Virus record (IMG/VR): IMGVR_UViG_3300045988_175328
Span: 64,001-128,000 of that record
Reading direction: 5' to 3' (one strand)
Length of the DNA stretch: 64,000 nucleotides
From: a virus
In this document: positions 1 to 64,000 of the stretch, in pieces
Position numbering within the stretch: position 1 is the first letter of the stretch
Layout of the letters: each line of letters opens with the position of its first letter
The notes under the pieces: model-generated
What the model was told of the DNA's origin: nothing
Seen by the model: the letters and a program-made list of their open reading frames with translations, nothing else
Database searches by the model: none
Program-made: the position numbers and the translations under genes

Positions 1-1
1 T

Positions 2-73
2 TTTGAATTCGACGATGAAATTTCAGAAGAAGATATTTTAAATAATATCGAAATCATTAGAAAGGACTTTTAA
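2..73 (+). CDS. 3' end of an upstream CDS (partial at window edge), function unknown
   Basis: Open frame from the window edge (FEFDDEISEEDILNNIEIIRKDF) to TAA at 71-73, directly abutting the next gene. Confidence 0.4.
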   Translation, partial: FEFDDEISEEDILNNIEIIRKDF

Positions 74-74
74 T

Positions 75-776
75 ATGGCAGAAAAAGTCCCTTTTAAATA
101 TACCATTTTTGGTAATCGATTAGAGATTACTCCAGAGAATGGAATTAAACCAGATTCTATTTACGAAATTCGAATAAAAAAAATAGAATCTAAAAATAAA
201 AAGAAGAAATTAAAATATAAGGTATATACAGTTGCCTCAGAACAGAAATCTAATTTTTACACATTTGGCGATGTTAACTATCTCATCAAGGTCTTTGGTG
301 CAGAAGATACGGAAGTTCTTTATGCATTAAAAGAAGCAAGTCGATTTGCTCAGTTTCTACTTGATCAAATTCCAGGATACCAAAATCGAGCAGATCTTCC
401 GTATCTATTGCAACAGTTCTGTAAGTTAAGAGCAACCTTAACTTTAATTAATACAAATGCTGTTACGGCAAGTATGTCTGGTAAGGTATCTGGTAAGATT
501 GGCGACATTAGTTTCTCAGCAGAAGATTCTTCTTCTTCTGGATCTAATTCTTCAAGCAAAGGCGGCGCGCCATCATTATCTGATTTAATTAAAATGGTTA
601 AAGCAGAAATGGATCTATTTGCTAAATTAATTACAGATCCTACTTATATGACAATGGGACGAGCTCGACCTCAAATCGGCAAACGTTCTTACAATGAATG
701 TCCGACAAGACATACGTATCCAACAGACTTATTCGATAACTTATCACGTTCATTAAAATCCCTAAGGAGAACATAA
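75..776 (+). CDS. hypothetical virion-module protein
   Basis: 233-aa ORF, tightly packed with its neighbours. It has a Ser/Gly-rich linker (SSSSGSNSSSKGG). I recognised no family motif. Confidence 0.6.
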   Translation: MAEKVPFKYTIFGNRLEITPENGIKPDSIYEIRIKKIESKNKKKKLKYKVYTVASEQKSNFYTFGDVNYLIKVFGAEDTEVLYALKEASRFAQFLLDQIPGYQNRADLPYLLQQFCKLRATLTLINTNAVTASMSGKVSGKIGDISFSAEDSSSSGSNSSSKGGAPSLSDLIKMVKAEMDLFAKLITDPTYMTMGRARPQIGKRSYNECPTRHTYPTDLFDNLSRSLKSLRRT

Positions 777-778
777 AT

Positions 779-1225
779 TTGTATAATCTCGACGACCGAA
801 TTAGTGGATTAATTAAATTAATGGAAGTTGATATGTGGTTAGTTCAGCCAGATAATAAAAAGAAATGTACTTGCATAGAATACGTTTCTGAACATGGTGA
901 TCCTTGCTGTCCTAATTGTTTAGGGTTTGGTAATAGAATTATCGTGAGAGAGATCCGGGCGCACATGCAACCAAAATCTATTACTGATCATTATGGTGAT
1001 TCTGGCAAGAATATATTAGGATACACTATTTATCTTCGTAATGAGTTTCCAGTTTTTGCTGGAGACATTATTGTATTTAAAGATAAAGTTCTTAAATTAA
1101 CTTATGTAAAAGATTGGTTCTCTAACACAAATGACGTCATTTATTACGAAGCCGAAGCTGTTGAGCTAAAACGACATCCAGAAATATTTTTAAAAAACTT
1201 CTATGCTATCATCGGAGATATTTAA
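779..1225 (+). CDS. hypothetical protein with a Cys cluster (possible zinc-binding)
   Basis: 148-aa ORF with a TTG start 3 nt after the previous stop. Motif C-T-C...CCPNC within 25 residues. Confidence 0.55.
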   Translation: MYNLDDRISGLIKLMEVDMWLVQPDNKKKCTCIEYVSEHGDPCCPNCLGFGNRIIVREIRAHMQPKSITDHYGDSGKNILGYTIYLRNEFPVFAGDIIVFKDKVLKLTYVKDWFSNTNDVIYYEAEAVELKRHPEIFLKNFYAIIGDI

Positions 1226-2203
1226 ATGGTCGGCGATACAATACTAATCATCGGTTCTTCTAAAGAATCAAATAAACGATGTGTTGTCGAACAATATGAT
1301 CGGATTGAAGATGTTATTAAAGACTACGGTAAAGATTCAGATTTTGCTGAGGCCTTTAAGACCATCGTTAAATATCGTGTTGACGATGTGTATCTTGTCA
1401 ACATGAAAACAATCACAGATTTTAAAGATATTCTTCGACAAATAGAACATTCTGAGTTTACGTATATTTGTCCTATCTCGATCATGCTTAGGGATAGCTA
1501 CCAAGATAGTTTTAACTTACTTGAGTCACAATCGTATGTAAACCAGTTATCGCTGGCATGTTATCGAAATGATTCTAGAATTATCATGACAGATAACCAT
1601 GCTAGTTTATATGAAGATATGGATGCATTTAATGCAGACTACCGAGAACAAATTGCTAATTTTGCGACAATAAGAAATAAAAATCGTATTCTTGAAAACG
1701 TAATAGTTGTCGCAAATAATCTTAAAGAAACGAAATACGGTAATATAGTGCTGGCTTCATCGTTATCGATTAGCGAGCCTAACGAGTATCCTTTCATACT
1801 TGAAGATGAAGCTATTTTTCTTTTCGATTTTGCTGATATGTTACCGAATCTTGTGTACTTTAAAAATAATTTTAGAACAGGTGTGACTGTCGAGAATTTA
1901 GTTAATCTATCTTCCGACAATCCCAATAAATCTGTTTTAGTCATGAGGATTATTTCTTTAATTATTAAAGAGTTGCATTTTGAGGAATATATCGGTAAGC
2001 AATTTCGTCCATATTTTTTAACAAAAATAAAAGAAAAAGCAAGAAAAGTATTTGATTCTTTTGTTGGATATCTTATCTATGGATACGATATCGATGATGT
2101 AGAGTATGTTGACGATAAGAGTGGTGCTGTTAATATCGTTATACGATATACTCTTTATCCATTATTTACGATTGAATCATATACTGCAGAAATGAGGCTC
2201 TAA
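1226..2203 (+). CDS. hypothetical structural-module protein
   Basis: 325-aa ORF. Its ATG directly follows the upstream stop, and its own stop overlaps the next start (ATGGAA at 2203). Confidence 0.6.
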   Translation: MVGDTILIIGSSKESNKRCVVEQYDRIEDVIKDYGKDSDFAEAFKTIVKYRVDDVYLVNMKTITDFKDILRQIEHSEFTYICPISIMLRDSYQDSFNLLESQSYVNQLSLACYRNDSRIIMTDNHASLYEDMDAFNADYREQIANFATIRNKNRILENVIVVANNLKETKYGNIVLASSLSISEPNEYPFILEDEAIFLFDFADMLPNLVYFKNNFRTGVTVENLVNLSSDNPNKSVLVMRIISLIIKELHFEEYIGKQFRPYFLTKIKEKARKVFDSFVGYLIYGYDIDDVEYVDDKSGAVNIVIRYTLYPLFTIESYTAEMRL

Positions 2204-2877
2204 TGGAATCATCAGATCTCATATTAAATAAGCTAAAAGAGAAACGTGCGCGATCAAAAGCTGTTCCAGCTACTACACCACAAAAGAAGGAATACTTTGA
2301 AAGATTGCGCGCTAAAAAAAGTATTAGTTTTGACGAGTTTATCGAGACATTGACTAAACTTGTCGAAAAAGCTTTTGTCGAAGATGGAGTTAAGATGAGC
2401 CCAGACGAAGGGGCTATGATTAAAGATAGAGAGCAACAGATTAATCATCCTTACATATTTTTTAAAATTGTAAGTGCTTTCCCTCAAAAAAATCTTAAAC
2501 CGCATCTTGTCGAAGAAAAAATTCGCAAGCCTGAGACAAAAGATGATATGTATCCTGTTAGAGATAATGTTGAAGAAGAAGCTATTGAAACATGGCGACA
2601 TCCTTTTGAATATACAATTCAATTTGATATATTTGCAGCTGACTATAGGACAGCTAATCGAGTATTAAATGAATTTGAATCATTAATGATTGATTATACT
2701 GGGTATTTGAAAGAGAATGGAGTCAGAGAGCTTCTTTACAAAGATCGATTAACAGATGATACTATGGTAGAGTTTCGTGAACGATACTCTATTAGAACTG
2801 TTCGCTACACTTTACTTATCGATAAAATGAATGTGGTAACACGTAAAATTATCGAACGACTATTAAGTTCTGATTAA
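2203..2877 (+). CDS. hypothetical structural-module protein (immediately upstream of the sheath gene)
   Basis: 224-aa ORF whose start overlaps the upstream stop (TAATG). Function is not recognisable from sequence. Confidence 0.6.
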   Translation: MESSDLILNKLKEKRARSKAVPATTPQKKEYFERLRAKKSISFDEFIETLTKLVEKAFVEDGVKMSPDEGAMIKDREQQINHPYIFFKIVSAFPQKNLKPHLVEEKIRKPETKDDMYPVRDNVEEEAIETWRHPFEYTIQFDIFAADYRTANRVLNEFESLMIDYTGYLKENGVRELLYKDRLTDDTMVEFRERYSIRTVRYTLLIDKMNVVTRKIIERLLSSD

Positions 2878-2890
2878 AGGAAATGTAAAA

Positions 2891-5800
2891 GTGTATTCAT
2901 TTAAAAGCGAAATTTTAAAAGATTTACCAGGCATTTTTGTCGAAGTTAACTCTGCTCGTAAAAAGTTATACGACGACAGCCAATTCGGTAAAACAGATGC
3001 TGTATTGTGTATCGGTACTGCTTTTGACGGCCCTAATGGCTTCCCTGTACCAATCTACGATCCATCTTACGCTGTATATACATATGGCGATACTTATGAC
3101 CGCCGCACAAAACGAGAAGTTGACTTAGTTGCAACTATCTCTGACGCATATAATAATGGTTGTCGTACAATTTATGGCTTCCGTATCGGCGGCAAAGAAG
3201 CATATAAAGATTTTGCTTTCCGTGATGACAAAGCGATGTACCTTCGTGTAAAATCTACTTTCCCATCCAATAAAGCAAAACAAGTATACTTCACATTCGA
3301 TAATACTCCTGGTGAAGAAAAAATTACAATCTACAAACCAGTTTCCAAAGCAAGCTTGTATGAAAAATATAATGCATTGATCGACGAAACAACTGAAGTA
3401 ATCAAAGTTGATATCAACCTTGGTTTCTCTGGTGCTGGTTTTAATTCTAATACACAATTAACTGAAGTGTTACGTTATGTAAATCGTCATGTGTTAAATA
3501 ACGTTCTTGTTCTTTCTATCGTAAATGATGAAGGTCAAGATATCACACTTCGTAACGACTCTTATGATTTAGCCCTTGGGTCTTTATTCCCAGGAACTTA
3601 CTTCATTGGTCGTAGTCATTCTTTAGTTCCAATTCGTACTGAAGTTCGTACTCATATCATTAAAGGTGAAAACGCAATTAAACCTTATGATTCTTATGAT
3701 GGCGTATACTTCACTGCATTACGAATCAATACTGATGTATCTTCTCGTTACCCAATTTATGCAGGTTCCGATAAAGAAATGAACGAAGTATTGACTAAAG
3801 TTGGTATTAAAATGTTGTCTCATAACGACTATCTTGAATCTCCAATGCTTTCTAATTTAGCGTTCGCAGAAGACGAAGTCGATTATGAAGAAACAAACAT
3901 GACTAACTTCGAAAAATATGTTCGTCTTGGTTCTGGTTTTGCTATTACAGCAACAGCACATAAACGTACTAACACTAAAGGAGAAGAATTAGTTCCTCGT
4001 GTTAAAGAAACAGTAGCTAAAGATCCTCGTTATGTTGTTGGTATTAAAGATGGTGCATATAGCTTACTTCAAAATGCTGATATGCCTTATCGTGTACTAG
4101 GCGCTCAAATTGCTGCAGATACAGTAATTGGCGGCCGCTTACCAAAACCTAAAGATTTCTTACGTGCATTTGCTCAAGAAGTTTCTGTATTTAATTCTGT
4201 ACAAAATGGAGCTGTTGTTCCTAATACAGAATTAATTTCTATTACTCCTAAAGTAGATAGCATGGATACAAAAACATCTGCTCGTAAATTTAAATTTACA
4301 TTTAATAAAATTAAAGACGTAGAAAAAATTGTTCCATCCGCTATTTTCTCTAATGAAGTATTCACATATGTTCCAGTTGTAGATAATAAAGAAGCTTTAA
4401 TGCTTGACAAAAAAGTTTACAAAACTGGACAAGTATTCTTCATTAAAGATGAACAAAAAGTTGTAACAGTAACTGCTGAAAATAAACTTGAAGAGTTCGT
4501 CTCCAAAAATCAAAAATTCAAACACTTTGTTGCTGGCGACAAAATTATTGAATCTTTTGTATTAGGTGAAGATGTTCACTTTAAAGAAGTGGCAGATTTA
4601 TCTGGATTACAATATGATACAGACACTACAGGTATTTTAAAAGACGTTGATTCTACTGCAGGTTTATATTATGTAACTCGTGCAGCAGCTGCAACAGGAA
4701 CACCTATCAATGCAAAATATGTATTGATGACTGTAAATGGTGTATTAACTGTTGCGTCCTATGAAGATGGCAAAGTAACTCCTATCGGTAACTATGACAT
4801 CATCATGGATAAAGATACTCGTGATGATAAAGTAATCGCTTACATCGAAAACTTCGATAACGTAGAAAATAAAGTTGCAATCAGTGTTACTGATTATAAC
4901 TATCGTACATTATCTGAATTTGTAAGCGACTTAAAAGAAAATAAAACATTCTCTCGTTTATTTGATATCAAATTAACAGATAATGGCGTCATTGAAAAAG
5001 ATACTTTAATCGAAGATATCTTAGAACCAGTATTGAAAGATACAGAATTAGTATTGGGCGAGCTTCCTGCTCATAAAGTAATTGATTACGATTACTCTTT
5101 ACGTATTCCTTACCGTACTTCTGATAACTTTGCTCGCCAATTGGCACAACATTGTTTGAATACAGAAATGCGTACAGCTCATACTCATGGCCTTATCGGC
5201 GCAGAACGTATCTCTGATTATACATTATCTGGTGTTGCTCAAAAAGTTGAAGCATTAAAAACATTGTCTTTAGGCTTAAACTTAAAACGTGAAAACGGTC
5301 GAGCAGTTATCGATGATGACGGAATGCCAGTAAACATTGGTGGATCCATTTCCATGGTGTTCATGCAAAACAATGTACCAGTATTTAATTCTACATATTC
5401 TTATGTAGGTAATGGTGGTTCTGCATATGCTGGTTTAGTATCTGCATTAGATGTAGAACAATCCCCAACTAACCAAAAATTAAAAGCAACTCCATTGTTT
5501 GATTTAACAACGGCACAATTATCCGACTTAACAGCTCGCGGCATAGTAACAGCTAAAAATACATATACTCGTGGATATGTAATTACTGATGGTTGCACTA
5601 TGGCTGATAGCTCTGATCCTATGTCTCGTTTAAATACAGTTCGTATTATCGATGCTGTAGAACGAGTAATTCGTGAAGTTTGTGAACCATTCATTGGTAA
5701 ACAAAATAAAATTTCCGTACGTAATGCTATTCAAACTGGATTAACTTCTCGTTTGAATGAATTGAAAGGCAAATTATTGTACGATTATACATTCGATATT

Positions 5801-5926
5801 GTTAATGACGTAGAAGTGTTACAATACACTTACATCGATATCAACTATGTAATCATGCCGTACAACGAAATTCGTCAAATCAATAACTACATTCAAGTAC
5901 GTCAACCGGGCGCAATCGCTCATTAA
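2891..5926 (+). CDS. contractile tail sheath protein (large, 1011 aa)
   Basis: GTG start after AAAGGAAATG. The C-terminal ~150 aa (GYVITDGCTMADSSDPMSRLNTVRIIDAVERVIREVCEPFIGKQN ... INYVIMPYNEIRQINNYIQV) has the pattern of sheath C-terminal domains. The gene is followed by a terminator and the tube-like gene, which is the canonical sheath-tube order. Confidence 0.75.
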   Translation: MYSFKSEILKDLPGIFVEVNSARKKLYDDSQFGKTDAVLCIGTAFDGPNGFPVPIYDPSYAVYTYGDTYDRRTKREVDLVATISDAYNNGCRTIYGFRIGGKEAYKDFAFRDDKAMYLRVKSTFPSNKAKQVYFTFDNTPGEEKITIYKPVSKASLYEKYNALIDETTEVIKVDINLGFSGAGFNSNTQLTEVLRYVNRHVLNNVLVLSIVNDEGQDITLRNDSYDLALGSLFPGTYFIGRSHSLVPIRTEVRTHIIKGENAIKPYDSYDGVYFTALRINTDVSSRYPIYAGSDKEMNEVLTKVGIKMLSHNDYLESPMLSNLAFAEDEVDYEETNMTNFEKYVRLGSGFAITATAHKRTNTKGEELVPRVKETVAKDPRYVVGIKDGAYSLLQNADMPYRVLGAQIAADTVIGGRLPKPKDFLRAFAQEVSVFNSVQNGAVVPNTELISITPKVDSMDTKTSARKFKFTFNKIKDVEKIVPSAIFSNEVFTYVPVVDNKEALMLDKKVYKTGQVFFIKDEQKVVTVTAENKLEEFVSKNQKFKHFVAGDKIIESFVLGEDVHFKEVADLSGLQYDTDTTGILKDVDSTAGLYYVTRAAAATGTPINAKYVLMTVNGVLTVASYEDGKVTPIGNYDIIMDKDTRDDKVIAYIENFDNVENKVAISVTDYNYRTLSEFVSDLKENKTFSRLFDIKLTDNGVIEKDTLIEDILEPVLKDTELVLGELPAHKVIDYDYSLRIPYRTSDNFARQLAQHCLNTEMRTAHTHGLIGAERISDYTLSGVAQKVEALKTLSLGLNLKRENGRAVIDDDGMPVNIGGSISMVFMQNNVPVFNSTYSYVGNGGSAYAGLVSALDVEQSPTNQKLKATPLFDLTTAQLSDLTARGIVTAKNTYTRGYVITDGCTMADSSDPMSRLNTVRIIDAVERVIREVCEPFIGKQNKISVRNAIQTGLTSRLNELKGKLLYDYTFDIVNDVEVLQYTYIDINYVIMPYNEIRQINNYIQVRQPGAIAH

Positions 5927-5941
5927 TTAAATAAATGAAAG

Positions 5942-5972
5942 ATAGGAGCTCGTAATCGGGCTCCTATTATTT
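5942..5972 (+). terminator. rho-independent terminator after the sheath gene
   Basis: Stem ATAGGAGC / GCTCCTAT with a short loop, followed by TTATTT. Confidence 0.6.
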
Positions 5973-6003
5973 CCATTCTTGTTAAGAGAAGTAAAGGATA
6001 TAA

Positions 6004-6474
6004 ATGGAATTAGGTATCAATTTTAGATATGATAGCAAAAGGCGTGCGGCACTTATCTTAGTTTTTGATCGAGAGAGACTATTGCTTAAAGCAATTAGTG
6101 TTTTAAGAAAAAAACTACAGATTCCTTATCGAGAACTCGGAAAAACTAAAGATGGATTATTTTATGTTAAATATAAAGGAATGCTCGCTGCTTATATATA
6201 CTGGTGGATACATCGTATATTTAAAGCAGAATCTGCTAAAGAACACTATCCTTTATTTAAAGAAATATTCCTTCAAGATTTCGAGGGAGAATTGCCATAC
6301 GAAGAACTTCTTGCTTTAACTAATTCAGTCGAAACAGATGAACAAATAACGATCGGTGTTCCATCTGACTCGACGCTAACATGGTGTAAACGTATCCAGA
6401 GATGGCTACCGTTTAAAACTAGAATAGCATCGAGAACAGGAAAGAAAAAAGAGTATTTCCTGCTTTTAAAATAA
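6004..6474 (+). CDS. free-standing, N-terminally shorter paralog of the intron ORF at 6883 (degenerate LAGLIDADG-like endonuclease or maturase?)
   Basis: 156 aa. It aligns to the 6883-7497 product: AALILVFDRERLLLKAISVLRKKL vs SLLILDLVYHSKDVLESIKKIFKEKL; AAYIYWWIH vs AKIIFWWLYH; LPFKTRIASRTGKKKEYFLL vs LSFKTQPVTHTKGKRKHYQLY. It lacks the first ~35 aa of the paralog. Confidence 0.5.
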   Translation: MELGINFRYDSKRRAALILVFDRERLLLKAISVLRKKLQIPYRELGKTKDGLFYVKYKGMLAAYIYWWIHRIFKAESAKEHYPLFKEIFLQDFEGELPYEELLALTNSVETDEQITIGVPSDSTLTWCKRIQRWLPFKTRIASRTGKKKEYFLLLK

Positions 6475-6528
6475 ATATTTGTTTTAAAGGAGAGCGGCTC
6501 CTAACAGTCGCTAAATTAAACTAGACAT

Positions 6529-6686
6529 ATGGCATATCAAAATGACACTAGTGTAACAAGTGCATCTCAATACACTCGTTCTTACACTACTTTCTCTGGC
6601 TGTGATATCGTTGCAACTTTCGGATCCGAAGTTGTAGCTGAAGTACAAGGTATTACAGTTTCTATCAACCGTGAGAAAGCTCCGGT
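6529..6686 (+). CDS. tail tube-like protein, exon 1 of 4
   Basis: MAYQNDTSVTSASQYTRSYTTFSGCDIVATFGSEVVAEVQGITVSINREKAPV aligns to the N-terminus of the uninterrupted paralog at 11429 (SKYTRTYNSYSGCDIVAS...HQEKTPV). The frame hits a stop 4 codons past 6686. The exon end CTCCGGT pairs with an internal guide at 6727-6733. Confidence 0.7.
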
Positions 6687-7529
6687 CAACAAACATTTTT
6701 GATATATGCTGAATCAAAACCTATAGGCCGGAGTAAAACTTTGCTAAAATCGGTGAAAGAGCACTAACACCGAGGATAAGAATATGATATAATAATATTG
6801 TGTTCAATGTCCGTAGAGACTTGAGACACTATTCTCTTAATGATGTATCCATTCCCAGCTAGGGAAATAACGGAGGTTTTTAATGAATGAAGTACTTGCT
6901 TGGTATTTAGGACTTAGTTACCAAGAAGATCAGTATCCAAGAAGTGTTGCCAGTGATTTACATAGTTATTTTATTCGCGGATTAGTTGAACAACTTAATC
7001 CATTTTATTATCGTGAAAAACGATCACTACTTATTTTGGATCTCGTATATCATTCAAAAGATGTTTTAGAATCGATAAAGAAAATTTTCAAAGAAAAATT
7101 ATTAATCGATTCTAAAGTTAAAGAGCTCGATAATAAATATATTTTAAATGTTTCTGGAAAGAATGCTAAAATTATTTTCTGGTGGTTATATCATGAAGAT
7201 TTTAGTACAAGTTATTCAGAAGAAATAGTAAATATATTAACAGATAAAGAAATAACTGATTTAAATAATATGAGCGACGACGATTCCTTACTTGAATTAA
7301 TCGGCGCTTATTATTCTGAAGATAATCATATTTCTTTTAATTGTCCTTATTATGAATCATTAGATCTAGCTAAAAAAGTAAGAAATTTACTTTCGTTTAA
7401 AACACAACCAGTGACTCATACAAAAGGAAAAAGAAAACATTATCAGCTTTATATTCCAAAAAACCAATCATTAATACGCAAAGCATCGAATGAGTAATCA
7501 TTCGTAAAGATATAGTCCACTTAATTGGG
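6687..7529 (+). ncRNA. group I intron 1 of the tube gene (ORF-containing)
   Basis: P1: exon CTCCGGT (6680-6686) pairs with GCCGGAG (6727-6733), with a U-G wobble at T6686. P10: TATAG (6722-6726) pairs with TTATA (7530-7534). AAGATATAGTC (7507-7517) matches the group I J8/7-P7 consensus seen in Tetrahymena and phage introns. The last nucleotide, G7529, is a candidate omega-G. Removal keeps the reading frame (GT + T = Val). Confidence 0.65.
6883..7497 (+). CDS. intron-encoded protein, degenerate double-motif LAGLIDADG-like (homing endonuclease or maturase?)
   Basis: 204 aa with a GGAGG RBS. Two LAGLIDADG-like helices: AWYLGLSYQED and LLELIGAYYSEDNHISF. It sits in a peripheral loop of intron 1. 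TGATATAAT (6785-6793) upstream looks like an extended -10. Confidence 0.5.
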   Translation: MNEVLAWYLGLSYQEDQYPRSVASDLHSYFIRGLVEQLNPFYYREKRSLLILDLVYHSKDVLESIKKIFKEKLLIDSKVKELDNKYILNVSGKNAKIIFWWLYHEDFSTSYSEEIVNILTDKEITDLNNMSDDDSLLELIGAYYSEDNHISFNCPYYESLDLAKKVRNLLSFKTQPVTHTKGKRKHYQLYIPKNQSLIRKASNE

Positions 7530-7572
7530 TTATACATTTGGTTCAGCTGAGCCTCGTTCTATCTCGAGAGGT
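7530..7572 (+). CDS. tail tube-like protein, 43-nt micro-exon 2 of 4
   Basis: Encodes (V)YTFGSAEPRSISRG. This fills exactly the gap between exon 1 and exon 3 relative to both paralogs (RAIGNVNAITYVDG in the 11429 ORF; FGYNSYIFDEMALG in the 14787 ORF). It is flanked by a predicted 3' splice site (after G7529) and a 5' splice site (after U7572). Confidence 0.65.
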
Positions 7573-7678
7573 AATAATAACTCTTTTGCTTCTCCTTTGC
7601 AGTAATGCAACGCATAATTAAACTCTGTGATTAAATGTGCTATACATACTTACAACTTAAGTCATGAGTAAGTAGCAC

Positions 7679-8070
7679 GTATAGTCCACATATCTGGTAA
7701 CAGGTATGTGCCAAGTGGTAACACTCGGAGATTCACTGAATTGCTGGAAAGTCCTAAAGCTTGAATAACTACAACATAATATCGTACAAGTACGATATAA
7801 GCGTGAATGTTGCGAAAGCAGAAAAAATATTCAAGATGGTATATGGTTAAATCCTAAGTACTGTAGCAATGGACAATCAGCAGCCAAGCCCGTAAGGGAA
7901 GGTTCAACGACTATCCTGAGAAGGAGTAGGGCTCAAGCGAGTGGGTGAAAATCCCTTAAATCGAAGTAGTGAAGGTCCTTTAGAAAAGGATTAAGATATA
8001 GTCTGTGCTTTATCGAAAGATAAAGGTGCGCGCAGTGGCGCCGGCTAAGAGTAGCGATCTTAGTTGAACG
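7679..8070 (+). ncRNA. group I (IA2, phage-type) ribozyme core A
   Basis: GTATAGTCCA guide-like element, then two GTAA-tetraloop hairpins (7689-7712, 7713-7730). P4 TTGCTGG (7741-7747) pairs with CAGCA. CAGCAGCCAAGCCC resembles Tetrahymena P4'-P6. P7 GACTA (7909-7913) pairs with TAGTC inside AAGATATAGTC (7993-8003). P9 hairpin CTTTATCgaaaGATAAAG. Long identical blocks are shared with the introns at 10552 and 38331. Confidence 0.75.
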
Positions 8071-8104
8071 AACAACTCTCATATAAACCCTACGGTTTTA
8101 TATA

Positions 8105-8133
8105 TTGAAATTAACCTCCTAAAGTACTATAAT
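8105..8133 (+). promoter_or_regulatory. sigma-A/sigma-70 type promoter for tnpB, inside the intron
   Basis: TTGAAA (8105-8110), 17-nt spacer, TATAAT (8128-8133). AAAGGAGGTG RBS at 8151-8160 and GTG start at 8165. Confidence 0.6.
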
Positions 8134-8164
8134 AATAGTATATAGTTACGAAAGGAGGTGCCTC

Positions 8165-9253
8165 GTGAATAAAAGTTTTAAAGTAGAAATTTATCCAGAT
8201 CAAGATCAGGAAATTTTAATTGAGAAAACATTTGGCTGCGTAAGATATACTTACAATTTTATGTTAAATTTAAAACAACTTCTGTATAAAGAATTTGGAA
8301 TATCAATAACTTTAAATAGGATATCCAAAGTTCTTACGATGCTAAAAAAACTTAAGCCATGGCTTGCAGAAGTTGATAAATGTGCATTGCAATATGTTCT
8401 CAAAGATCTTTTTTTTGGATATGAAAAATTCTTTAATGGCGGAGGATTTCCTGAATTTAAAACTAAACGAGGGAAGAATTCTTATCGTACAAATAGTCGT
8501 TTACATTTAGATCAAGATAAAAAGATGATTAAGATCCCTAAAGTCGGCTGGATTAAGTTTAGAGATAAAAGTAAATTTATTGGTCTTAAAAAGATTTACA
8601 ATATCACTATTTCTAAAAGTGCTAGTGGAAAATATTTTGCCAGTATTTCAGCCGAAGTCGAAATCGAAGCTTTGCCTAAAACCAAAGTAAACTGCGGTAT
8701 CGACTTAGGATTAAAAGATTTTTGTATCTTGAACGATGGAACAGTATTTGAGAATCCTAAATTTTTGGCAAGTAAAGAAAAACGACTCAAAAGGTTACAA
8801 AAGTCTTTAAATCGAAAGAAACTAGGATCTAAGAATTATTTTAAAGTTAAAGCTAAAATAGTTAGACTTCATGAATATATAGCAAATTGTCGAAAAGATT
8901 ATCTGCACAAAATATCTATATTCTTAGTTAGAACTTATGATATTATTTGTGTTGAAACTCTAAAAGTTAAGAATATGCTTAAGAATCATAAGTTAGCTAA
9001 AGCTATTATTGACGTTAGTTGGTATGAATTTTGTCGACAGTTAGAATATAAATGTTTATGGTATGGAAAGAAATTTGTACAGATTGGGACTTATTTCGCA
9101 TCATCACAAACATGCTCTAATTGTGGCTTCAAGAATATAGAAGTTAAGAATCTTGATGTTCGAGAATGGAATTGTCCAGAATGTGGAGTTCATCACGATC
9201 GAGATATTAACGCAGCTATAAATATTCTCAACGAAGGCTTAAAATTAGCTTAA
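8165..9253 (+). CDS. tnpB: TnpB (IS200/IS605-family OrfB RNA-guided endonuclease); no tnpA present
   Basis: 362 aa. Ruv[12 protein letters not shown], Ruv[14 protein letters not shown], zinc ribbon CSNCGF...CPECG, Ruv[15 protein letters not shown]. All three catalytic acidic residues appear intact. Confidence 0.9.
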
Positions 9254-9384
9254 TTTCAATATATAGAACCGCAGGGCATGCGGGGATAGCCTACTGTCTT
9301 AGTATAAGACGTATAGTGAATTTATATTTACTATACGCAACTATTGGGTAGGAACCTCGTCACTTTAAGTGGTGAGAGGATGTC
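9254..9384 (+). ncRNA. candidate TnpB omega RNA scaffold (may start inside the tnpB 3' end); boundaries uncertain
   Basis: Densely structured RNA directly after tnpB. Hairpins: CCGCA/TGCGG (9269-9283), GTCTTA/TAAGAC (9296-9310) and GTATAGTGAA/TTACTATAC (9311-9336). The last two are enclosed by CCTAC (9290-9294) pairing with GTAGG (9348-9352). Omega RNAs are known to lie at this position in IS605-type elements. Confidence 0.4.
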
Positions 9385-9552
9385 AGATGCTGGAAACCCC
9401 TTAGAGCCTTTGGTACCAAAGTGTGACAATCTAAAGGATTGGGCAATCAGCAGGCAGCTTTATCTATTAGATATTGCGCCTCAACGACTATCCGTAAGGA
9501 GTACACCATAATAGCCGGTGGAAGCGCAGAGCTCCCTAGAATAATATAGGTA

Positions 9553-9581
9553 TTGCTATATTCTCCTTTTTGTATTATAAT
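9553..9581 (+). promoter_or_regulatory. sigma-A/sigma-70 type promoter for the LAGLIDADG gene, inside the intron
   Basis: TTGCTA (9553-9558), 17-nt spacer, TATAAT (9576-9581). AAGGAGG RBS at 9591-9597 and ATG at 9605. Confidence 0.6.
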
Positions 9582-9604
9582 AAATATATAAGGAGGTCTT
9601 AAAT

Positions 9605-10264
9605 ATGGCGCAATACAATTATAATTTTGATATTTTAGAAAAAGAATCACCTGAAAAATATTATTTTCTTGGCTTTATCGCAGCAGATGGAGCATTAACA
9701 AATGGCGGAATTGTTTTTGAACTAAACAAGAGAGATGGATATATGGTAAAGAAATTAAATGATTACATATGTCCTGAAAAAGAAGTTAAGTTTAGAGAAG
9801 AAACAAATTCTTGTCGAGCAACATTTTATAATCTTGAAATGACAAAGAAACTAAAAAAATATTTTTCAATGACAAGCAATAGAAAAACCGAAGAGATTAG
9901 ATTCCCAGAAGTACCAGATGAATATCTTCGAGATTTTATTCGTGGGATCATCGATGGTGATGGAACTATCGATACGACTAAAGGATACAAAGGAAATAAA
10001 ATTTATATTGGTGCTCGACTTCGAATCTTAGGTAATGAAATTTTTCTAAAAGAATTAAATGAGAAAACAAAATTATTATATCCACATAATACAAATGCTG
10101 TAAACAGAAAAGGTAAGGAAAATATACATATTATAACTTATAACTTTAAAACAGCGCGCGAATTATTGAAAATAATATATTATGACGGATGCCTATGTTT
10201 AAAACGAAAATTCGATCGTTCTAGGGATGAAGATATAGTCTCTACATTAGTGAGAGCTAAATGA
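9605..10264 (+). CDS. LAGLIDADG homing endonuclease (double-motif)
   Basis: 219 aa. Motif 1 YYFLGFIAADGAL, motif 2 FIRGIIDGDGTID. The 3' end overlaps the ribozyme J8/7-P7 segment, as is typical of intron-encoded endonucleases. Confidence 0.85.
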   Translation: MAQYNYNFDILEKESPEKYYFLGFIAADGALTNGGIVFELNKRDGYMVKKLNDYICPEKEVKFREETNSCRATFYNLEMTKKLKKYFSMTSNRKTEEIRFPEVPDEYLRDFIRGIIDGDGTIDTTKGYKGNKIYIGARLRILGNEIFLKELNEKTKLLYPHNTNAVNRKGKENIHIITYNFKTARELLKIIYYDGCLCLKRKFDRSRDEDIVSTLVRAK

Positions 10265-10278
10265 TAATCATTCTCAAA

Positions 10279-10551
10279 AAAAGAGGGATCGCCGGCACTA
10301 TTGTATTCACACTATTTGATCGTGATGCATTAGTCGACGCATTGGCTATTCGCGCAGCAAAAGCTGCGTATTTCCAACGTATTGGTGGTGATATCAATTA
10401 CCAACCATACACAATTACTGAATGGGATACTAAATTGACAGATATGGTAGTTAATACTTTATCTTCCAGTAACAGTTCCCAAATTGCATCCAGTAATCCA
10501 TTTAAACTTACTCAAAAAGTAGCTGTTCAATCTACTCCTAAATACTCCGAT
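10279..10551 (+). CDS. tail tube-like protein, exon 3 of 4
   Basis: KRGIAGTIVFTLFDRDALVDAL...STPKYSD aligns to PRTIAGTIVFTVLDKHVIYEIF...HYLMD of the 11429 paralog. The 5' boundary comes from guide complementarity and the paralog alignment. The 3' boundary is U10551, wobble-paired with G10565. Confidence 0.65.
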
Positions 10552-10935
10552 TATTCTTAATATAGTCCGTATGTTTAGTAATAAGCATATGTTAAACATA
10601 AATGTTTAAGGTCTCATCGAATTGCTGAAAACCCGTAAAGCTTAAAACGCTACAGCATAATTTTGAAAAACAAATAAGTGCGATAGTAACGAAAGTAAAA
10701 AAAGTTTTAAGATAGCGTATGGTTAAATCCTAAGCGCCACAACAATTGGCAATCAGCAGCGAAGCTCCAAATAGGAGAACGTTCAACGACTAGAGCAAGA
10801 TGCTCGTACACTCAAGCGAGTGGAAGTGGTGAGGGCCCATTTGATGGGTCAAGATATAGTCTATGCCTTAGTGAAAATTAAGGGAGCAACAATTTGTTGC
10901 CAAATAATAGTAGCGATATTATTTGAATATAACAG
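10552..10935 (+). ncRNA. group I (IA2) intron 3 of the tube gene, ORF-less
   Basis: P1: GAT|TAT (10549-10554) pairs with ATAGTC (10562-10567), with U10551-G10565. P2 is TATGTTTAgtaaTAAGCATA and P2.1 is TTAAACAtaaaTGTTTAA. Conserved blocks GAATTGCTG, GGTTAAATCCTAAG, GGCAATCAGCAGCGAAGC and GTTCAACGACTAG are present, plus AAGATATAGTC (10851-10861). It ends ...AACAG at G10935. Removal joins D|E in frame. Confidence 0.8.
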
Positions 10936-11145
10936 GAAATTCCGCCATTTGACATTACTTTATCTTTTGCAAATGAGTATGGTCAATCGGCAGTAATGGT
11001 TATCTACGGCGTAGAGATCTTAAATGAAGCTTCTAGTTTCTCTGTAGATTCTACTACGACTGATAAAGCATGTACTTACATTGCTCGTTCTGTAGATTAC
11101 TTGCAACCAGTAGAAAACAAATACTTATTGAATAACAATTACTAA
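10936..11145 (+). CDS. tail tube-like protein, exon 4 of 4 (includes the stop)
   Basis: EIPPFDITLSFANEYGQSAVMVIYGVEILNEASSFSVD... aligns to ELPNFDITLSFANEYGHNSSISIYNCTIMDEGQVMSVND of the paralog. An in-frame TAA lies 2 codons upstream of 10936. TAA stop at 11143-11145. Confidence 0.75.
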   Translation, partial: EIPPFDITLSFANEYGQSAVMVIYGVEILNEASSFSVDSTTTDKACTYIARSVDYLQPVENKYLLNNNY

Positions 11146-11152
11146 TAAGTTA

Positions 11153-11183
11153 GGGACGAGGATTACCTCGTCCCATTTTTTTT
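11153..11183 (+). terminator. rho-independent terminator after the tube gene
   Basis: GGGACGAGG (11153-11161), loop ATTA, CCTCGTCCC (11166-11174), then eight T residues. Confidence 0.85.
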
Positions 11184-11195
11184 GAGGTTAATAGC

Positions 11196-11432
11196 TTGGA
11201 AAATACGAATCAAGTCTTTCTGTATCTAAACAAAGTTTTAGATGATTATATTAAAGAAGCTGTTCAACGAAGAGTTTCTTTAGACGAAGCTAATCTTGAG
11301 ATGAAAGAAGTTTGTCTTAAAGAATTAGAGCAAAGATCAATAGAGCTTAAACCACATATAAAAACACTTGTTGAAAATAGAGTTAAACAATATCTTAAAG
11401 TCTACCACTTAAAAGTGAGGTATTTAAAATGA
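11196..11432 (+). CDS. small hypothetical protein
   Basis: 78-aa ORF with a TTG start after GAGG. Its stop overlaps the next ATG (ATGA). Confidence 0.5.
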   Translation: MENTNQVFLYLNKVLDDYIKEAVQRRVSLDEANLEMKEVCLKELEQRSIELKPHIKTLVENRVKQYLKVYHLKVRYLK

Positions 11433-13132
11433 CACAAGAAAAAGAGATTGTTCAAACTTCTAAATACACAAGAACATACAATTCATATAGTGGATGCGAT
11501 ATTGTAGCTTCTATTAATATTTCAATACCAGGGCAAGAACCTATTCATCATGTGTTCGGCAGCATTCAAACACTTTCTTATAGCATCCATCAGGAGAAAA
11601 CTCCAGTTAGAGCAATCGGGAATGTAAATGCAATTACGTATGTAGATGGGCCCAGAACAATTGCTGGCACTATTGTATTTACAGTTTTAGATAAGCATGT
11701 AATATATGAAATTTTTGAAGAATTAACAAAGAAGGGGCAATATATCAATGAACATTATTTAATGGACGAGCTCCCTAATTTTGACATTACTTTATCTTTT
11801 GCAAATGAATATGGCCATAATAGTTCTATCAGTATATATAATTGCACTATTATGGATGAAGGACAAGTCATGTCTGTTAATGATATTTTGACAGAAAATA
11901 CATATCATTATTATGCGACTGATATTGACTACATGACTGAATCTGAAAGCTATTGGACAATTAATCGTCAAAAGATTATTGAATCAAATCCTTGGCTTAG
12001 TCCTCAGAACTTTAAACCGCAACCACAGGTTCCGGCAAAAGAAATAGACGATTGCCCATTAGAAAAAATTAGTCGATATAAGTATCGAACATATGCTGAA
12101 TATGTTACTGCTTTAAATAAGGCATACGAAAAACATCGAGATGAATTAGTTGAAGCGCAGAAGACTGATCGTATTGTAGCTTGTCGTCATAAGTATCATA
12201 CTCTTGTCGAAGATGCTAAAAAATATTATAAAATTGGCGATATGCCATATGGATTAAATAGAATTCCTAAACGAAGACCAGCTGTTGTCAATAAAGATTA
12301 CGATAAATTCAGAACACAAATTCGTAAAACTTCAAGAGCTGTTCCTGATTATGACAACTGTAGAGTTAGAAAACATACTGGTCCAATCCAGGCGCCAGAT
12401 TTTAATATAAGAACATCTCGTACTTATAATAGAATTATAATTCCAGATTTAAATATGCCGCGATTAAGATATAATTCATATCGTGACTATCCAGAATTTG
12501 AGAGTCGAGAACGATATGAATCATCTAGAAGCTATCCTGAATTTAGATCTAGGAATTATAAAAAATTCTCGACACGAGGATACCCTATATATAAAACTAA
12601 TTATGCTAAGCATTATAGAGAAGATCCTCCAGAATTTAATTCTAGACTTCGACCTCAAAAATATAAAGTTAATGTCCCGGAATACGAGACTCATAAAAGA
12701 AGAAAAGTCGATATTATGGTCCCAGAATTTGAATCAAGAAAGGCTCCTGAAAGAAAAAGAGAAGGATATCCTGAGTATACAACTCAATATCCAGAGCATA
12801 GAAAAATTGTTCCTCCAGAATTTCCAAGAGTTAGGAATTTAAGAGATAGAGTCCATGATTATGTTCCTGATGAAATTATCGATAGAAACCATGACCATGA
12901 CAATAAACCAATTTTTAAAAATAGAAAACGAGAAAAAATTATCGAGAAAGAAAAAGAAATACATAAAAAGCCAGAAATTAAAGAAAAAAAACGTTTAGAT
13001 TTTGTTCTTAAGAAAAAAGATTCTAGTATGGTGATTGAAGAAGTCAAGAAAGAAGAAACTAAGCCTAAAGACAAATTTAGAATTCGTTCTGTTATCGAAA
13101 AGAACGCAACACCAGATCGAGGTGATAGCTAA
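11429..13132 (+). CDS. tube-fold paralog with a long basic repeat-rich C-terminal extension
   Basis: 567 aa. The N-terminal ~170 aa is homologous to the split tube gene. The rest is Arg/Lys/Pro/Glu-rich with P-E-F/Y-x-S/T-R repeats and a Lys-rich tail. Confidence 0.7.
   Translation: MTQEKEIVQTSKYTRTYNSYSGCDIVASINISIPGQEPIHHVFGSIQTLSYSIHQEKTPVRAIGNVNAITYVDGPRTIAGTIVFTVLDKHVIYEIFEELTKKGQYINEHYLMDELPNFDITLSFANEYGHNSSISIYNCTIMDEGQVMSVNDILTENTYHYYATDIDYMTESESYWTINRQKIIESNPWLSPQNFKPQPQVPAKEIDDCPLEKISRYKYRTYAEYVTALNKAYEKHRDELVEAQKTDRIVACRHKYHTLVEDAKKYYKIGDMPYGLNRIPKRRPAVVNKDYDKFRTQIRKTSRAVPDYDNCRVRKHTGPIQAPDFNIRTSRTYNRIIIPDLNMPRLRYNSYRDYPEFESRERYESSRSYPEFRSRNYKKFSTRGYPIYKTNYAKHYREDPPEFNSRLRPQKYKVNVPEYETHKRRKVDIMVPEFESRKAPERKREGYPEYTTQYPEHRKIVPPEFPRVRNLRDRVHDYVPDEIIDRNHDHDNKPIFKNRKREKIIEKEKEIHKKPEIKEKKRLDFVLKKKDSSMVIEEVKKEETKPKDKFRIRSVIEKNATPDRGDS
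12485..12835 (+). repeat. coding tandem-like repeats (YPEFESR-type, about 7 copies)
   Basis: YPEFESR, YPEFRSR, PPEFNSR, VPEYETH, VPEFESR, YPEYTTQ, PPEFPRV. At DNA level the string CCAGAATTT / CCTGAATTT recurs. Confidence 0.7.
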
Positions 13133-14790
13133 TGGCCATTACGTATGTTGCACAGAAAGAGAATTCTATTCATTTATATTGTGAAGATTTCTTTAATGGA
13201 TATAATACATTAACATATACAGATGGAAAAGAATCTAAAGAAATTACACTTACTTCTCCGGATGTTTTACTCGAGAATTTAACTGCTAATTTATATAAAG
13301 TTAATCTCGGCAATTCTGAAAAATATATCGAAGTCTATTCAGAATCTTTAATTAATGTTCTCGATTTTCTTTTTAATAACATAAAACCTACTGGTATAAA
13401 GAAAGACGATATTCTTAATACTATTGACTCGTATGATCTTTCTTTGGTAGAAGCTTTATATTATCTTTTACGCCAGAAATATTCTAAAGATATTTTAAAA
13501 TTATTGTTAGCGGCGATTAGCTTATTTAACTCTAATAACTTCTATAATAATCTAGATTTAAATACATCAGTTAGAATTAAATCTGATCATAATAATAAGA
13601 TAATGAATGTTCTTATTAATGGAGAGTCTGGAGACAGATTGCACATATCCAAGTTTGTACCAGAAGGATATCAATATATCGAAGCAAAAGATTTAGATGA
13701 TCTCGGGATTTTAAATCTTTCTTTTTTAAAGTCTGGAGAACTGCATCAATTAAAATTAGAACGTGAAGATAATATCACAAATTATTTTTATGTTTACGCA
13801 ATGACACATTCCCAAATTAAAGATATTTGGCCTGACTTAAAGAAAATTACAGATCTTATTAATTCCAGATTTAATGAAGAAAAGTATTTACCTTTGGTGT
13901 ATCAAAACTTTAGCGATGAAGATAAAAAAGCAATTTTAATGGCTCGGTCTGTATCTAAAGATTTATATATATATGAATGTCCTATCTTAGAACAGAACGA
14001 AGATTATTTCGTCGCTTACTTCGACAAAACATCGTTCATTAAACCAATGAATCCGTTGTATCTTTGCATTACAGATATTGAAGGATTAGCGGCTAATGAG
14101 ATTCTTGTAAAAGAACCTGTCACTAATTTCTTAATGGAAATTCCTTTAGCAGGAAAGACCATCTATGAAGGATACTATTTCTTCTATTTAATGGATGATC
14201 ATGATCGTATTGTAAGTAAGATATCTATCTTTAATAAAGATAATGAAATAGAAGCTAATTACAATGAGGCAACCATTAAAGAATTTGTTTATGATCTTGT
14301 TTCTTATCTTAAAAAGATTTATGAAGAAAAAGATGTCGATATGTATTCTCCATTATTCTTTAATGAAGTATCGAACCCATTAGCGAATAGTACAAACTAT
14401 TTTAATTTAATTGTTGAAAAATTAGTGTTAACATATAAAGCCGAAGATTTCTTTGATTTAATCTTTGATCTATATCAATTTAAATATATGAATCAGGGAT
14501 ATAAGAAAGACTTTCATTATTTAATTAAAGATAATAAGGCTAAAAGAATTATTGCGCCGCCATTAAAAGAAGGAAACTTAATTTTAAAATCAGTTAAATA
14601 TAGTCAAACAGGATATAATATCGAATATAAAGAGATATCAGATTCTGCTAATTATGTTACATATTCGGATGCTGACTATACGATAGTCTCTATCTTTGAA
14701 AAGGATTCGGCAGCATGTTTAGGATTTGTTGTTGTTAAGAAGTATGGTCATGACTATTATTTCCAAAACTGGAATGTGAGTTTCGAATGA
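13132..14790 (+). CDS. hypothetical tail-module protein
   Basis: 552-aa ORF, with ATG overlapping the upstream stop (TAATG). No motif recognised. Confidence 0.6.
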   Translation: MAITYVAQKENSIHLYCEDFFNGYNTLTYTDGKESKEITLTSPDVLLENLTANLYKVNLGNSEKYIEVYSESLINVLDFLFNNIKPTGIKKDDILNTIDSYDLSLVEALYYLLRQKYSKDILKLLLAAISLFNSNNFYNNLDLNTSVRIKSDHNNKIMNVLINGESGDRLHISKFVPEGYQYIEAKDLDDLGILNLSFLKSGELHQLKLEREDNITNYFYVYAMTHSQIKDIWPDLKKITDLINSRFNEEKYLPLVYQNFSDEDKKAILMARSVSKDLYIYECPILEQNEDYFVAYFDKTSFIKPMNPLYLCITDIEGLAANEILVKEPVTNFLMEIPLAGKTIYEGYYFFYLMDDHDRIVSKISIFNKDNEIEANYNEATIKEFVYDLVSYLKKIYEEKDVDMYSPLFFNEVSNPLANSTNYFNLIVEKLVLTYKAEDFFDLIFDLYQFKYMNQGYKKDFHYLIKDNKAKRIIAPPLKEGNLILKSVKYSQTGYNIEYKEISDSANYVTYSDADYTIVSIFEKDSAACLGFVVVKKYGHDYYFQNWNVSFE

Positions 14791-15446
14791 GAAGAAAACG
14801 TTTAGATAATCAATTAAATAATCAGTTAGGATATGTTAATAAAACTGTCGACCAAGAAGTTGTAAGAACAGAGAATGGTGAGACAAGGCTAACTCCTAAA
14901 TATAATCGCTACTATTCTCAAATTGATGCGAACATTTATATAGGCGATTTCCTTGTCTCAGATATTCAAAATATATCCTATGGATTAAAACAAAATGATA
15001 TGCCACTATTTGGATACAATAGTTATATATTCGATGAGATGGCATTAGGAAACAGAATTATTCAGGGCGTATTTACGATTAACTTTACTGAGCCTCGATA
15101 TATTGACAAGATATTAAAGAACCATTACACTTCCTTGACCTCTTTTGCTAAAGAAGTTAAAATAGAACAAGAAGGTCAAAAAGAAGATGGTAAACTTCTA
15201 GATATTAAAATTCCATCTAGAAATGAGGATACTGTCATCAATTCTCCAGAACATAATTCTCGATGGAGACAAAAGTTCGATATCGATATTACGTATGGAG
15301 AAGATGACCAAATCATGGGCAAGCCATTGCATGTGACACTATTAGACTGTTACATTACAGATGTACAAACAGTTCTTGATGTGTCGGGGCGGCCTATTTT
15401 AGAACAATATTCTTTCATATCTCGGGATAGCCGAGCTATTGTTTAA
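14787..15446 (+). CDS. third tube-fold paralog (possibly a tube initiator or baseplate-proximal tube protein)
   Basis: 219 aa. DANIYIGDFLVSDIQNISYGLKQNDMPLFGYNSYIFDEMALGNRIIQGVFTINF aligns without gaps to CDIVATFGSEVVAEVQGITVSINREKAPVYTFGSAEPRSISRGKRGIAGTIVFTLF. Confidence 0.55.
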   Translation: MRRKRLDNQLNNQLGYVNKTVDQEVVRTENGETRLTPKYNRYYSQIDANIYIGDFLVSDIQNISYGLKQNDMPLFGYNSYIFDEMALGNRIIQGVFTINFTEPRYIDKILKNHYTSLTSFAKEVKIEQEGQKEDGKLLDIKIPSRNEDTVINSPEHNSRWRQKFDIDITYGEDDQIMGKPLHVTLLDCYITDVQTVLDVSGRPILEQYSFISRDSRAIV

Positions 15447-15449
15447 AAG

Positions 15450-16034
15450 GTGATACAAATGAGCAAAAAACACAGATTTGAAAAAAATCTAAAAAAAGAA
15501 ATATTGGAAAAAAAAGAGGAAATTACTGAGAATACTCAAGTTGAAGATTCTGATAAAAAAGAATATTTAATGGATGTTAATACTCCTAATGCAGCTGATC
15601 AATATGAAGAACCATCAGAAGATGAAGTTCCCGCTTTTTACGAAGAGGAAGATGATGATTACAGTATTGAAGATGTTGAACCATTAACAACAGAAAATAT
15701 TAATTATCTTAAATCTATCTATCCTAATTTAAAATTAACGATGATGGTTAATCAACCAATTGTATGGAAAACAATTCCTCGTAACGAATATCGATTAGCA
15801 TATGATCTAACAGAAGAGGAGAGAGAACATATTTCTAGTTTAGATCCTGCTAATCAAATTGCAGAATTAATGGAAATTCGAAATCAAAAGATTGTTACAT
15901 ATTTTGTATTGTTCCCATCTCGTCCAAGATTATTATATTTATTGGATCGATATAGTGGAATGATTCCGACATTAGCTGAAGAGATTCTTAAAGGATCTGG
16001 TTATTCCTTACAACAACCATCTATTGACTTGTAG
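15450..16034 (+). CDS. acidic hypothetical protein (tail assembly chaperone position)
   Basis: 194-aa ORF with an Asp/Glu-rich N-terminal half. The functional guess rests on position only. Confidence 0.5.
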   Translation: MIQMSKKHRFEKNLKKEILEKKEEITENTQVEDSDKKEYLMDVNTPNAADQYEEPSEDEVPAFYEEEDDDYSIEDVEPLTTENINYLKSIYPNLKLTMMVNQPIVWKTIPRNEYRLAYDLTEEEREHISSLDPANQIAELMEIRNQKIVTYFVLFPSRPRLLYLLDRYSGMIPTLAEEILKGSGYSLQQPSIDL

Positions 16035-16043
16035 GAGGCTCTT

Positions 16044-16877
16044 ATGGAAAATAAATCTAGCGAGCCAAGATTTGATGAAGTATATGACACATTAACTCAA
16101 AAATATGGGCAAGTCTATGTGTATTCTAAATATAAAGAGTTTCCTATTTTTTATAAGGCACTAACTCGTGCAGAACATTATTCTCTATTCGAACAAACAG
16201 AAATATTAGATGTTCATCGAGAAGATATTATTTGTGCAAAATGTATTGTATATCCATATGATTTAGATATTGGAGAATTACCGTCTGGTCTTGTTTCTGA
16301 TTTAGCGTCTGATGTGATGAAAGTAAGTCTTCTTAATAAAGAAGGCCGAAAAATTGCATACATGATGGCTAAAGAAAAAATGGAGAATGTTGACCGACAA
16401 ATTTCTAATATTATTCATGAAGCTTTTCCTGAATACGATATCGAAGAAATCGATAATTGGAATATGGTCAAGACAATGGATTTCTTATTGCGTAGTGAAT
16501 GGATCTTATATCATTTCAGAGGACGTCCTCCTATTGATTTGCAAGAATTAATTAATAGAACTATTGACGTCGATTTTAAACAAAAAGATCCTCGCGTGCT
16601 TAATGAAGAAGAGATCTACATTAAAGAAACTTTAGCGCAAAAATATCCTGAGCTTACTGGCGAAGAAAAGAAAGTAACTCCTCCTGAGAAAAAAGGAAAA
16701 CCTGTAAAACGTAAGAAAAAAGGAATGTCCGAGGCAGAACTTAGAGCTATGTTCCCAGAGGCATTTACATCAGTAGGTACTGAAGAATCATTTAAAGAAA
16801 TGGCTATGGGTTCTAAAAACCCGCATGAGATGACTCCAAAAGAGTTAGCAGAATTAGCCGGTTTTAATAAAGAGTAA
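16044..16877 (+). CDS. hypothetical protein with a basic C-terminal region (chaperone position)
   Basis: 277-aa ORF with a GGAGG RBS. Contains KKGKPVKRKKKG near the C-terminus. Confidence 0.5.
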   Translation: MENKSSEPRFDEVYDTLTQKYGQVYVYSKYKEFPIFYKALTRAEHYSLFEQTEILDVHREDIICAKCIVYPYDLDIGELPSGLVSDLASDVMKVSLLNKEGRKIAYMMAKEKMENVDRQISNIIHEAFPEYDIEEIDNWNMVKTMDFLLRSEWILYHFRGRPPIDLQELINRTIDVDFKQKDPRVLNEEEIYIKETLAQKYPELTGEEKKVTPPEKKGKPVKRKKKGMSEAELRAMFPEAFTSVGTEESFKEMAMGSKNPHEMTPKELAELAGFNKE

Positions 16878-16881
16878 TTAA

Positions 16882-19800
16882 ATGGCAGATTTATTAGAAA
16901 AACAATCTATGGAAGATATGTTTTTCGAAAATGCTTTGGAGAACGTAGCAGTTGTTGGTGGTATAGCAACTGCTGCGTTTTCTTTGTATAAAAGTGATTT
17001 CGGAAAGCAATTAATCGGACATATTGATCCACTATTCGGAAGAATAAGTGAACGTCTTTCATATATGAATAGACATGGCGATAATCCTTTTACTTTTGAA
17101 GAATTAGGAGTTGGCTTTAAAATGGCTAAGTCTAATTATATCGGGGAAGGATTTGATCCATTAACAAGATCAGCATCACTAGATAATAAAGAAGCAATGA
17201 ATTTAATTCATGAGATAGCTCAAAATCATGACTATTATTCTTTCTCTAGAAATGCTGGTCAAGCAATGTATTACAATTACTTTGAAGAGTCAATGCTCAA
17301 TCAAATGGACAGTATGGGATTCGGTCTTAGTGAAAAAGGTAGAGAAGCATTATCTGTAACGTTTAAAGATAATGCTCACACTTTCATTGATTTTGACAAA
17401 GGACTTCTTAAAACAGAAGGCGAAGCGGCTCTTTCAAATCTTGCGAACGGCAATCTTCCAAGATATCTTTCAGAAGCAGATTCTAAAGCATTACGTGGAT
17501 ATATTGATTCCACAATAAATCAAGACATTCCAGTTGCCTTTAATCCATTTGCTAATTTTGTCTCACAAGATGAAATTCAAAATACATTAATGAGTATGCA
17601 TAAGGATTATAAAGAGCAATGGAAGTCTCAAATAGATGTATTAATTTCTAAAGCTGAAGAAGAAACAAAAACTTCTAATTACCACTACATTACTTTAGGA
17701 GAATACGAAAATTTTGGCCGAGGACTTGAAAGTGACGATAATCAGATTCGCATTAATGTTAAACGAAATGGTGGCGAACAAAATCTAACATTAAATGAAA
17801 TTGCTACTGATTCTATTTTCGATGCTTATAATTTAAAAGATTTACCTATTTCTAAATCTAGATTTGTAAAAGATAGTGCTACTCCTGGAGCAAATAATCC
17901 TGATGATATAATCGATCATTCTTTTACAAAAAGAATGTTAGATGGTGTTAAAAGTTTTGCTAAAAGTACACTTCCATATAAACTAGCTGGTATTGAAGGA
18001 TTTCAGTCATCTTCTCCTCGTGGAATTGAGTCAATAACAAAAGAAGCCTTTCAACCATATATTCAAAAAACATTAGGCAAAACTGACTATGTTAGAATAG
18101 GCCAATCTTTATACCAGAAAGATAGTACTACTGGCGGTTATAAAAAAGTTGAACTTGAAGGAGGATCTTGGTATAAAGGTAATGCTACTAACATAGAGAG
18201 TCAATCTATTGCTATGGGTTATGCTGATCCAAAATCAGCAGAACGAACTAATTGGAAATCTAGAGGTGAATCTCCGCATAGAAGACATACGACTCTTCAT
18301 GGAAATAATATCGATATACTTAGAAATGCTGATTTAAGTAAAATGACGAATGAAGATTTATCTTATCGGATATTCTCTTTAAAAAATCATTTAGATATTG
18401 TTGACCATGATATTGATACCCAGACATTCCGTAAGATGGTTAATGGAGTCCTTGACCAATTTGGAGATCAACTCTCTCCAGAGCATAATCATTATCTAAC
18501 AGGACTTGTTAATTTACTTTCAACTGGTTCTCCTGAAGAGTTAAGAACTGGACTTAACGGTATATCTAGTATACTTCCGAGAAATTCATCTTCTATTATT
18601 AAGCCGACAAAAGAATTTAATAATCTTTTAGAGAGAACTAAAAAAGGAGAATATTTAGGAACTAAAATAGTTGAAGATGCTATCGGTGTTACCGAAAAAG
18701 GCAATGAGAGAATAAAGGGCCCGCTTGAAAAAACTCAAAGTTTAATAAAAGAAGAAATAATTAATAGCATTCTTCAAGGGAATATATCTTTAGGGCCACA
18801 ATATTCTGGCAGAGTAACTGATCCTGATTCTTTTAGGGCTCTTCTTCATCATTTAACATTTAATATCAATGACGGATTTAACATAGGTAAGGGTGATGCC
18901 GAAAAAATAAGCAGATTGGCTTCAACAGTATTTATTAAAAACTTTGATCAACTTCCTGAAATTATTTCTGAAGGTTCTGCTTTAAAATTAGCAGGAGGAC
19001 CGAGAGCTCTTGCTGAAAAGGTTCAAAAACTTTTAAATGGTAGCCCTACACTAAATGAATCATTAGCATATTCTATGGGGACAGGCGTTGATCGTAAAGT
19101 TCTTTTTGAATCTACAAAAGTAAAACAAGACTATGTGTATCAAAAGAACACAACACCATTTCAAAAATTAGCTGATCTTAGTCCAGATAAAATTGCTGAT
19201 TATATTTTAGGCGGCGGATTATTTGATACTGCGAAATCAATATTTGCTGGCTCAACTTTTGATCTAAGTAAATCTGCTAAATATTTAAAACATGTAAATC
19301 TTGAAGAAATTGCTCCAGATTTTAAAACAGGAAATTCTTTATCTGAAATGAATTCTGTTGGAGCGTATGCGTATCGAATTGCTAATCGAATTAATGACCA
19401 ATTAAATGAAACTTCATTATCTACTTTTTTTGGCGTTATTAATGAGAACTTCTCAGACTGGGCTTCTAAGTATATTAATCTTAGAGTACCATTAGGGTTA
19501 CATAGAGCTGATGCGACAACAACATTAGGTATTACAAAAAATCTAATGTTAAAAAGATTACTTCCTGCTAGTATTCTTTTGTCTCAAGCTGAATGGGCCG
19601 ATGATACATTTGATATTAATGAAAATTTTCAAACTGGCTTAGCGAATATGGATCTTGGATTTAGACGTATTGTCGATGGATTAGGTATGACTAATTTTAT
19701 GAAACGACATAAAATGTTAAATCCATTAGCAGAATATATTTCTGGAGATTATACATTATTCCAGAGTTATAATGAACGTTTGGACTATTATCAGAATGGA

Positions 19801-22800
19801 TATGATCCAATTCGATCTGGTCGATATTGGGTATGGGGTTCTACAAATGAATTCAGAGGTTCTTCTGTTTCATATTGGGAGCCGAATAGCTTAAGACTTG
19901 CGACATCTGATTACAAGATGAAGTCTATATATGGTAGCTATTGGAATAAATATTTACATTCACCAATACCAACATTAACAAATCCATTGTCACCATTATT
20001 CTATTTAGCTAATCCATATTGGGTTGAAGAGCAACATTCTGAAGATAGACCATATTTAAAATCAGGCCCGTTATTTGAAAAGAACTCTTTGCAAGGCGCA
20101 TTGTTTAATTGGAATATTGGAGAATTAATTAAACCTGAACGAAGCTACCATGATGACAGAATGTGGTTCGGTCGAGACGTATATGCTGTCATGTATAATA
20201 TGCGACAACAAGAAATGGAAAAACGTGACGATAATCGATACATCATTTTCCAAAATGGTCGCTTAGGCATATATGATTTTAATTCATTCCAAAATCCAAA
20301 CATGCAAGAGTCTATTAATAATGAAGATGCTGAAGAGTATAGAGAGCAAGCTTCTCCTGTATTCACAAGCGCAGCTGATTATTCAAATGCATTAAGTTCT
20401 GATGGTTCATTAGATACTGATGAATATCAATCATTAGCTAGTGGATCTACTTCTGGCGCAGGTGGTTTTGGTATTCGAAGTGCAATTACTTCTATGAATA
20501 AAAGTGTCGCAGGCGAATATATTCAACAACGAATCAGAAGAAATAATAGCACAAAAACTGTTCATGAATTATTAGAGAATGCTGGATATTATAATGATAT
20601 AATGAACTCTAATGCAGACTCTATTGTAAATCAATCTATTAATGCTGTTCGTGCAGTATCTGGTATTTATGGATATGCTGGTGTTAAATTCTTCGGAGAA
20701 AATGAAAAGACAAGAATAGCTGATGCTGGAGACATTACTTCATTCGCAAGATCTTTCTGGGATATGGGATTTGGCGGATTAGGCTCCGAAGGGGCCGAAA
20801 TTGCCCGTCGTTTCATTCCTGAGTTTTCAAGACGTCATAGAATTAATCCATTAATGAATGAGCTTGCTGAAAAACATCCTTGGCTACCTGAAAAATTCTT
20901 CCGAGGAGATCCATATGCAAGTATGCCTATGGGAGAGGCAAGGCTGCCAGGTACCGGATATGAAGCTTTAAATCAGTTACATCCTGATCAGTTTGGACAA
21001 TATGGTGTTATTGATCGATATAAGATCTTAGCAGATATTGCGCCTAATTCTGAAGAATATAAATATTATAAGACCTTAATTAAGATGCTTGAGGATCCAG
21101 AGGCTAAGAAAATATATAATGATACCGAAGAGAGAATTAAGCATCAAAATAAAAGATACGATTTCTTCAATTATAAGTTTTTAGGCAAAACGACTAAAGG
21201 TGAAGAAGTCGGTATTGAAAGTATTCAAAGCAATGGTAAATTTACTATTGTTGGTGACGATAAGTTATATCAAATAGCCGGCGTTAAATTTAATACTCAA
21301 GGCGAAGAATCTAAAAAAATTCTTCAAGAAATATTAAATGAAGGCTCTAAGGTAATGATGTATACCGATGATATAGAAATATCTGAAAATAATAAAGTAA
21401 ATGCTCCAATAAAAGCAGCATTATTTTTAGATGGTCAAAATATCTCGGAGATGCTTATCGACCACGGACTTGCTCAGTACGATAGAGAAGATTCTTCAGC
21501 TGCTGGAGCAAAGGCTAATTATAATCCACTTTCAAGAGCACTAGGTACTGGATTTGAGTTCTTAACACATTTAAATATACCTATTATTCATTCTCAATTT
21601 TTAAGAATCAACTCTTCTTTAGAGTCTTACGAACAGAATCAAATATATGGTTCTGGATTTGAATCTTGGGATCATCCTATTGATAGTATGATTATGCCTT
21701 CGGTCTACCAAGGAAAAACTGGTTTATTCCTTGATTTCTTAGGAGAATCAGCTTATCGTTATCATAATGCTATTGAAGATGGATTTATTTCTGCATCAAA
21801 AACTGGCCGAAGATTTGCTAAGCATGCATATCGATATTTAGATAGACCAACATTGATTGGGCATATTTTTAGTAGGTTTGCATACTCTGGAGAAAATCGA
21901 GAGCATTATGCGAATGCAACAACTGCATTAACCAGATATGCCGGTAATGCATTTTCATTGTATACTTCTTTACAAGATCCATTTTATGCTGCTTTTGCGT
22001 GGGGAAGATTTGGATATGATACGTCAGCATTCTTCAATCCATTTGAAAAATTAATTGTTGGTACAAATGAAGATTGGGAAAATAAAATTTTCTCTTATCA
22101 AAAATTGTCTGATCAGTTCTTTAGAGATTACGACGAGACATTAAGAACTTCTATTGCATTTACAGAAGCAAGACCTATTGTTAATACATTAACAGATGAT
22201 TTATATCGTGGAGCATATGAATTAAGTTCTGATATTAATACTCCTGGTTTAATAAAAAATACTTTAGATACTCTTCTTCACACAAGACCCTCAAGAATAG
22301 TTACAGGTTTGGCTTCTGCAGGTATTGGTGTTGCTTTATCTATTGCAAATTACAATTCAGTAACAGAAACGTTTGGTCAAGATTCTATATTTATCCCTGA
22401 TCATGTTAAAGAACGATGGGATGTCGAAGAATATTTTGATCGGTTAAGATATATTAAATATATGTCATTATATGCTCAAGCTGCAAAAATAGCTATTAAT
22501 GAAGAAGATACAGATGTAGCTGCTTTATATCGACATCAAGATTATGTCCGCGAACATGAAAGTGACGATATATCATTATCTAATATGATCGCATCTGTTC
22601 TTGTTTCTGGTTCTCCGATTGAGGATGGCATATCTCAATTCAAACGATTTATGTTCGGGACAATGAATGAAGATATGACAGTTTTATCGGCTGATAAATT
22701 TACAGAACTTGCTATTATGTATAAGCAAGCTGCCGAGAATACTATTTATGGATTAACAGAAGATTCTGAATATTCAGATATCATTAGAGCATTACCAGAT

Positions 22801-23310
22801 TATGAAAAGGAATTTTTCGAAGATTTCTCTGGAGTTCTTGATGAAGAAGAGCGAGATAAAATACTTAGAGAAGTTTCTCCTTCTTTAAAAAAAGCATTAA
22901 AGCTTGTTTGGTATGGAGAGCTTGAAGATCAAATGCCAAATGAATTATATTTCTCGACTCATAATTTGCCATCTGTATTCTGGGAGGGTTGGCAAGCCGA
23001 TAAAGATATGTCAGATATTAGAGCTAAAGTTATTTACAACGAAGGTCTTAGCTATGCAGATTATGGCATTTTTGCATCTAAATATGAAGAACCAAATGTT
23101 CAAGACGCTCCAAATATTGATGACATAAAAGATTCTGACGACCCAATTACCGTAAAGGCTAAACTAGGTATTTTAATGAAAGGATACAATTTATCTTCTG
23201 ATGATGTCGACGTCTATAAGACATCTGATCCAAGTACCCTTTCAGTCATTCAAGATACAGTTTCTGTATTAGGATATAAGATAGAAACTGCATTAAGCAA
23301 AGTTTTTTAA
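16882..23310 (+). CDS. giant virion-module protein (2142 aa), function unknown; N-terminal hydrophobic helix and an internal degenerate SNase/OB-like segment
   Basis: Uninterrupted ORF. NVAVVGGIATAAFSLY lies near the N-terminus. The segment FTIVGDDKLYQIAGVKFNTQGEE...KAALFLDGQNISEMLIDHGLAQ resembles the thermonuclease fold pattern but lacks clear catalytic motifs. Confidence 0.6.
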   Translation: MADLLEKQSMEDMFFENALENVAVVGGIATAAFSLYKSDFGKQLIGHIDPLFGRISERLSYMNRHGDNPFTFEELGVGFKMAKSNYIGEGFDPLTRSASLDNKEAMNLIHEIAQNHDYYSFSRNAGQAMYYNYFEESMLNQMDSMGFGLSEKGREALSVTFKDNAHTFIDFDKGLLKTEGEAALSNLANGNLPRYLSEADSKALRGYIDSTINQDIPVAFNPFANFVSQDEIQNTLMSMHKDYKEQWKSQIDVLISKAEEETKTSNYHYITLGEYENFGRGLESDDNQIRINVKRNGGEQNLTLNEIATDSIFDAYNLKDLPISKSRFVKDSATPGANNPDDIIDHSFTKRMLDGVKSFAKSTLPYKLAGIEGFQSSSPRGIESITKEAFQPYIQKTLGKTDYVRIGQSLYQKDSTTGGYKKVELEGGSWYKGNATNIESQSIAMGYADPKSAERTNWKSRGESPHRRHTTLHGNNIDILRNADLSKMTNEDLSYRIFSLKNHLDIVDHDIDTQTFRKMVNGVLDQFGDQLSPEHNHYLTGLVNLLSTGSPEELRTGLNGISSILPRNSSSIIKPTKEFNNLLERTKKGEYLGTKIVEDAIGVTEKGNERIKGPLEKTQSLIKEEIINSILQGNISLGPQYSGRVTDPDSFRALLHHLTFNINDGFNIGKGDAEKISRLASTVFIKNFDQLPEIISEGSALKLAGGPRALAEKVQKLLNGSPTLNESLAYSMGTGVDRKVLFESTKVKQDYVYQKNTTPFQKLADLSPDKIADYILGGGLFDTAKSIFAGSTFDLSKSAKYLKHVNLEEIAPDFKTGNSLSEMNSVGAYAYRIANRINDQLNETSLSTFFGVINENFSDWASKYINLRVPLGLHRADATTTLGITKNLMLKRLLPASILLSQAEWADDTFDINENFQTGLANMDLGFRRIVDGLGMTNFMKRHKMLNPLAEYISGDYTLFQSYNERLDYYQNGYDPIRSGRYWVWGSTNEFRGSSVSYWEPNSLRLATSDYKMKSIYGSYWNKYLHSPIPTLTNPLSPLFYLANPYWVEEQHSEDRPYLKSGPLFEKNSLQGALFNWNIGELIKPERSYHDDRMWFGRDVYAVMYNMRQQEMEKRDDNRYIIFQNGRLGIYDFNSFQNPNMQESINNEDAEEYREQASPVFTSAADYSNALSSDGSLDTDEYQSLASGSTSGAGGFGIRSAITSMNKSVAGEYIQQRIRRNNSTKTVHELLENAGYYNDIMNSNADSIVNQSINAVRAVSGIYGYAGVKFFGENEKTRIADAGDITSFARSFWDMGFGGLGSEGAEIARRFIPEFSRRHRINPLMNELAEKHPWLPEKFFRGDPYASMPMGEARLPGTGYEALNQLHPDQFGQYGVIDRYKILADIAPNSEEYKYYKTLIKMLEDPEAKKIYNDTEERIKHQNKRYDFFNYKFLGKTTKGEEVGIESIQSNGKFTIVGDDKLYQIAGVKFNTQGEESKKILQEILNEGSKVMMYTDDIEISENNKVNAPIKAALFLDGQNISEMLIDHGLAQYDREDSSAAGAKANYNPLSRALGTGFEFLTHLNIPIIHSQFLRINSSLESYEQNQIYGSGFESWDHPIDSMIMPSVYQGKTGLFLDFLGESAYRYHNAIEDGFISASKTGRRFAKHAYRYLDRPTLIGHIFSRFAYSGENREHYANATTALTRYAGNAFSLYTSLQDPFYAAFAWGRFGYDTSAFFNPFEKLIVGTNEDWENKIFSYQKLSDQFFRDYDETLRTSIAFTEARPIVNTLTDDLYRGAYELSSDINTPGLIKNTLDTLLHTRPSRIVTGLASAGIGVALSIANYNSVTETFGQDSIFIPDHVKERWDVEEYFDRLRYIKYMSLYAQAAKIAINEEDTDVAALYRHQDYVREHESDDISLSNMIASVLVSGSPIEDGISQFKRFMFGTMNEDMTVLSADKFTELAIMYKQAAENTIYGLTEDSEYSDIIRALPDYEKEFFEDFSGVLDEEERDKILREVSPSLKKALKLVWYGELEDQMPNELYFSTHNLPSVFWEGWQADKDMSDIRAKVIYNEGLSYADYGIFASKYEEPNVQDAPNIDDIKDSDDPITVKAKLGILMKGYNLSSDDVDVYKTSDPSTLSVIQDTVSVLGYKIETALSKVF

Positions 23311-23322
23311 AGGAAATAATTA

Positions 23323-26300
23323 ATGGCGACAAGCAATATTATCCTTAGAGGGAGAAATAATCATTTTGATCCATCAGGTATTTTTAGACAAGACTACAAG
23401 CTTTATCTTAGTTACGTAAAAACAATTCATAACTATATTGAAGAGAATAATAATGCAACTGGATTAACAGGTAGGCCTACAGAGTTTTTAGACCATAAAG
23501 GCAATCATGTAAAAATTAATGATGTTAATGAAACTATTAATATCTACGATCATAGACTTTCTGGAACAAATGACGCAAAATTAGTTAAAAGCATGTTTCA
23601 GAATAATCTATTCGAAAGAATGGCGACTGAGAATACTACTGTATATGATATTGAAACTCTCGTTCCTTTAGTTGGAAAAACAGGTGAATTATTCCAAGAT
23701 TCAATTTACCAATATTCGTCTCAGAATATAATCGACGGCGAAGTTGTTGCCGGAAAAAATTATTATCTTGGGTTAAATCAAAAGCAAGTAGAATTTTTAA
23801 AAAAATATTATCAGAATTTTGATGCGAATTTAACTAAAGATAAAGCTGCTTTATCTTCATATAAAAGTATAATACGTGCAGGTCTATATAAAGACGATCT
23901 TCTTGCTGGGAAAGCTCTTGGCGCAATTCCAACAGAGCTTCTTAACCCAATTGGCAAAAACCAAATTAAAGAATCTAAAGAAGCTTTTATAAAAGGGTTA
24001 AATGCTCTTTATGAGTTACATAATCAAAATCAAAAATTAAGTGGGGAAATTACTCTTTTAGATGGTTCAAAGAAAACTGTTCAGGGGAATACATATATAC
24101 TTCATCAAATTTTTGATGACCTTTTGTCTAATAATTTAAGAACTGCATATAATGGCTACAATTTTGATGAAAGAAAAATGTATGAGATTGCTCATCTTAA
24201 TGGAGATTCTGCATTAATTCAAAAAGCAGAAAAGTTGATGGCCACACAAAGCCAACGATTCTTTGATATTCAACCTGCTATCAGGTTGTTTAAAGAATTG
24301 GGATTAGGATCTGAGTTTAAAGCGTTAGGTATCGATAATCCATATGCGAAAGAAGGTCCGAATGGATCTATTTTACCTACAGCTAGAAATACACAATTAG
24401 GAACGATGGTCAATTATCTTCCTGAGCATGTAAGAAAAAGCCTTGGCCTAATGAATGCCGATGCATTCCATGATGCAACTGTCGATACATTTGCATATGC
24501 CAATGTGTTAAATTATAATTCTAAACGGTTCTCTGATATGGTTAGAACATTGCATGACCAAATTCAGAATCAAGAAAATACAATGATTCCCAATAGACAA
24601 GTATCATTCTCTAGCAATGCATCACTCGATTCTTATCATTTGATGAGAGTTAATCGTTCGATGTACAATGATAATATGCCTATGATGATCGTAAATGCTA
24701 ATGAAGAAAACTCTCTTCATGTACAAAAATTAGGACATACATTTAAATTTAATACAGCCAATCCAGATAAGCCAGGATATTTTGCAACAAATGAATCATT
24801 AGCAGGTATCTTACGAAAAGGTATGAATATTGCTATCGGCGAAAATGTAAGAAGTTTTAATGTAGATGATACGATTAAAGAGCAATTCTATAATGCAACT
24901 GGTCATATGCTTGCTGAAGATGAACTTGTGATGGTTCCTTTTAAAATCCATGATACAAAAGGATTTTATGGTAATCAATATATCGTTTTGCCGAAAGGTC
25001 AAATGTCTGAAGTCTTGCAAAGAATGGGTACATTTTTTGGAGGTGCTCAACTTGATGACTCTGGAAAAATTGTTCAAACATCAAATGTAACAAGAGATGG
25101 TGTTAATTCAATGTTTGAGCAAATAGGATCTCTTAAAAAGTATCAGACTGGCACTGCTCAACAAGCTGTAGAAAATTATCTTAAAGACAGCACTAAGTAT
25201 CAATTGAATAATTATCTTTTCCAACAATTAGATAAAACTGATATCAATAGAGCTAAAATTATGAAGGATCTTGCTAGAATAAAAGATGACAAAGTACGGA
25301 AACTTTATCTTCAAATATCGCAAGAAATGATCAATAACAATATCGATAAAGATCAAGCTTTAGAATCTATTGCTAGAATTAATGGTGTTACAAGTAAAGA
25401 TCCTTTGTATTTAAAAGCTCATAGTTTTATCGGTACTCTTCAAGAGCAACAAAATATTTATTTTTCTGGTAATCGTGCAGCTAATTCTGGCACACCATTG
25501 TTTAGATCAGCTGCTTGGTCTACGCATGAGTTATTAGAACGAACAGATAATAAACTTATCGATACATTCGCTTCTACTTTCTTAGACGTTGCTGCTAAGC
25601 ATGGATATCAAAATTCAAAAGGAGAATTTTTCTTTAACAGCGATTCTAATGTAATTGCTGGAAAATTAGTAAATGTTCTTTTTCAAGAAATGAGAAGAAA
25701 TAATCAGACATTAAAGACTTCTATTTTAAGTCTTTCTCCCGATGAATTAAAAAAATTCTTTTACGATAAAATTACTCCACAAAATGGGTTAGACCTTAAT
25801 GCAAGAAACACAGAAGAAACAGCATCAAAAATTCTTTCTTTTGCGACACGAGCAGCTAAGGGCTCTCGTGGATCAGATAATATTCCAGCGAATCAAATAA
25901 AAAATGTTTTATACGATATCGCTAAGTTCATGAAAAACAATAAGATTATCGATTCTAATAAAGATAACTTATTATATAATATGAAAGATATTGTCGATAA
26001 TCGTTTAGATACGCCTGAGTTAATATCTGAATATATTGCAAAAGATTTAGCAAGTTCTTTTGAAAGACAATATTCTAAGGGTAAATTACCTGATTGGTAT
26101 AATAGTACTTTTGTAAATTATCGTGGTGGTAAAGTAACTCTGGGCGAGAATACTCTTGGGAACTTTAGAAGAATGGCCTCCAAAATAACTGGCGATTTCG
26201 TATATAATCCAAAAGATTCTAGAAAAATATTAAAAGATTTCATGATGTCTGACGCGATAAAAGATCAATTAGCTAGATACTATGATGATAAAGAGCTAGG

Positions 26301-29300
26301 TCATTTTATTGCGAATTCTGCGAATGAAACAATCACTAATTTAGCAGATACTATTATCGATAACTTAGATTTAGCTAATATGACAATTCATTCTTCTCAT
26401 GGTGTAGTCCTTGAGGATTCAGTTGGCCGAAAATTTAATTTAACTAATTCTATCCCAATGGTTGTTTTTGAAGAAGGCGTTCCCTATATAAAAGTTGGCG
26501 GAAATACTTATAGCATTAGTTTGGCAACTCGATATTTAGAATCTCGTGATTTTGAAGGCAAGAAAACTTCTGGATATATTTCACTTGGTGTTGAACAGCT
26601 TGAGCCATATAATGAAATAGCTGCTAGGATATCTAAAACAAAAGTTAATAAATTTGGTTCACTTTCTGCTGTTCAATTAGGATTAAATTCTGTTACTAGA
26701 GAGATATATGAGAATACAACTTTTAACAGTCCTAATAATAGAAAATCTAATGCCGGAAGTTATAATTTTGTAGCAAAGAGTGCTAGATCTTCTGGGTCAA
26801 TGTATACAACTACGAATATAGGATTTAAGCCTATTCTAAAAGATCTTGTTCCTGTGTTTAATGATCTTATTGACAATAAAGTTGTAAGTGAATCTTTCAT
26901 TACGGATCATCTTATTAACTCTACAGGATCTACTGATTCTGCAGAAGCGCTCGAAAAACTTGGATTTGTACCTAAAGATCCAAATATGAGAGGAGCATCT
27001 GGTACCAATTATCTTGAAATGATCTTTAACAAAGATCAGTCTCAATATCCTGCAAATCAAAGAGCTATTCAAGAATTTTTCTCTAAACCTTTTGAAAATC
27101 CTGTACTACTTTCTAATGGAAAACAAGCAAATAATTTTGGAGAATTAATTCTTTTAAATTCTTCGGCTACAGGAGCTCATCGTTATACTATAGATGCCAA
27201 TAAAGATCCTATTTTCATTATAGAAAAACAGCAAGTTGATGTTCCCTATAGTTCTTTAGCTAAAGGATTTTATAGTACTGAAGCAAGAAAATCTTCTTTT
27301 GGTCAAATCTCTTTTACTTTATCTGCATCTAATTCAAATAAACAAGTTGGTCCAGGTTCAGATGTTGCATCTAGTCGTTATATCCAGAATCATTTACAAC
27401 AAATGTCAACGATAATGCCTGAGTATATTGATCAAATTAGCGACTTAACTGGTCTTGATTACGGAAGTTTAAAAGATCAGCCAACATTAAGAAGATTTGA
27501 TGACAGATCTGTAGAACATTCAGTAAATGCTAATATGCTGATTTCTTCTCACTATGAAGACATTTCTACATTAGAAAAAGAGATTAGTAGCTCTACAGAT
27601 ACAGTGTTAGAAAAATATGATTTAATGTCTGGCAAAAGTCTCAGCTTCTACAATGATGCGCCTGATAATTTAAAAAATAAAATTCATGGACATCTTAGAA
27701 ATGTAGCAGAAGGATCTGCATCTGTTGCTCAAGAACTTGCTGATATTCACCATATGACAGAAACGTCTGCTGGTGTACAAATGATTAAATTAAATGAGAC
27801 TAGCATTAATGATAAATATATAAAAAATATAATGCCGGTTTTCTTTAATCATGAAACAGGCCAGTACGAAGCATTAGAAGAAGCGAAGCTTGCATATTTT
27901 AAGGATCTTAACGTTATTGCAAAAAGAGATTCTAGAAGTAATAGCGATATTTTCTATGATAAATCTAAAGGCGATGCTTTTGGCAAGGTAGTCTTTAAAG
28001 ATAGCAATACAGGCAAACTTTTAACTCCTAAAGAAATTGCAGAAATATTAAATAAATCTTTAAATGAAAAAGTAGGCGTCGTAGATTTTGACGACATTAC
28101 TCATATATTTAAAGAATTGATTCATCAAAATATATACAGCTACTTTAATGCTAAATCTGTCGGAAGTCAAACAACAATGAAACTTGTAGCCGATAGTACA
28201 AAACATGTTGCTTCCACAATGGGCATGGGCATCGGAACTGTTTTCAATGGTGTTGCCGATATTTTTGAAAGAAATAACTTTGGTCATTATGTTGGCGAAC
28301 TCATGGATTTTGATGCTATGAAACTTCTTCTTCATGGCGATATTGACGTAGCTACTAAAGTATTCGCTTCAGAAGCAGTTAAAAACGGTCGATTCGTTCC
28401 GAGAAGATTTTCTGGAAAACGTCTTTATAAAGTATTAGAAGACGTAAAAATAAAAAATGCTTTAAGTACTAATGCCAAAGGGTTTAAAAATTATGTCGAT
28501 AAAGCATTACCGAATTTTTTAATCGATATTAAAGACAAAAATGGAAATGTAACGCATCAAGAAAAATTAGTCGACTTAAAAGCAAACGCTAGAAAAAATA
28601 TGAGAAAGCGGATGTTCGGCAATGAAAATATTGGTAAAGACTTAAAGTATCTAGATGATTTTGTTAAATACCAAAAAGTCCAAGACTATATGGCAATGGA
28701 GCAAAGTCTTACGCATCAGTTAAGAGCTATTAATGTTTTAAAGACTAACATAAATGACGGCATATCATTCATGAATCGGAATAACGATATCTACAAAGAA
28801 ATCGGATCCATGAATTTAAAAGATGTAAAAGATCTTGCTTCTAAAATACGAACTGATGTTAATTTGCAACAAACACATCCTCACATGTATGAGTTCTTGC
28901 GGAAACATTCAGTTCAAGATCTTGAAAATCTTTTCCATTCATTTAAGAATATAGAACAATTAAATGCTCAAAACCCATTGCTATATAATATATTAAAGAA
29001 TAGTCCAGAAGATTTAGATAAATATATTGGCAATATTAAAGGTGTCATGTATGGCTTTGAAAAAGCGACAGCAGGGACACCTAGAATTGGGAATATCGCT
29101 CAAACTTCTAACTTAGTTAATTCAGCAACAGATTTAAATGAGATGAAAGAAGTTGGTGTTAGAATCAGCAAATTCTTTGATCGCATCAAAAAAGCTGTTT
29201 CTAATCCTCAAGGGAAAAATCAAAAAGCTGGTGAATTAGATAGATTCTTCTTTGGTGAATTAAAAGTAAAAGATTCTGACGGAAAATTTAAAACTTTTTT

Positions 29301-32300
29301 TGAACGAGAAGAGCATAATATCCTCAATTATGATTTTTACAATTCTGATGAAATGCGGCAAATGGTCTCAGTTCAAGATAAAGAGCTTAGAGCAATGAAA
29401 CGAATGTTCTCTGAATTTCAAAAGTCCAAAGGAAAAGACATTCCTATCTCTGTCAATAAAAATGATATTGACGACTATTTAATGCAAATCGATTACCTTC
29501 ATGGAATATTGCCATATTATAATGTTGGAACTGTTCGAGAACTTTTTGCCGATGGAGCATTAGAAGATATTGTAAGAGGCAACATTTTAGCTCTTCGTAG
29601 ATCTCTTTCGCATTTATCTGGAAAGGCTAATTTGTCGGCCGAACAATTGCTTTTCCGAGAAAGATATATAGTAACAGAAATATTGAATCAACATTATTTC
29701 GATATCAATGGAGAAAAAGGCTTAGTAATGGGTATTTCTAATTCTCCAGAAGATATAAAAAGGGCAGAACCAATTACTTTAATTCGAAGAATGATCGATA
29801 ATACAATGCATCATGCTTCTGGCTCTCAAGAGATAAAAGCTAAATTTAATGGTGACCAACAAAAGATAAGAGAGGCTATCGTTGATTATTTAAATCAATC
29901 TGATTGGTTTAATATAGAACAGAATGCTGGCCATAAAATATTTGAAATAGATCCTTCAGATCCAACTAAAGTAAAAATTGAAGGTAAACATCTTAGAATT
30001 ACAACAAAAACATTAGGAGAGTATAAAGCTGATGGTGGATCATTAAATGTGATTCATCATGTAACTGGTGACGATGAATTAATTAATCCTATCGCTACAA
30101 TGTTCCAAGAATTAAATGAAAAAGTTTTTGGATATAGTCTTGGCCGTGAGATAAAGAAAAAAAGATCTGGTAATGTTCATGCTGTAGTGTCCGATTCCGA
30201 GTCAATGCATGAAATGAATTATCTTCTTTCCAATATAATTGGAACGCATCAGCAAACTCAATTTTTCCCATATGCTCATTCTCATGGCTCCAAGTCTGTT
30301 ATTGGTGCGGTTAGCGGAAGCGAACAAGATTCTCTAATGGCTATGTCACTAAATGAAAAAGCATTAGAGACTATCCATAAGGCATTGCCAAATGATCAAA
30401 AAGTAAGAGAAGCTTATCTTGAAATGATCAAATTACAAAACGAAAAAAGAACAAAAATAAAAGAAGATTTACTTGCTGCGAATCAAGGCATGACAGAAGC
30501 ACAAGCTCAAAAAGAAGCCGATAAATTTGGACTTGCTTTTCATCCATTTAATTCTTTCAAAAATGCAGTCGAAGATCCAGAAGTTCGTATGAAGCTTTTT
30601 GGTCAAGAAGAAATGAAAGCTGGAACATCTGTAAGAATGATTAAATTCGGCACACAGGATATAACTAAATCTGATAATTACAAGAAATTAGATGAAGTTT
30701 CTCAAAAAATAGCACATGATCTTCATTATAAAAATAATAGATTCTCAAAAGAATGGCTTCATTTAAAACGAGATGCTATTTCTTCTATGGCCGCAATTGT
30801 TTACGAAGAAGATAAAGGCGCTCATAGTGTTGCCCAAAAAAGTGCTCCCATTACTCTTTTCAAGGAACTAATGAGGAATCCAGACAGCCCAGAAGCTATA
30901 GCTTATGCGCAGTTCTCAAGAGATTCTAGAGATATCTCTGAGAAGATAAGTCATGGACACGATGTCGATACTGGACAAAGATACCATTTAAATATAGATG
31001 GAGAACGTGTATATATTAATGTCCCAAGCTATAAAGCAAACGATGAAACTGACAATTTGTTTACTCAAATTGAAACAAATTATCGTCGATATAATGAAAG
31101 TATCGAAGAGATGCAAAATGCTACTGACTCTTATGAAAAAGCTGAATTTGCAAGGAATGCTTCGCAAAATGCAGAGATATTAAGAAACTCCATAGAGAAA
31201 CTTAATCAAAATACGAAAAACGATGCTTATAAAAAAGGGAAAATAAGACAAACCAATTTCTACGAAATGGGTATTCGTCGTTCTGGTGAAGCAGAATATC
31301 TAGCAATGGACGCATTCGATACTAAGAATAAAATTTTCTCAAGAGGAAAAGATGCAAAAGGCAACGAGATCGTTAAAACAGTTCAAGATGTTATCGATGA
31401 AGGATACACTCCAGCTATAGCAGAAGTTAGCGAACAGTTCTTTGAAGATGTTGGTATTTTAGATAAAAGAATGTCTAAAGCTGATCGAGCTGCAAAATTA
31501 GCGAAATTAGAAGAAGAAGGTACAGTAATGGCCATAAGCCGTTATCCTTATAACTATCAGAAGTCTATTAGTTTTGCTAAAGTATATTTAAACAAAGATA
31601 TGTCCGATAAACATATTCGCTCTAATCATTTCTTACAAGTAAAAATGAATGCCGATAACGATGGTGACTTATTATATGCAACTAATTTAGCCCAAGGCAA
31701 TTTAAAGAAAGCCTTTAAAGGGATGTCTGAAGATGCTTTAGCATATGCTACAGCTGCCGACAACTCTATCGGATATCTTCAAACTACTTTGTATAATGAC
31801 AAGGGCGAGCTTCTTGATAGCCTAAAAAATGATGCGTTTGAAGCGAATATCATGACTCATTATAAAAAAATGATGAAGGATATTTCGACCGACGAATTTG
31901 GCGAATTGAAATCTACAGCGCAATTGACACAGAACGCAGGTGCGCCATATCATTCAATTAAGAATTTAAATAACTTACTTGTTAGTTCTGAAATTGTAGA
32001 AGATTCATTAAATCGTTCTAAATTTGAAAACCATTTCTCTGGCCTTAACAATATTGTTTTATCTGATTCTACACAAAATCAAGATAATGTTTTAAAAATC
32101 TCTGATCGTCGATTAATGAACTTGTTTTCTATCGGCGCTGTCGAATCTGGTTTGTCGGCAAAAAACTTTAATGATCAATATGTTCCTATTCAGTTATCTG
32201 AAGGAATTCGTAATGCTATGACTAGCGGAAGTCAAATCTCTGACAGAATGACTGCGCTTTCAAATCTACTTGATCAAAAAGCGATTAATCCTAATGGCGG

Positions 32301-33186
32301 CGAAGCAAGTCAAACAAACTGGGACTTTATTTTTGATTCTTTATTTAAAAAAGAACCAGATTTAAAAGTATTAATTGATGCGACAACAGAAGCAGAACAT
32401 TCTTTAATCAAAAGTGGACAAAAGACATACGACGATTATGCTCAATATGGAGTTGATGTAACAAATATTATTGACGACGCAGAAAAAGAAGCTCATTTTA
32501 GAAAGCAGATGAATGCTGCGTATAAAGCAAAATTAAGTCAAGATTTGAAACAGTCTACTGTCGATATGTTCTCTCGTGTCGGAGATAGATTTTCACATGT
32601 TGACACAAGAGCATATGATTTATCCATACAACAGCATAATGATATTGCTGATTATATGGTTCTCGGCATTGGCCAAAACAATGGATTAGATTATAATTAT
32701 TTTAATGTTACTAATTCATCTGGCGCTATGAACCAAAATAATATCGATGTAACACGAATCACAGAAGGAATTCTATCTGGAACACAAGGCGAGATTGTCG
32801 GTAAGGATATACTTACAGAAATTGCTTCTAAGAGATCAAAAGGATTACTTGGTATGGCAATGGGCGCAGGCGCTTCTATTCTTCTTGCTGGAATGGGAAC
32901 ACAAAATCCAATTCCTCAAATTGATAATTCTGTAACAGCTCCTATGGACGATAATGTAATGGTTCGAGAAGTTCAGGCTCCAAGTTATGGCGATAATTCT
33001 GGATATTTAATTAATGTTCGTACATCTAATACAGATGGAGGAGCAACTGCGGCAGCATTAATGAATATGGGTTCATTAGCTCTTGGAGGAAATCGCCAAA
33101 ATATAACAGTTACAACAAGAGTTAATCAACAATATACAGACATGCCTATAACTGAAGCTATGAGTTACTTGTCTAATATGTTCTAA
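23323..33186 (+). CDS. giant protein (3287 aa): N-terminal DEDDh-like exonuclease motifs plus C-terminal two-barrel RNA-polymerase-like motifs (candidate virion RNAP)
   Basis: Exo I VYDIETL (nt 23647), Exo II YNGYNFDERKM (nt 24151), Exo III FHDATVDTFAYANV (nt 24469). Beta-like YAHSHGSKSVIGAVSG (nt ~30271-30318) resembles GRHGNKGV(I/V)S. Beta-prime-like ISRYPYNYQKSISFAKV...MNADNDGDLLYA (NADNDGD at nt 31648-31668) resembles NRxPTLHRxGIQAF...NADFDGD. Confidence 0.6.
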   Translation: MATSNIILRGRNNHFDPSGIFRQDYKLYLSYVKTIHNYIEENNNATGLTGRPTEFLDHKGNHVKINDVNETINIYDHRLSGTNDAKLVKSMFQNNLFERMATENTTVYDIETLVPLVGKTGELFQDSIYQYSSQNIIDGEVVAGKNYYLGLNQKQVEFLKKYYQNFDANLTKDKAALSSYKSIIRAGLYKDDLLAGKALGAIPTELLNPIGKNQIKESKEAFIKGLNALYELHNQNQKLSGEITLLDGSKKTVQGNTYILHQIFDDLLSNNLRTAYNGYNFDERKMYEIAHLNGDSALIQKAEKLMATQSQRFFDIQPAIRLFKELGLGSEFKALGIDNPYAKEGPNGSILPTARNTQLGTMVNYLPEHVRKSLGLMNADAFHDATVDTFAYANVLNYNSKRFSDMVRTLHDQIQNQENTMIPNRQVSFSSNASLDSYHLMRVNRSMYNDNMPMMIVNANEENSLHVQKLGHTFKFNTANPDKPGYFATNESLAGILRKGMNIAIGENVRSFNVDDTIKEQFYNATGHMLAEDELVMVPFKIHDTKGFYGNQYIVLPKGQMSEVLQRMGTFFGGAQLDDSGKIVQTSNVTRDGVNSMFEQIGSLKKYQTGTAQQAVENYLKDSTKYQLNNYLFQQLDKTDINRAKIMKDLARIKDDKVRKLYLQISQEMINNNIDKDQALESIARINGVTSKDPLYLKAHSFIGTLQEQQNIYFSGNRAANSGTPLFRSAAWSTHELLERTDNKLIDTFASTFLDVAAKHGYQNSKGEFFFNSDSNVIAGKLVNVLFQEMRRNNQTLKTSILSLSPDELKKFFYDKITPQNGLDLNARNTEETASKILSFATRAAKGSRGSDNIPANQIKNVLYDIAKFMKNNKIIDSNKDNLLYNMKDIVDNRLDTPELISEYIAKDLASSFERQYSKGKLPDWYNSTFVNYRGGKVTLGENTLGNFRRMASKITGDFVYNPKDSRKILKDFMMSDAIKDQLARYYDDKELGHFIANSANETITNLADTIIDNLDLANMTIHSSHGVVLEDSVGRKFNLTNSIPMVVFEEGVPYIKVGGNTYSISLATRYLESRDFEGKKTSGYISLGVEQLEPYNEIAARISKTKVNKFGSLSAVQLGLNSVTREIYENTTFNSPNNRKSNAGSYNFVAKSARSSGSMYTTTNIGFKPILKDLVPVFNDLIDNKVVSESFITDHLINSTGSTDSAEALEKLGFVPKDPNMRGASGTNYLEMIFNKDQSQYPANQRAIQEFFSKPFENPVLLSNGKQANNFGELILLNSSATGAHRYTIDANKDPIFIIEKQQVDVPYSSLAKGFYSTEARKSSFGQISFTLSASNSNKQVGPGSDVASSRYIQNHLQQMSTIMPEYIDQISDLTGLDYGSLKDQPTLRRFDDRSVEHSVNANMLISSHYEDISTLEKEISSSTDTVLEKYDLMSGKSLSFYNDAPDNLKNKIHGHLRNVAEGSASVAQELADIHHMTETSAGVQMIKLNETSINDKYIKNIMPVFFNHETGQYEALEEAKLAYFKDLNVIAKRDSRSNSDIFYDKSKGDAFGKVVFKDSNTGKLLTPKEIAEILNKSLNEKVGVVDFDDITHIFKELIHQNIYSYFNAKSVGSQTTMKLVADSTKHVASTMGMGIGTVFNGVADIFERNNFGHYVGELMDFDAMKLLLHGDIDVATKVFASEAVKNGRFVPRRFSGKRLYKVLEDVKIKNALSTNAKGFKNYVDKALPNFLIDIKDKNGNVTHQEKLVDLKANARKNMRKRMFGNENIGKDLKYLDDFVKYQKVQDYMAMEQSLTHQLRAINVLKTNINDGISFMNRNNDIYKEIGSMNLKDVKDLASKIRTDVNLQQTHPHMYEFLRKHSVQDLENLFHSFKNIEQLNAQNPLLYNILKNSPEDLDKYIGNIKGVMYGFEKATAGTPRIGNIAQTSNLVNSATDLNEMKEVGVRISKFFDRIKKAVSNPQGKNQKAGELDRFFFGELKVKDSDGKFKTFFEREEHNILNYDFYNSDEMRQMVSVQDKELRAMKRMFSEFQKSKGKDIPISVNKNDIDDYLMQIDYLHGILPYYNVGTVRELFADGALEDIVRGNILALRRSLSHLSGKANLSAEQLLFRERYIVTEILNQHYFDINGEKGLVMGISNSPEDIKRAEPITLIRRMIDNTMHHASGSQEIKAKFNGDQQKIREAIVDYLNQSDWFNIEQNAGHKIFEIDPSDPTKVKIEGKHLRITTKTLGEYKADGGSLNVIHHVTGDDELINPIATMFQELNEKVFGYSLGREIKKKRSGNVHAVVSDSESMHEMNYLLSNIIGTHQQTQFFPYAHSHGSKSVIGAVSGSEQDSLMAMSLNEKALETIHKALPNDQKVREAYLEMIKLQNEKRTKIKEDLLAANQGMTEAQAQKEADKFGLAFHPFNSFKNAVEDPEVRMKLFGQEEMKAGTSVRMIKFGTQDITKSDNYKKLDEVSQKIAHDLHYKNNRFSKEWLHLKRDAISSMAAIVYEEDKGAHSVAQKSAPITLFKELMRNPDSPEAIAYAQFSRDSRDISEKISHGHDVDTGQRYHLNIDGERVYINVPSYKANDETDNLFTQIETNYRRYNESIEEMQNATDSYEKAEFARNASQNAEILRNSIEKLNQNTKNDAYKKGKIRQTNFYEMGIRRSGEAEYLAMDAFDTKNKIFSRGKDAKGNEIVKTVQDVIDEGYTPAIAEVSEQFFEDVGILDKRMSKADRAAKLAKLEEEGTVMAISRYPYNYQKSISFAKVYLNKDMSDKHIRSNHFLQVKMNADNDGDLLYATNLAQGNLKKAFKGMSEDALAYATAADNSIGYLQTTLYNDKGELLDSLKNDAFEANIMTHYKKMMKDISTDEFGELKSTAQLTQNAGAPYHSIKNLNNLLVSSEIVEDSLNRSKFENHFSGLNNIVLSDSTQNQDNVLKISDRRLMNLFSIGAVESGLSAKNFNDQYVPIQLSEGIRNAMTSGSQISDRMTALSNLLDQKAINPNGGEASQTNWDFIFDSLFKKEPDLKVLIDATTEAEHSLIKSGQKTYDDYAQYGVDVTNIIDDAEKEAHFRKQMNAAYKAKLSQDLKQSTVDMFSRVGDRFSHVDTRAYDLSIQQHNDIADYMVLGIGQNNGLDYNYFNVTNSSGAMNQNNIDVTRITEGILSGTQGEIVGKDILTEIASKRSKGLLGMAMGAGASILLAGMGTQNPIPQIDNSVTAPMDDNVMVREVQAPSYGDNSGYLINVRTSNTDGGATAAALMNMGSLALGGNRQNITVTTRVNQQYTDMPITEAMSYLSNMF

Positions 33187-33222
33187 TACGATATAATATA
33201 AGTATATAAATTTACATTTTAA

Positions 33223-33255
33223 CCCCACCTTATACCCCATTTATACAAGGTGGGG
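33223..33255 (+). terminator. terminator-like hairpin after the 3287-aa gene (weak U-tract)
   Basis: CCCCACCTT (33223-33231) pairs with AAGGTGGGG (33247-33255). An alternative pairing is TATACCCC / GGGGTATA. It is followed by TATATT rather than a clean T-run. Confidence 0.4.
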
Positions 33256-33284
33256 TATATTATATACTTGAGCGAGGAAAATAT

Positions 33285-36200
33285 ATGGCAGAAGATAATA
33301 ACAATAATGATGCATATAGAAGGCATCATATATCTACAAGTGGGCCACAAGGGTCTGTAAAACCTGATTTAGAAAAACTTAATAATCAGCGGCATCATAT
33401 TGTAGAAAAAACTCCTTCTCTGAAAATTAAAACAGATAATCCATACAAAAGACATCATGTTCCAGAACCTCTTCCTGGAGAAATAGAGAACAATCCATTT
33501 GAAGAAGCTTTTCATAAAAGACATCACAATCTAGAAGAAGCAAGAAAAGATAATTATAATAGACGTAATCATTTAGGTGCTTATTCAGAGAGAAACGAAA
33601 TGAGCACTTCAGATAATAATGAAGTAAATAGTGAAACTTCTGCAACTGAAAAAGAGAAGAAATCTTCTGAAGACGCATTTACTAGACATCATGTAAAAAA
33701 AGATGATACTGTTTATGGTACTAACTCTTCAACCAATACTGCTTCAAATCAAAGTATTGATTCCAAAGGCGACAAAAAAGAAGATAAGAAAAAAGACAAA
33801 AAACCTTTCTGGGAAACTTATAAAAGAGTTGGTGAACGTGGAGGATGGGATGGTTCTGACGAGCAATTTAAAAAAATTGTTGACGAATCTAAAATAGGAT
33901 TGCCACAAATTGAAGATTTTTTAAAAAATCAGATTTTAGATCCAGCTATTTATGATCAAAGTTTAACAGTCGATAATCCTGATGATGCGACCTTCTACAC
34001 AGAAAACCCTCCGGAGAAAGATGGCTTTGATTCTTCTAAGTCTATTTTAACAATGACTGTGAATAAGGATGCATTCTATTATAGCGGCAGTCCTTCTACT
34101 CAAGGACTTGATGATCCAATTTTTACTGGCGCAGTCGATGGCGATACCATCAAATTTGACTTCAAAAAAACTGGTGTTAAGGATCCTCAAATTATTGAAT
34201 ATATAGATTTATCTCGCAAAAAGATGATCAGTTTTTTTGCTGACAAATTTAAAACAAGCAATGAAAAAATCGAATCAATGTTTGATAGTATCAATGAAGA
34301 TGCCATGGGTATTCGTTTCTTATTTTTTGACGCGCCTGAAGTTTTGCATATAAAATATGAAAAAGTAGAAGAATTTAAGGAAATGACATTTCAAGAAGCG
34401 TCTACATATAAGGCAATCATGTGTAAATATACATGTAAAGATCCTGGCACATTTGAAAAATGGGAACCATTAGATGCAAATGAAAAGTATTGGTTTGCCT
34501 ATAAGAATAGAAGATACTATCAAGTTTGCGATTGGTACCAAGATTATGCTCAAAAAAATAGTAATAAACAACCGTCATATTCTAATGGATCTTCTGCATA
34601 TCTTATTAAACAAAATGATACAGATATATTAAGTATTGCTGACGGATATTTAGGATCACGTCTTGTAAGTACAATGTTTCAAAAAGCAACAGCGGCTAAA
34701 TTAGTGGTTGATTTAAACTTTTCCGAAAAACAAGATACTATGTCAGGCTATCCACGAAGAGCTGATTATAGTTCATTTGATAATGAGCTAGTTCGTAATT
34801 TTATCAATGGACTATATCTTGGTATCGAAGGAAAGCAAGATACTATATTTGAAGAAGCAGGCGTCAATGCTTATGGTATGGAACATTACCGCCGCTTACT
34901 TTCTATTATTTATTTAAAAGTTGATGGCAAATGGATTAATCTTAATAAGTATGTAATTTCTAAATTAAAATATGCGTCTCTTTTAAAATATAGTGGTAGT
35001 GCAAATCCTTCTTTAAAAGCTTACTCTTATGAGCACGATACAAAAGTATGGGCAGATAGAGTTTGGAAATCTATTGAGAAATTTGACAATCGTCATGAGG
35101 TTCAACGAAAAGCATTTGGTCGTGGAGATATTTCTGAAAGTTTGAAATCTATTAGAGATTGGACTTTAACATTAGGTGATGTAACATTATTTGTTCCTCC
35201 TGTTTCTATTAAAACAGTGTCTCAATCTAATTATCCAAAATCCCCAATCTTACGATCTAAAGGTTCTGCGGTATTTAATTCATATACCGAAGATAAGATG
35301 CTTCAGATCGAATGTTTCTTTAATGAAGATAGAGGAATTAATGGTGCCCCTGTTACATTAAAAACAAATAAAAGTAACAAGGCCAAAGAAGTTACTTATC
35401 ATATTAATGGTGTTCGTTCTTTATTGTCTCAATTCCAATTTGCTCCCTATATCCCAATCGAGAATAAATATGTGAATGAAGTGCTTGGAATGGATGCTGT
35501 TATTTTTGATAGTTTCTCTATTGAGACTGTAGCTAATTATCCTAAATTGCTTCATGTTACATTATTATTGCGCGAGTTTAATCATCACGCTTTCATGCCG
35601 CAAGTTCCAAATGCAAGATTACTAAGCGATTTAGAAGTAGATTATCGAAATTTCTTCGCCAAAACAATTAATTATGATTTATTTCGTTGGTATTATCAAC
35701 AACCATTACTTCTTGGGAACAAATTAAAAGACGAGAAACTTCCAGTATATTCAAAAGAGTTTATGAAACAAACTCTATTCGCTAATAAATCTGCTTATTT
35801 CCCAGTCGATACATTAGATCCGACTATATCTATTTTTGCTCCTAATGAAAGCAAAATTAATCTTTTAGAAAAATCTAGAAATCGATATAATCGACAAAAT
35901 AAAAAGAATCCAGTACTATATACTCCATCTGATGCTGATAAGAAATTATTTGAAAAGCTAGATGGATTATGGCGAAATATTTTGTCGTATCAATATGATG
36001 AAACTTTAACAGTTGATAATTATGAAACATTTGCTCAGAAATTTACTTCATATCTTGATGGCAAAGGTTATCTTACTTTCAATGATGGCATTCAGTATAA
36101 TGATCATCCTTACTCAAATCAACTTTCTGAAAAGATGCCATTTGGACCTGTTGGCGAAAAAGGCGAACGAATTCCATTTTTGCAAATAAGAGTTCGATTG

Positions 36201-38330
36201 GATACTGAAAATTCTAGTGATGTTTATGATCTTTTAAGACAACAATTCGCAGCCAACTTTGTTGCGGCAAAATCTCCAGCCGAATCTGGTGGACGAGGAC
36301 AGTCTACTGGTACAAGTAGTCCTAACTGGTTCGTTAAATATGATTCCATCTTTGCTAACAATGAAATAGAATTACAATTTAAATTTAATGATCCTAGCAT
36401 ATTATATGCTGGAAACTATGGATATCAATTCTTAGAATATTGTGCATCTCAATATGTCGATCAAAAAAATATTGATGAAAACTATAAAGGCTTAAGTGGT
36501 AATGAAGAATTAGCTAAAAATGTTCATGACTCACAATTTGAAACATTAGATTCTTTAACATATGAAACATATTTAACAAATGTTTTAGTTCAAGGATTTA
36601 CAGCTAATTTTACAAATTCTTTTGCCGAAATTTCTCTTAACAGCATGAGCGGTGGTGTTTCTCCTCAATATATGGGCGGGCAAAATGCCAATATAACTTT
36701 TAGCATTATGACATACGACAAGGAAACTGTTGACAAACTTGATAAGATTCCTCGCATCGTAAAATACTTACGTCAGCGTTATCCTAATGCATTGCCACTA
36801 TATCCATTTAGAATTGATTCAGAATTCACAAAATTACTTGGTATATTTGAAGTGATTGTAACATCTGTAAGAACATCTACTGTGCCTAATTATCCTGGGT
36901 TAATTAAAGTTGATGTCGTTATGGAATCTGTTGACCGAACAATTCGTAATCGAGAAGTTATTAAAAAATTCTATGAAGGAACACTTAATAGAACAATAGA
37001 TGCTCCTGAAAATGTTACTGATACATTGCCTTTGTCTTATTTTGATCTTGAAGATAATTTATCAAGAGCGGAGTTATATCCTGATTTGCAATTACCGACA
37101 ATATATGAACTTGGAGAATTAGGATTTGAATTTGTTCGGTATAAAAATCCTGGAGGGCAAATTTATGTAGATCCTGATTTTTATTTCGTATATCAATATC
37201 CATTGTTCTCAGATCTTTTAAAACGATTAATTGTAATTGAATCAAAAAAAATATTTGAAGATGAAAATGGAAGTATAAAAGATGGTGCTGATCCATTCTT
37301 TGATTTCTCATTTTTAACTGCTGATCAAGTTAATACCATATCAAGTGGTGGGCAACCTATATTATCAGAGTCTACAAATTATCCTAATCGAGATGATTTC
37401 AAAGAATTAAAAGAAGCTGAAGAAACGATCCAGAATAAGATAATTCCTAATGAGAAAAAAGAACAAACATTAACTGCTAAAGTAGATGGATATAGTCATT
37501 GGAATATTTCTAAAATGATTAAAGCTTCTTTTCAAGAACCATATTATACTTGGTTGTATCATTCTAATAAAGATAAATCTGCAGGTACTGATACAGAACT
37601 TGTTACTGTTATTGATGAATATAAAAAAGCTGCACTGGAAGCCATTACTTATCTTCAAGAGAATCCGATTACAAATAATAGTGATATTGAAGATATTTTA
37701 AAATTAATAGTAACTATTACTGATCGCGATGCTAATAAAGGAACAAGTAATGGTAATGAGTCTAAAACAAAATCTATTGAAAAAATAAATACAACTACTA
37801 AATCAGATATCGAAAAAGCATCTGGAGACAATAATGATCCAGACGCTTCTGTTGATTTAACATATCGGCAATCTAAAGATGAAAATGGCGACTGGAAAAA
37901 AGGTGAAGTTAATACTGGATCAGGAACTAATTATGGAGTAAAAGACCTTAACCATCAATTTATCCGTCGCTTATTAAATGCAGTTCTTCTTGCTAATGTA
38001 AACGAAGAGTATTCTTCAGCGAAAAAAGAAGATTTTAAAAAGAAATTTCCAACGAACCAAACTGAAATTGATGACGCAATTAATGTTAAATATAAAGAAC
38101 TAGTAGAAAAATATACCGATAATGAAATTCTCTATAGAAAGCAAAACAATCTTCTATTAAAAGGGAATAATCGTACTGAATCATTATATTCTTCTTCAGG
38201 AGTGAGCTTGCTCCCTGATGATATTCAAGAACAAATCAATAAAGAAGCTTATGCTGCTGCATATGGTGAAATATATAAAAAATGGAAGCCTACAACATAT
38301 GGAGATTCTGGCGTAACATATTATAGTTAT
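33285..38330 (+). CDS. giant tail protein, predicted exon 1 (1682 codons): RHH repeat region plus a staphylococcal-nuclease (SNase) domain
   Basis: ATG after GAGGAAA. SNase motifs AVDGDTIKF (nt 34133-34156), GIRFLFFDAPEV and GMEHYRRLLSIIYLKVDGKWINLNKYV. The TAA at 38331-38333 is predicted to be intronic (see the intron at 38331). Confidence 0.65.
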
Positions 38331-38999
38331 TAAAATCTCAAACTAACACTCCTGACTTTTAGTCATGAGATACAGTTTTGGAAACTAGTAAGGATGTTGG
38401 GAAACTAGCATCTAGTGGCGGGTTAAATCCGTCCAACAAAGACACTGAATTGCTGGGAACCCCTAAAGCTCAAAGTGCCTTGATGGTCACGAAAGTAGAA
38501 ATAAATCTTTGAGATAGTATACGGTTAAATCCTAAGTACTAAGTGACAATGGGCAATCAGCAGCGAAGCCGGATCTATTTTTAAACCGGAACGTTCAACG
38601 ACTAGACCTCTTGAGGGTCGTACACCGTAAGCGATTGACGGTGGAAGTGGTGTCGCCTAAGTTAAGCAGATAGTGCTTAATATGGATAAGATATAGTCTG
38701 TGCTTGTATGAAAATACAAGGTGCGGGTAGTGCCGCCGGTTAGAAAGTAGCGTTTCTAGCTGAATGAGGCTTCACAAAACGTGGTTCTAAAAAATGCCCT
38801 TAAAATATAGATATTTTACAGAAAATATGCTATACTATATTTGTTAAAAGTAAGGCTGTAGATCGAAAGATCTTATGCTGTAGAGGCGACCTGGGCACGC
38901 CTAAAAGAATAAGGGGTTCTTAGAGATCCAAACTTCTTAATAGAGAAACTTTTTTATGGCTCTCTTAGAACCACGTGATTTTAATCATGTGAAGCTCAG
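38331..38999 (+). ncRNA. group I (IA2) intron between the 1682-aa and 1897-aa ORFs
   Basis: The core is homologous to 7735-8070 and 10620-10935: CACTGAATTGCTGGG, GGTTAAATCCTAAG, GGCAATCAGCAGCGAAGC, GTTCAACGACTAG and AAGATATAGTC at 38689-38699. P1: AT|TAAAA (38329-38335) pairs with TTTTAGT (38357-38363), with U38330-G38362. The 3' end ...TCAG (G38999) is homologous to ...AACAG of the 10552 intron. Confidence 0.7.
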
Positions 39000-41900
39000 A
39001 ATTATGATAATATTCTTTACGCAGATAAATATAATCAATTTAGAATAAAAACTATGGGTGCCTTATCTATTCCAGTATTTACAGAAGAGGCTCTTCGTAA
39101 AAACAGAATTCTTAATCGATATGACGATAAAGTCTATGATATTCGATATAAAAATTATAATGAAGGTATAGGTATTTCTCGTGAAGAATTCATGAACTAT
39201 CGATTAAGTTTTATTGATCCATATTATTCTAAAGCTCCAATCTGGCAAACTACGCAATATATGAAAAATTGTATAAATCATATCAATTATTCAAAAGTAG
39301 CTTTTTTAAGAAATGTTCTTTATATACTTGCCATTCTTGTAATGGAAGATATTATGCCAACATATTTAATCGATGTTTTAGGAACAGGCGCAGTTAGTGA
39401 AACAAAAGCATTAGAATTTATTAAAAATCTAAAGCTTGCCAACAATGCAGAAAAGAAAAACTATGATACCTTAAAAGAGTTTGTCATGAAAAATAAAACA
39501 ACCTATGTAAATGGCAAAATCTTTATAGCTTTCCTTCTTGCAATGAATATTGAAGATGATGAACTTTGGAAATTAGTTTTCAGTAAAGATACAGTAGGAT
39601 TAAATGCTTATAAGCAAAAGATTCTATCTAAGTTGTCTGGTAAAACTGCTTCGCTTACAGAATCAGAAAAACGAGTTCGCAAATTATTCTTAGCAATGAT
39701 ACCAACTGGTATTGTTAAGGATTTAGAAGAACTTGGGACTGAGGACTCTGAAGAAAACACTGTTACTGATATGATATCTTCATTGCAGCAAAAATTTGTT
39801 TTAACTGCTAATAAACAGCCATTCCGAAAAATCAGAGATATGTTTCTTAATATGGTTCAAACTGATATTCGAGGAAGGATGCTTCGAGGATTTCCAACAT
39901 TCCATTTGATCTTTATTGACGAAGGTCTTCAAACTGGCTACTGGAAAATGCATGACAGTTTCTATAGCTCTAATTCTATTAGTTCGATACAAGTTGTTAA
40001 ATCCAAAAACATTGCAGCTGATACAGCCACAATTGTCCTCAATAATTTGTACAACAATATTATTGATGAATATGAATCATTTGATCCGACTGATGGATTC
40101 TTTACTCAGATACAATATGGCGTTGCTGCTATGGAAAAAGTTTATGACTCGATTTTCAATCCGGAGCAATTTGTACGCGAAGCTGAATTCAAACGAAGCC
40201 TGATCCCTGAACATTCTGGAATTAAACTAGTCGCGGGAGCTCGTATTCATTTAAGAATGGGATATGGTTCTGATAGTGCTAAATTAAACCCTATGTTTAA
40301 TGGCACCATTACTGAAGTATTGGGAGGAGAAGTTGTTCAAATAACAGCTCAAGGCGATGGAATTGAACTGTCAAATCCAATTCTTGAAGATAACTATGGA
40401 GACAAAATAAAAAATCGTGGATTAAGTTATCTCTCTTGGAATACATCTAATTATGGTAAATCTTATGGTGGTGTAACTCCTAGAACTTTAATTAGTTCTT
40501 TCTTAACAGTAACTGATAATAATTTCTTGTCTAGCGCTCTTAAGGATCTTCACAATAAAGACTTTGCTTCTAATTGGGTAAGAAATACTTCTGGAATATT
40601 ACGTTCAGCAATGAATGCCGTAAATCCGTTCGGACTTTATCATTTTGGACAAGTATCTTATAATAGATTTTTTATTAATGGAGAACCTGTTCAAAATATT
40701 TACGAAGTGGATGAATCTGGTGTTTATTTTGGTAATCAAAAATTATCTGGGAAATATTATCGAGGATTTTTAAAAGATGAAAATTCGCGCGAATTAAATA
40801 AGTCTTATTTACAAGGGCTTTTGAATACAGATAATGAATTTTTTGGATCAATTGGTGCAGGTCTTTCTAATCTTGGAGATTTATTCCCATTCCACTTTGG
40901 GGACAATGGCGATTTTAAGGCTCCATATGTTAGTATAAAAACGCAAGGTAGAACGCTATGGGATATCCTTAAATTCTCGGCTTCTGCAAGTCCGTCTTTT
41001 ATTGGCGCTATCGATAATTTTGGATTTAGAAGTACAGTGTTTTTAGGCAGACCAGATTGGTATTATGCATATCGATATGGTAAAACTGCCGATAATGGGG
41101 TTATTGAATTAAGAAAACCATTCCAACAAATCCATATTTATACTTCAGATAATGATATTATTAGAAACGATATTCAAACTACTTCTAATAAAGTAACGAC
41201 AGTTGCTCGTGGCGTCTATGAATATGAAGACATGAAACGTTCTACTGATGATGTGTATTTTGATCGAGATATTTATCCAGAATATCAACGAAAAATGATT
41301 GTTGACACTTGGCTTTATGGACGCTCTCAAACAAGTACAACTGCTGAAAATCTTTTCAATGTTGATTCTACAGATGGATTAGTTGACAAAACTCTTGGCG
41401 GTGGTGTTATTATCGGAAATATTCTAGGATGGGCCTGGAGAAATACTGTCGGAAGACTTGGTGACTATGACCTTCTTTCTGGCGGTGAAAATCATAATTT
41501 TAAAAAAACTGCTAGAAAGATGACAATTAGCCGTTTGCGTCAATCCTTAGAGCAACTATACACAGGAAATCTTGTTGTATATGGAGATCCTTCTATTAAG
41601 CCACATGATTTTATCGTAATTCATGATGAAGTAACTAGTTTATCTGGCCCAGCTACTGCCAGAGATATTGTTCATTCTTTAAGTTTTGAAACTGGGTTTG
41701 TAACAACTATTTCTCCTGATGCTATTGTAGACCCTATTAATGATAAAGAAAGTAAACTTAGAACTGTTCAAGTTCTTGGTACTTCCTTGGGAATGATTCA
41801 ACATGCTCTCTTTTTAAGAAATATGTTATATTCAGAAGTCGCAGAAAAAATCATACAATCTATTTCTGATTTTACAGCAGAAAAAATGTATGAATTAAGA

Positions 41901-44747
41901 AAAAAATATTCAGATAAGCTTTATAAAAAATTTAGTAATAAATATGAGAGAATGCAAAGATATCAAATTAATTCAGAGTTAGCTGCTAGAAAAGTTCCTA
42001 TATATGAGGAAAAGATTTCTAACATAAAACATGAAATAATTGAAATTGAAAAGCAGACTCTTAATTATAAAGCGTATATGAATGATGATGTTTTTTCTAA
42101 AAATGTTCAAGATTATTATAATAAAAACGAAGAACTTTCTAAATTAAAACTTCAAAAACAAAATTATTTAAGTAAAGGCATACCAAATACTGATTCTATA
42201 ATTACAAATTTAGATAGCTCTATTAACAATTTAGAACAAGAAATTGCTAAGATTGAGCCTTCTTTGTCTGGAGTAGGTGAATCTAAAGCATATAGTGCTT
42301 ATACAGAAATTCGAAAAAAAGAAGCTCAAATTTCTATGCTTGAAAGGCATCTCGAAAAATATAAAAAATTCGCAGAGACAGCAAAAAAGACATTAGACAA
42401 ATTTACTTTTAATTTTTACAAGGATAAATTAAATCTTCTTGTTAACAAAGTAGAAATTTGGAGAGATAATTCCAAAGCTCTTGAACTAGCTAAACTTGCA
42501 TTCATGAATGATTTTGTAAAAAGTGTTCGTCCTAAATATGCTGATGAATATAAAAAGCTAGAACAATTATCTAGTGGATGGGATGAATGGGATACATTAA
42601 TCACTGACGATGCTGTTCGTAAAGAATTAAAAGATTATATATCTGGTAGTTCAATTTCTCCAGAGCTTGCTAAAGAAATAGAAGACGCAAGAACTGGAAT
42701 GAAAGATTTGCTAAATAAAATATCTACTCTTCAAACTCAAATTGAATCATCATACGATAGCTTAAAAATATCAGCAGAAGCACTTGAAGAATATGAAAAA
42801 AATGGGAAACTCCCAGACATAAACATTTCTAATAGCAATATTTCAAGAAACGCTTACTATGAAGATTATAAAAAATTAGCTGCCGAAAAAGAAGAATTAG
42901 ATAAAATTCCAGATGTCAATAGAACTCAAAAACAAAAAGATACTATTAAAAAACTTCAAGATGCTATTGATCAATTAAAGATAGATTATAACAATAAATT
43001 TAATGATCTTTTTGATGTCTCTAAACTTGAAATATTAAATAATGCATTAGTTAAAACTGGAGATCCTGAAAAAATAGAGATTGCTATTAAAGAGACAGAA
43101 ATTTTAAGAGCTCAACTCTCATACTATGAAAAAGCTATAAGTGTTCTTGATGATGTTAGTTTCGAAAGAGAAAAAACTACTAGGTTAATATCTTTACTTA
43201 AAGAACACCAAGCAGCTATTCTTGATATCCTAGAGAAAAGAAAAGAAGCTTTAACTGCTTTAGGTAATCTTAGAGGGACAGATCTCTATAAAGCTATTCA
43301 GAAACTTCCTGATGATCTTAAAGAAAAAGTTTTAAAAGATTTATCTCCTAAAATGGAAAATTTAGATGAGATTTTAAAGACTATTGCAGAGATTGCTCAA
43401 GACGAAGCGACAGTTGCAAAAGAGCTTAAGTCACTTATTGCTACAGAATCTTCTATTGCTCGTTTTAACGAAGCTATGAAAGGCAATGGCGTTATTAATC
43501 TTGTTCTTAAAAAATATAGCATTATTGAGAATCTTGGAGGACCTATTAAATACATTAGTAAAGTATTTGGTGTCTTATCTAAAGCATTTGCATTCCCAGG
43601 AAAAATTATTGCATTTGCTGAAAAAATTCCAGTAATAGGTCCTCTTCTTAAAAAACTTGGAAGCAAGACAGCAACATTAATTACATTCTTAGGTGAAATG
43701 TGGGGCATTGAACTTGCAGCATTTTTAAATAATTATAAGACATTACAGATAACTCCACTTACTAAAAATGGTACTCCATTTATTCCATTCATGGGCGGAT
43801 CAATGGGAACCATTGTTGGCACTCCTAACTTTAATCGAAAAGGGCCATTATTTGAATTAATCACTCCATTCTTTAGTTCTGACGAAAAAATTAAGGAAGC
43901 TCATCCATTTAAATCATTTATTGGTGGATTTTTAGAGTTCTTTATGATGAATGATTTTACAACAGCTGTCGATACAATTAATGAAAATGTTGGTGCTCAA
44001 TATCCTCAAAGTGGGTATAAGATTAATATGGCAACTGATGTTCTTAATTCATTCTTTACAAGACAGCCGTTAAAAACATATCATCAATTATTAGCTCCTA
44101 AATATCCAGGGCAAAGTAATACTAGTCAAAATCCAGAACAAAAGAAAAGTGAAGAAGAGCTTCTTAAGGCAAAAATTTCTCAATGGCAACATAAATGGAG
44201 TTCAAGTGGATTTGCTCAAAATGCATTGACTCCTTTAATATATGTTCCAGATTCTGATTTGTTTTTATTAAAACAAGTTAATTTCTTTATTTCTAGATTT
44301 GAGAAATTAGATGATGAAGATTTATCGAATGTGACAACATTAGATCTTTCACTAGGTAGTAGAACTGAGAAAGTAAATTGCATTAAAGTAGAAACTTCAG
44401 AATCTGTGGAATATGATGCACCATTAATTCATCCATATGCAAATGCAGTTATTCTAAAAATTTTAACAGAATGCTACAATAAGCTTTCTTATAAAGAGAA
44501 AGTTGATAAAAATGAATTCTTAAATAAGGTTAGTCAAGACTACATTACTTATGCAAGTGGTTATAAGTTTAATGGTAGTAATATCTATACTTCTTCTGGG
44601 TTTGGATTTACTTTAATTCCTCATGGCGAATCAGTTAAAAATCTTGAAACAGTATTATCTTTAATGAAACAAGAAAACGTTCTTGATTTTAAAAAAGACG
44701 ACTCTGATAAATTTATCATTAATATTTTAATTCCACGGGATATTTAA
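39000..44747 (+). CDS. giant tail protein, predicted exon 2 (1915 codons): hub-like N-region, long coiled coil, hydrophobic segment
   Basis: The frame is open from 38985. ATG 39054 has no Shine-Dalgarno site (TTTAGAATAAAAACTATG). RIHLRMGYGSDSAKLNPMFNGTITEVLGGEVVQITAQGDGIEL resembles gpD/gp27/VgrG-type hub proteins. Heptad-rich region at roughly aa 900-1400, and a Gly/hydrophobic stretch (PVIGPLLKKLGSKTATLITFLGEMWGIELAAFL). Confidence 0.6.
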   Translation, partial: NYDNILYADKYNQFRIKTMGALSIPVFTEEALRKNRILNRYDDKVYDIRYKNYNEGIGISREEFMNYRLSFIDPYYSKAPIWQTTQYMKNCINHINYSKVAFLRNVLYILAILVMEDIMPTYLIDVLGTGAVSETKALEFIKNLKLANNAEKKNYDTLKEFVMKNKTTYVNGKIFIAFLLAMNIEDDELWKLVFSKDTVGLNAYKQKILSKLSGKTASLTESEKRVRKLFLAMIPTGIVKDLEELGTEDSEENTVTDMISSLQQKFVLTANKQPFRKIRDMFLNMVQTDIRGRMLRGFPTFHLIFIDEGLQTGYWKMHDSFYSSNSISSIQVVKSKNIAADTATIVLNNLYNNIIDEYESFDPTDGFFTQIQYGVAAMEKVYDSIFNPEQFVREAEFKRSLIPEHSGIKLVAGARIHLRMGYGSDSAKLNPMFNGTITEVLGGEVVQITAQGDGIELSNPILEDNYGDKIKNRGLSYLSWNTSNYGKSYGGVTPRTLISSFLTVTDNNFLSSALKDLHNKDFASNWVRNTSGILRSAMNAVNPFGLYHFGQVSYNRFFINGEPVQNIYEVDESGVYFGNQKLSGKYYRGFLKDENSRELNKSYLQGLLNTDNEFFGSIGAGLSNLGDLFPFHFGDNGDFKAPYVSIKTQGRTLWDILKFSASASPSFIGAIDNFGFRSTVFLGRPDWYYAYRYGKTADNGVIELRKPFQQIHIYTSDNDIIRNDIQTTSNKVTTVARGVYEYEDMKRSTDDVYFDRDIYPEYQRKMIVDTWLYGRSQTSTTAENLFNVDSTDGLVDKTLGGGVIIGNILGWAWRNTVGRLGDYDLLSGGENHNFKKTARKMTISRLRQSLEQLYTGNLVVYGDPSIKPHDFIVIHDEVTSLSGPATARDIVHSLSFETGFVTTISPDAIVDPINDKESKLRTVQVLGTSLGMIQHALFLRNMLYSEVAEKIIQSISDFTAEKMYELRKKYSDKLYKKFSNKYERMQRYQINSELAARKVPIYEEKISNIKHEIIEIEKQTLNYKAYMNDDVFSKNVQDYYNKNEELSKLKLQKQNYLSKGIPNTDSIITNLDSSINNLEQEIAKIEPSLSGVGESKAYSAYTEIRKKEAQISMLERHLEKYKKFAETAKKTLDKFTFNFYKDKLNLLVNKVEIWRDNSKALELAKLAFMNDFVKSVRPKYADEYKKLEQLSSGWDEWDTLITDDAVRKELKDYISGSSISPELAKEIEDARTGMKDLLNKISTLQTQIESSYDSLKISAEALEEYEKNGKLPDINISNSNISRNAYYEDYKKLAAEKEELDKIPDVNRTQKQKDTIKKLQDAIDQLKIDYNNKFNDLFDVSKLEILNNALVKTGDPEKIEIAIKETEILRAQLSYYEKAISVLDDVSFEREKTTRLISLLKEHQAAILDILEKRKEALTALGNLRGTDLYKAIQKLPDDLKEKVLKDLSPKMENLDEILKTIAEIAQDEATVAKELKSLIATESSIARFNEAMKGNGVINLVLKKYSIIENLGGPIKYISKVFGVLSKAFAFPGKIIAFAEKIPVIGPLLKKLGSKTATLITFLGEMWGIELAAFLNNYKTLQITPLTKNGTPFIPFMGGSMGTIVGTPNFNRKGPLFELITPFFSSDEKIKEAHPFKSFIGGFLEFFMMNDFTTAVDTINENVGAQYPQSGYKINMATDVLNSFFTRQPLKTYHQLLAPKYPGQSNTSQNPEQKKSEEELLKAKISQWQHKWSSSGFAQNALTPLIYVPDSDLFLLKQVNFFISRFEKLDDEDLSNVTTLDLSLGSRTEKVNCIKVETSESVEYDAPLIHPYANAVILKILTECYNKLSYKEKVDKNEFLNKVSQDYITYASGYKFNGSNIYTSSGFGFTLIPHGESVKNLETVLSLMKQENVLDFKKDDSDKFIINILIPRDI

Positions 44748-45112
44748 TGGACTTTTTTAAAAACAAAATAAAAGATGACTACGCTGGGCAATCTATACGT
44801 AACGATTCTTTCTTTAAAACAAGAGGCAATGTAATTTTAGCAGATGTTAAAACTTGTACTTGTTCTGTTACCTATATTGACAAATATGGGGAAATACAAG
44901 AAGAATCAAGAATGCCGGTTCAAACGAATACTCCTGACTCATGGTTCCCAAAACCTGGAGATTCTGTTATAATAGAACAGGGAATTGGCAAGCCACTTAT
45001 CACTGGTAGATGGCTGCCAGATTATTCGAAGCAGATCTATAAAGAAAGCAGACTGCTATCGGACATATTCCCTGATACATCAAATGAATCTTCAGGAGGA
45101 ACTATACAATAA
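44747..45112 (+). CDS. small baseplate spike/OB-fold-like protein (gpV-like?)
   Basis: 121 aa, with ATG overlapping the upstream stop. MPVQTNTPDSWFPKPGDSVIIEQGIGKPLITGRW resembles baseplate assembly protein V-type OB domains. Confidence 0.4.
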   Translation: MDFFKNKIKDDYAGQSIRNDSFFKTRGNVILADVKTCTCSVTYIDKYGEIQEESRMPVQTNTPDSWFPKPGDSVIIEQGIGKPLITGRWLPDYSKQIYKESRLLSDIFPDTSNESSGGTIQ

Positions 45113-46230
45113 TGGCAGAGAATCAACCGGTAGAAAAGCCAAAAGACGAGAAACCAAAAGCAGAACAGCCTGCTGAAAATAAAGAAAAAAAAGACTCCTC
45201 TGATAAAAAAGAGGAGTCAAATAAAAAAGAAGATACGGCAAAAAAGAGAGCTGAACAAATACAATTACTTAATCAAAAGCAAATAACTGAAAGTAATAAA
45301 AAAATATTAGAGCTCGATAAAGCTATTAATAATCTTGGAACTATTACAGGTGAAGAGCTTCCTCCGATCGATGAGGCTAAAAAGTATGAAAATTTAAAAT
45401 TTAATACAGTTGAGGCCGAAGAGAGTTATGAATACCCAGATCGATCTAAAGATTGGTTCCAAAAAATTGGTTTAGCGAGTATTGTCATAAAAGCAGGTAA
45501 GGCTATCGGTCTTAGCGTCGGCAATAATACAAAGCTTGGTGTTGATTCTCATGCAATTAATTTAATTGCGCCTACTGTTGAAATAAAAGCAAATCGATTA
45601 AATCTTAATGTCGATGAATTAACTATTAATGGACATAAGTTAAATAATCGATTATTTGAACTGTCTGATTTTAGAGAGATCCCAAATAAACCAGGTTCTG
45701 CTATTGGCAATCTTCAAATGAAAGGTACTGTTCTCGTTAAAGCATGGGAACCAAACCTGAATCGATATGTTCTGATTCGTCGGAATATTCACATGCCTTT
45801 ATTCAGTAAGATCTTAAATCCGCCAGAGATAAATGAAGGATTAAAGATTGACGATCCAACAAAACTTATTACAGATTTCAAAGCTTTCTCGAAAGAGATG
45901 CTTGCTGGCAATATGCCCGCTAAATCTGATGAAATCAAAAAAGCTTTAGATTCAGGCGCAGTAGAATTTGATCCTATTCTTAATAGTAATGTATTTGAAA
46001 TAAAAGTTAAAGATTATGCTGATTATAAAACTTTCCACGATAGTTTAACTCAGAAATATGAAACAAATAAGAAAGCATATGAAGAACTTGCTCAAAAAAG
46101 TACAGATACTAAAGCTAAGGATACTCTTGTAGCTCTTGAAAAAGCTTACAAAGATCTTGATTCTAGAGCTAAACAGTATTTTGATCTTAAAAATAAAAAA
46201 GCTGGTAAGCCTGAATCAAAAAAAGTATAG
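45112..46230 (+). CDS. putative central spike/needle protein with a Lys/Glu-rich N-terminus
   Basis: 372 aa. The short repetitive segment GLSVGNNTKLGVDSHAINLIAPTVEIKANRLNLNVDELTINGHKL is suggestive of a beta-helix. Confidence 0.4.
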   Translation: MAENQPVEKPKDEKPKAEQPAENKEKKDSSDKKEESNKKEDTAKKRAEQIQLLNQKQITESNKKILELDKAINNLGTITGEELPPIDEAKKYENLKFNTVEAEESYEYPDRSKDWFQKIGLASIVIKAGKAIGLSVGNNTKLGVDSHAINLIAPTVEIKANRLNLNVDELTINGHKLNNRLFELSDFREIPNKPGSAIGNLQMKGTVLVKAWEPNLNRYVLIRRNIHMPLFSKILNPPEINEGLKIDDPTKLITDFKAFSKEMLAGNMPAKSDEIKKALDSGAVEFDPILNSNVFEIKVKDYADYKTFHDSLTQKYETNKKAYEELAQKSTDTKAKDTLVALEKAYKDLDSRAKQYFDLKNKKAGKPESKKV

Positions 46231-46266
46231 ACTCAGCCTGAGAAAAAATAAAATAATTAAATTACG

Positions 46267-46292
46267 AGTAGGGTATTTTATACCCTACTTTT
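46267..46292 (+). terminator. rho-independent terminator
   Basis: AGTAGGGTA (46267-46275), loop TTTTA, TACCCTACT (46281-46289), then TTTT. Confidence 0.75.
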
Positions 46293-46308
46293 GTAATATA
46301 GGACCCGT

Positions 46309-47319
46309 ATGAGTTACCTAAATCATAATAAAATAATTGAGTATATAGGTAAAGAAAATCAAGAATATATTTCAAAACACTATGAAGAAATTTACAAAAA
46401 AGAATTTGAGAAAAAAGAAAAATTTAGTTTATCCAAACGATACTTAAAGCTTGAGGAAAGACTTAAGGACCGAAGTGTAACATTAAGCAAAGAAGATCAA
46501 GAAAAGTTTGAAGAAATAAAAAAGAAGATAAAAGAAGCCGAGGCAATTAATGATGTTTCTGCACTAAAAAAAATGTCAGAAATATTAAATACATTGCCAT
46601 TTATAAAAGAAGGCAAGAAAGATGACAAAGGCAATATAACTTTTGTTCCTGAGATTGCGAAATTAAATGATTATTTCGATGGCATTGTCGATAAAAAAAT
46701 AAGTGAAGAAATTAATAAAATTACTCACGGAAGAATTAAAGATTTTAATGAGCTCTTAAAAAAACGTGAGCAAGTAATTTCTATCATTAAAACATATAAA
46801 CATTTAAAAACACATGATCCTAAAGCAGCTGCAGAAGTATTTGAGTCCATCAAGAAAAAAGCTCAAGAATACTCTATAAAAGAAATTGAGGCTAGGTCTA
46901 ATAAGCTTTTTGAAAGATATAGAACAGAAGGTTTTAAAAAATATGATAGTCTTGAAAAGAGAACGCTCGGCTATCTTGACAAAGGTTTAAATATCTATAA
47001 GGACTGGGATAAAAAATTGCGAAGTTGGGACGCTCAAATCAATAACAGCGTTTCAATAATTAATAATATAAATATCATATCTAGTAAAACAAAAGATAAG
47101 GTAATTATTAATACGCAACGTCTTGGTAAAATTACGACAGCTCTCGATAGATTCAATAAACATGTTGTAAAATATCGACAAATTGTTACTGAAAAATTAG
47201 CTCAAGCTAGAGCATGGGTAAATAAACAAGTCGATCGTTTAAAAACTTATGTTACTGATAAAGTTAAAGGGTATGCCTCTAAGGCTTTAGGAAGTGCTTT
47301 AGGTAGATTAAAATGGTAG
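46309..47319 (+). CDS. coiled-coil hypothetical protein
   Basis: 336-aa Lys/Glu-rich ORF that starts a new operon segment after the terminator. Confidence 0.55.
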   Translation: MSYLNHNKIIEYIGKENQEYISKHYEEIYKKEFEKKEKFSLSKRYLKLEERLKDRSVTLSKEDQEKFEEIKKKIKEAEAINDVSALKKMSEILNTLPFIKEGKKDDKGNITFVPEIAKLNDYFDGIVDKKISEEINKITHGRIKDFNELLKKREQVISIIKTYKHLKTHDPKAAAEVFESIKKKAQEYSIKEIEARSNKLFERYRTEGFKKYDSLEKRTLGYLDKGLNIYKDWDKKLRSWDAQINNSVSIINNINIISSKTKDKVIINTQRLGKITTALDRFNKHVVKYRQIVTEKLAQARAWVNKQVDRLKTYVTDKVKGYASKALGSALGRLKW

Positions 47320-47834
47320 ATTTCGAATTAAAAAATGATGACATAGTGATTGCTAAAGGCGATAAGAATAATACTTTAAAAATAAAATTTCAGATTAAAG
47401 ACAATCACTCTCCTCTAAAGATACAGTTTTTATTAAATTCTGTTGTTAGAGAAGAAAGAAAAAAAAACTTAAAAATTAAGTTTAAAATCAATGATCCGAA
47501 TATCGCCAAAGGAAGTAATTCTAAGGTTTCAGCTATATACGAAAAAGAACATAATGTTCAACAAACTGTTATGCGATTGAAAACAGAGCTTGGAGAATTG
47601 CCATTGTATTCATGGTATGGATCTAGACTCGTTGAATATCGTCATGAAGATAAATTTAAAAAAGAAAATATTGTCGCAATTAAAGCGGCCGTTCAAGAAG
47701 TTCAATATGTAGATGGATTAAAAACATTAGTTAGTACTAACAATGATCCATCACAATATATGTCTTGGCACAATATTCTTCTCGAAATATACGATGAAGA
47801 AAATCAAGAAGTATTAAGGAAGGTGAAGATTTGA
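47313..47834 (+). CDS. baseplate wedge protein, gp25/GPW-like (tentative)
   Basis: 173 aa. VQQTVMRLKTELGELPLYSWYGSRLVEYRHED resembles the core of the gp25/W family (T..GER...P.FG..L). Confidence 0.45.
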   Translation: MVDFELKNDDIVIAKGDKNNTLKIKFQIKDNHSPLKIQFLLNSVVREERKKNLKIKFKINDPNIAKGSNSKVSAIYEKEHNVQQTVMRLKTELGELPLYSWYGSRLVEYRHEDKFKKENIVAIKAAVQEVQYVDGLKTLVSTNNDPSQYMSWHNILLEIYDEENQEVLRKVKI

Positions 47835-48628
47835 TTAAAAGCCTTACGACTATACATAAGAGTATACGAGATTTCTTCGAAGATAAGATTAAAGATAGAA
47901 TTGAACAGGGGTCAGTATTAGATTTGTTCATGATATCGACTGCGAGTGAAATAGAAGCAGCTTATGAATATATCGAAGAGAATAAATATCCATATATCTA
48001 CACCTCTCTTACTGGACAGAATATTGATAGAATGGCTAAGATGTGTGGATTTGAACGAAGGCCAAATGAATCAGATCAAAATCTTTTGTTCCGATTAATT
48101 AATTGGTCTTTTATTAATGCAAAAAGTAATACTATTGCAATAGAAGCAGCTCTTTTAGATATGCAGTATTCTAGTAATATCACTTATTTCCCACGAGCGT
48201 ATGGTGCTGGTACAGCTATTTGTTATGTGATTCCGTTAGAATACACAGAGCATACAATAGAACTTGCTTTAGAAGAAGCAAAGGATAGATTGAAAAATGT
48301 AGTCAGCCCATCGCTCTATATAGAATATGTTGTTCCTAATTTAAAAGCAATTACGATTTCAATCAATGTCGACAATGTTGATTCTAACTTAGTCGATATT
48401 CAAAAAAATATTGAATCTAAATTTGCTTATTATATCAACTCAATTCCGCCGCACGAAACACTTGATATCGGATATTTAGAAAGGATAGGATATGAAGAGC
48501 CTGGCGTTAACTATTTTAGTGTTACTGGGGTATTCGTTGACGGCGTACCTACTAGCAATGTCAGCATTACTCAGGATTTAACATCTAAATTTATTCTCGA
48601 TGAAATTCGATGGCATGAGGTAAGCTAA
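47831..48628 (+). CDS. baseplate J-like protein (tentative)
   Basis: 265 aa with a TTG start. It follows the gp25-like gene. NIDRMAKMCGFERRPNESDQNLLFRL resembles the J-family LD.LA...G..R segment. Confidence 0.4.
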   Translation: MIKSLTTIHKSIRDFFEDKIKDRIEQGSVLDLFMISTASEIEAAYEYIEENKYPYIYTSLTGQNIDRMAKMCGFERRPNESDQNLLFRLINWSFINAKSNTIAIEAALLDMQYSSNITYFPRAYGAGTAICYVIPLEYTEHTIELALEEAKDRLKNVVSPSLYIEYVVPNLKAITISINVDNVDSNLVDIQKNIESKFAYYINSIPPHETLDIGYLERIGYEEPGVNYFSVTGVFVDGVPTSNVSITQDLTSKFILDEIRWHEVS

Positions 48629-51600
48629 TGGCTATCGATAAAAAAACACATAGTAGCTTTTTAAAAGCTATTGAATATTTTCCTAAATGGATGCAGATAC
48701 GTCGGCGTCCGTTTAAATCTAACTCTGGTAAGTTACTTCTATCTATTATTGAAGAAATTCAAAGCATATATGAAGAAGTAAATAATTACAATAAACGATT
48801 CTTCCTCGTAGAGTATGCAGGTAAGGAAGATACGATTGCTTCTCATGTGTATCGAGCCAATATCGGTACTAGTAACGATATAATAGATTTACATATAGAT
48901 ATTCCTATTACATATAGTTTAAAAGAGTTTTATGAAGAAAACGATTTGGCATATTATGACGATGGTAATCTATATCTAAAGGAAGAAAATGTTCATGAGC
49001 AAGTTCTTAGATATACTATTAATAATTTTAATTATTCGACTAATTTAATTAAAGAACCTATCTGGAATATCTTTGATGAATTTGCATGGTTTGCTGGAAT
49101 TGAACGATTCGAACACGAAACGAATAGTTCTCTTGTTAACAGAACCTATGATGCATTTCGAACAAAAGACGATGAGAATAATCATATTCTCTTTGACGAC
49201 GACTCTATTTATGATGCCTATAAACATCGTTTTAACTCTACAGAGATTGGCCTAAAATATTTAATTAAAAACATTATTAGTGCCTCCGGCCATATTCCAT
49301 TTAAAGATATTAAAATAGAATCTTTAAACGAAGATAATTTATTTAAAGAATATCTAGATGGAACTATTTACGATTACATCTCTGAGATTAATAAAGATAT
49401 TGCTAAAGAAAAAGTATGGGACGAATCTCTATGGGAACATTCATTTGTTAAATTAAATCATGCGCCTCATATCTGGGACCAACCGGTTTATATGTACCAG
49501 CAAGGTGTCGGATATTTCGATTCTCTTCATGTGCATAATTCTTCAGAGATTCAATTACCTGACTCTACTGATGTCGATATCTATGAACGAGTTAAATCAA
49601 GAGAAACAGCTGCTCAATATATAATGAAATCTGATCGTAAGATTCCGATTACTCTTACGTTAAAGAAACATTCTACTGAGTTAAAATCTCTTGATTTTGA
49701 CTATCGTGCCTATGCTTTTCCAATGCGAGAAGTTAAGCCAAAAGAAATAGAATTTAGTTTCTTTAAAGATAAAAACCTAAGAAAAGAAATATATCTTGAA
49801 GAGATTGTCGATCCGACTCAAGTATATGACCAAGGCATTACGTTAGAAGATGCCGGTATATTAAGAAATAATACTCCAGAAGATATTAAGTATACTTTAG
49901 AGTTTCAGCCTAAATATAGAAATGGCAATATTTTAATCGACAAAATTTTTGTCGATGATGTCGATCAATTAGATCCATACTATAATGATGAATGGTTCAT
50001 TAAGAATAAACATTTGTCTTATATCGATAATTATTTCTATGGCACAAAACTATCTGATTTTCACAAATCTTCTTTCATTAAAAATGCAGAAGAAGGAGTT
50101 ATTCTTGATCGAAGAAATTCTTCGTCTGGCACATTAAGTGTATCATTAACTCCAGATATGTTAAATAAAACTATCTTCTATGAATTATCTGATAAGAAAA
50201 CGAGCATTCTTGATCGTGAAGATATTTTTAAAGAGAATACATATCGATATGATGAAGATAATAATATTTTAGTAGCCGACACGAACAAGAAAGCATCACT
50301 TTCTTTTACTAGTTATTTAAGTGATTTTAAAGTATCTATCGCAAAATTGGCGTATGAAGAAGATATTGGTTCTTGTATCATAAGAATTAAAGACGCTGAA
50401 ACAAATACTCTTATTGCTCGGAAAGAACTTAATGCCGACACAATAGAAACAGAATTCTCTTGGTCGACGCAAATTCCTAAGAATGTGACAGTATCTGTTA
50501 CAAAAATTGGTGAACGAGGATTTGTTCTTACAGAACTTGCTGTATCAGCAAATAATATTGAATTCTTTATTGATGGTGTAAAATTAAATCCGGTATTAGG
50601 TGATTATACAATACCTACATCTGGAGAAGTGTTAACGATTAAGTTATCGTCTTATCTTGGTATTTCTGCGCCAATTCTTAAATATGTTTCTATTGCTGGC
50701 GGATATGCTTCTTTTAAATTCTTTAAAAAAGATATCATTGTCCCAGCCAATTCATCGAAACGATTAAGAATAAAAGGTTCAGATTATAAACTTAATCTTT
50801 ACTATAATGATCAACTATTAAGTTCTAACTATGAGCCCGTTACTAAATATTCTGGTAAAGGTAGATTGTTCTTAACAGTTAATAAAAAAGATATTAAAAA
50901 ATCTACGCCTCCAATTAAAGAAGGAACATTTGGCGGTAAGGCATTATCTTATATCGATATCGATGGCCCGATTAAAAAGATTAATATTGAATATGCGAAT
51001 CCAAAAGAATTCTTATATAAAAAAACGTTAGAAGATATATTTAAAATTATGGGTATCGCTGAAGAACGAAATCGATATTATACCGATGCTCAAGGAAATC
51101 TAGTTAAGATTTCTTCGGCTGGATATGATACTGTTTTAATTAAAGACATTAATCTTCCTAAAGATTTTGATATTTTAGATATTAAAACACATTCTGGTAT
51201 TGACTCGTATTTCATCAGCGATAGATCTCACCGATTTAATAACCACGATAGTTCTTCTGTAAACTATATCTACGAGGTTAAGTTTAGTCATAAAGATAAC
51301 AGCTCCTCTGTTGCTCATAAACAATTTAAAACTATTAAGTACCAAGTGGTTACTCCTCTTGATAAGGCATTATTCTCGCCTAAGCTTAATTCTTCAGAAG
51401 TATATAGGTTGACAGTTGATACGCATGATGGTCATGCTTTCTATCGATATCAGAACTATGAATCTACTGTCGTTAAAGACTTCTCTATTATTGGCGCTAA
51501 AGTAAATCGACCGACAGCTGATATTTTAATTATTAAAGATGGCGGCGATATTCGTGAACAAGAATATTCATTATCGCTAATTAAAGATTTAAAATCTTAT

Positions 51601-53688
51601 TTATTCTCGACAGAATTAACTCTTGACGATAAGATTGAAGATTATATCTTAGCTGAATATACAATTAATACTCCAGATTATCTTTCTATAGAATACAAAG
51701 AAAGTACTCATAAAGAAACAGTTGTAATGAATGAGGAAGGCGTTGCTAAATTAAAATATGCTAACGTACTTAAATCTGGATTTAAAGTTAAAAATGGCGA
51801 CGATGTAATTCCTGAAGATAACTATATTCTATATGAAGAAGAAGGCATTATTTTAATTCTCGATGCTTCAAAATTAAAATCATTAGAATTAAAAGTTGAA
51901 TATACATATAAAAAACCATATAAAATATTCTTCAATAATCTTGACATTCTATATGATAAAATCGAGCATCATCAAGATGCTTATGCATTAAAATTACTTG
52001 AAACAGTTAAGAGTATTCATGACAAAGAAACAAAACAGTTATCACAATCTTATCAGAACAAGTTAATAGCAGCAATTCCAAAAGATGAACTATATTCTGC
52101 TGTTGCTACTGAGACAACAGTTACAGCATTTAAAAAAGATTTTACTGACAAGATTGTTGTTAAATCTGGATATTATTACGAAGAAGGTAAAGAATATTAT
52201 TATCCGGCGAACGAACAAGTGATAATTAAAAAAGAAAAACATGCTGTTAAGTTCCCGAACTCTTCTAAGCAAGGATCGTATTTGTTACTCCATATGGAGA
52301 ACAATAACTTCATTCCTAATTCTTCAATGTCTAATAAACGATTACATCCTTTAACAATTCTTAATTTTGAAAGAGATAAAGAATTTAATATTAATAGCTC
52401 TTTAGGTAAATTATCAATTCCGACTTCATTTAATAACTGGTCTTTCTATGATTGTGATTCTTTTTTAGATCATAAAGATAATAAATATAGTATGCGACTT
52501 AGTTTTAATAAAGAATCTTCATATGCTTTATTTAAATTGTCAGATTTAAAACAGCTTAAGAAATATTTAAGCATGTCTTTTAGCGGCGATTTAAAATTCT
52601 ATCTTGCAGAAGAAGTTAAGATAAATGACTTCAAATTGCCGAAGTTACCTCTCTTAAAAATTTTTGAAGAAATAAAGACAAAAGACGGTTATTTTAATAT
52701 TAATATTCCTAAAGATATCGATGGACTATATTTAGTGATCAAAGGCAAATCTGGATTTATCTACGAGATCGGATCTTCTGATTCTTCAAAACCAGAAAAG
52801 ACGCAAAAAAATATAGAACGCCTAGGTTGGAAAATAGAACAAGAATTAACGAATCGTCCGATTGAGTTAATCTATGACAATATTAATGCTGTTACAACTA
52901 ACGTCGATATTAATGATATGCAGTACATGTCTTATGGTGTTACAATGGATTATGAATCTACATTAATTGCATCGGCAGACTTTAAACGTTGTACATTAGA
53001 TAAAGCATTAATTAGACATAATAAAATTATCACACTCGATGAGCCTGGTATTATTACGACTGAGATATTTAATATTGTTCCGACTCGTTTTACCGATGAA
53101 GAGGAAAATCATCGGGCGTTAATTCATAATATTTTATATTCTGTATTAAAGATAAATACAATTGAAACCAAAGAATTTAAAATTAAAATCTATGGTGCTG
53201 ATACCTATAATGAACGATTCTTATACATAAGCGAAGTAGAAAATACTAATTTCAGTAGTTTATCGACAGAAAAATTAAAACGATTCTTGCGTTTTGAAAT
53301 TGAGATACCTAAGAATTCTGAAATAAGTTCTATTTCTTTGTATAATATTTACAAAGAAATTCCGAATTTAGATCTTCTTAATATTAAATCTTTAGAATAT
53401 TATGAAGGCACTTTAGAGTCTCGTCTCTTCTATATCTCTTCAAGAAAAACTGTTGTTATTGAATCTATTGATGCTGATATTAAAGGTCAAGTTTTAATTT
53501 ATATTCGTGGACTAAGAAGTTCTAAAATAAATTCTATATTTGGAGAGTGGAAATTATTAGAGCTTGACGGATTAAAACTTAAGAATAATATTATTTACTC
53601 TGATACGACAGCATACCAGATCAAAGTTAAGCTTATTAGTAAAGAATCTGAGCTTACATTACGCTCCATAAAATTTAAGGAAATATAA
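48628..53688 (+). CDS. large baseplate/tail-fibre structural protein (1686 aa)
   Basis: Uninterrupted ORF in the baseplate block, with ATG overlapping the upstream stop. No catalytic motif recognised. Confidence 0.55.
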   Translation: MAIDKKTHSSFLKAIEYFPKWMQIRRRPFKSNSGKLLLSIIEEIQSIYEEVNNYNKRFFLVEYAGKEDTIASHVYRANIGTSNDIIDLHIDIPITYSLKEFYEENDLAYYDDGNLYLKEENVHEQVLRYTINNFNYSTNLIKEPIWNIFDEFAWFAGIERFEHETNSSLVNRTYDAFRTKDDENNHILFDDDSIYDAYKHRFNSTEIGLKYLIKNIISASGHIPFKDIKIESLNEDNLFKEYLDGTIYDYISEINKDIAKEKVWDESLWEHSFVKLNHAPHIWDQPVYMYQQGVGYFDSLHVHNSSEIQLPDSTDVDIYERVKSRETAAQYIMKSDRKIPITLTLKKHSTELKSLDFDYRAYAFPMREVKPKEIEFSFFKDKNLRKEIYLEEIVDPTQVYDQGITLEDAGILRNNTPEDIKYTLEFQPKYRNGNILIDKIFVDDVDQLDPYYNDEWFIKNKHLSYIDNYFYGTKLSDFHKSSFIKNAEEGVILDRRNSSSGTLSVSLTPDMLNKTIFYELSDKKTSILDREDIFKENTYRYDEDNNILVADTNKKASLSFTSYLSDFKVSIAKLAYEEDIGSCIIRIKDAETNTLIARKELNADTIETEFSWSTQIPKNVTVSVTKIGERGFVLTELAVSANNIEFFIDGVKLNPVLGDYTIPTSGEVLTIKLSSYLGISAPILKYVSIAGGYASFKFFKKDIIVPANSSKRLRIKGSDYKLNLYYNDQLLSSNYEPVTKYSGKGRLFLTVNKKDIKKSTPPIKEGTFGGKALSYIDIDGPIKKINIEYANPKEFLYKKTLEDIFKIMGIAEERNRYYTDAQGNLVKISSAGYDTVLIKDINLPKDFDILDIKTHSGIDSYFISDRSHRFNNHDSSSVNYIYEVKFSHKDNSSSVAHKQFKTIKYQVVTPLDKALFSPKLNSSEVYRLTVDTHDGHAFYRYQNYESTVVKDFSIIGAKVNRPTADILIIKDGGDIREQEYSLSLIKDLKSYLFSTELTLDDKIEDYILAEYTINTPDYLSIEYKESTHKETVVMNEEGVAKLKYANVLKSGFKVKNGDDVIPEDNYILYEEEGIILILDASKLKSLELKVEYTYKKPYKIFFNNLDILYDKIEHHQDAYALKLLETVKSIHDKETKQLSQSYQNKLIAAIPKDELYSAVATETTVTAFKKDFTDKIVVKSGYYYEEGKEYYYPANEQVIIKKEKHAVKFPNSSKQGSYLLLHMENNNFIPNSSMSNKRLHPLTILNFERDKEFNINSSLGKLSIPTSFNNWSFYDCDSFLDHKDNKYSMRLSFNKESSYALFKLSDLKQLKKYLSMSFSGDLKFYLAEEVKINDFKLPKLPLLKIFEEIKTKDGYFNINIPKDIDGLYLVIKGKSGFIYEIGSSDSSKPEKTQKNIERLGWKIEQELTNRPIELIYDNINAVTTNVDINDMQYMSYGVTMDYESTLIASADFKRCTLDKALIRHNKIITLDEPGIITTEIFNIVPTRFTDEEENHRALIHNILYSVLKINTIETKEFKIKIYGADTYNERFLYISEVENTNFSSLSTEKLKRFLRFEIEIPKNSEISSISLYNIYKEIPNLDLLNIKSLEYYEGTLESRLFYISSRKTVVIESIDADIKGQVLIYIRGLRSSKINSIFGEWKLLELDGLKLKNNIIYSDTTAYQIKVKLISKESELTLRSIKFKEI

Positions 53689-55718
53689 TGCTTTTTGAAT
53701 ATAGCGCACAAGTTTCTAAAATAAATGGATGCCATTTTTTCGATCAAGACATTATCGAGCTTTCTTATCTTTACGATGGAGATATTGAGCTTCATGCGAA
53801 TATTGATTATAAATCTCCAGGTTTTGGATTTGTGATAACTCCTCTTGAAGGTAGTTCTTATTTGTTCAAAATCGGAGACAATAGTTATTCCATATATCAA
53901 AAAGACAAAGAACAATACCGAATTGCATATTCAACTGTGCAATTCGGAGATGCCTTGAAAGAAGGGGTGCTTCATCTTAAAATAGAAAAAGAAGAAGCAT
54001 TCTTCTATATCGAAAACAATGGGAAAATAATTCATTTAAATGAATCAACTAAATTAAATATAAAATCTGATACTAAATATCGTATCGGTATATATAGTGA
54101 AGCTAATAACACTGTAAGAAAATTCACAATACTAAATGGACTTCCTCAAGGTTGGAATCCTAATATCGTAAATACTGTTGGCGGCAGAATTAGATACGAA
54201 GACAACGAAATTCATTTCGAGAACTGTACATACTATAGTGAAACAGAAACAGATTGGATTAAACTTAAAGCTGGAAAGTATTATCTTAAGTATATAAAAG
54301 AAGGCGACATTACTTCTAAAGTATTTATTTCCGGCGATAAGAAAATAATCGAAGAAGAAAAAGATATTCTTAGTGGAGACCGATTTGTTCTCGATGAAGA
54401 TAAGTTTGTACTGATTCGCTTTTATGGCAAAGATGGAATCGTTAAGAATATCGAGATTAAAAAACATCTTAACTCTGCTTATCTTCCATCTGAAGGAAGT
54501 AGTGCTAAAAAAGATCCTTCTTATTTAGATATAGATTTAAATGAAATTGAATCTATCAAGATCAATGTTGAAATCACTGAAGACTTAATTCCAGAAGAAT
54601 CATTTTTTGCTATATATGGCGAAGACAAATTTGCTCCGGTCGATGTTCCGATCAAAAAGAAATTCACGATTACTTTTAATAAAGGAACTCTTACTTTAAA
54701 TTATGGCGAAGATAAGAATATATTCTTTAATGAAAAGCTTCCGCATTTAAAGTTACTATATAATATTGAAGCAATTATCTCTAAGATGGAAATAACTAAA
54801 CCTGATGGATCTATTATTAATGTTTTAGTAAAAAATCAGGTTAGAGAATATGTTTCTAATTCTATTGATCGTCCGATCCTTTGTATCGACAATACAACAG
54901 GAGAACCTTTAGATTTAAGCTCTTCTTATCGAGAGATTATTATCGATGAAGATCAAATCGACGCCTTTACTAAAAATAGTATTATTAGATTATCTCATAC
55001 TTTGAATGTTTATGAAAAACATGATATCGAAGTAGTCGGCATTAAAGAGTTTTCTCCGTTAAATCCATATGGGAGGACATTTAAAGAATACGTATTAAGT
55101 GATATTCCGTTTCATTATCTAGATATAGATACTCGTAAAGATATATATAAAAATAGTATTCATATTCCAAAAGATATTCGTGAACAATATAAATATATAT
55201 TGGTCAAATATAAAACGGCCGATAAGTACTATTATCGATTTACAAATTGGAATCGTGAACTATTCGAACCTAAGAAAGATACGCTTAAGTTAAAGAAGCC
55301 GATTATCGATACATTTAATAATGCCACGGTAATCGGCACAAACGAATATCCGGATATCGAATACTTCTTTAGAGTTCGCCGCAATCATGAAACAACAGAT
55401 TTCAATATGACAGTATCTAATTTCTCGATCATTAATAATGAAGACTTTATCGTTAATTACGATAAGAATCAGATCGAGTTAAAGAAAGTTGATTTTAAAT
55501 ACTATATCGTTGAGTATTTAAAAGACAATAGTTATGTTATTAACGATCTTAAATATGAAGGAGGCGATCCTTTGTATGAAGTAATGGTATCTACCAATTC
55601 TGAAGATTTTGAAATTAGATACGATCAAGACAAAGTTACGGGCAAAACATTAAAATATAAAGTCACAGATATACCAATTAAATATAATACATATATCGCT
55701 TTAAGCAATAAGGAATAA
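53688..55718 (+). CDS. baseplate/tail-fibre-associated structural protein (676 aa)
   Basis: ORF overlapping the upstream stop (TAATG). Call is positional. Confidence 0.5.
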   Translation: MLFEYSAQVSKINGCHFFDQDIIELSYLYDGDIELHANIDYKSPGFGFVITPLEGSSYLFKIGDNSYSIYQKDKEQYRIAYSTVQFGDALKEGVLHLKIEKEEAFFYIENNGKIIHLNESTKLNIKSDTKYRIGIYSEANNTVRKFTILNGLPQGWNPNIVNTVGGRIRYEDNEIHFENCTYYSETETDWIKLKAGKYYLKYIKEGDITSKVFISGDKKIIEEEKDILSGDRFVLDEDKFVLIRFYGKDGIVKNIEIKKHLNSAYLPSEGSSAKKDPSYLDIDLNEIESIKINVEITEDLIPEESFFAIYGEDKFAPVDVPIKKKFTITFNKGTLTLNYGEDKNIFFNEKLPHLKLLYNIEAIISKMEITKPDGSIINVLVKNQVREYVSNSIDRPILCIDNTTGEPLDLSSSYREIIIDEDQIDAFTKNSIIRLSHTLNVYEKHDIEVVGIKEFSPLNPYGRTFKEYVLSDIPFHYLDIDTRKDIYKNSIHIPKDIREQYKYILVKYKTADKYYYRFTNWNRELFEPKKDTLKLKKPIIDTFNNATVIGTNEYPDIEYFFRVRRNHETTDFNMTVSNFSIINNEDFIVNYDKNQIELKKVDFKYYIVEYLKDNSYVINDLKYEGGDPLYEVMVSTNSEDFEIRYDQDKVTGKTLKYKVTDIPIKYNTYIALSNKE

Positions 55719-55720
55719 TA

Positions 55721-58480
55721 ATGGCTAATTGGCAACCACTAATATTAACTAAAAAAGGGCAGGATCTGTTTGCAAAAGCAATTTCTGCCGACAGTAAAAT
55801 ACAAATTACAGCAATATATGCTGGAGAAGGAAATAGGTTCACTGTAGATTCTACACGAATGGAGCGTCGATCTAAAGCAGCAGTAATTAGTTCTGTTAAC
55901 TATTCTGACAATGCAGCGATTATCGATTATTCATTTAATAATGAAGGATTAACTTCTCGTATCTCTGTAGCTCAAATCGGCTTCTTTATTGGAGATGATT
56001 TATTTGCTTATATGGAAGATACTGCTCCTGATGTAATTCCTCCAGCATCTTCTGGCGCAGCGACATTAAAATTGTCGTCTATTTTTAAATTAAATAATGC
56101 GACAACAATTACTTTATCTCCGACAATTAATAGAGCTAGTGATGATAACAAGATCATTACACTAATTAATCAAAAGCTTTCTCAACATGAATCCGATCCA
56201 AATGCGCATTCTGCGATTAAGGCAACTTCTAAAACAGAAAGTAATGGAAATAAAGTTCCGACATTATCTGTTACTAAAGATATTATTGACGATAAAATAT
56301 CTGCTAATAATACGACACTAACAAATAGCTTAAGAAATACAATCGATGAAAAAATAAGAGCAATTCCAGGCGGCCCTGATTTAACTAATTTAAATTCTAA
56401 TATAGTTGGCTCTTTAATTAATCAATTATCGAATGGCGCTAATATTGGAACACCTGCAGGAAAACTGGTAAAAGATTCAGACGTTAAAAGCTATATCGAT
56501 GGGAAAAATTTTATCTCGCAAGCGAATTTAACAAATCAAATTAATGATTTGAAACGTGAGTTAGGTTCCAATAATAACACTAATTCAATTGTCAACAAAT
56601 TAAATCGTGATGTCGATAATTTAACGACAGTCGGAGAAGAAGCAATTATCTCTTTAGCAAGACGTTCTCTCATTAACACAGTGATGAATAAAGATAACCA
56701 AACACATATTTGGAACATCTCGATGAATACTGTCGAAGAAGAGAAAGGTATCGAGATCGGTACAAATGTACGAGCTCGTGGACGAACAGCTTCCGCATAT
56801 GGTATCGATGCAGTATCTATTGGTCATAATGCTATTGCTGTTGGCGGTAATGAAACACGTCAATCGCTTACAAATAAGCTTTCTGAAAATCGATCTAAGC
56901 TTGATGAGATCGCTCGCCTAAAAGAGAATATCATTACCTACAACAAAGAAGTAAATGATTTAAAACGCAACAATGCTAAGATGATCGAGATCGGCGAACG
57001 AGCTAAAGCATTACATGCGTCAAAAGAAAAAGCTCGCTTGGCATGGCAAGCTAAGTTGTTTGAATATAATCAAGCGGTAAGTGATAATGAAGCATATCTG
57101 CGAGAATATAATCGTAAACTTGAAGATTTCAATAATCGCTTAAGAGCGACTGAGCGTATTTCTGGTGTTGATTTAAATAGTGATACAAGCTTAACAAATG
57201 CCGCTACTCAGTTTAAGCGTATGGTCGAAGAGAATACGACTATGAATCTTGATATCGATTTCTATAAGAAGTATATTAGAAATTACTATAAAGCTCTTGG
57301 AGATTTAAGAAAAGCAAGGACTGTTTATAATAAATCAGATAGAGAATCTTTTTATAAAAATAATTATTATGATAAGGCTGAAGATAAAGAAACTATTGTT
57401 GGAACTTTTAAAAACCTAGGCTCATTAACAGATATTAATACTCTTTTTTATTTTGTGGATGACATAGAGATAGATCTTAATTTTTCTGCTTCTAGCTTAT
57501 ATATTAGACTCCAAAATTCTTCTAAGTATCAAGTTAATTTTCTTAATAATAATTATGAGAGAATTAATCCAGAAATATTTCTCGCTAACGATGAGTTATT
57601 AAATAAAATTAGCAAAGATATTCCAAAATATAAAGCATTATTAAGAATAATATTGGATGCAAGTAATTCTAGTTTCTTATCAAAAGAAGCAAAAAATTTA
57701 ATTTATACGATATCAGACATTAAATTAGACATTCTTTTAAAAAAATATGAAATTTCTAATTTTCAATTTAAATATGAAAAAAATCACGAAACATCTTTTC
57801 TAGATAGTAAAAAAAGTGCAATAGATCAATTAAAAAATTTAGAAAATAAATTTAAAGAAGCAATAAAAAATGACCCATATTATTTACGAAAAGATCTTAT
57901 TGAAAAATATAAAAAAGAAAATATTGATGATGTAGAAAACGCTAATAGAATTACGACAGAACGATTAACCGACGAATTAGCTCGAGCACTTAATATTAAT
58001 AAAAATGAAGCTACTCAAAAAGAACAGTTAATTTCTCGATTAAAAACTGAAGAAGCTAATCTTAAAGAAGCTTATGAAAAAATTAATCCTAATATTGAAG
58101 CATCTTCTTCTGATATTAGTCAGTATGAAAATATTTTGCGTCAAATTAGTAATAAAGCAACACAATTACAAGATGCTCAAACTCGATTAAGTTCTTTAGA
58201 ACGAGGATTAACTTTAAATACATTTAATAATGTAGACTCTAAATCAGTAGCTCTTGGTGTCAATGCATTTGCATCTGGAACTAATTCTGTAGCTATCGGA
58301 CATTCTTCTGAAGCAACTGTTAATAATGAATTCTCTGTTGGTAATAGTTCTTTAAAACGAAAACTCACCAACCTTGCGAATGGTGCAGTATCTGCTACAT
58401 CTACTGATGCAGTTACAGGTAAGCAGTTATTCAAGGTATGGCAAGCACTTAAAGGTACGAATACTCCTTGGGAAGAATAG
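55721..58480 (+). CDS. tail fibre protein with YadA/Hep_Hag-like motifs and a long coiled coil
   Basis: The N-terminus WQPLILTKKGQDLFAKAISADSKIQITAIYAGEGN is like tail-fibre N-terminal domains (LT.AG..L.A.A...G..L.lt..avGdG). ASAYGIDAVSIGHNAIAVGGNE and VALGVNAFASGTNSVAIGHSSEATVNNEFSVGNSSLKRKLTNLANGAVSATSTDAVTGKQL resemble trimeric autotransporter head/neck motifs. Confidence 0.6.
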   Translation: MANWQPLILTKKGQDLFAKAISADSKIQITAIYAGEGNRFTVDSTRMERRSKAAVISSVNYSDNAAIIDYSFNNEGLTSRISVAQIGFFIGDDLFAYMEDTAPDVIPPASSGAATLKLSSIFKLNNATTITLSPTINRASDDNKIITLINQKLSQHESDPNAHSAIKATSKTESNGNKVPTLSVTKDIIDDKISANNTTLTNSLRNTIDEKIRAIPGGPDLTNLNSNIVGSLINQLSNGANIGTPAGKLVKDSDVKSYIDGKNFISQANLTNQINDLKRELGSNNNTNSIVNKLNRDVDNLTTVGEEAIISLARRSLINTVMNKDNQTHIWNISMNTVEEEKGIEIGTNVRARGRTASAYGIDAVSIGHNAIAVGGNETRQSLTNKLSENRSKLDEIARLKENIITYNKEVNDLKRNNAKMIEIGERAKALHASKEKARLAWQAKLFEYNQAVSDNEAYLREYNRKLEDFNNRLRATERISGVDLNSDTSLTNAATQFKRMVEENTTMNLDIDFYKKYIRNYYKALGDLRKARTVYNKSDRESFYKNNYYDKAEDKETIVGTFKNLGSLTDINTLFYFVDDIEIDLNFSASSLYIRLQNSSKYQVNFLNNNYERINPEIFLANDELLNKISKDIPKYKALLRIILDASNSSFLSKEAKNLIYTISDIKLDILLKKYEISNFQFKYEKNHETSFLDSKKSAIDQLKNLENKFKEAIKNDPYYLRKDLIEKYKKENIDDVENANRITTERLTDELARALNINKNEATQKEQLISRLKTEEANLKEAYEKINPNIEASSSDISQYENILRQISNKATQLQDAQTRLSSLERGLTLNTFNNVDSKSVALGVNAFASGTNSVAIGHSSEATVNNEFSVGNSSLKRKLTNLANGAVSATSTDAVTGKQLFKVWQALKGTNTPWEE

Positions 58481-60139
58481 ATGAAAATTTATCCTAACAA
58501 TAAAAATGTTGTAGCGAAAGAGGTTGTCGGATTATCCGACATTCCTCTTTCTTACATTTCTTCTGAACTTACATTTGATGGTATCAATATCGATTATACG
58601 GAATTTAATAATAAAAAAATCCCGGCACGAATCTTTGAAAAGGCTAAGAAAAATATTCTTTACTTTAAATCAGATACAGAAGTAGCTGTTAATAATAAAG
58701 ATTATATGATCGATAACGATGGTTTCTTGACATTAAAAAACACATCGAAAAACAAAAAGCATCGTGCGACTGTATTTTCTTATCGGTATATTCTGCAGTC
58801 AGAAGATCCATATAAATCTGGAGAGCCATTAACGATAAAAATAAACTCTTCTAAAATTAAAGATTTATTGAAAGAAACGCCGACTCTTCCGAATATTGAT
58901 ATCCTTGAAGATGAAGACTCTCCTGATATTCTTTGCTTTAAAAGCGAAGCAGAGTATATTGAACAGATGAAAAAGAAAGAATATATTGACAACGGTCCTC
59001 CTGTTTCACTTATTATTTCTTCAGCTGTCGATCAATTAATTCATAGCAATTTTCCTCAAGAAGTAAAAATAAAAGATCCAATTCTTTTCCATAACAAATC
59101 CTACGAGATTCGTCCTAAAGTTGAGATGATCCGTACTGATAAAGAGTTTGAACTCTTTCCGAAGATTACATATAAATATATATTCTTAACTGACAAAGAA
59201 TCTCCATTTGTTATCTTACAAGACCTACTTAATTTTAAAACAATTATTCTTGCAACTCCCAAAGGAATTAAAGATAAAGGATTAAAAGAATTATTGCTTG
59301 AACATATTGTATTTGCTTATCTAGTAAGAGCTATTAAATATCCAAAGGATCCGTTTACTTCTTATATCTCTAAAAACGATATCGATTATTTCTTAACATT
59401 ATCGACGCCACTTAACAAAAAACATCCAGATATTAATTGGAAATCTGACGTCAAAAATCTTCACGGTGACTATCGATTACTTTATATCGATATCGACAAT
59501 CCCAATGTAGAACTTGACTATATTTCTCCAGATGGATATTGTCATTTTAAAAAGACAGTTTATGATGAACCTGAAAAAGGTACATCTAAAACTATATTGA
59601 CAGCTCAAGAAGAAATACGGTATATTGATCAAGGCATCGATTCTATTTATGAGATCGAAGAGTCGCCTAAGATTTCTTACAAGATTAAAGATCACGAAGT
59701 AGATATTCTTGTTACTCCAATGAAAAGTTCTTCTAAAAAGATATTCATTAAAGACGATTATTTTACGACGATTCATAATTTAAATTCAGATCATCTTCTT
59801 GTCGTTAAATATGATGAGGCAAAAGAACAATGGTATTATGAAATTGTAGAAGATTCTAATACGAATACCGATATAGTTATCGCCAAGATTTTAATTAAAC
59901 GAAAATCTAAAATAACGCCAATCGATATACGTGTTCTAGGTGGAGGAAGCTCTTCATTCTCTGATCCGAACATGATCGACTCTAGTAATATAAACGGAAG
60001 ATCTTACAGGGTTGGAACCGCAATGGTTATCACTCTTCCTAAGCAATATAAATCTCATCAAGCGCACTTAGAAAAAGAAATAGAAAAACATATTTCTTCA
60101 TCCGAAGTGCCAATTTTCCTTTTTGAGGATTCTAATTAA
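58481..60139 (+). CDS. hypothetical tail-fibre-module protein
   Basis: 552-aa ORF, with ATG directly after the upstream stop. Confidence 0.5.
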   Translation: MKIYPNNKNVVAKEVVGLSDIPLSYISSELTFDGINIDYTEFNNKKIPARIFEKAKKNILYFKSDTEVAVNNKDYMIDNDGFLTLKNTSKNKKHRATVFSYRYILQSEDPYKSGEPLTIKINSSKIKDLLKETPTLPNIDILEDEDSPDILCFKSEAEYIEQMKKKEYIDNGPPVSLIISSAVDQLIHSNFPQEVKIKDPILFHNKSYEIRPKVEMIRTDKEFELFPKITYKYIFLTDKESPFVILQDLLNFKTIILATPKGIKDKGLKELLLEHIVFAYLVRAIKYPKDPFTSYISKNDIDYFLTLSTPLNKKHPDINWKSDVKNLHGDYRLLYIDIDNPNVELDYISPDGYCHFKKTVYDEPEKGTSKTILTAQEEIRYIDQGIDSIYEIEESPKISYKIKDHEVDILVTPMKSSSKKIFIKDDYFTTIHNLNSDHLLVVKYDEAKEQWYYEIVEDSNTNTDIVIAKILIKRKSKITPIDIRVLGGGSSSFSDPNMIDSSNINGRSYRVGTAMVITLPKQYKSHQAHLEKEIEKHISSSEVPIFLFEDSN

Positions 60140-62205
60140 TGGTTAAACATTTAAAACAAATTGATTTCACGAAAGGAGTTAAGGCCGCGCCGATTAATTA
60201 TAATTTTAATTTGATCGACGAATGGCTAAAACATCTTCGTTTAAATAGCAGTGGATGGGGTGTTATTACTGGATTTGATTTATCGAGAGATAAAGATACA
60301 TTTAATATTAATGTATCAAGCGGAACACTCGTTACTTTTTCTGGAGAAGAACTATCTCTTCCTGACAAAGTAATTAATGTTGGCCCGCCAGATCCTACTC
60401 GATATTTCGAGAAACATACATTGACTGCAACTGGGAAAATCGAACTTCGATTTCCAGTATATTCTCCATCACAATTAAAACTAATTCGATACATTAATAA
60501 TACTGAAGGTACTCTTCCTCCAACAACAGAGTTTCGTGTCTACGATGTTGAAACTCAAGAGATTATTCCGGTAGCTTCTATTATTAAGAACAATGTTCTT
60601 GTTGAAGATCCAGAAGAGCATACAGGAAAACGTATCGAGGTAGCATATCAATATGCATCTTCGCATATCGATACAATTACATATAATGAAAATTATCCTG
60701 ATCTATATCCAAAATATTATTTCGGGATTTTTTCATCTTCTCCTTCGTTACCAGACAAAAAAACATTCTTTAAAGAAAAAGATATTATCTTAGGGTATGC
60801 CTATTGGCATATCACTGAAGAAGGAGTGTCAGTTGAGTTCTTAAAAGAACCGACTAACAATCAAAGTATTTACGTTAATAAAGATAACGATATTTATCTT
60901 TACGGCAAATTATACCCTCGACGCCAAAAACAATTCATTTATTTTATCCAACCAGAGAAACCAGATCCTAATGATCTGTGGTATAATATGGATGATAATA
61001 CTTTATATATTTGGCGGCAGTATCAAGGAAAAGATTATGCGTGGGTCCCATTAAATTCTCACGATCAAGCTGATCACAAAGAAGTTCATTTGTTTGATTC
61101 TAACGAGAAACAAACTTTTATCTTCCCAGAGAACAAGCCTAATATGATTTTTAAGCCAAGAACTTCAGCTCTTGAAGTATATATCGACCAAGGATATATT
61201 ATGGAAGATCAATTTACTGAGATGATCATGCTCAAAGCTCGTAATGCAGCTGGCGATCATATTGTTGTGGCTGATGAACCTCGATATCTTGAAGAAGATA
61301 TTTTAAAAGGCGTCGGATTCAAATTAAATTATCCATTGAACGAGCCGACTATCGTGCAAGCTAATGTTCGCCATGTAGTGAAACCTGCATCTGACTCTGG
61401 AACGTTTCAACGTGCAGCTATCTTTGTCGAAGAGAAACGTATCGTCTATAATGAAGACACATACCCAAATCATATGAGAGATTTACGTATTCCGTCTTAT
61501 TTCCAATATGGCAAAGGTCAATTAGAGATCTATCTTAACGGGATTAAACTTCACGGAGGATCTTCTGACGAAGACGACTTCACAGAATTGCCTCCAGAAA
61601 ATGGAGTTCTAGCAAACAAGTTTCGGGTTCGTGATCATGTTAATTTAAGATATGGCGACAAGATTATATATCGTATTTCTCATTATGTTTGGTCGTATGA
61701 ACAGATCGAACAGTTGATGGATTCTTTAAAAAAGAAAATCGACGATAATAAAACAATTCTTGATACTTTCAAACAAGAGTATAAGGCTAAAATGAATACA
61801 CTTGAGCCAAATGTAAATAAGGCACTTACTGATATTCATAACTTAAAAAATTCTACACTTAATACAGAAACTTTCATTCGTAAGAGTGATAAGATATCGC
61901 TTGCTATGCTTAACGATGAGCTTAAAAATAAAATATTTAAAAGTTATATAGAATACGAATTAATTGTCGATCCTTCATCTCCGACATACCCATTGCCATT
62001 CGAGAAAAAAGAATCACAGGTAATTCTTGTTCTTTTAGATGCGCATGTATCTATCGATCAAAAACTTGATAACGCATCGTATAAAACTCTTTTAAATAAA
62101 GATGTCGATTATACTATTCTCGAGAATAATCGAATCAAACTTGCTACAAGCTTAGTAAGAAATACACGTAAATTAAAATTCTTAGTCTTTAACTTCGGAG
62201 AATAA
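60139..62205 (+). CDS. putative tail fibre/receptor-binding protein
   Basis: 688 aa. PNDLWYNMDDNTLYIWRQYQGKDYAWVPLN is a motif type common in phage fibre proteins. C-terminal coiled-coil segment. Confidence 0.45.
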   Translation: MVKHLKQIDFTKGVKAAPINYNFNLIDEWLKHLRLNSSGWGVITGFDLSRDKDTFNINVSSGTLVTFSGEELSLPDKVINVGPPDPTRYFEKHTLTATGKIELRFPVYSPSQLKLIRYINNTEGTLPPTTEFRVYDVETQEIIPVASIIKNNVLVEDPEEHTGKRIEVAYQYASSHIDTITYNENYPDLYPKYYFGIFSSSPSLPDKKTFFKEKDIILGYAYWHITEEGVSVEFLKEPTNNQSIYVNKDNDIYLYGKLYPRRQKQFIYFIQPEKPDPNDLWYNMDDNTLYIWRQYQGKDYAWVPLNSHDQADHKEVHLFDSNEKQTFIFPENKPNMIFKPRTSALEVYIDQGYIMEDQFTEMIMLKARNAAGDHIVVADEPRYLEEDILKGVGFKLNYPLNEPTIVQANVRHVVKPASDSGTFQRAAIFVEEKRIVYNEDTYPNHMRDLRIPSYFQYGKGQLEIYLNGIKLHGGSSDEDDFTELPPENGVLANKFRVRDHVNLRYGDKIIYRISHYVWSYEQIEQLMDSLKKKIDDNKTILDTFKQEYKAKMNTLEPNVNKALTDIHNLKNSTLNTETFIRKSDKISLAMLNDELKNKIFKSYIEYELIVDPSSPTYPLPFEKKESQVILVLLDAHVSIDQKLDNASYKTLLNKDVDYTILENNRIKLATSLVRNTRKLKFLVFNFGE

Positions 62206-62206
62206 A

Positions 62207-62641
62207 TTGGATAGAAATTTAACTTGGATGGTATTAGACGATAATGAATTCGATATATATGATACATTTAGGGCTGGTGTTTTAACGCCGGCCCATGTTC
62301 ATATTATTCCGGTTCGATTGTACAATAATTATCTTGGATTAGAAAAAATACCAGATCTAAAAAACTTCGGGATTAATTTTTATTTCTCCCACTTAGAAGA
62401 CTCATCTTTATTGAATTATATTCGTATTTTAAATAAAGATGGCGCCGAATTACCGCTGACTCGTATTGGCGATACACTAACAGTTAATTTAACTGAGACA
62501 GTTGTTTTATCTGGCGAAGCAAACGACGGAACGAATCCTAAAACTTTCTTCGATTTCAATATTGAATTTGATTTACCGAAGGAAATAAAATTTAAAATTA
62601 ATGATCTTAAAGAACTCAACTGTGAAGTTGTTATCTACTAA
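62207..62641 (+). CDS. small hypothetical protein (fibre-module)
   Basis: 144-aa ORF with a TTG start. Confidence 0.45.
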   Translation: MDRNLTWMVLDDNEFDIYDTFRAGVLTPAHVHIIPVRLYNNYLGLEKIPDLKNFGINFYFSHLEDSSLLNYIRILNKDGAELPLTRIGDTLTVNLTETVVLSGEANDGTNPKTFFDFNIEFDLPKEIKFKINDLKELNCEVVIY

Positions 62642-62659
62642 CATGGGGGTGAATTTTAA

Positions 62660-64000
62660 TTGAAACCTACCTATGGTATACGAAAGTTTAGTGAATATAC
62701 TACAGATCCTACTTCCGCTTTTATTATTAACGATACTGATAAAGACAAGTATTACTGGGCTGATATTCCAGATGGATCATTACTCGTTAACACTAAAACA
62801 GGCACTCTTTCTATTAAATTAGAAGAAGAGATTGATTGGGTTCCTTGTGGTGTTAAACGAGACGGTACTGAGAAACTTTTAAAGAGTGCGGTTATCGAAG
62901 TTGAGTTTTTTACGATTGTCGACATACAAGATGACAAAGTATTGTATCATGATATTCATGAAATCTCTCGAGTAGCTTATATTAAAAATGGCAAGGCATC
63001 TTTTAAAATCGGTCGCGGATTATATCTTCCCGGAACTAATCAACTCGAAGTTTTTGTCAACGATGTGATCCGAAGAACAGCGGCAACAAAAGATTTAGTC
63101 GAAGAAAACATGAAATATTTCTCGATTGACCTCGACGACTTAATTATCGGATCAACACTTACTGTTCGATACATTGATTATGAACGTTTAAGTGAAGTAT
63201 ATCCATATATTTATCTACAAAAAAGCCATCCATGGTTTTTTGAAGATAAAGATATTTGGATCGATAAACGGAAAACATATCATGAAGACACACCACTCAG
63301 TTGGTATATCGAGAAACTCGATGCCGATCATGCACATGTTGTAGTATATGCAGACAAAGAGTCGAGATTAATCTTAACGAAAAAACAGAATGAACTATAT
63401 AATATTATTTCGACACGATATATCACTAAGTTCTCTGTGCCGCTAGAAGACGAAGATTACTTTTTAAATGTATTCGCTTCGGCTATAAATAAAAAAACAT
63501 CTTTTCAAAAAATATTAATTCAAGGTAAAAATAAAAGAAATAAAGAGATCCTTGATATTAATAAACTCGGCGAATCTCCAACAAAACACTTTTACAGAAT
63601 TACTTCAACGGTTGGATATGTTGTGGCATTTTATACAGATGATTCTTCTAATTCTTTAATCTATCGGAAGCAAAGTTTAACTGGAACGATTGATTTTACG
63701 GTTACAGAAAATCATCCTCGACGTATTCGTGTTGTATTAATTAATCCCAAAACGAATCAATCAGTATTAACTAAGTTTATTGAGAATCCTTTGTATGATC
63801 TTTTTGAAAACAAACGCAATGAAGATATTGAACGAAGAAAATCGTTAATCTTAAATGCTGAGCGATTAAAACGAGAAAAAGAAGAAGAGCGTAAGCGTAA
63901 AGAACGAGAAGAACAAGAAAGAAGAGAAGCTGAGCGTAGACGCTTAGAAGAAGAAGCTCATAGGCTAGAAGAAGAAAAAAGGAAGCTTGCTGAAGAAGCA
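62660..64000 (+). CDS. structural protein, 5' partial (runs off the window), ending in an E/R/K-rich helix
   Basis: TTG at 62660 after GGGGGTGA. The frame is open for 447 codons to the window end. It is absent from the ORF track because it has no stop. DKYYWADIPDGSLLVNTKTGTLSIKLEEEIDWVPCG resembles the motif in the 60139 ORF. The tail reads ERLKREKEEERKRKEREEQERREAERRRLEEEAHRLEEEKRKLAEEA. Confidence 0.6.
   Translation, partial: MKPTYGIRKFSEYTTDPTSAFIINDTDKDKYYWADIPDGSLLVNTKTGTLSIKLEEEIDWVPCGVKRDGTEKLLKSAVIEVEFFTIVDIQDDKVLYHDIHEISRVAYIKNGKASFKIGRGLYLPGTNQLEVFVNDVIRRTAATKDLVEENMKYFSIDLDDLIIGSTLTVRYIDYERLSEVYPYIYLQKSHPWFFEDKDIWIDKRKTYHEDTPLSWYIEKLDADHAHVVVYADKESRLILTKKQNELYNIISTRYITKFSVPLEDEDYFLNVFASAINKKTSFQKILIQGKNKRNKEILDINKLGESPTKHFYRITSTVGYVVAFYTDDSSNSLIYRKQSLTGTIDFTVTENHPRRIRVVLINPKTNQSVLTKFIENPLYDLFENKRNEDIERRKSLILNAERLKREKEEERKRKEREEQERREAERRRLEEEAHRLEEEKRKLAEEA

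What the first reader, a model, noticed from the sequence alone, without database searches (positions are those of the whole stretch)
38331..38999. Group I intron whose splicing would delete a stop codon and fuse two giant ORFs into a 3597-aa protein
Seen in sequence:
- The 1682-codon ORF ends TAT|TAA.
- The U of that TAT (38330) wobble-pairs with G38362 in a 7-bp P1 (AT|TAAAA with TTTTAGT).
- The intron core is unmistakably related to the tube-gene introns.
- The 3' end TCAG| (G38999) is positionally homologous to AACAG| of the 10552 intron.
- The sequence from 39000 is in frame with the 1897-aa ORF for 18 codons (NYDNILYADKYNQFRIKT-M...).
- ATG 39054 has no Shine-Dalgarno site, unlike most genes here.
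Inference: exon 1 (1682 codons) plus exon 2 (1915 codons) give 3597 aa. Unspliced RNA would give only the 1682-aa N-terminal product, so the level of splicing could set the ratio of short to full-length protein.
Basis: partly seen in the sequence, partly recalled or inferred. Interest (0 to 1): 0.75.

Follow-up and report, generated by a model that had tools for sequence, protein, structure and literature searches.

The report
Self-splicing intron splits giant phage gene
A 669-base self-splicing (group I) intron sits inside one giant tail/baseplate gene of a 227-kb phage, so two "genes" of 1682 and 1897 codons are really one 3597-codon gene; a close relative without the intron has exactly the predicted uninterrupted sequence, so the case is real but ordinary in kind.

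Summary
Rfam finds a complete group I ribozyme at 38349-38720 (72.4 bits, cut-off 50). ORF1 ends TAT|TAA at 38330|38331, and ORF2's frame is open from 38985. G38999 is the only in-frame G for a 3' splice site.

The decisive evidence is a 3634-aa protein on three independent metagenome contigs. It is 89% identical to the fused protein and reads ...GVTYYGYNYDNIIYADKYNQFRIKTMGAL... straight across the predicted junction. At DNA level the window differs from that allele by an insertion of exactly 38331-38999. Distant relatives (Bacillus phage 0305phi8-36 gp147, Moorella phage MTATph1, KLEB27-3) also carry both halves in one gene. ATG 39054 has no Shine-Dalgarno site.

New here: the intron looks like an ORF-less derivative of an IS200/IS605-type IStron.
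- It lies after GTTAT and ends TCAG.
- It carries a 234-nt 3' stem-loop where its sister intron (7632-9386) holds a TnpB gene.
- Both of its ends are homologous to that sister's ends.

Splicing itself is untested. P1 is weak and competes with a stronger hairpin. The idea that splicing level sets a short-to-long protein ratio has no support. This is a new member of a known kind.

The parts
33285..38330 (+). Exon 1 of the giant baseplate-hub/tail-lysin-like gene (1682 codons, last codon TAT)
   Evidence: ORF list. Matches PHROG 20474 profile positions 127-304. Collinear with the N-terminal blocks of single genes in 0305phi8-36, MTATph1 and KLEB27-3. About 89% identical to P0001.
38331..38999 (+). 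Group I intron, 669 nt, with no protein-coding ORF. It is exactly the segment absent from the intron-less allele.
   Evidence: Rfam RF00028, 72.4 bits. No ORF longer than 44 aa inside. Insertion boundaries fixed by comparison with L004-L006.
38331..38333 (+). In-frame TAA, the first three bases of the intron. It ends translation of unspliced RNA after 1682 aa.
   Evidence: Sequence.
38329..38363 (+). P1: AU|UAAAA (38329-38335) paired with the guide UUUUAGU (38357-38363), with the U38330-G38362 wobble at the 5' splice site and a 21-nt loop
   Evidence: Sequence. Energy +1.0 kcal/mol. The UAGUC guide core and the (G/U)AU|UA splice context are shared with the sister introns.
38349..38369 (+). Left-end-like palindrome CUCcUGACU-UUU-AGUCAuGAG. 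It overlaps the guide sequence and competes with P1.
   Evidence: -7.3 kcal/mol as RNA. The 5' 50 nt are homologous to the 5' end of the TnpB-bearing sister (score 38 against 15.9 +/- 5.6 in shuffles).
38374..38437 (+). P2 hairpin (38374-38386) and a branched P2.1 extension (38396-38437)
   Evidence: Read from the sequence and from the Rfam alignment insert. Inferred, not tested by covariation.
38439..38720 (+). Catalytic core P3-P9, with P7.1/P7.2. Includes the consensus segments AAUUGCUGG, CAAUCAGCAGC, GUUCAACGACUA and AAGAUAUAGUCU.
   Evidence: Rfam alignment. 70-71% identity to the sister introns. 72-78% identity over 110-230 nt to introns of Staphylococcus, Enterococcus, Bacillus, Listeria and Clostridioides phages.
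38723..38762 (+). P9.1 (38723-38736) and P9.2 (38737-38762) hairpins
   Evidence: MFE fold. Compensatory changes among the three introns are visible in alignment A1.
38765..38998 (+). 3' IR-type stem-loop. A 23-bp closing stem (38765-38790 with 38965-38998) encloses about 170 nt of branched RNA. It occupies the position where the sister intron carries TnpB.
   Evidence: Fold z = -4.1, with no shuffle folding as well. Homology to the sister introns stops at 38767. No match elsewhere in the window or in the phage and viral collections.
38972..38991 (+). Right-end-like terminal hairpin CACGUGAUU-UU-AAUCAUGUG, 8 nt from the 3' end. It resembles the last stem-loop of TnpB guide (omega) RNAs.
   Evidence: Terminal alignment to the 3' end of the TnpB-bearing sister: score 33 against 12.9 +/- 5.2 in shuffles, 0 of 1000 as high. 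Same GAAyC-hairpin-...TCA(A/G)| layout as the omega-RNA ends of TnpB relatives.
38999..38999 (+). Terminal G of the intron (3' splice site 38999|39000); the intron ends UCAG
   Evidence: Sequence. Boundary fixed by the intron-less allele. TCAG is the 3' terminus of group A IStrons (PMC4227781).
39000..44747 (+). Exon 2 (1915 codons plus stop). The first 18 codons (39000-39053) lie upstream of the ATG that ORF finders pick.
   Evidence: Translation. Against the relative, the 18 codons are 14 identical, 3 synonymous and 1 conservative change. No SD before ATG 39054. PHROG 20474 profile positions 1219-1519.

Best explanation
The segment 38331-38999 is a group I intron inserted in a single giant structural gene. 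Annotations of distant homologs place that gene in the baseplate-hub / tail-lysin class. The phage is an uncultured jumbo phage with a 227-kb contig.

In the transcript, the guide UUUUAGU pairs with the exon/intron junction AU|UAAAA. An external guanosine attacks after U38330. The freed exon 1 then attacks after the terminal G38999. This joins ...TAT to AAT... and removes the TAA that is the first codon of the intron. Ribosomes starting at ATG 33285 then read 3597 codons. Unspliced RNA yields only the 1682-aa N-terminal part.

Shown here: the ribozyme core, the exact insertion boundaries, the uninterrupted relative, and the collinear distant homologs. Inferred: that splicing takes place.

The intron is most likely an ORF-less descendant of an IS200/IS605-type IStron, that is, a group I intron fused to a transposon.
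- It sits after a T-rich pentanucleotide ending in AT, and it ends TCAG.
- Its last third is a long stem-loop at the place where the sister element in the tube-like gene (7632-9386) carries TnpB and its guide RNA.
- Both of its termini are homologous to that sister's termini.
For: The ribozyme is present. There is a full-length RF00028 match at 72.4 bits (cut-off 50), with the conserved J6/7-P7 and J8/7 segments intact.

An intron-less allele exists.
- An exhaustive HMMER search with the 619 aa spanning the junction found P0001 (3634 aa). It is 85% identical in one stretch, query 1-619 against P0001 1369-1987.
- P0001 reads ...GDSGVTYYGYNYDNIIYADKYNQFRIKTMGAL....
- Its gene lies on three contigs in the same gene order.
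- Fused protein against P0001: 89% identity over 3424 aa with 2 gaps. No intron-core motif occurs in those contigs.
- Only the boundaries 38330|38331 and 38999|39000 rebuild the relative's DNA (27/30 bases, against at most 15/30 for shifts of 1-4).

Distant homologs agree. Both halves match one PHROG family at collinear profile positions. Both hit one annotated CDS in 0305phi8-36, MTATph1 and KLEB27-3. In the HMMER search, 20 further proteins of 2079-3179 aa align to the start of exon 2 at their positions of about 1070-2080.

ORF2 does not look independently translated. There is no SD before ATG 39054. The 18 codons before it show a coding pattern of change.

Evidence for IStron ancestry:
- Group A IStrons insert after TTGAT/ATTAT/TTTAT and end TCAG. 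ORF-less copies keep only the IR stem-loop (PMC4227781). Here the boundaries are GTTAT| and ...CTCAG|.
- The sister intron holds a TnpB gene (Pfam OrfB_IS605 and Cas12f1-like_TNB) at the same 3' position.
- The sister ends ...GGAUGUCAG|, aligned with the ...GUGUCAA| ends of the omega RNAs of TnpB relatives.
- The 5' and 3' ends of the two elements are significantly similar.
Against: No RNA or protein data exist, so splicing is inferred.

P1 is weak: 7 A-U/G-U pairs, +1.0 kcal/mol, and only 2 pairs with the exon. The guide is sequestered in a -7.3 kcal/mol hairpin. P10 is at best 2 bp. Rfam's own alignment puts 'P1' at a local hairpin 38353-38374, which would leave the TAA in place. I regard that as a misalignment, but it shows that structure alone does not fix the 5' site.

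Against the IStron label:
- No transposase or TnpB lies in this intron.
- The inner ~170 nt match nothing.
- GTTAT is not one of the three published target pentanucleotides.
- The closest TnpB relatives in genomes are not next to introns.
- No second copy of this exact element was found.
Confidence: 0.88

Rival explanations
1. The intron is dead or splices negligibly, and the gene is now truly split. A 1682-aa protein ends at TAA 38331, and a separate 1897-aa protein starts at ATG 39054.
For: Automated gene calling on the source contig reports exactly these two proteins. P1 is weak and competes with a stronger hairpin. There are no expression data.
Against: ATG 39054 has no SD (+0.2 kcal/mol). 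It lies 720 nt from the preceding stop, so translational coupling is not possible. The ribozyme core scores as well as its sisters. One of those sisters, the intron at 10552-10935, must splice to complete the tube-like gene. The 18 codons before the ATG are conserved as coding sequence. Every homolog found keeps both halves in one polypeptide.
Confidence: 0.07
2. One reading: splicing is deliberately partial, and its level sets a functional ratio between a 1682-aa short form and the 3597-aa full-length protein.
For: The stop codon lies at the first intron position, so unspliced RNA would give a defined short product. Competing folds exist at both ends: the left-end hairpin against P1, and the terminal hairpin against the closing stem. 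For IStrons, a regulated balance between splicing and guide-RNA formation has been reported (bioRxiv 10.1101/2023.11.20.567912).
Against: The 89%-identical relative has no intron and no stop there, so it makes only the long form. Distant homologs are also single proteins. Stops right after the 5' splice site are expected in any AT-rich intron; the 10552 intron has one 7 nt in. Nothing indicates a function for the fragment.
Confidence: 0.08
3. The 5' splice site is the one implied by Rfam's alignment, after U38358 in the local hairpin 38353-38374. The intron would then lie in an intergenic spacer and the TAA would be kept.
For: The Rfam alignment of model positions 5-26.
Against: The intron-less allele shows that the inserted DNA starts at 38331, not 38359. 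For the sister intron at 7684, the Rfam 'P1' hairpin aligns with the hairpin that follows the true P1 of the 10552 intron. Rfam's P1 placement is therefore unreliable in this family. The alignment has four non-canonical positions in that helix.
Confidence: 0.02

Closest known systems
Group A (IS200/IS605-type) IStrons such as CdISt1 of Clostridioides difficile (Tourasse et al. 2014, PMC4227781; Zedaveinyte et al., bioRxiv 10.1101/2023.11.20.567912)
   Same: A group I ribozyme forms the 5' part. A stem-loop after P9.2 is the place for the IS genes. Insertion is 3' of a T-rich pentanucleotide ending in AT. The 3' terminus is TCAG. Palindromes lie near both ends and overlap P1 and the 3' splice site. 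The sister copy carries TnpB with a guide RNA ending at the splice site.
   Different: This copy has no TnpA or TnpB. Its flank is GTTAT rather than TTGAT, ATTAT or TTTAT. It sits in a phage structural gene. The nearest TnpB relatives of the sister copy are ordinary IS elements without introns.
ORF-less BcISt1 copies of emetic Bacillus cereus (PMC4227781)
   Same: An IStron that has lost its ORFs and keeps only the IR stem-loop 3' of the ribozyme, while still positioned to splice.
   Different: BcISt1 is a group B (IS607-type) element. It has a GG-ending target, a CGG 3' end, splicing after G instead of U, and a very AU-rich IR stem. None of these applies here.
Classical phage group I introns (T4 td/nrdB/nrdD, SPO1 DNA polymerase, Twort orf142, Staphylococcus Kayvirus and Enterococcus phage introns)
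   Same: A ribozyme core of the same type, 72-78% identical over 110-230 nt to many of them. It interrupts a protein-coding phage gene, with an in-frame stop soon after the 5' splice site. Several related introns occur in one genome.
   Different: Most of those carry a homing endonuclease or no insert. This one has a 234-nt transposon-type 3' stem-loop. Its host gene is a giant tail/baseplate gene rather than a nucleotide-metabolism or replication gene.
Bacillus phage 0305phi8-36 gp147 and relatives (host protein family, PHROG 20474)
   Same: Collinear conserved blocks. The gene lies in the tail/baseplate module, downstream of a giant ORF and a few genes upstream of a baseplate-wedge (gpJ-like) homolog.
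   Different: The window protein is much longer (3597 aa against 1903-2326 aa). The extra length is a poorly conserved ~620-aa linker, and the intron sits in that linker. No Pfam or PDB sequence match was found.

Membership tests
Group I intron (Rfam RF00028) | Sequence and structure match to the family covariance model above the curated threshold, covering P1/P2 to P9 | tested here: met
   72.4 bits against a gathering score of 50, model positions 1-253 of 253, E 2e-16.
Group I intron (Rfam RF00028) | 5' splice site follows a U that forms a U-G wobble with the internal guide sequence in P1 | tested here: met
   U38330 lies opposite G38362 within AU|UAAAA / UUUUAGU. The boundary is confirmed independently by the intron-less allele. 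The helix is weak, +1.0 kcal/mol.
Group I intron (Rfam RF00028) | The intron ends with a G (omega G) | tested here: met
   G38999 is the last inserted base relative to the intron-less allele.
Group I intron (Rfam RF00028) | Precise removal restores an uninterrupted host gene | tested here: met
   Removal gives 3597 codons with no stop. The junction is identical in register to the 3634-aa relative.
Group I intron (Rfam RF00028) | Guanosine-dependent self-splicing | not testable with these tools
   This needs in-vitro transcription and splicing, or RT-PCR from infected cells.
IStron, group A (IS200/IS605 type) | [quoted passage not shown] | tested here: inconclusive
   The flank is GTTAT|. That is T-rich, ends in AT, and differs by one base from ATTAT and TTTAT, but it is not a published target. 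There is no duplication. The sister elements have GTGAT| and CCGAT|.
IStron, group A (IS200/IS605 type) | 3' terminus TCAG coinciding with the 3' splice site | tested here: met
   ...GAAGCTCAG|AAT. The definition comes from PMC4227781.
IStron, group A (IS200/IS605 type) | IS component (tnpA and/or tnpB) enclosed by an IR stem-loop 3' of the ribozyme | tested here: not met
   The stem-loop 38765-38998 is present, but no ORF longer than 44 aa lies inside the intron. Only the sister at 7632-9386 carries tnpB. This copy therefore qualifies at most as an ORF-less derivative.
IStron, group A (IS200/IS605 type) | Ends shared with an autonomous or TnpB-bearing copy (left and right ends with subterminal palindromes) | tested here: met
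   5' ends: score 38 against 15.9 +/- 5.6 in shuffles. 3' ends: score 33 against 12.9 +/- 5.2. In both tests 0 of 1000 shuffles scored as high. Palindromes lie at 38349-38369 and 38972-38991.
IStron, group A (IS200/IS605 type) | Mobility by TnpA (tyrosine transposase), with or without TnpB-guided homing | not testable with these tools
   No tnpA was noticed in the 64-kb window (ORFs were only partly annotated), and the rest of the 227-kb contig was not examined. No second copy of this element was found in three viral-contig scans.

The most novel reading that the evidence does not exclude
The ORF-less intron may still be a working non-autonomous IStron. Its 3' module (38880-38999) would act as a guide-RNA scaffold for the TnpB encoded by the sister element in the tube-like gene, with the first bases of exon 2 as the guide. 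That would let the element home into intron-less alleles of co-infecting relatives. Mutually exclusive folds would then tune how much full-length hub protein is made. Those folds are the left-end hairpin against P1, and the terminal hairpin or a local stem (38916-38930 with 38958-38972) against the 23-bp closing stem.
Probability: 0.1. Interest if true: 0.6.

Novelty: new member of a known kind. Interest (0 to 1): 0.38.

Why it matters
There are three practical points.

- Annotation. Gene callers report two giant 'hypothetical proteins' on the source contig. The phage almost certainly makes one ~400-kDa tail/baseplate protein. Protein clustering, structure prediction and virion proteomics of this phage group should use the spliced 3597-aa sequence.

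- Biology of the element. The locus extends transposon-linked group I introns (IStrons) to the structural genes of a jumbo phage. Published phage cases are IS607-type elements in Clostridium botulinum phages. The window holds a natural series in one genome: a plain intron, a TnpB-bearing IStron, and an ORF-less IStron-like copy. That series could be used to study how splicing and guide-RNA functions trade off.

- Significance. It does not open a new mechanism. Intron-interrupted phage genes and ORF-less IStrons are both already known.

Tried and rejected
- A megablast of 37000-40500 and a tblastn of the 600-aa junction peptide against 50,697 phage records found nothing.
- The word-indexed search of 5.8 billion proteins with the same 600 aa also found nothing. 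An 85%-identical protein exists and was found by the exhaustive HMMER search, so one search was a false negative of that tool and not evidence of absence.
- Pfam gave no hit for either half. PDB sequence searches of the conserved blocks gave none. One search failed because of a frame error of mine.
- There are no tRNAs in the window.
- An Rfam low-threshold scan of 38250-39100 gave only chance-level extras.
- Exact-pattern scans of IMG/VR for the left-end palindrome, the right-end hairpin and the 3' terminus found no other copy.
- A distant blastn against phages matched only the ribozyme core (query positions 103-383) and never the 3' stem-loop.
- I looked for IStrons among the 50 genomic relatives of the sister element's TnpB. 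None of the 20 scanned has a group I intron.
- An attempt to derive a consensus guide-RNA structure with RNAalifold recovered only the first hairpin, because MAFFT misaligned the terminal stem. I therefore did not build a covariance model, and the guide-RNA likeness of the target's 3' end rests on pairwise statistics.
- The promoter and terminator scan of the intron was at chance level.
- Rfam's P1 placement was considered and rejected (see the rival explanations).
- Two literature 'find' calls failed on term syntax.
Full report
**What is in the sequence.**
- The + strand ORF 33285-38333 (1682 codons) ends ...TAT TAA.
- The next long ORF starts at ATG 39054 (1897 codons). It lies in the same genomic reading frame as the first ORF.
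- Upstream of that ATG the frame stays open back to 38985.
- From 39000 it encodes NYDNILYADKYNQFRIKT before the Met.
- With exon 1 ending at 38330, the only G upstream of the ATG that keeps the frame is G38999. That gives an intervening sequence of 669 nt (3 x 223).
- Joining 33285-38330 to 39000-44744 gives 3597 sense codons.

**The ribozyme.**
- Rfam's group I intron model matches 38349-38720 over its full length, at 72.4 bits (gathering score 50, E 2e-16).
- The universally conserved segments are intact: AAUUGCUGG, CAAUCAGCAGC, GUUCAACGACUA and AAGAUAUAGUCU.
- Two further full-length matches lie at 7684-8025 and 10542-10883.
- The three introns are about 70% identical from P3 through two hairpins beyond P9. 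These are P9.1 (38723-38736) and P9.2 (38737-38762), and compensatory changes are visible in them.
- The core is also 72-78% identical over 110-230 nt to introns of Staphylococcus, Enterococcus, Bacillus, Listeria and Clostridioides phages.
- No ORF longer than 44 aa lies inside the intron.

**Is it one gene? Distant homologs.**
- Both ORFs match the same PHROG family (20474). ORF1 matches profile positions 127-304 and ORF2 matches 1219-1519.
- tblastn with the conserved part of each ORF hits the same annotated CDS in several phages:
  - Bacillus phage 0305phi8-36 gp147 (1903 aa, annotated baseplate hub / endolysin);
  - Moorella phage MTATph1 CDS0032 (2225 aa);
  - Bacillus phage KLEB27-3 gp035 (2326 aa).
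- Edson and WH1 give matching hits, but I did not check their annotation.
- blastp of the fused protein against the first three is collinear. Fused residues 531-809 and 1097-1331 come from exon 1, and residues 1950-2636 come from exon 2.
- The junction (1682|1683) falls in a poorly conserved linker of about 620 aa.
- Three genes further downstream, the 265-aa ORF 47831-48628 matches the baseplate-wedge (gpJ-like) genes of MTATph1 and KLEB27-3. This places the gene in the tail/baseplate module.
- I found no Pfam or PDB sequence match, so the functional label rests on the relatives' annotations.

**Is it one gene? The decisive test.**

An exhaustive HMMER search of 1.84 billion representative proteins used the 619 linker residues spanning the junction.
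- It returned P0001, a 3634-aa protein. It is 85% identical in a single stretch, query 1-619 against P0001 1369-1987.
- P0001 reads ...AYGEIYKKWKPTTYGDSGVTYYGYNYDNIIYADKYNQFRIKTMGALSIPVF....
- The predicted spliced product reads ...GDSGVTYYSY|NYDNILYADKYNQFRIKTMGALSIPVF....
- There is no gap at the junction, and 2 differences in 42 residues.

The gene for P0001 is on three independent metagenome contigs (L004-L006).
- Gene order is the same as in the window: giant ORF, this gene, then 121, 389, 336, 173 and 265 aa.
- Over the whole length the fused protein and P0001 are 89% identical across 3424 aa, with two gaps.
- None of the intron's core motifs occurs in those contigs.

At DNA level:
- the relative reads ...catattatggatat|aattatgacaat...;
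- the window reads ...catattatagttat|[669 nt]|aattatgataat....
- Sliding the deletion by 1-4 bases either way drops the match from 27/30 to at most 15/30.

This does not depend on any RNA-structure argument.

Twenty further proteins of 2079-3179 aa align to the first ~270 residues of exon 2 at their positions of about 1070-2080. This again shows that exon 2's start is an internal part of a larger protein.

**ORF2 as an independent gene?**
- The 22 nt before ATG 39054 pair with the anti-SD at +0.2 kcal/mol.
- That is the weakest but one of the 30 ORF starts tested in the window. Most score -4 to -15.
- The ATG lies 720 nt from the previous stop, so translational coupling is excluded.
- Compared with the relative, the 18 codons before the ATG are 14 identical, 3 synonymous and 1 conservative (Leu/Ile).
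- The source contig (ENA ERZ27276323 k141_26322, 227,241 bp) is on record with the two halves called as separate proteins. That is an annotation artefact.

**Splice-site structure.**
- The proposed P1 exists: 38329-38335 with 38357-38363, and U38330 opposite G38362.
- It consists of A-U and G-U pairs only. It has 2 pairs on the exon side and a 21-nt loop. Alone it is worth +1.0 kcal/mol.
- Rfam aligned a different local hairpin (38353-38374) as P1. That would put the splice site after U38358 and keep the stop. The intron-less allele rules this out.
- Rfam's P1 placement is unreliable in this family. The hairpin it calls P1 in the 7684 intron aligns with the hairpin that follows the real P1 of the 10552 intron.
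- The 5' site of the 10552 intron is fixed by comparison with a paralogous gene.
- The three introns share a guide core UAGUC and the junction context (G/U)AU|UA. The junctions are GUUAU|UAAAA (target), CCGAU|UAUUC (10551|10552) and GUGAU|UAAAU (7631|7632).
- A palindrome at 38349-38369 sequesters the guide in a -7.3 kcal/mol hairpin.
- P10 is at most two pairs.
- The efficiency of splicing therefore cannot be judged from sequence.

**The 3' third of the intron.**
- Homology to the sister introns stops at 38767, just after P9.2 and the shared UGAAUGAG.
- In the plain 10552 intron the 3' end follows at once (UGAAUAUAACAG|).
- In the target, a 23-bp interrupted stem (38765-38790 with 38965-38998) closes off about 170 nt. 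It brings G38999 back next to P9.2.
- The fold z-score is -4.1, and no shuffle folded as well.

In the 7684 intron the same position holds a 362-aa TnpB gene at 8165-9253 (Pfam HTH_OrfB_IS605, OrfB_IS605 and Cas12f1-like_TNB).
- The sequence downstream of that gene aligns with the guide (omega) RNA scaffolds that follow the TnpB genes of 50 genomic relatives.
- Those scaffolds end ...GGAGUGUCAA| or ...GUAGUUCA. The window element ends ...GAGAGGAUGUCAG| at 9386.
- Removing 7632-9386 rebuilds a P3/P4 segment (CUGUGAU|AUGCUGGAAACCCC) of a second, outer intron.
- That sister is therefore an IStron, a group I intron fused to an IS200/IS605-type element.

The target shares both termini with that sister.
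- 5' 50 nt: alignment score 38 against 15.9 +/- 5.6 for shuffles.
- 3' 50 nt: alignment score 33 against 12.9 +/- 5.2 for shuffles.
- In both tests 0 of 1000 shuffles scored as high.
- The shared 3' layout is GAACC, a hairpin, a purine-rich tail, then UCAG|.

**Comparison with the literature.**

Tourasse et al. (PMC4227781) define group A IStrons by three features:
- insertion after TTGAT, ATTAT or TTTAT;
- a TCAG 3' end;
- an IR stem-loop that encloses the IS genes.

They also report ORF-less copies that retain only that stem-loop, and IStrons in Clostridium botulinum phages (IS607 type).

Zedaveinyte et al. (bioRxiv 10.1101/2023.11.20.567912) report three points:
- IStron splice sites coincide with the transposon ends;
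- the guide-RNA stem-loops of IS605 elements coincide with the right-end DNA palindromes;
- splicing and guide-RNA maturation are mutually exclusive.

The target matches the boundary signature (GTTAT|...TCAG|), the stem-loop position and the end homology, but it has no IS gene. I therefore file it as a group I intron with all testable features met. I describe it as a probable ORF-less IStron derivative, not as a full member of that class. One check failed to tie it to known IStrons: the closest TnpB relatives of the sister element are not next to introns. No other copy of the target was found in IMG/VR.

**Mechanism and confidence.**

Shown:
- a complete ribozyme core;
- insertion boundaries exact to the base;
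- an uninterrupted close relative;
- collinear single-gene distant homologs;
- the absence of a ribosome-binding site for ORF2.

Inferred:
- the intron splices, by guanosine attack after U38330 and then exon ligation after G38999;
- the 3597-aa protein is made.

I put 0.88 on this explanation as a whole. I put about 0.65 on the IStron ancestry.

The suggestion that partial splicing is used to set a short-to-long protein ratio has no support. The relative makes only the long form, and an early in-frame stop is expected in any AT-rich intron. I give it about 0.08.

**Verdict.**

The finding is correct and well argued, but it is ordinary in kind: an intron-interrupted phage structural gene. Its main value is to correct the annotation of a ~400-kDa protein. 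It also provides, within one window, a plain intron, a TnpB-bearing IStron and an ORF-less IStron-like copy side by side.

Noticed in passing
window 6529-11145: A tail-tube-like gene (paralog of ORF 11429-13132) is broken into at least four exons. Approximate positions: A 6529-6687 (...REKAPV), B 7528-7572 (YTFGSAEPRSISRG), C 10282-10551 (RGIAGTIVF...YSD), D 10936-11145 (EIPPFDITL...). Exon B and the A/B and B/C boundaries were read by eye from a weak tblastn hit and from translations.
   Followed up: partly
window 7573-10281, with 7632-9386 nested inside: Probable twintron. An IStron lies inside a second group I intron. The IStron is a group I core plus TnpB 8165-9253 plus a guide RNA ending GUCAG| at 9386. 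The outer intron has its core at about 9386-9560, carries a LAGLIDADG-like ORF at 9605-10264, and has its J8/7 motif at 10228. Removing 7632-9386 rebuilds the outer intron's P3/P4 segment.
   Followed up: partly
window 6688-7530: Another intron-like interval lies between tube-gene exons A and B. It holds a 204-aa ORF (6883-7497, strong SD, no Pfam hit) followed by AAGATATAGTCC at 7508. Rfam did not call it at the gathering threshold.
   Followed up: no
window 9254-9386, and loci L008-L057: The TnpB clade of this phage shares a guide-RNA scaffold: an ACCGyrGGGmAyrCGG hairpin, a long-range stem, then a terminal GAAkC hairpin ending GT(T)CA(A/C). In the phage copy the last base is G. That is the base a group I 3' splice site needs.
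   Followed up: partly
window 38325-38330 versus L004 14398-14403: The two codons just 5' of the insertion site differ between alleles: AGT TAT with the intron, GGA TAT without. The surrounding 60 nt are 97% identical. This could reflect co-conversion or selection for or against the element's target.
   Followed up: no
window 33285-33810 versus P0001 residues 1-211: The first ~175 residues of the window protein (HH-rich repeats such as KRHH, RRHH and TRHH) have no counterpart in the otherwise 89%-identical relative, which has a different N-terminus.
   Followed up: no
window 16882-33186 and 48628-53688: Three more giant ORFs (2142, 3287 and 1686 aa) flank the gene. The 2142- and 3287-aa ORFs gave no Pfam hit; the 1686-aa ORF was not scanned. 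The 3287-aa ORF occupies the position of the tape-measure-like genes of 0305phi8-36 and KLEB27-3, but it showed no tblastn similarity to them at E below 1e-3.
   Followed up: no
tool behaviour: The word-indexed protein search returned nothing for a 600-aa query, yet an 85%-identical 3634-aa protein exists in the related library. A negative from that tool should not be read as absence.
   Followed up: yes
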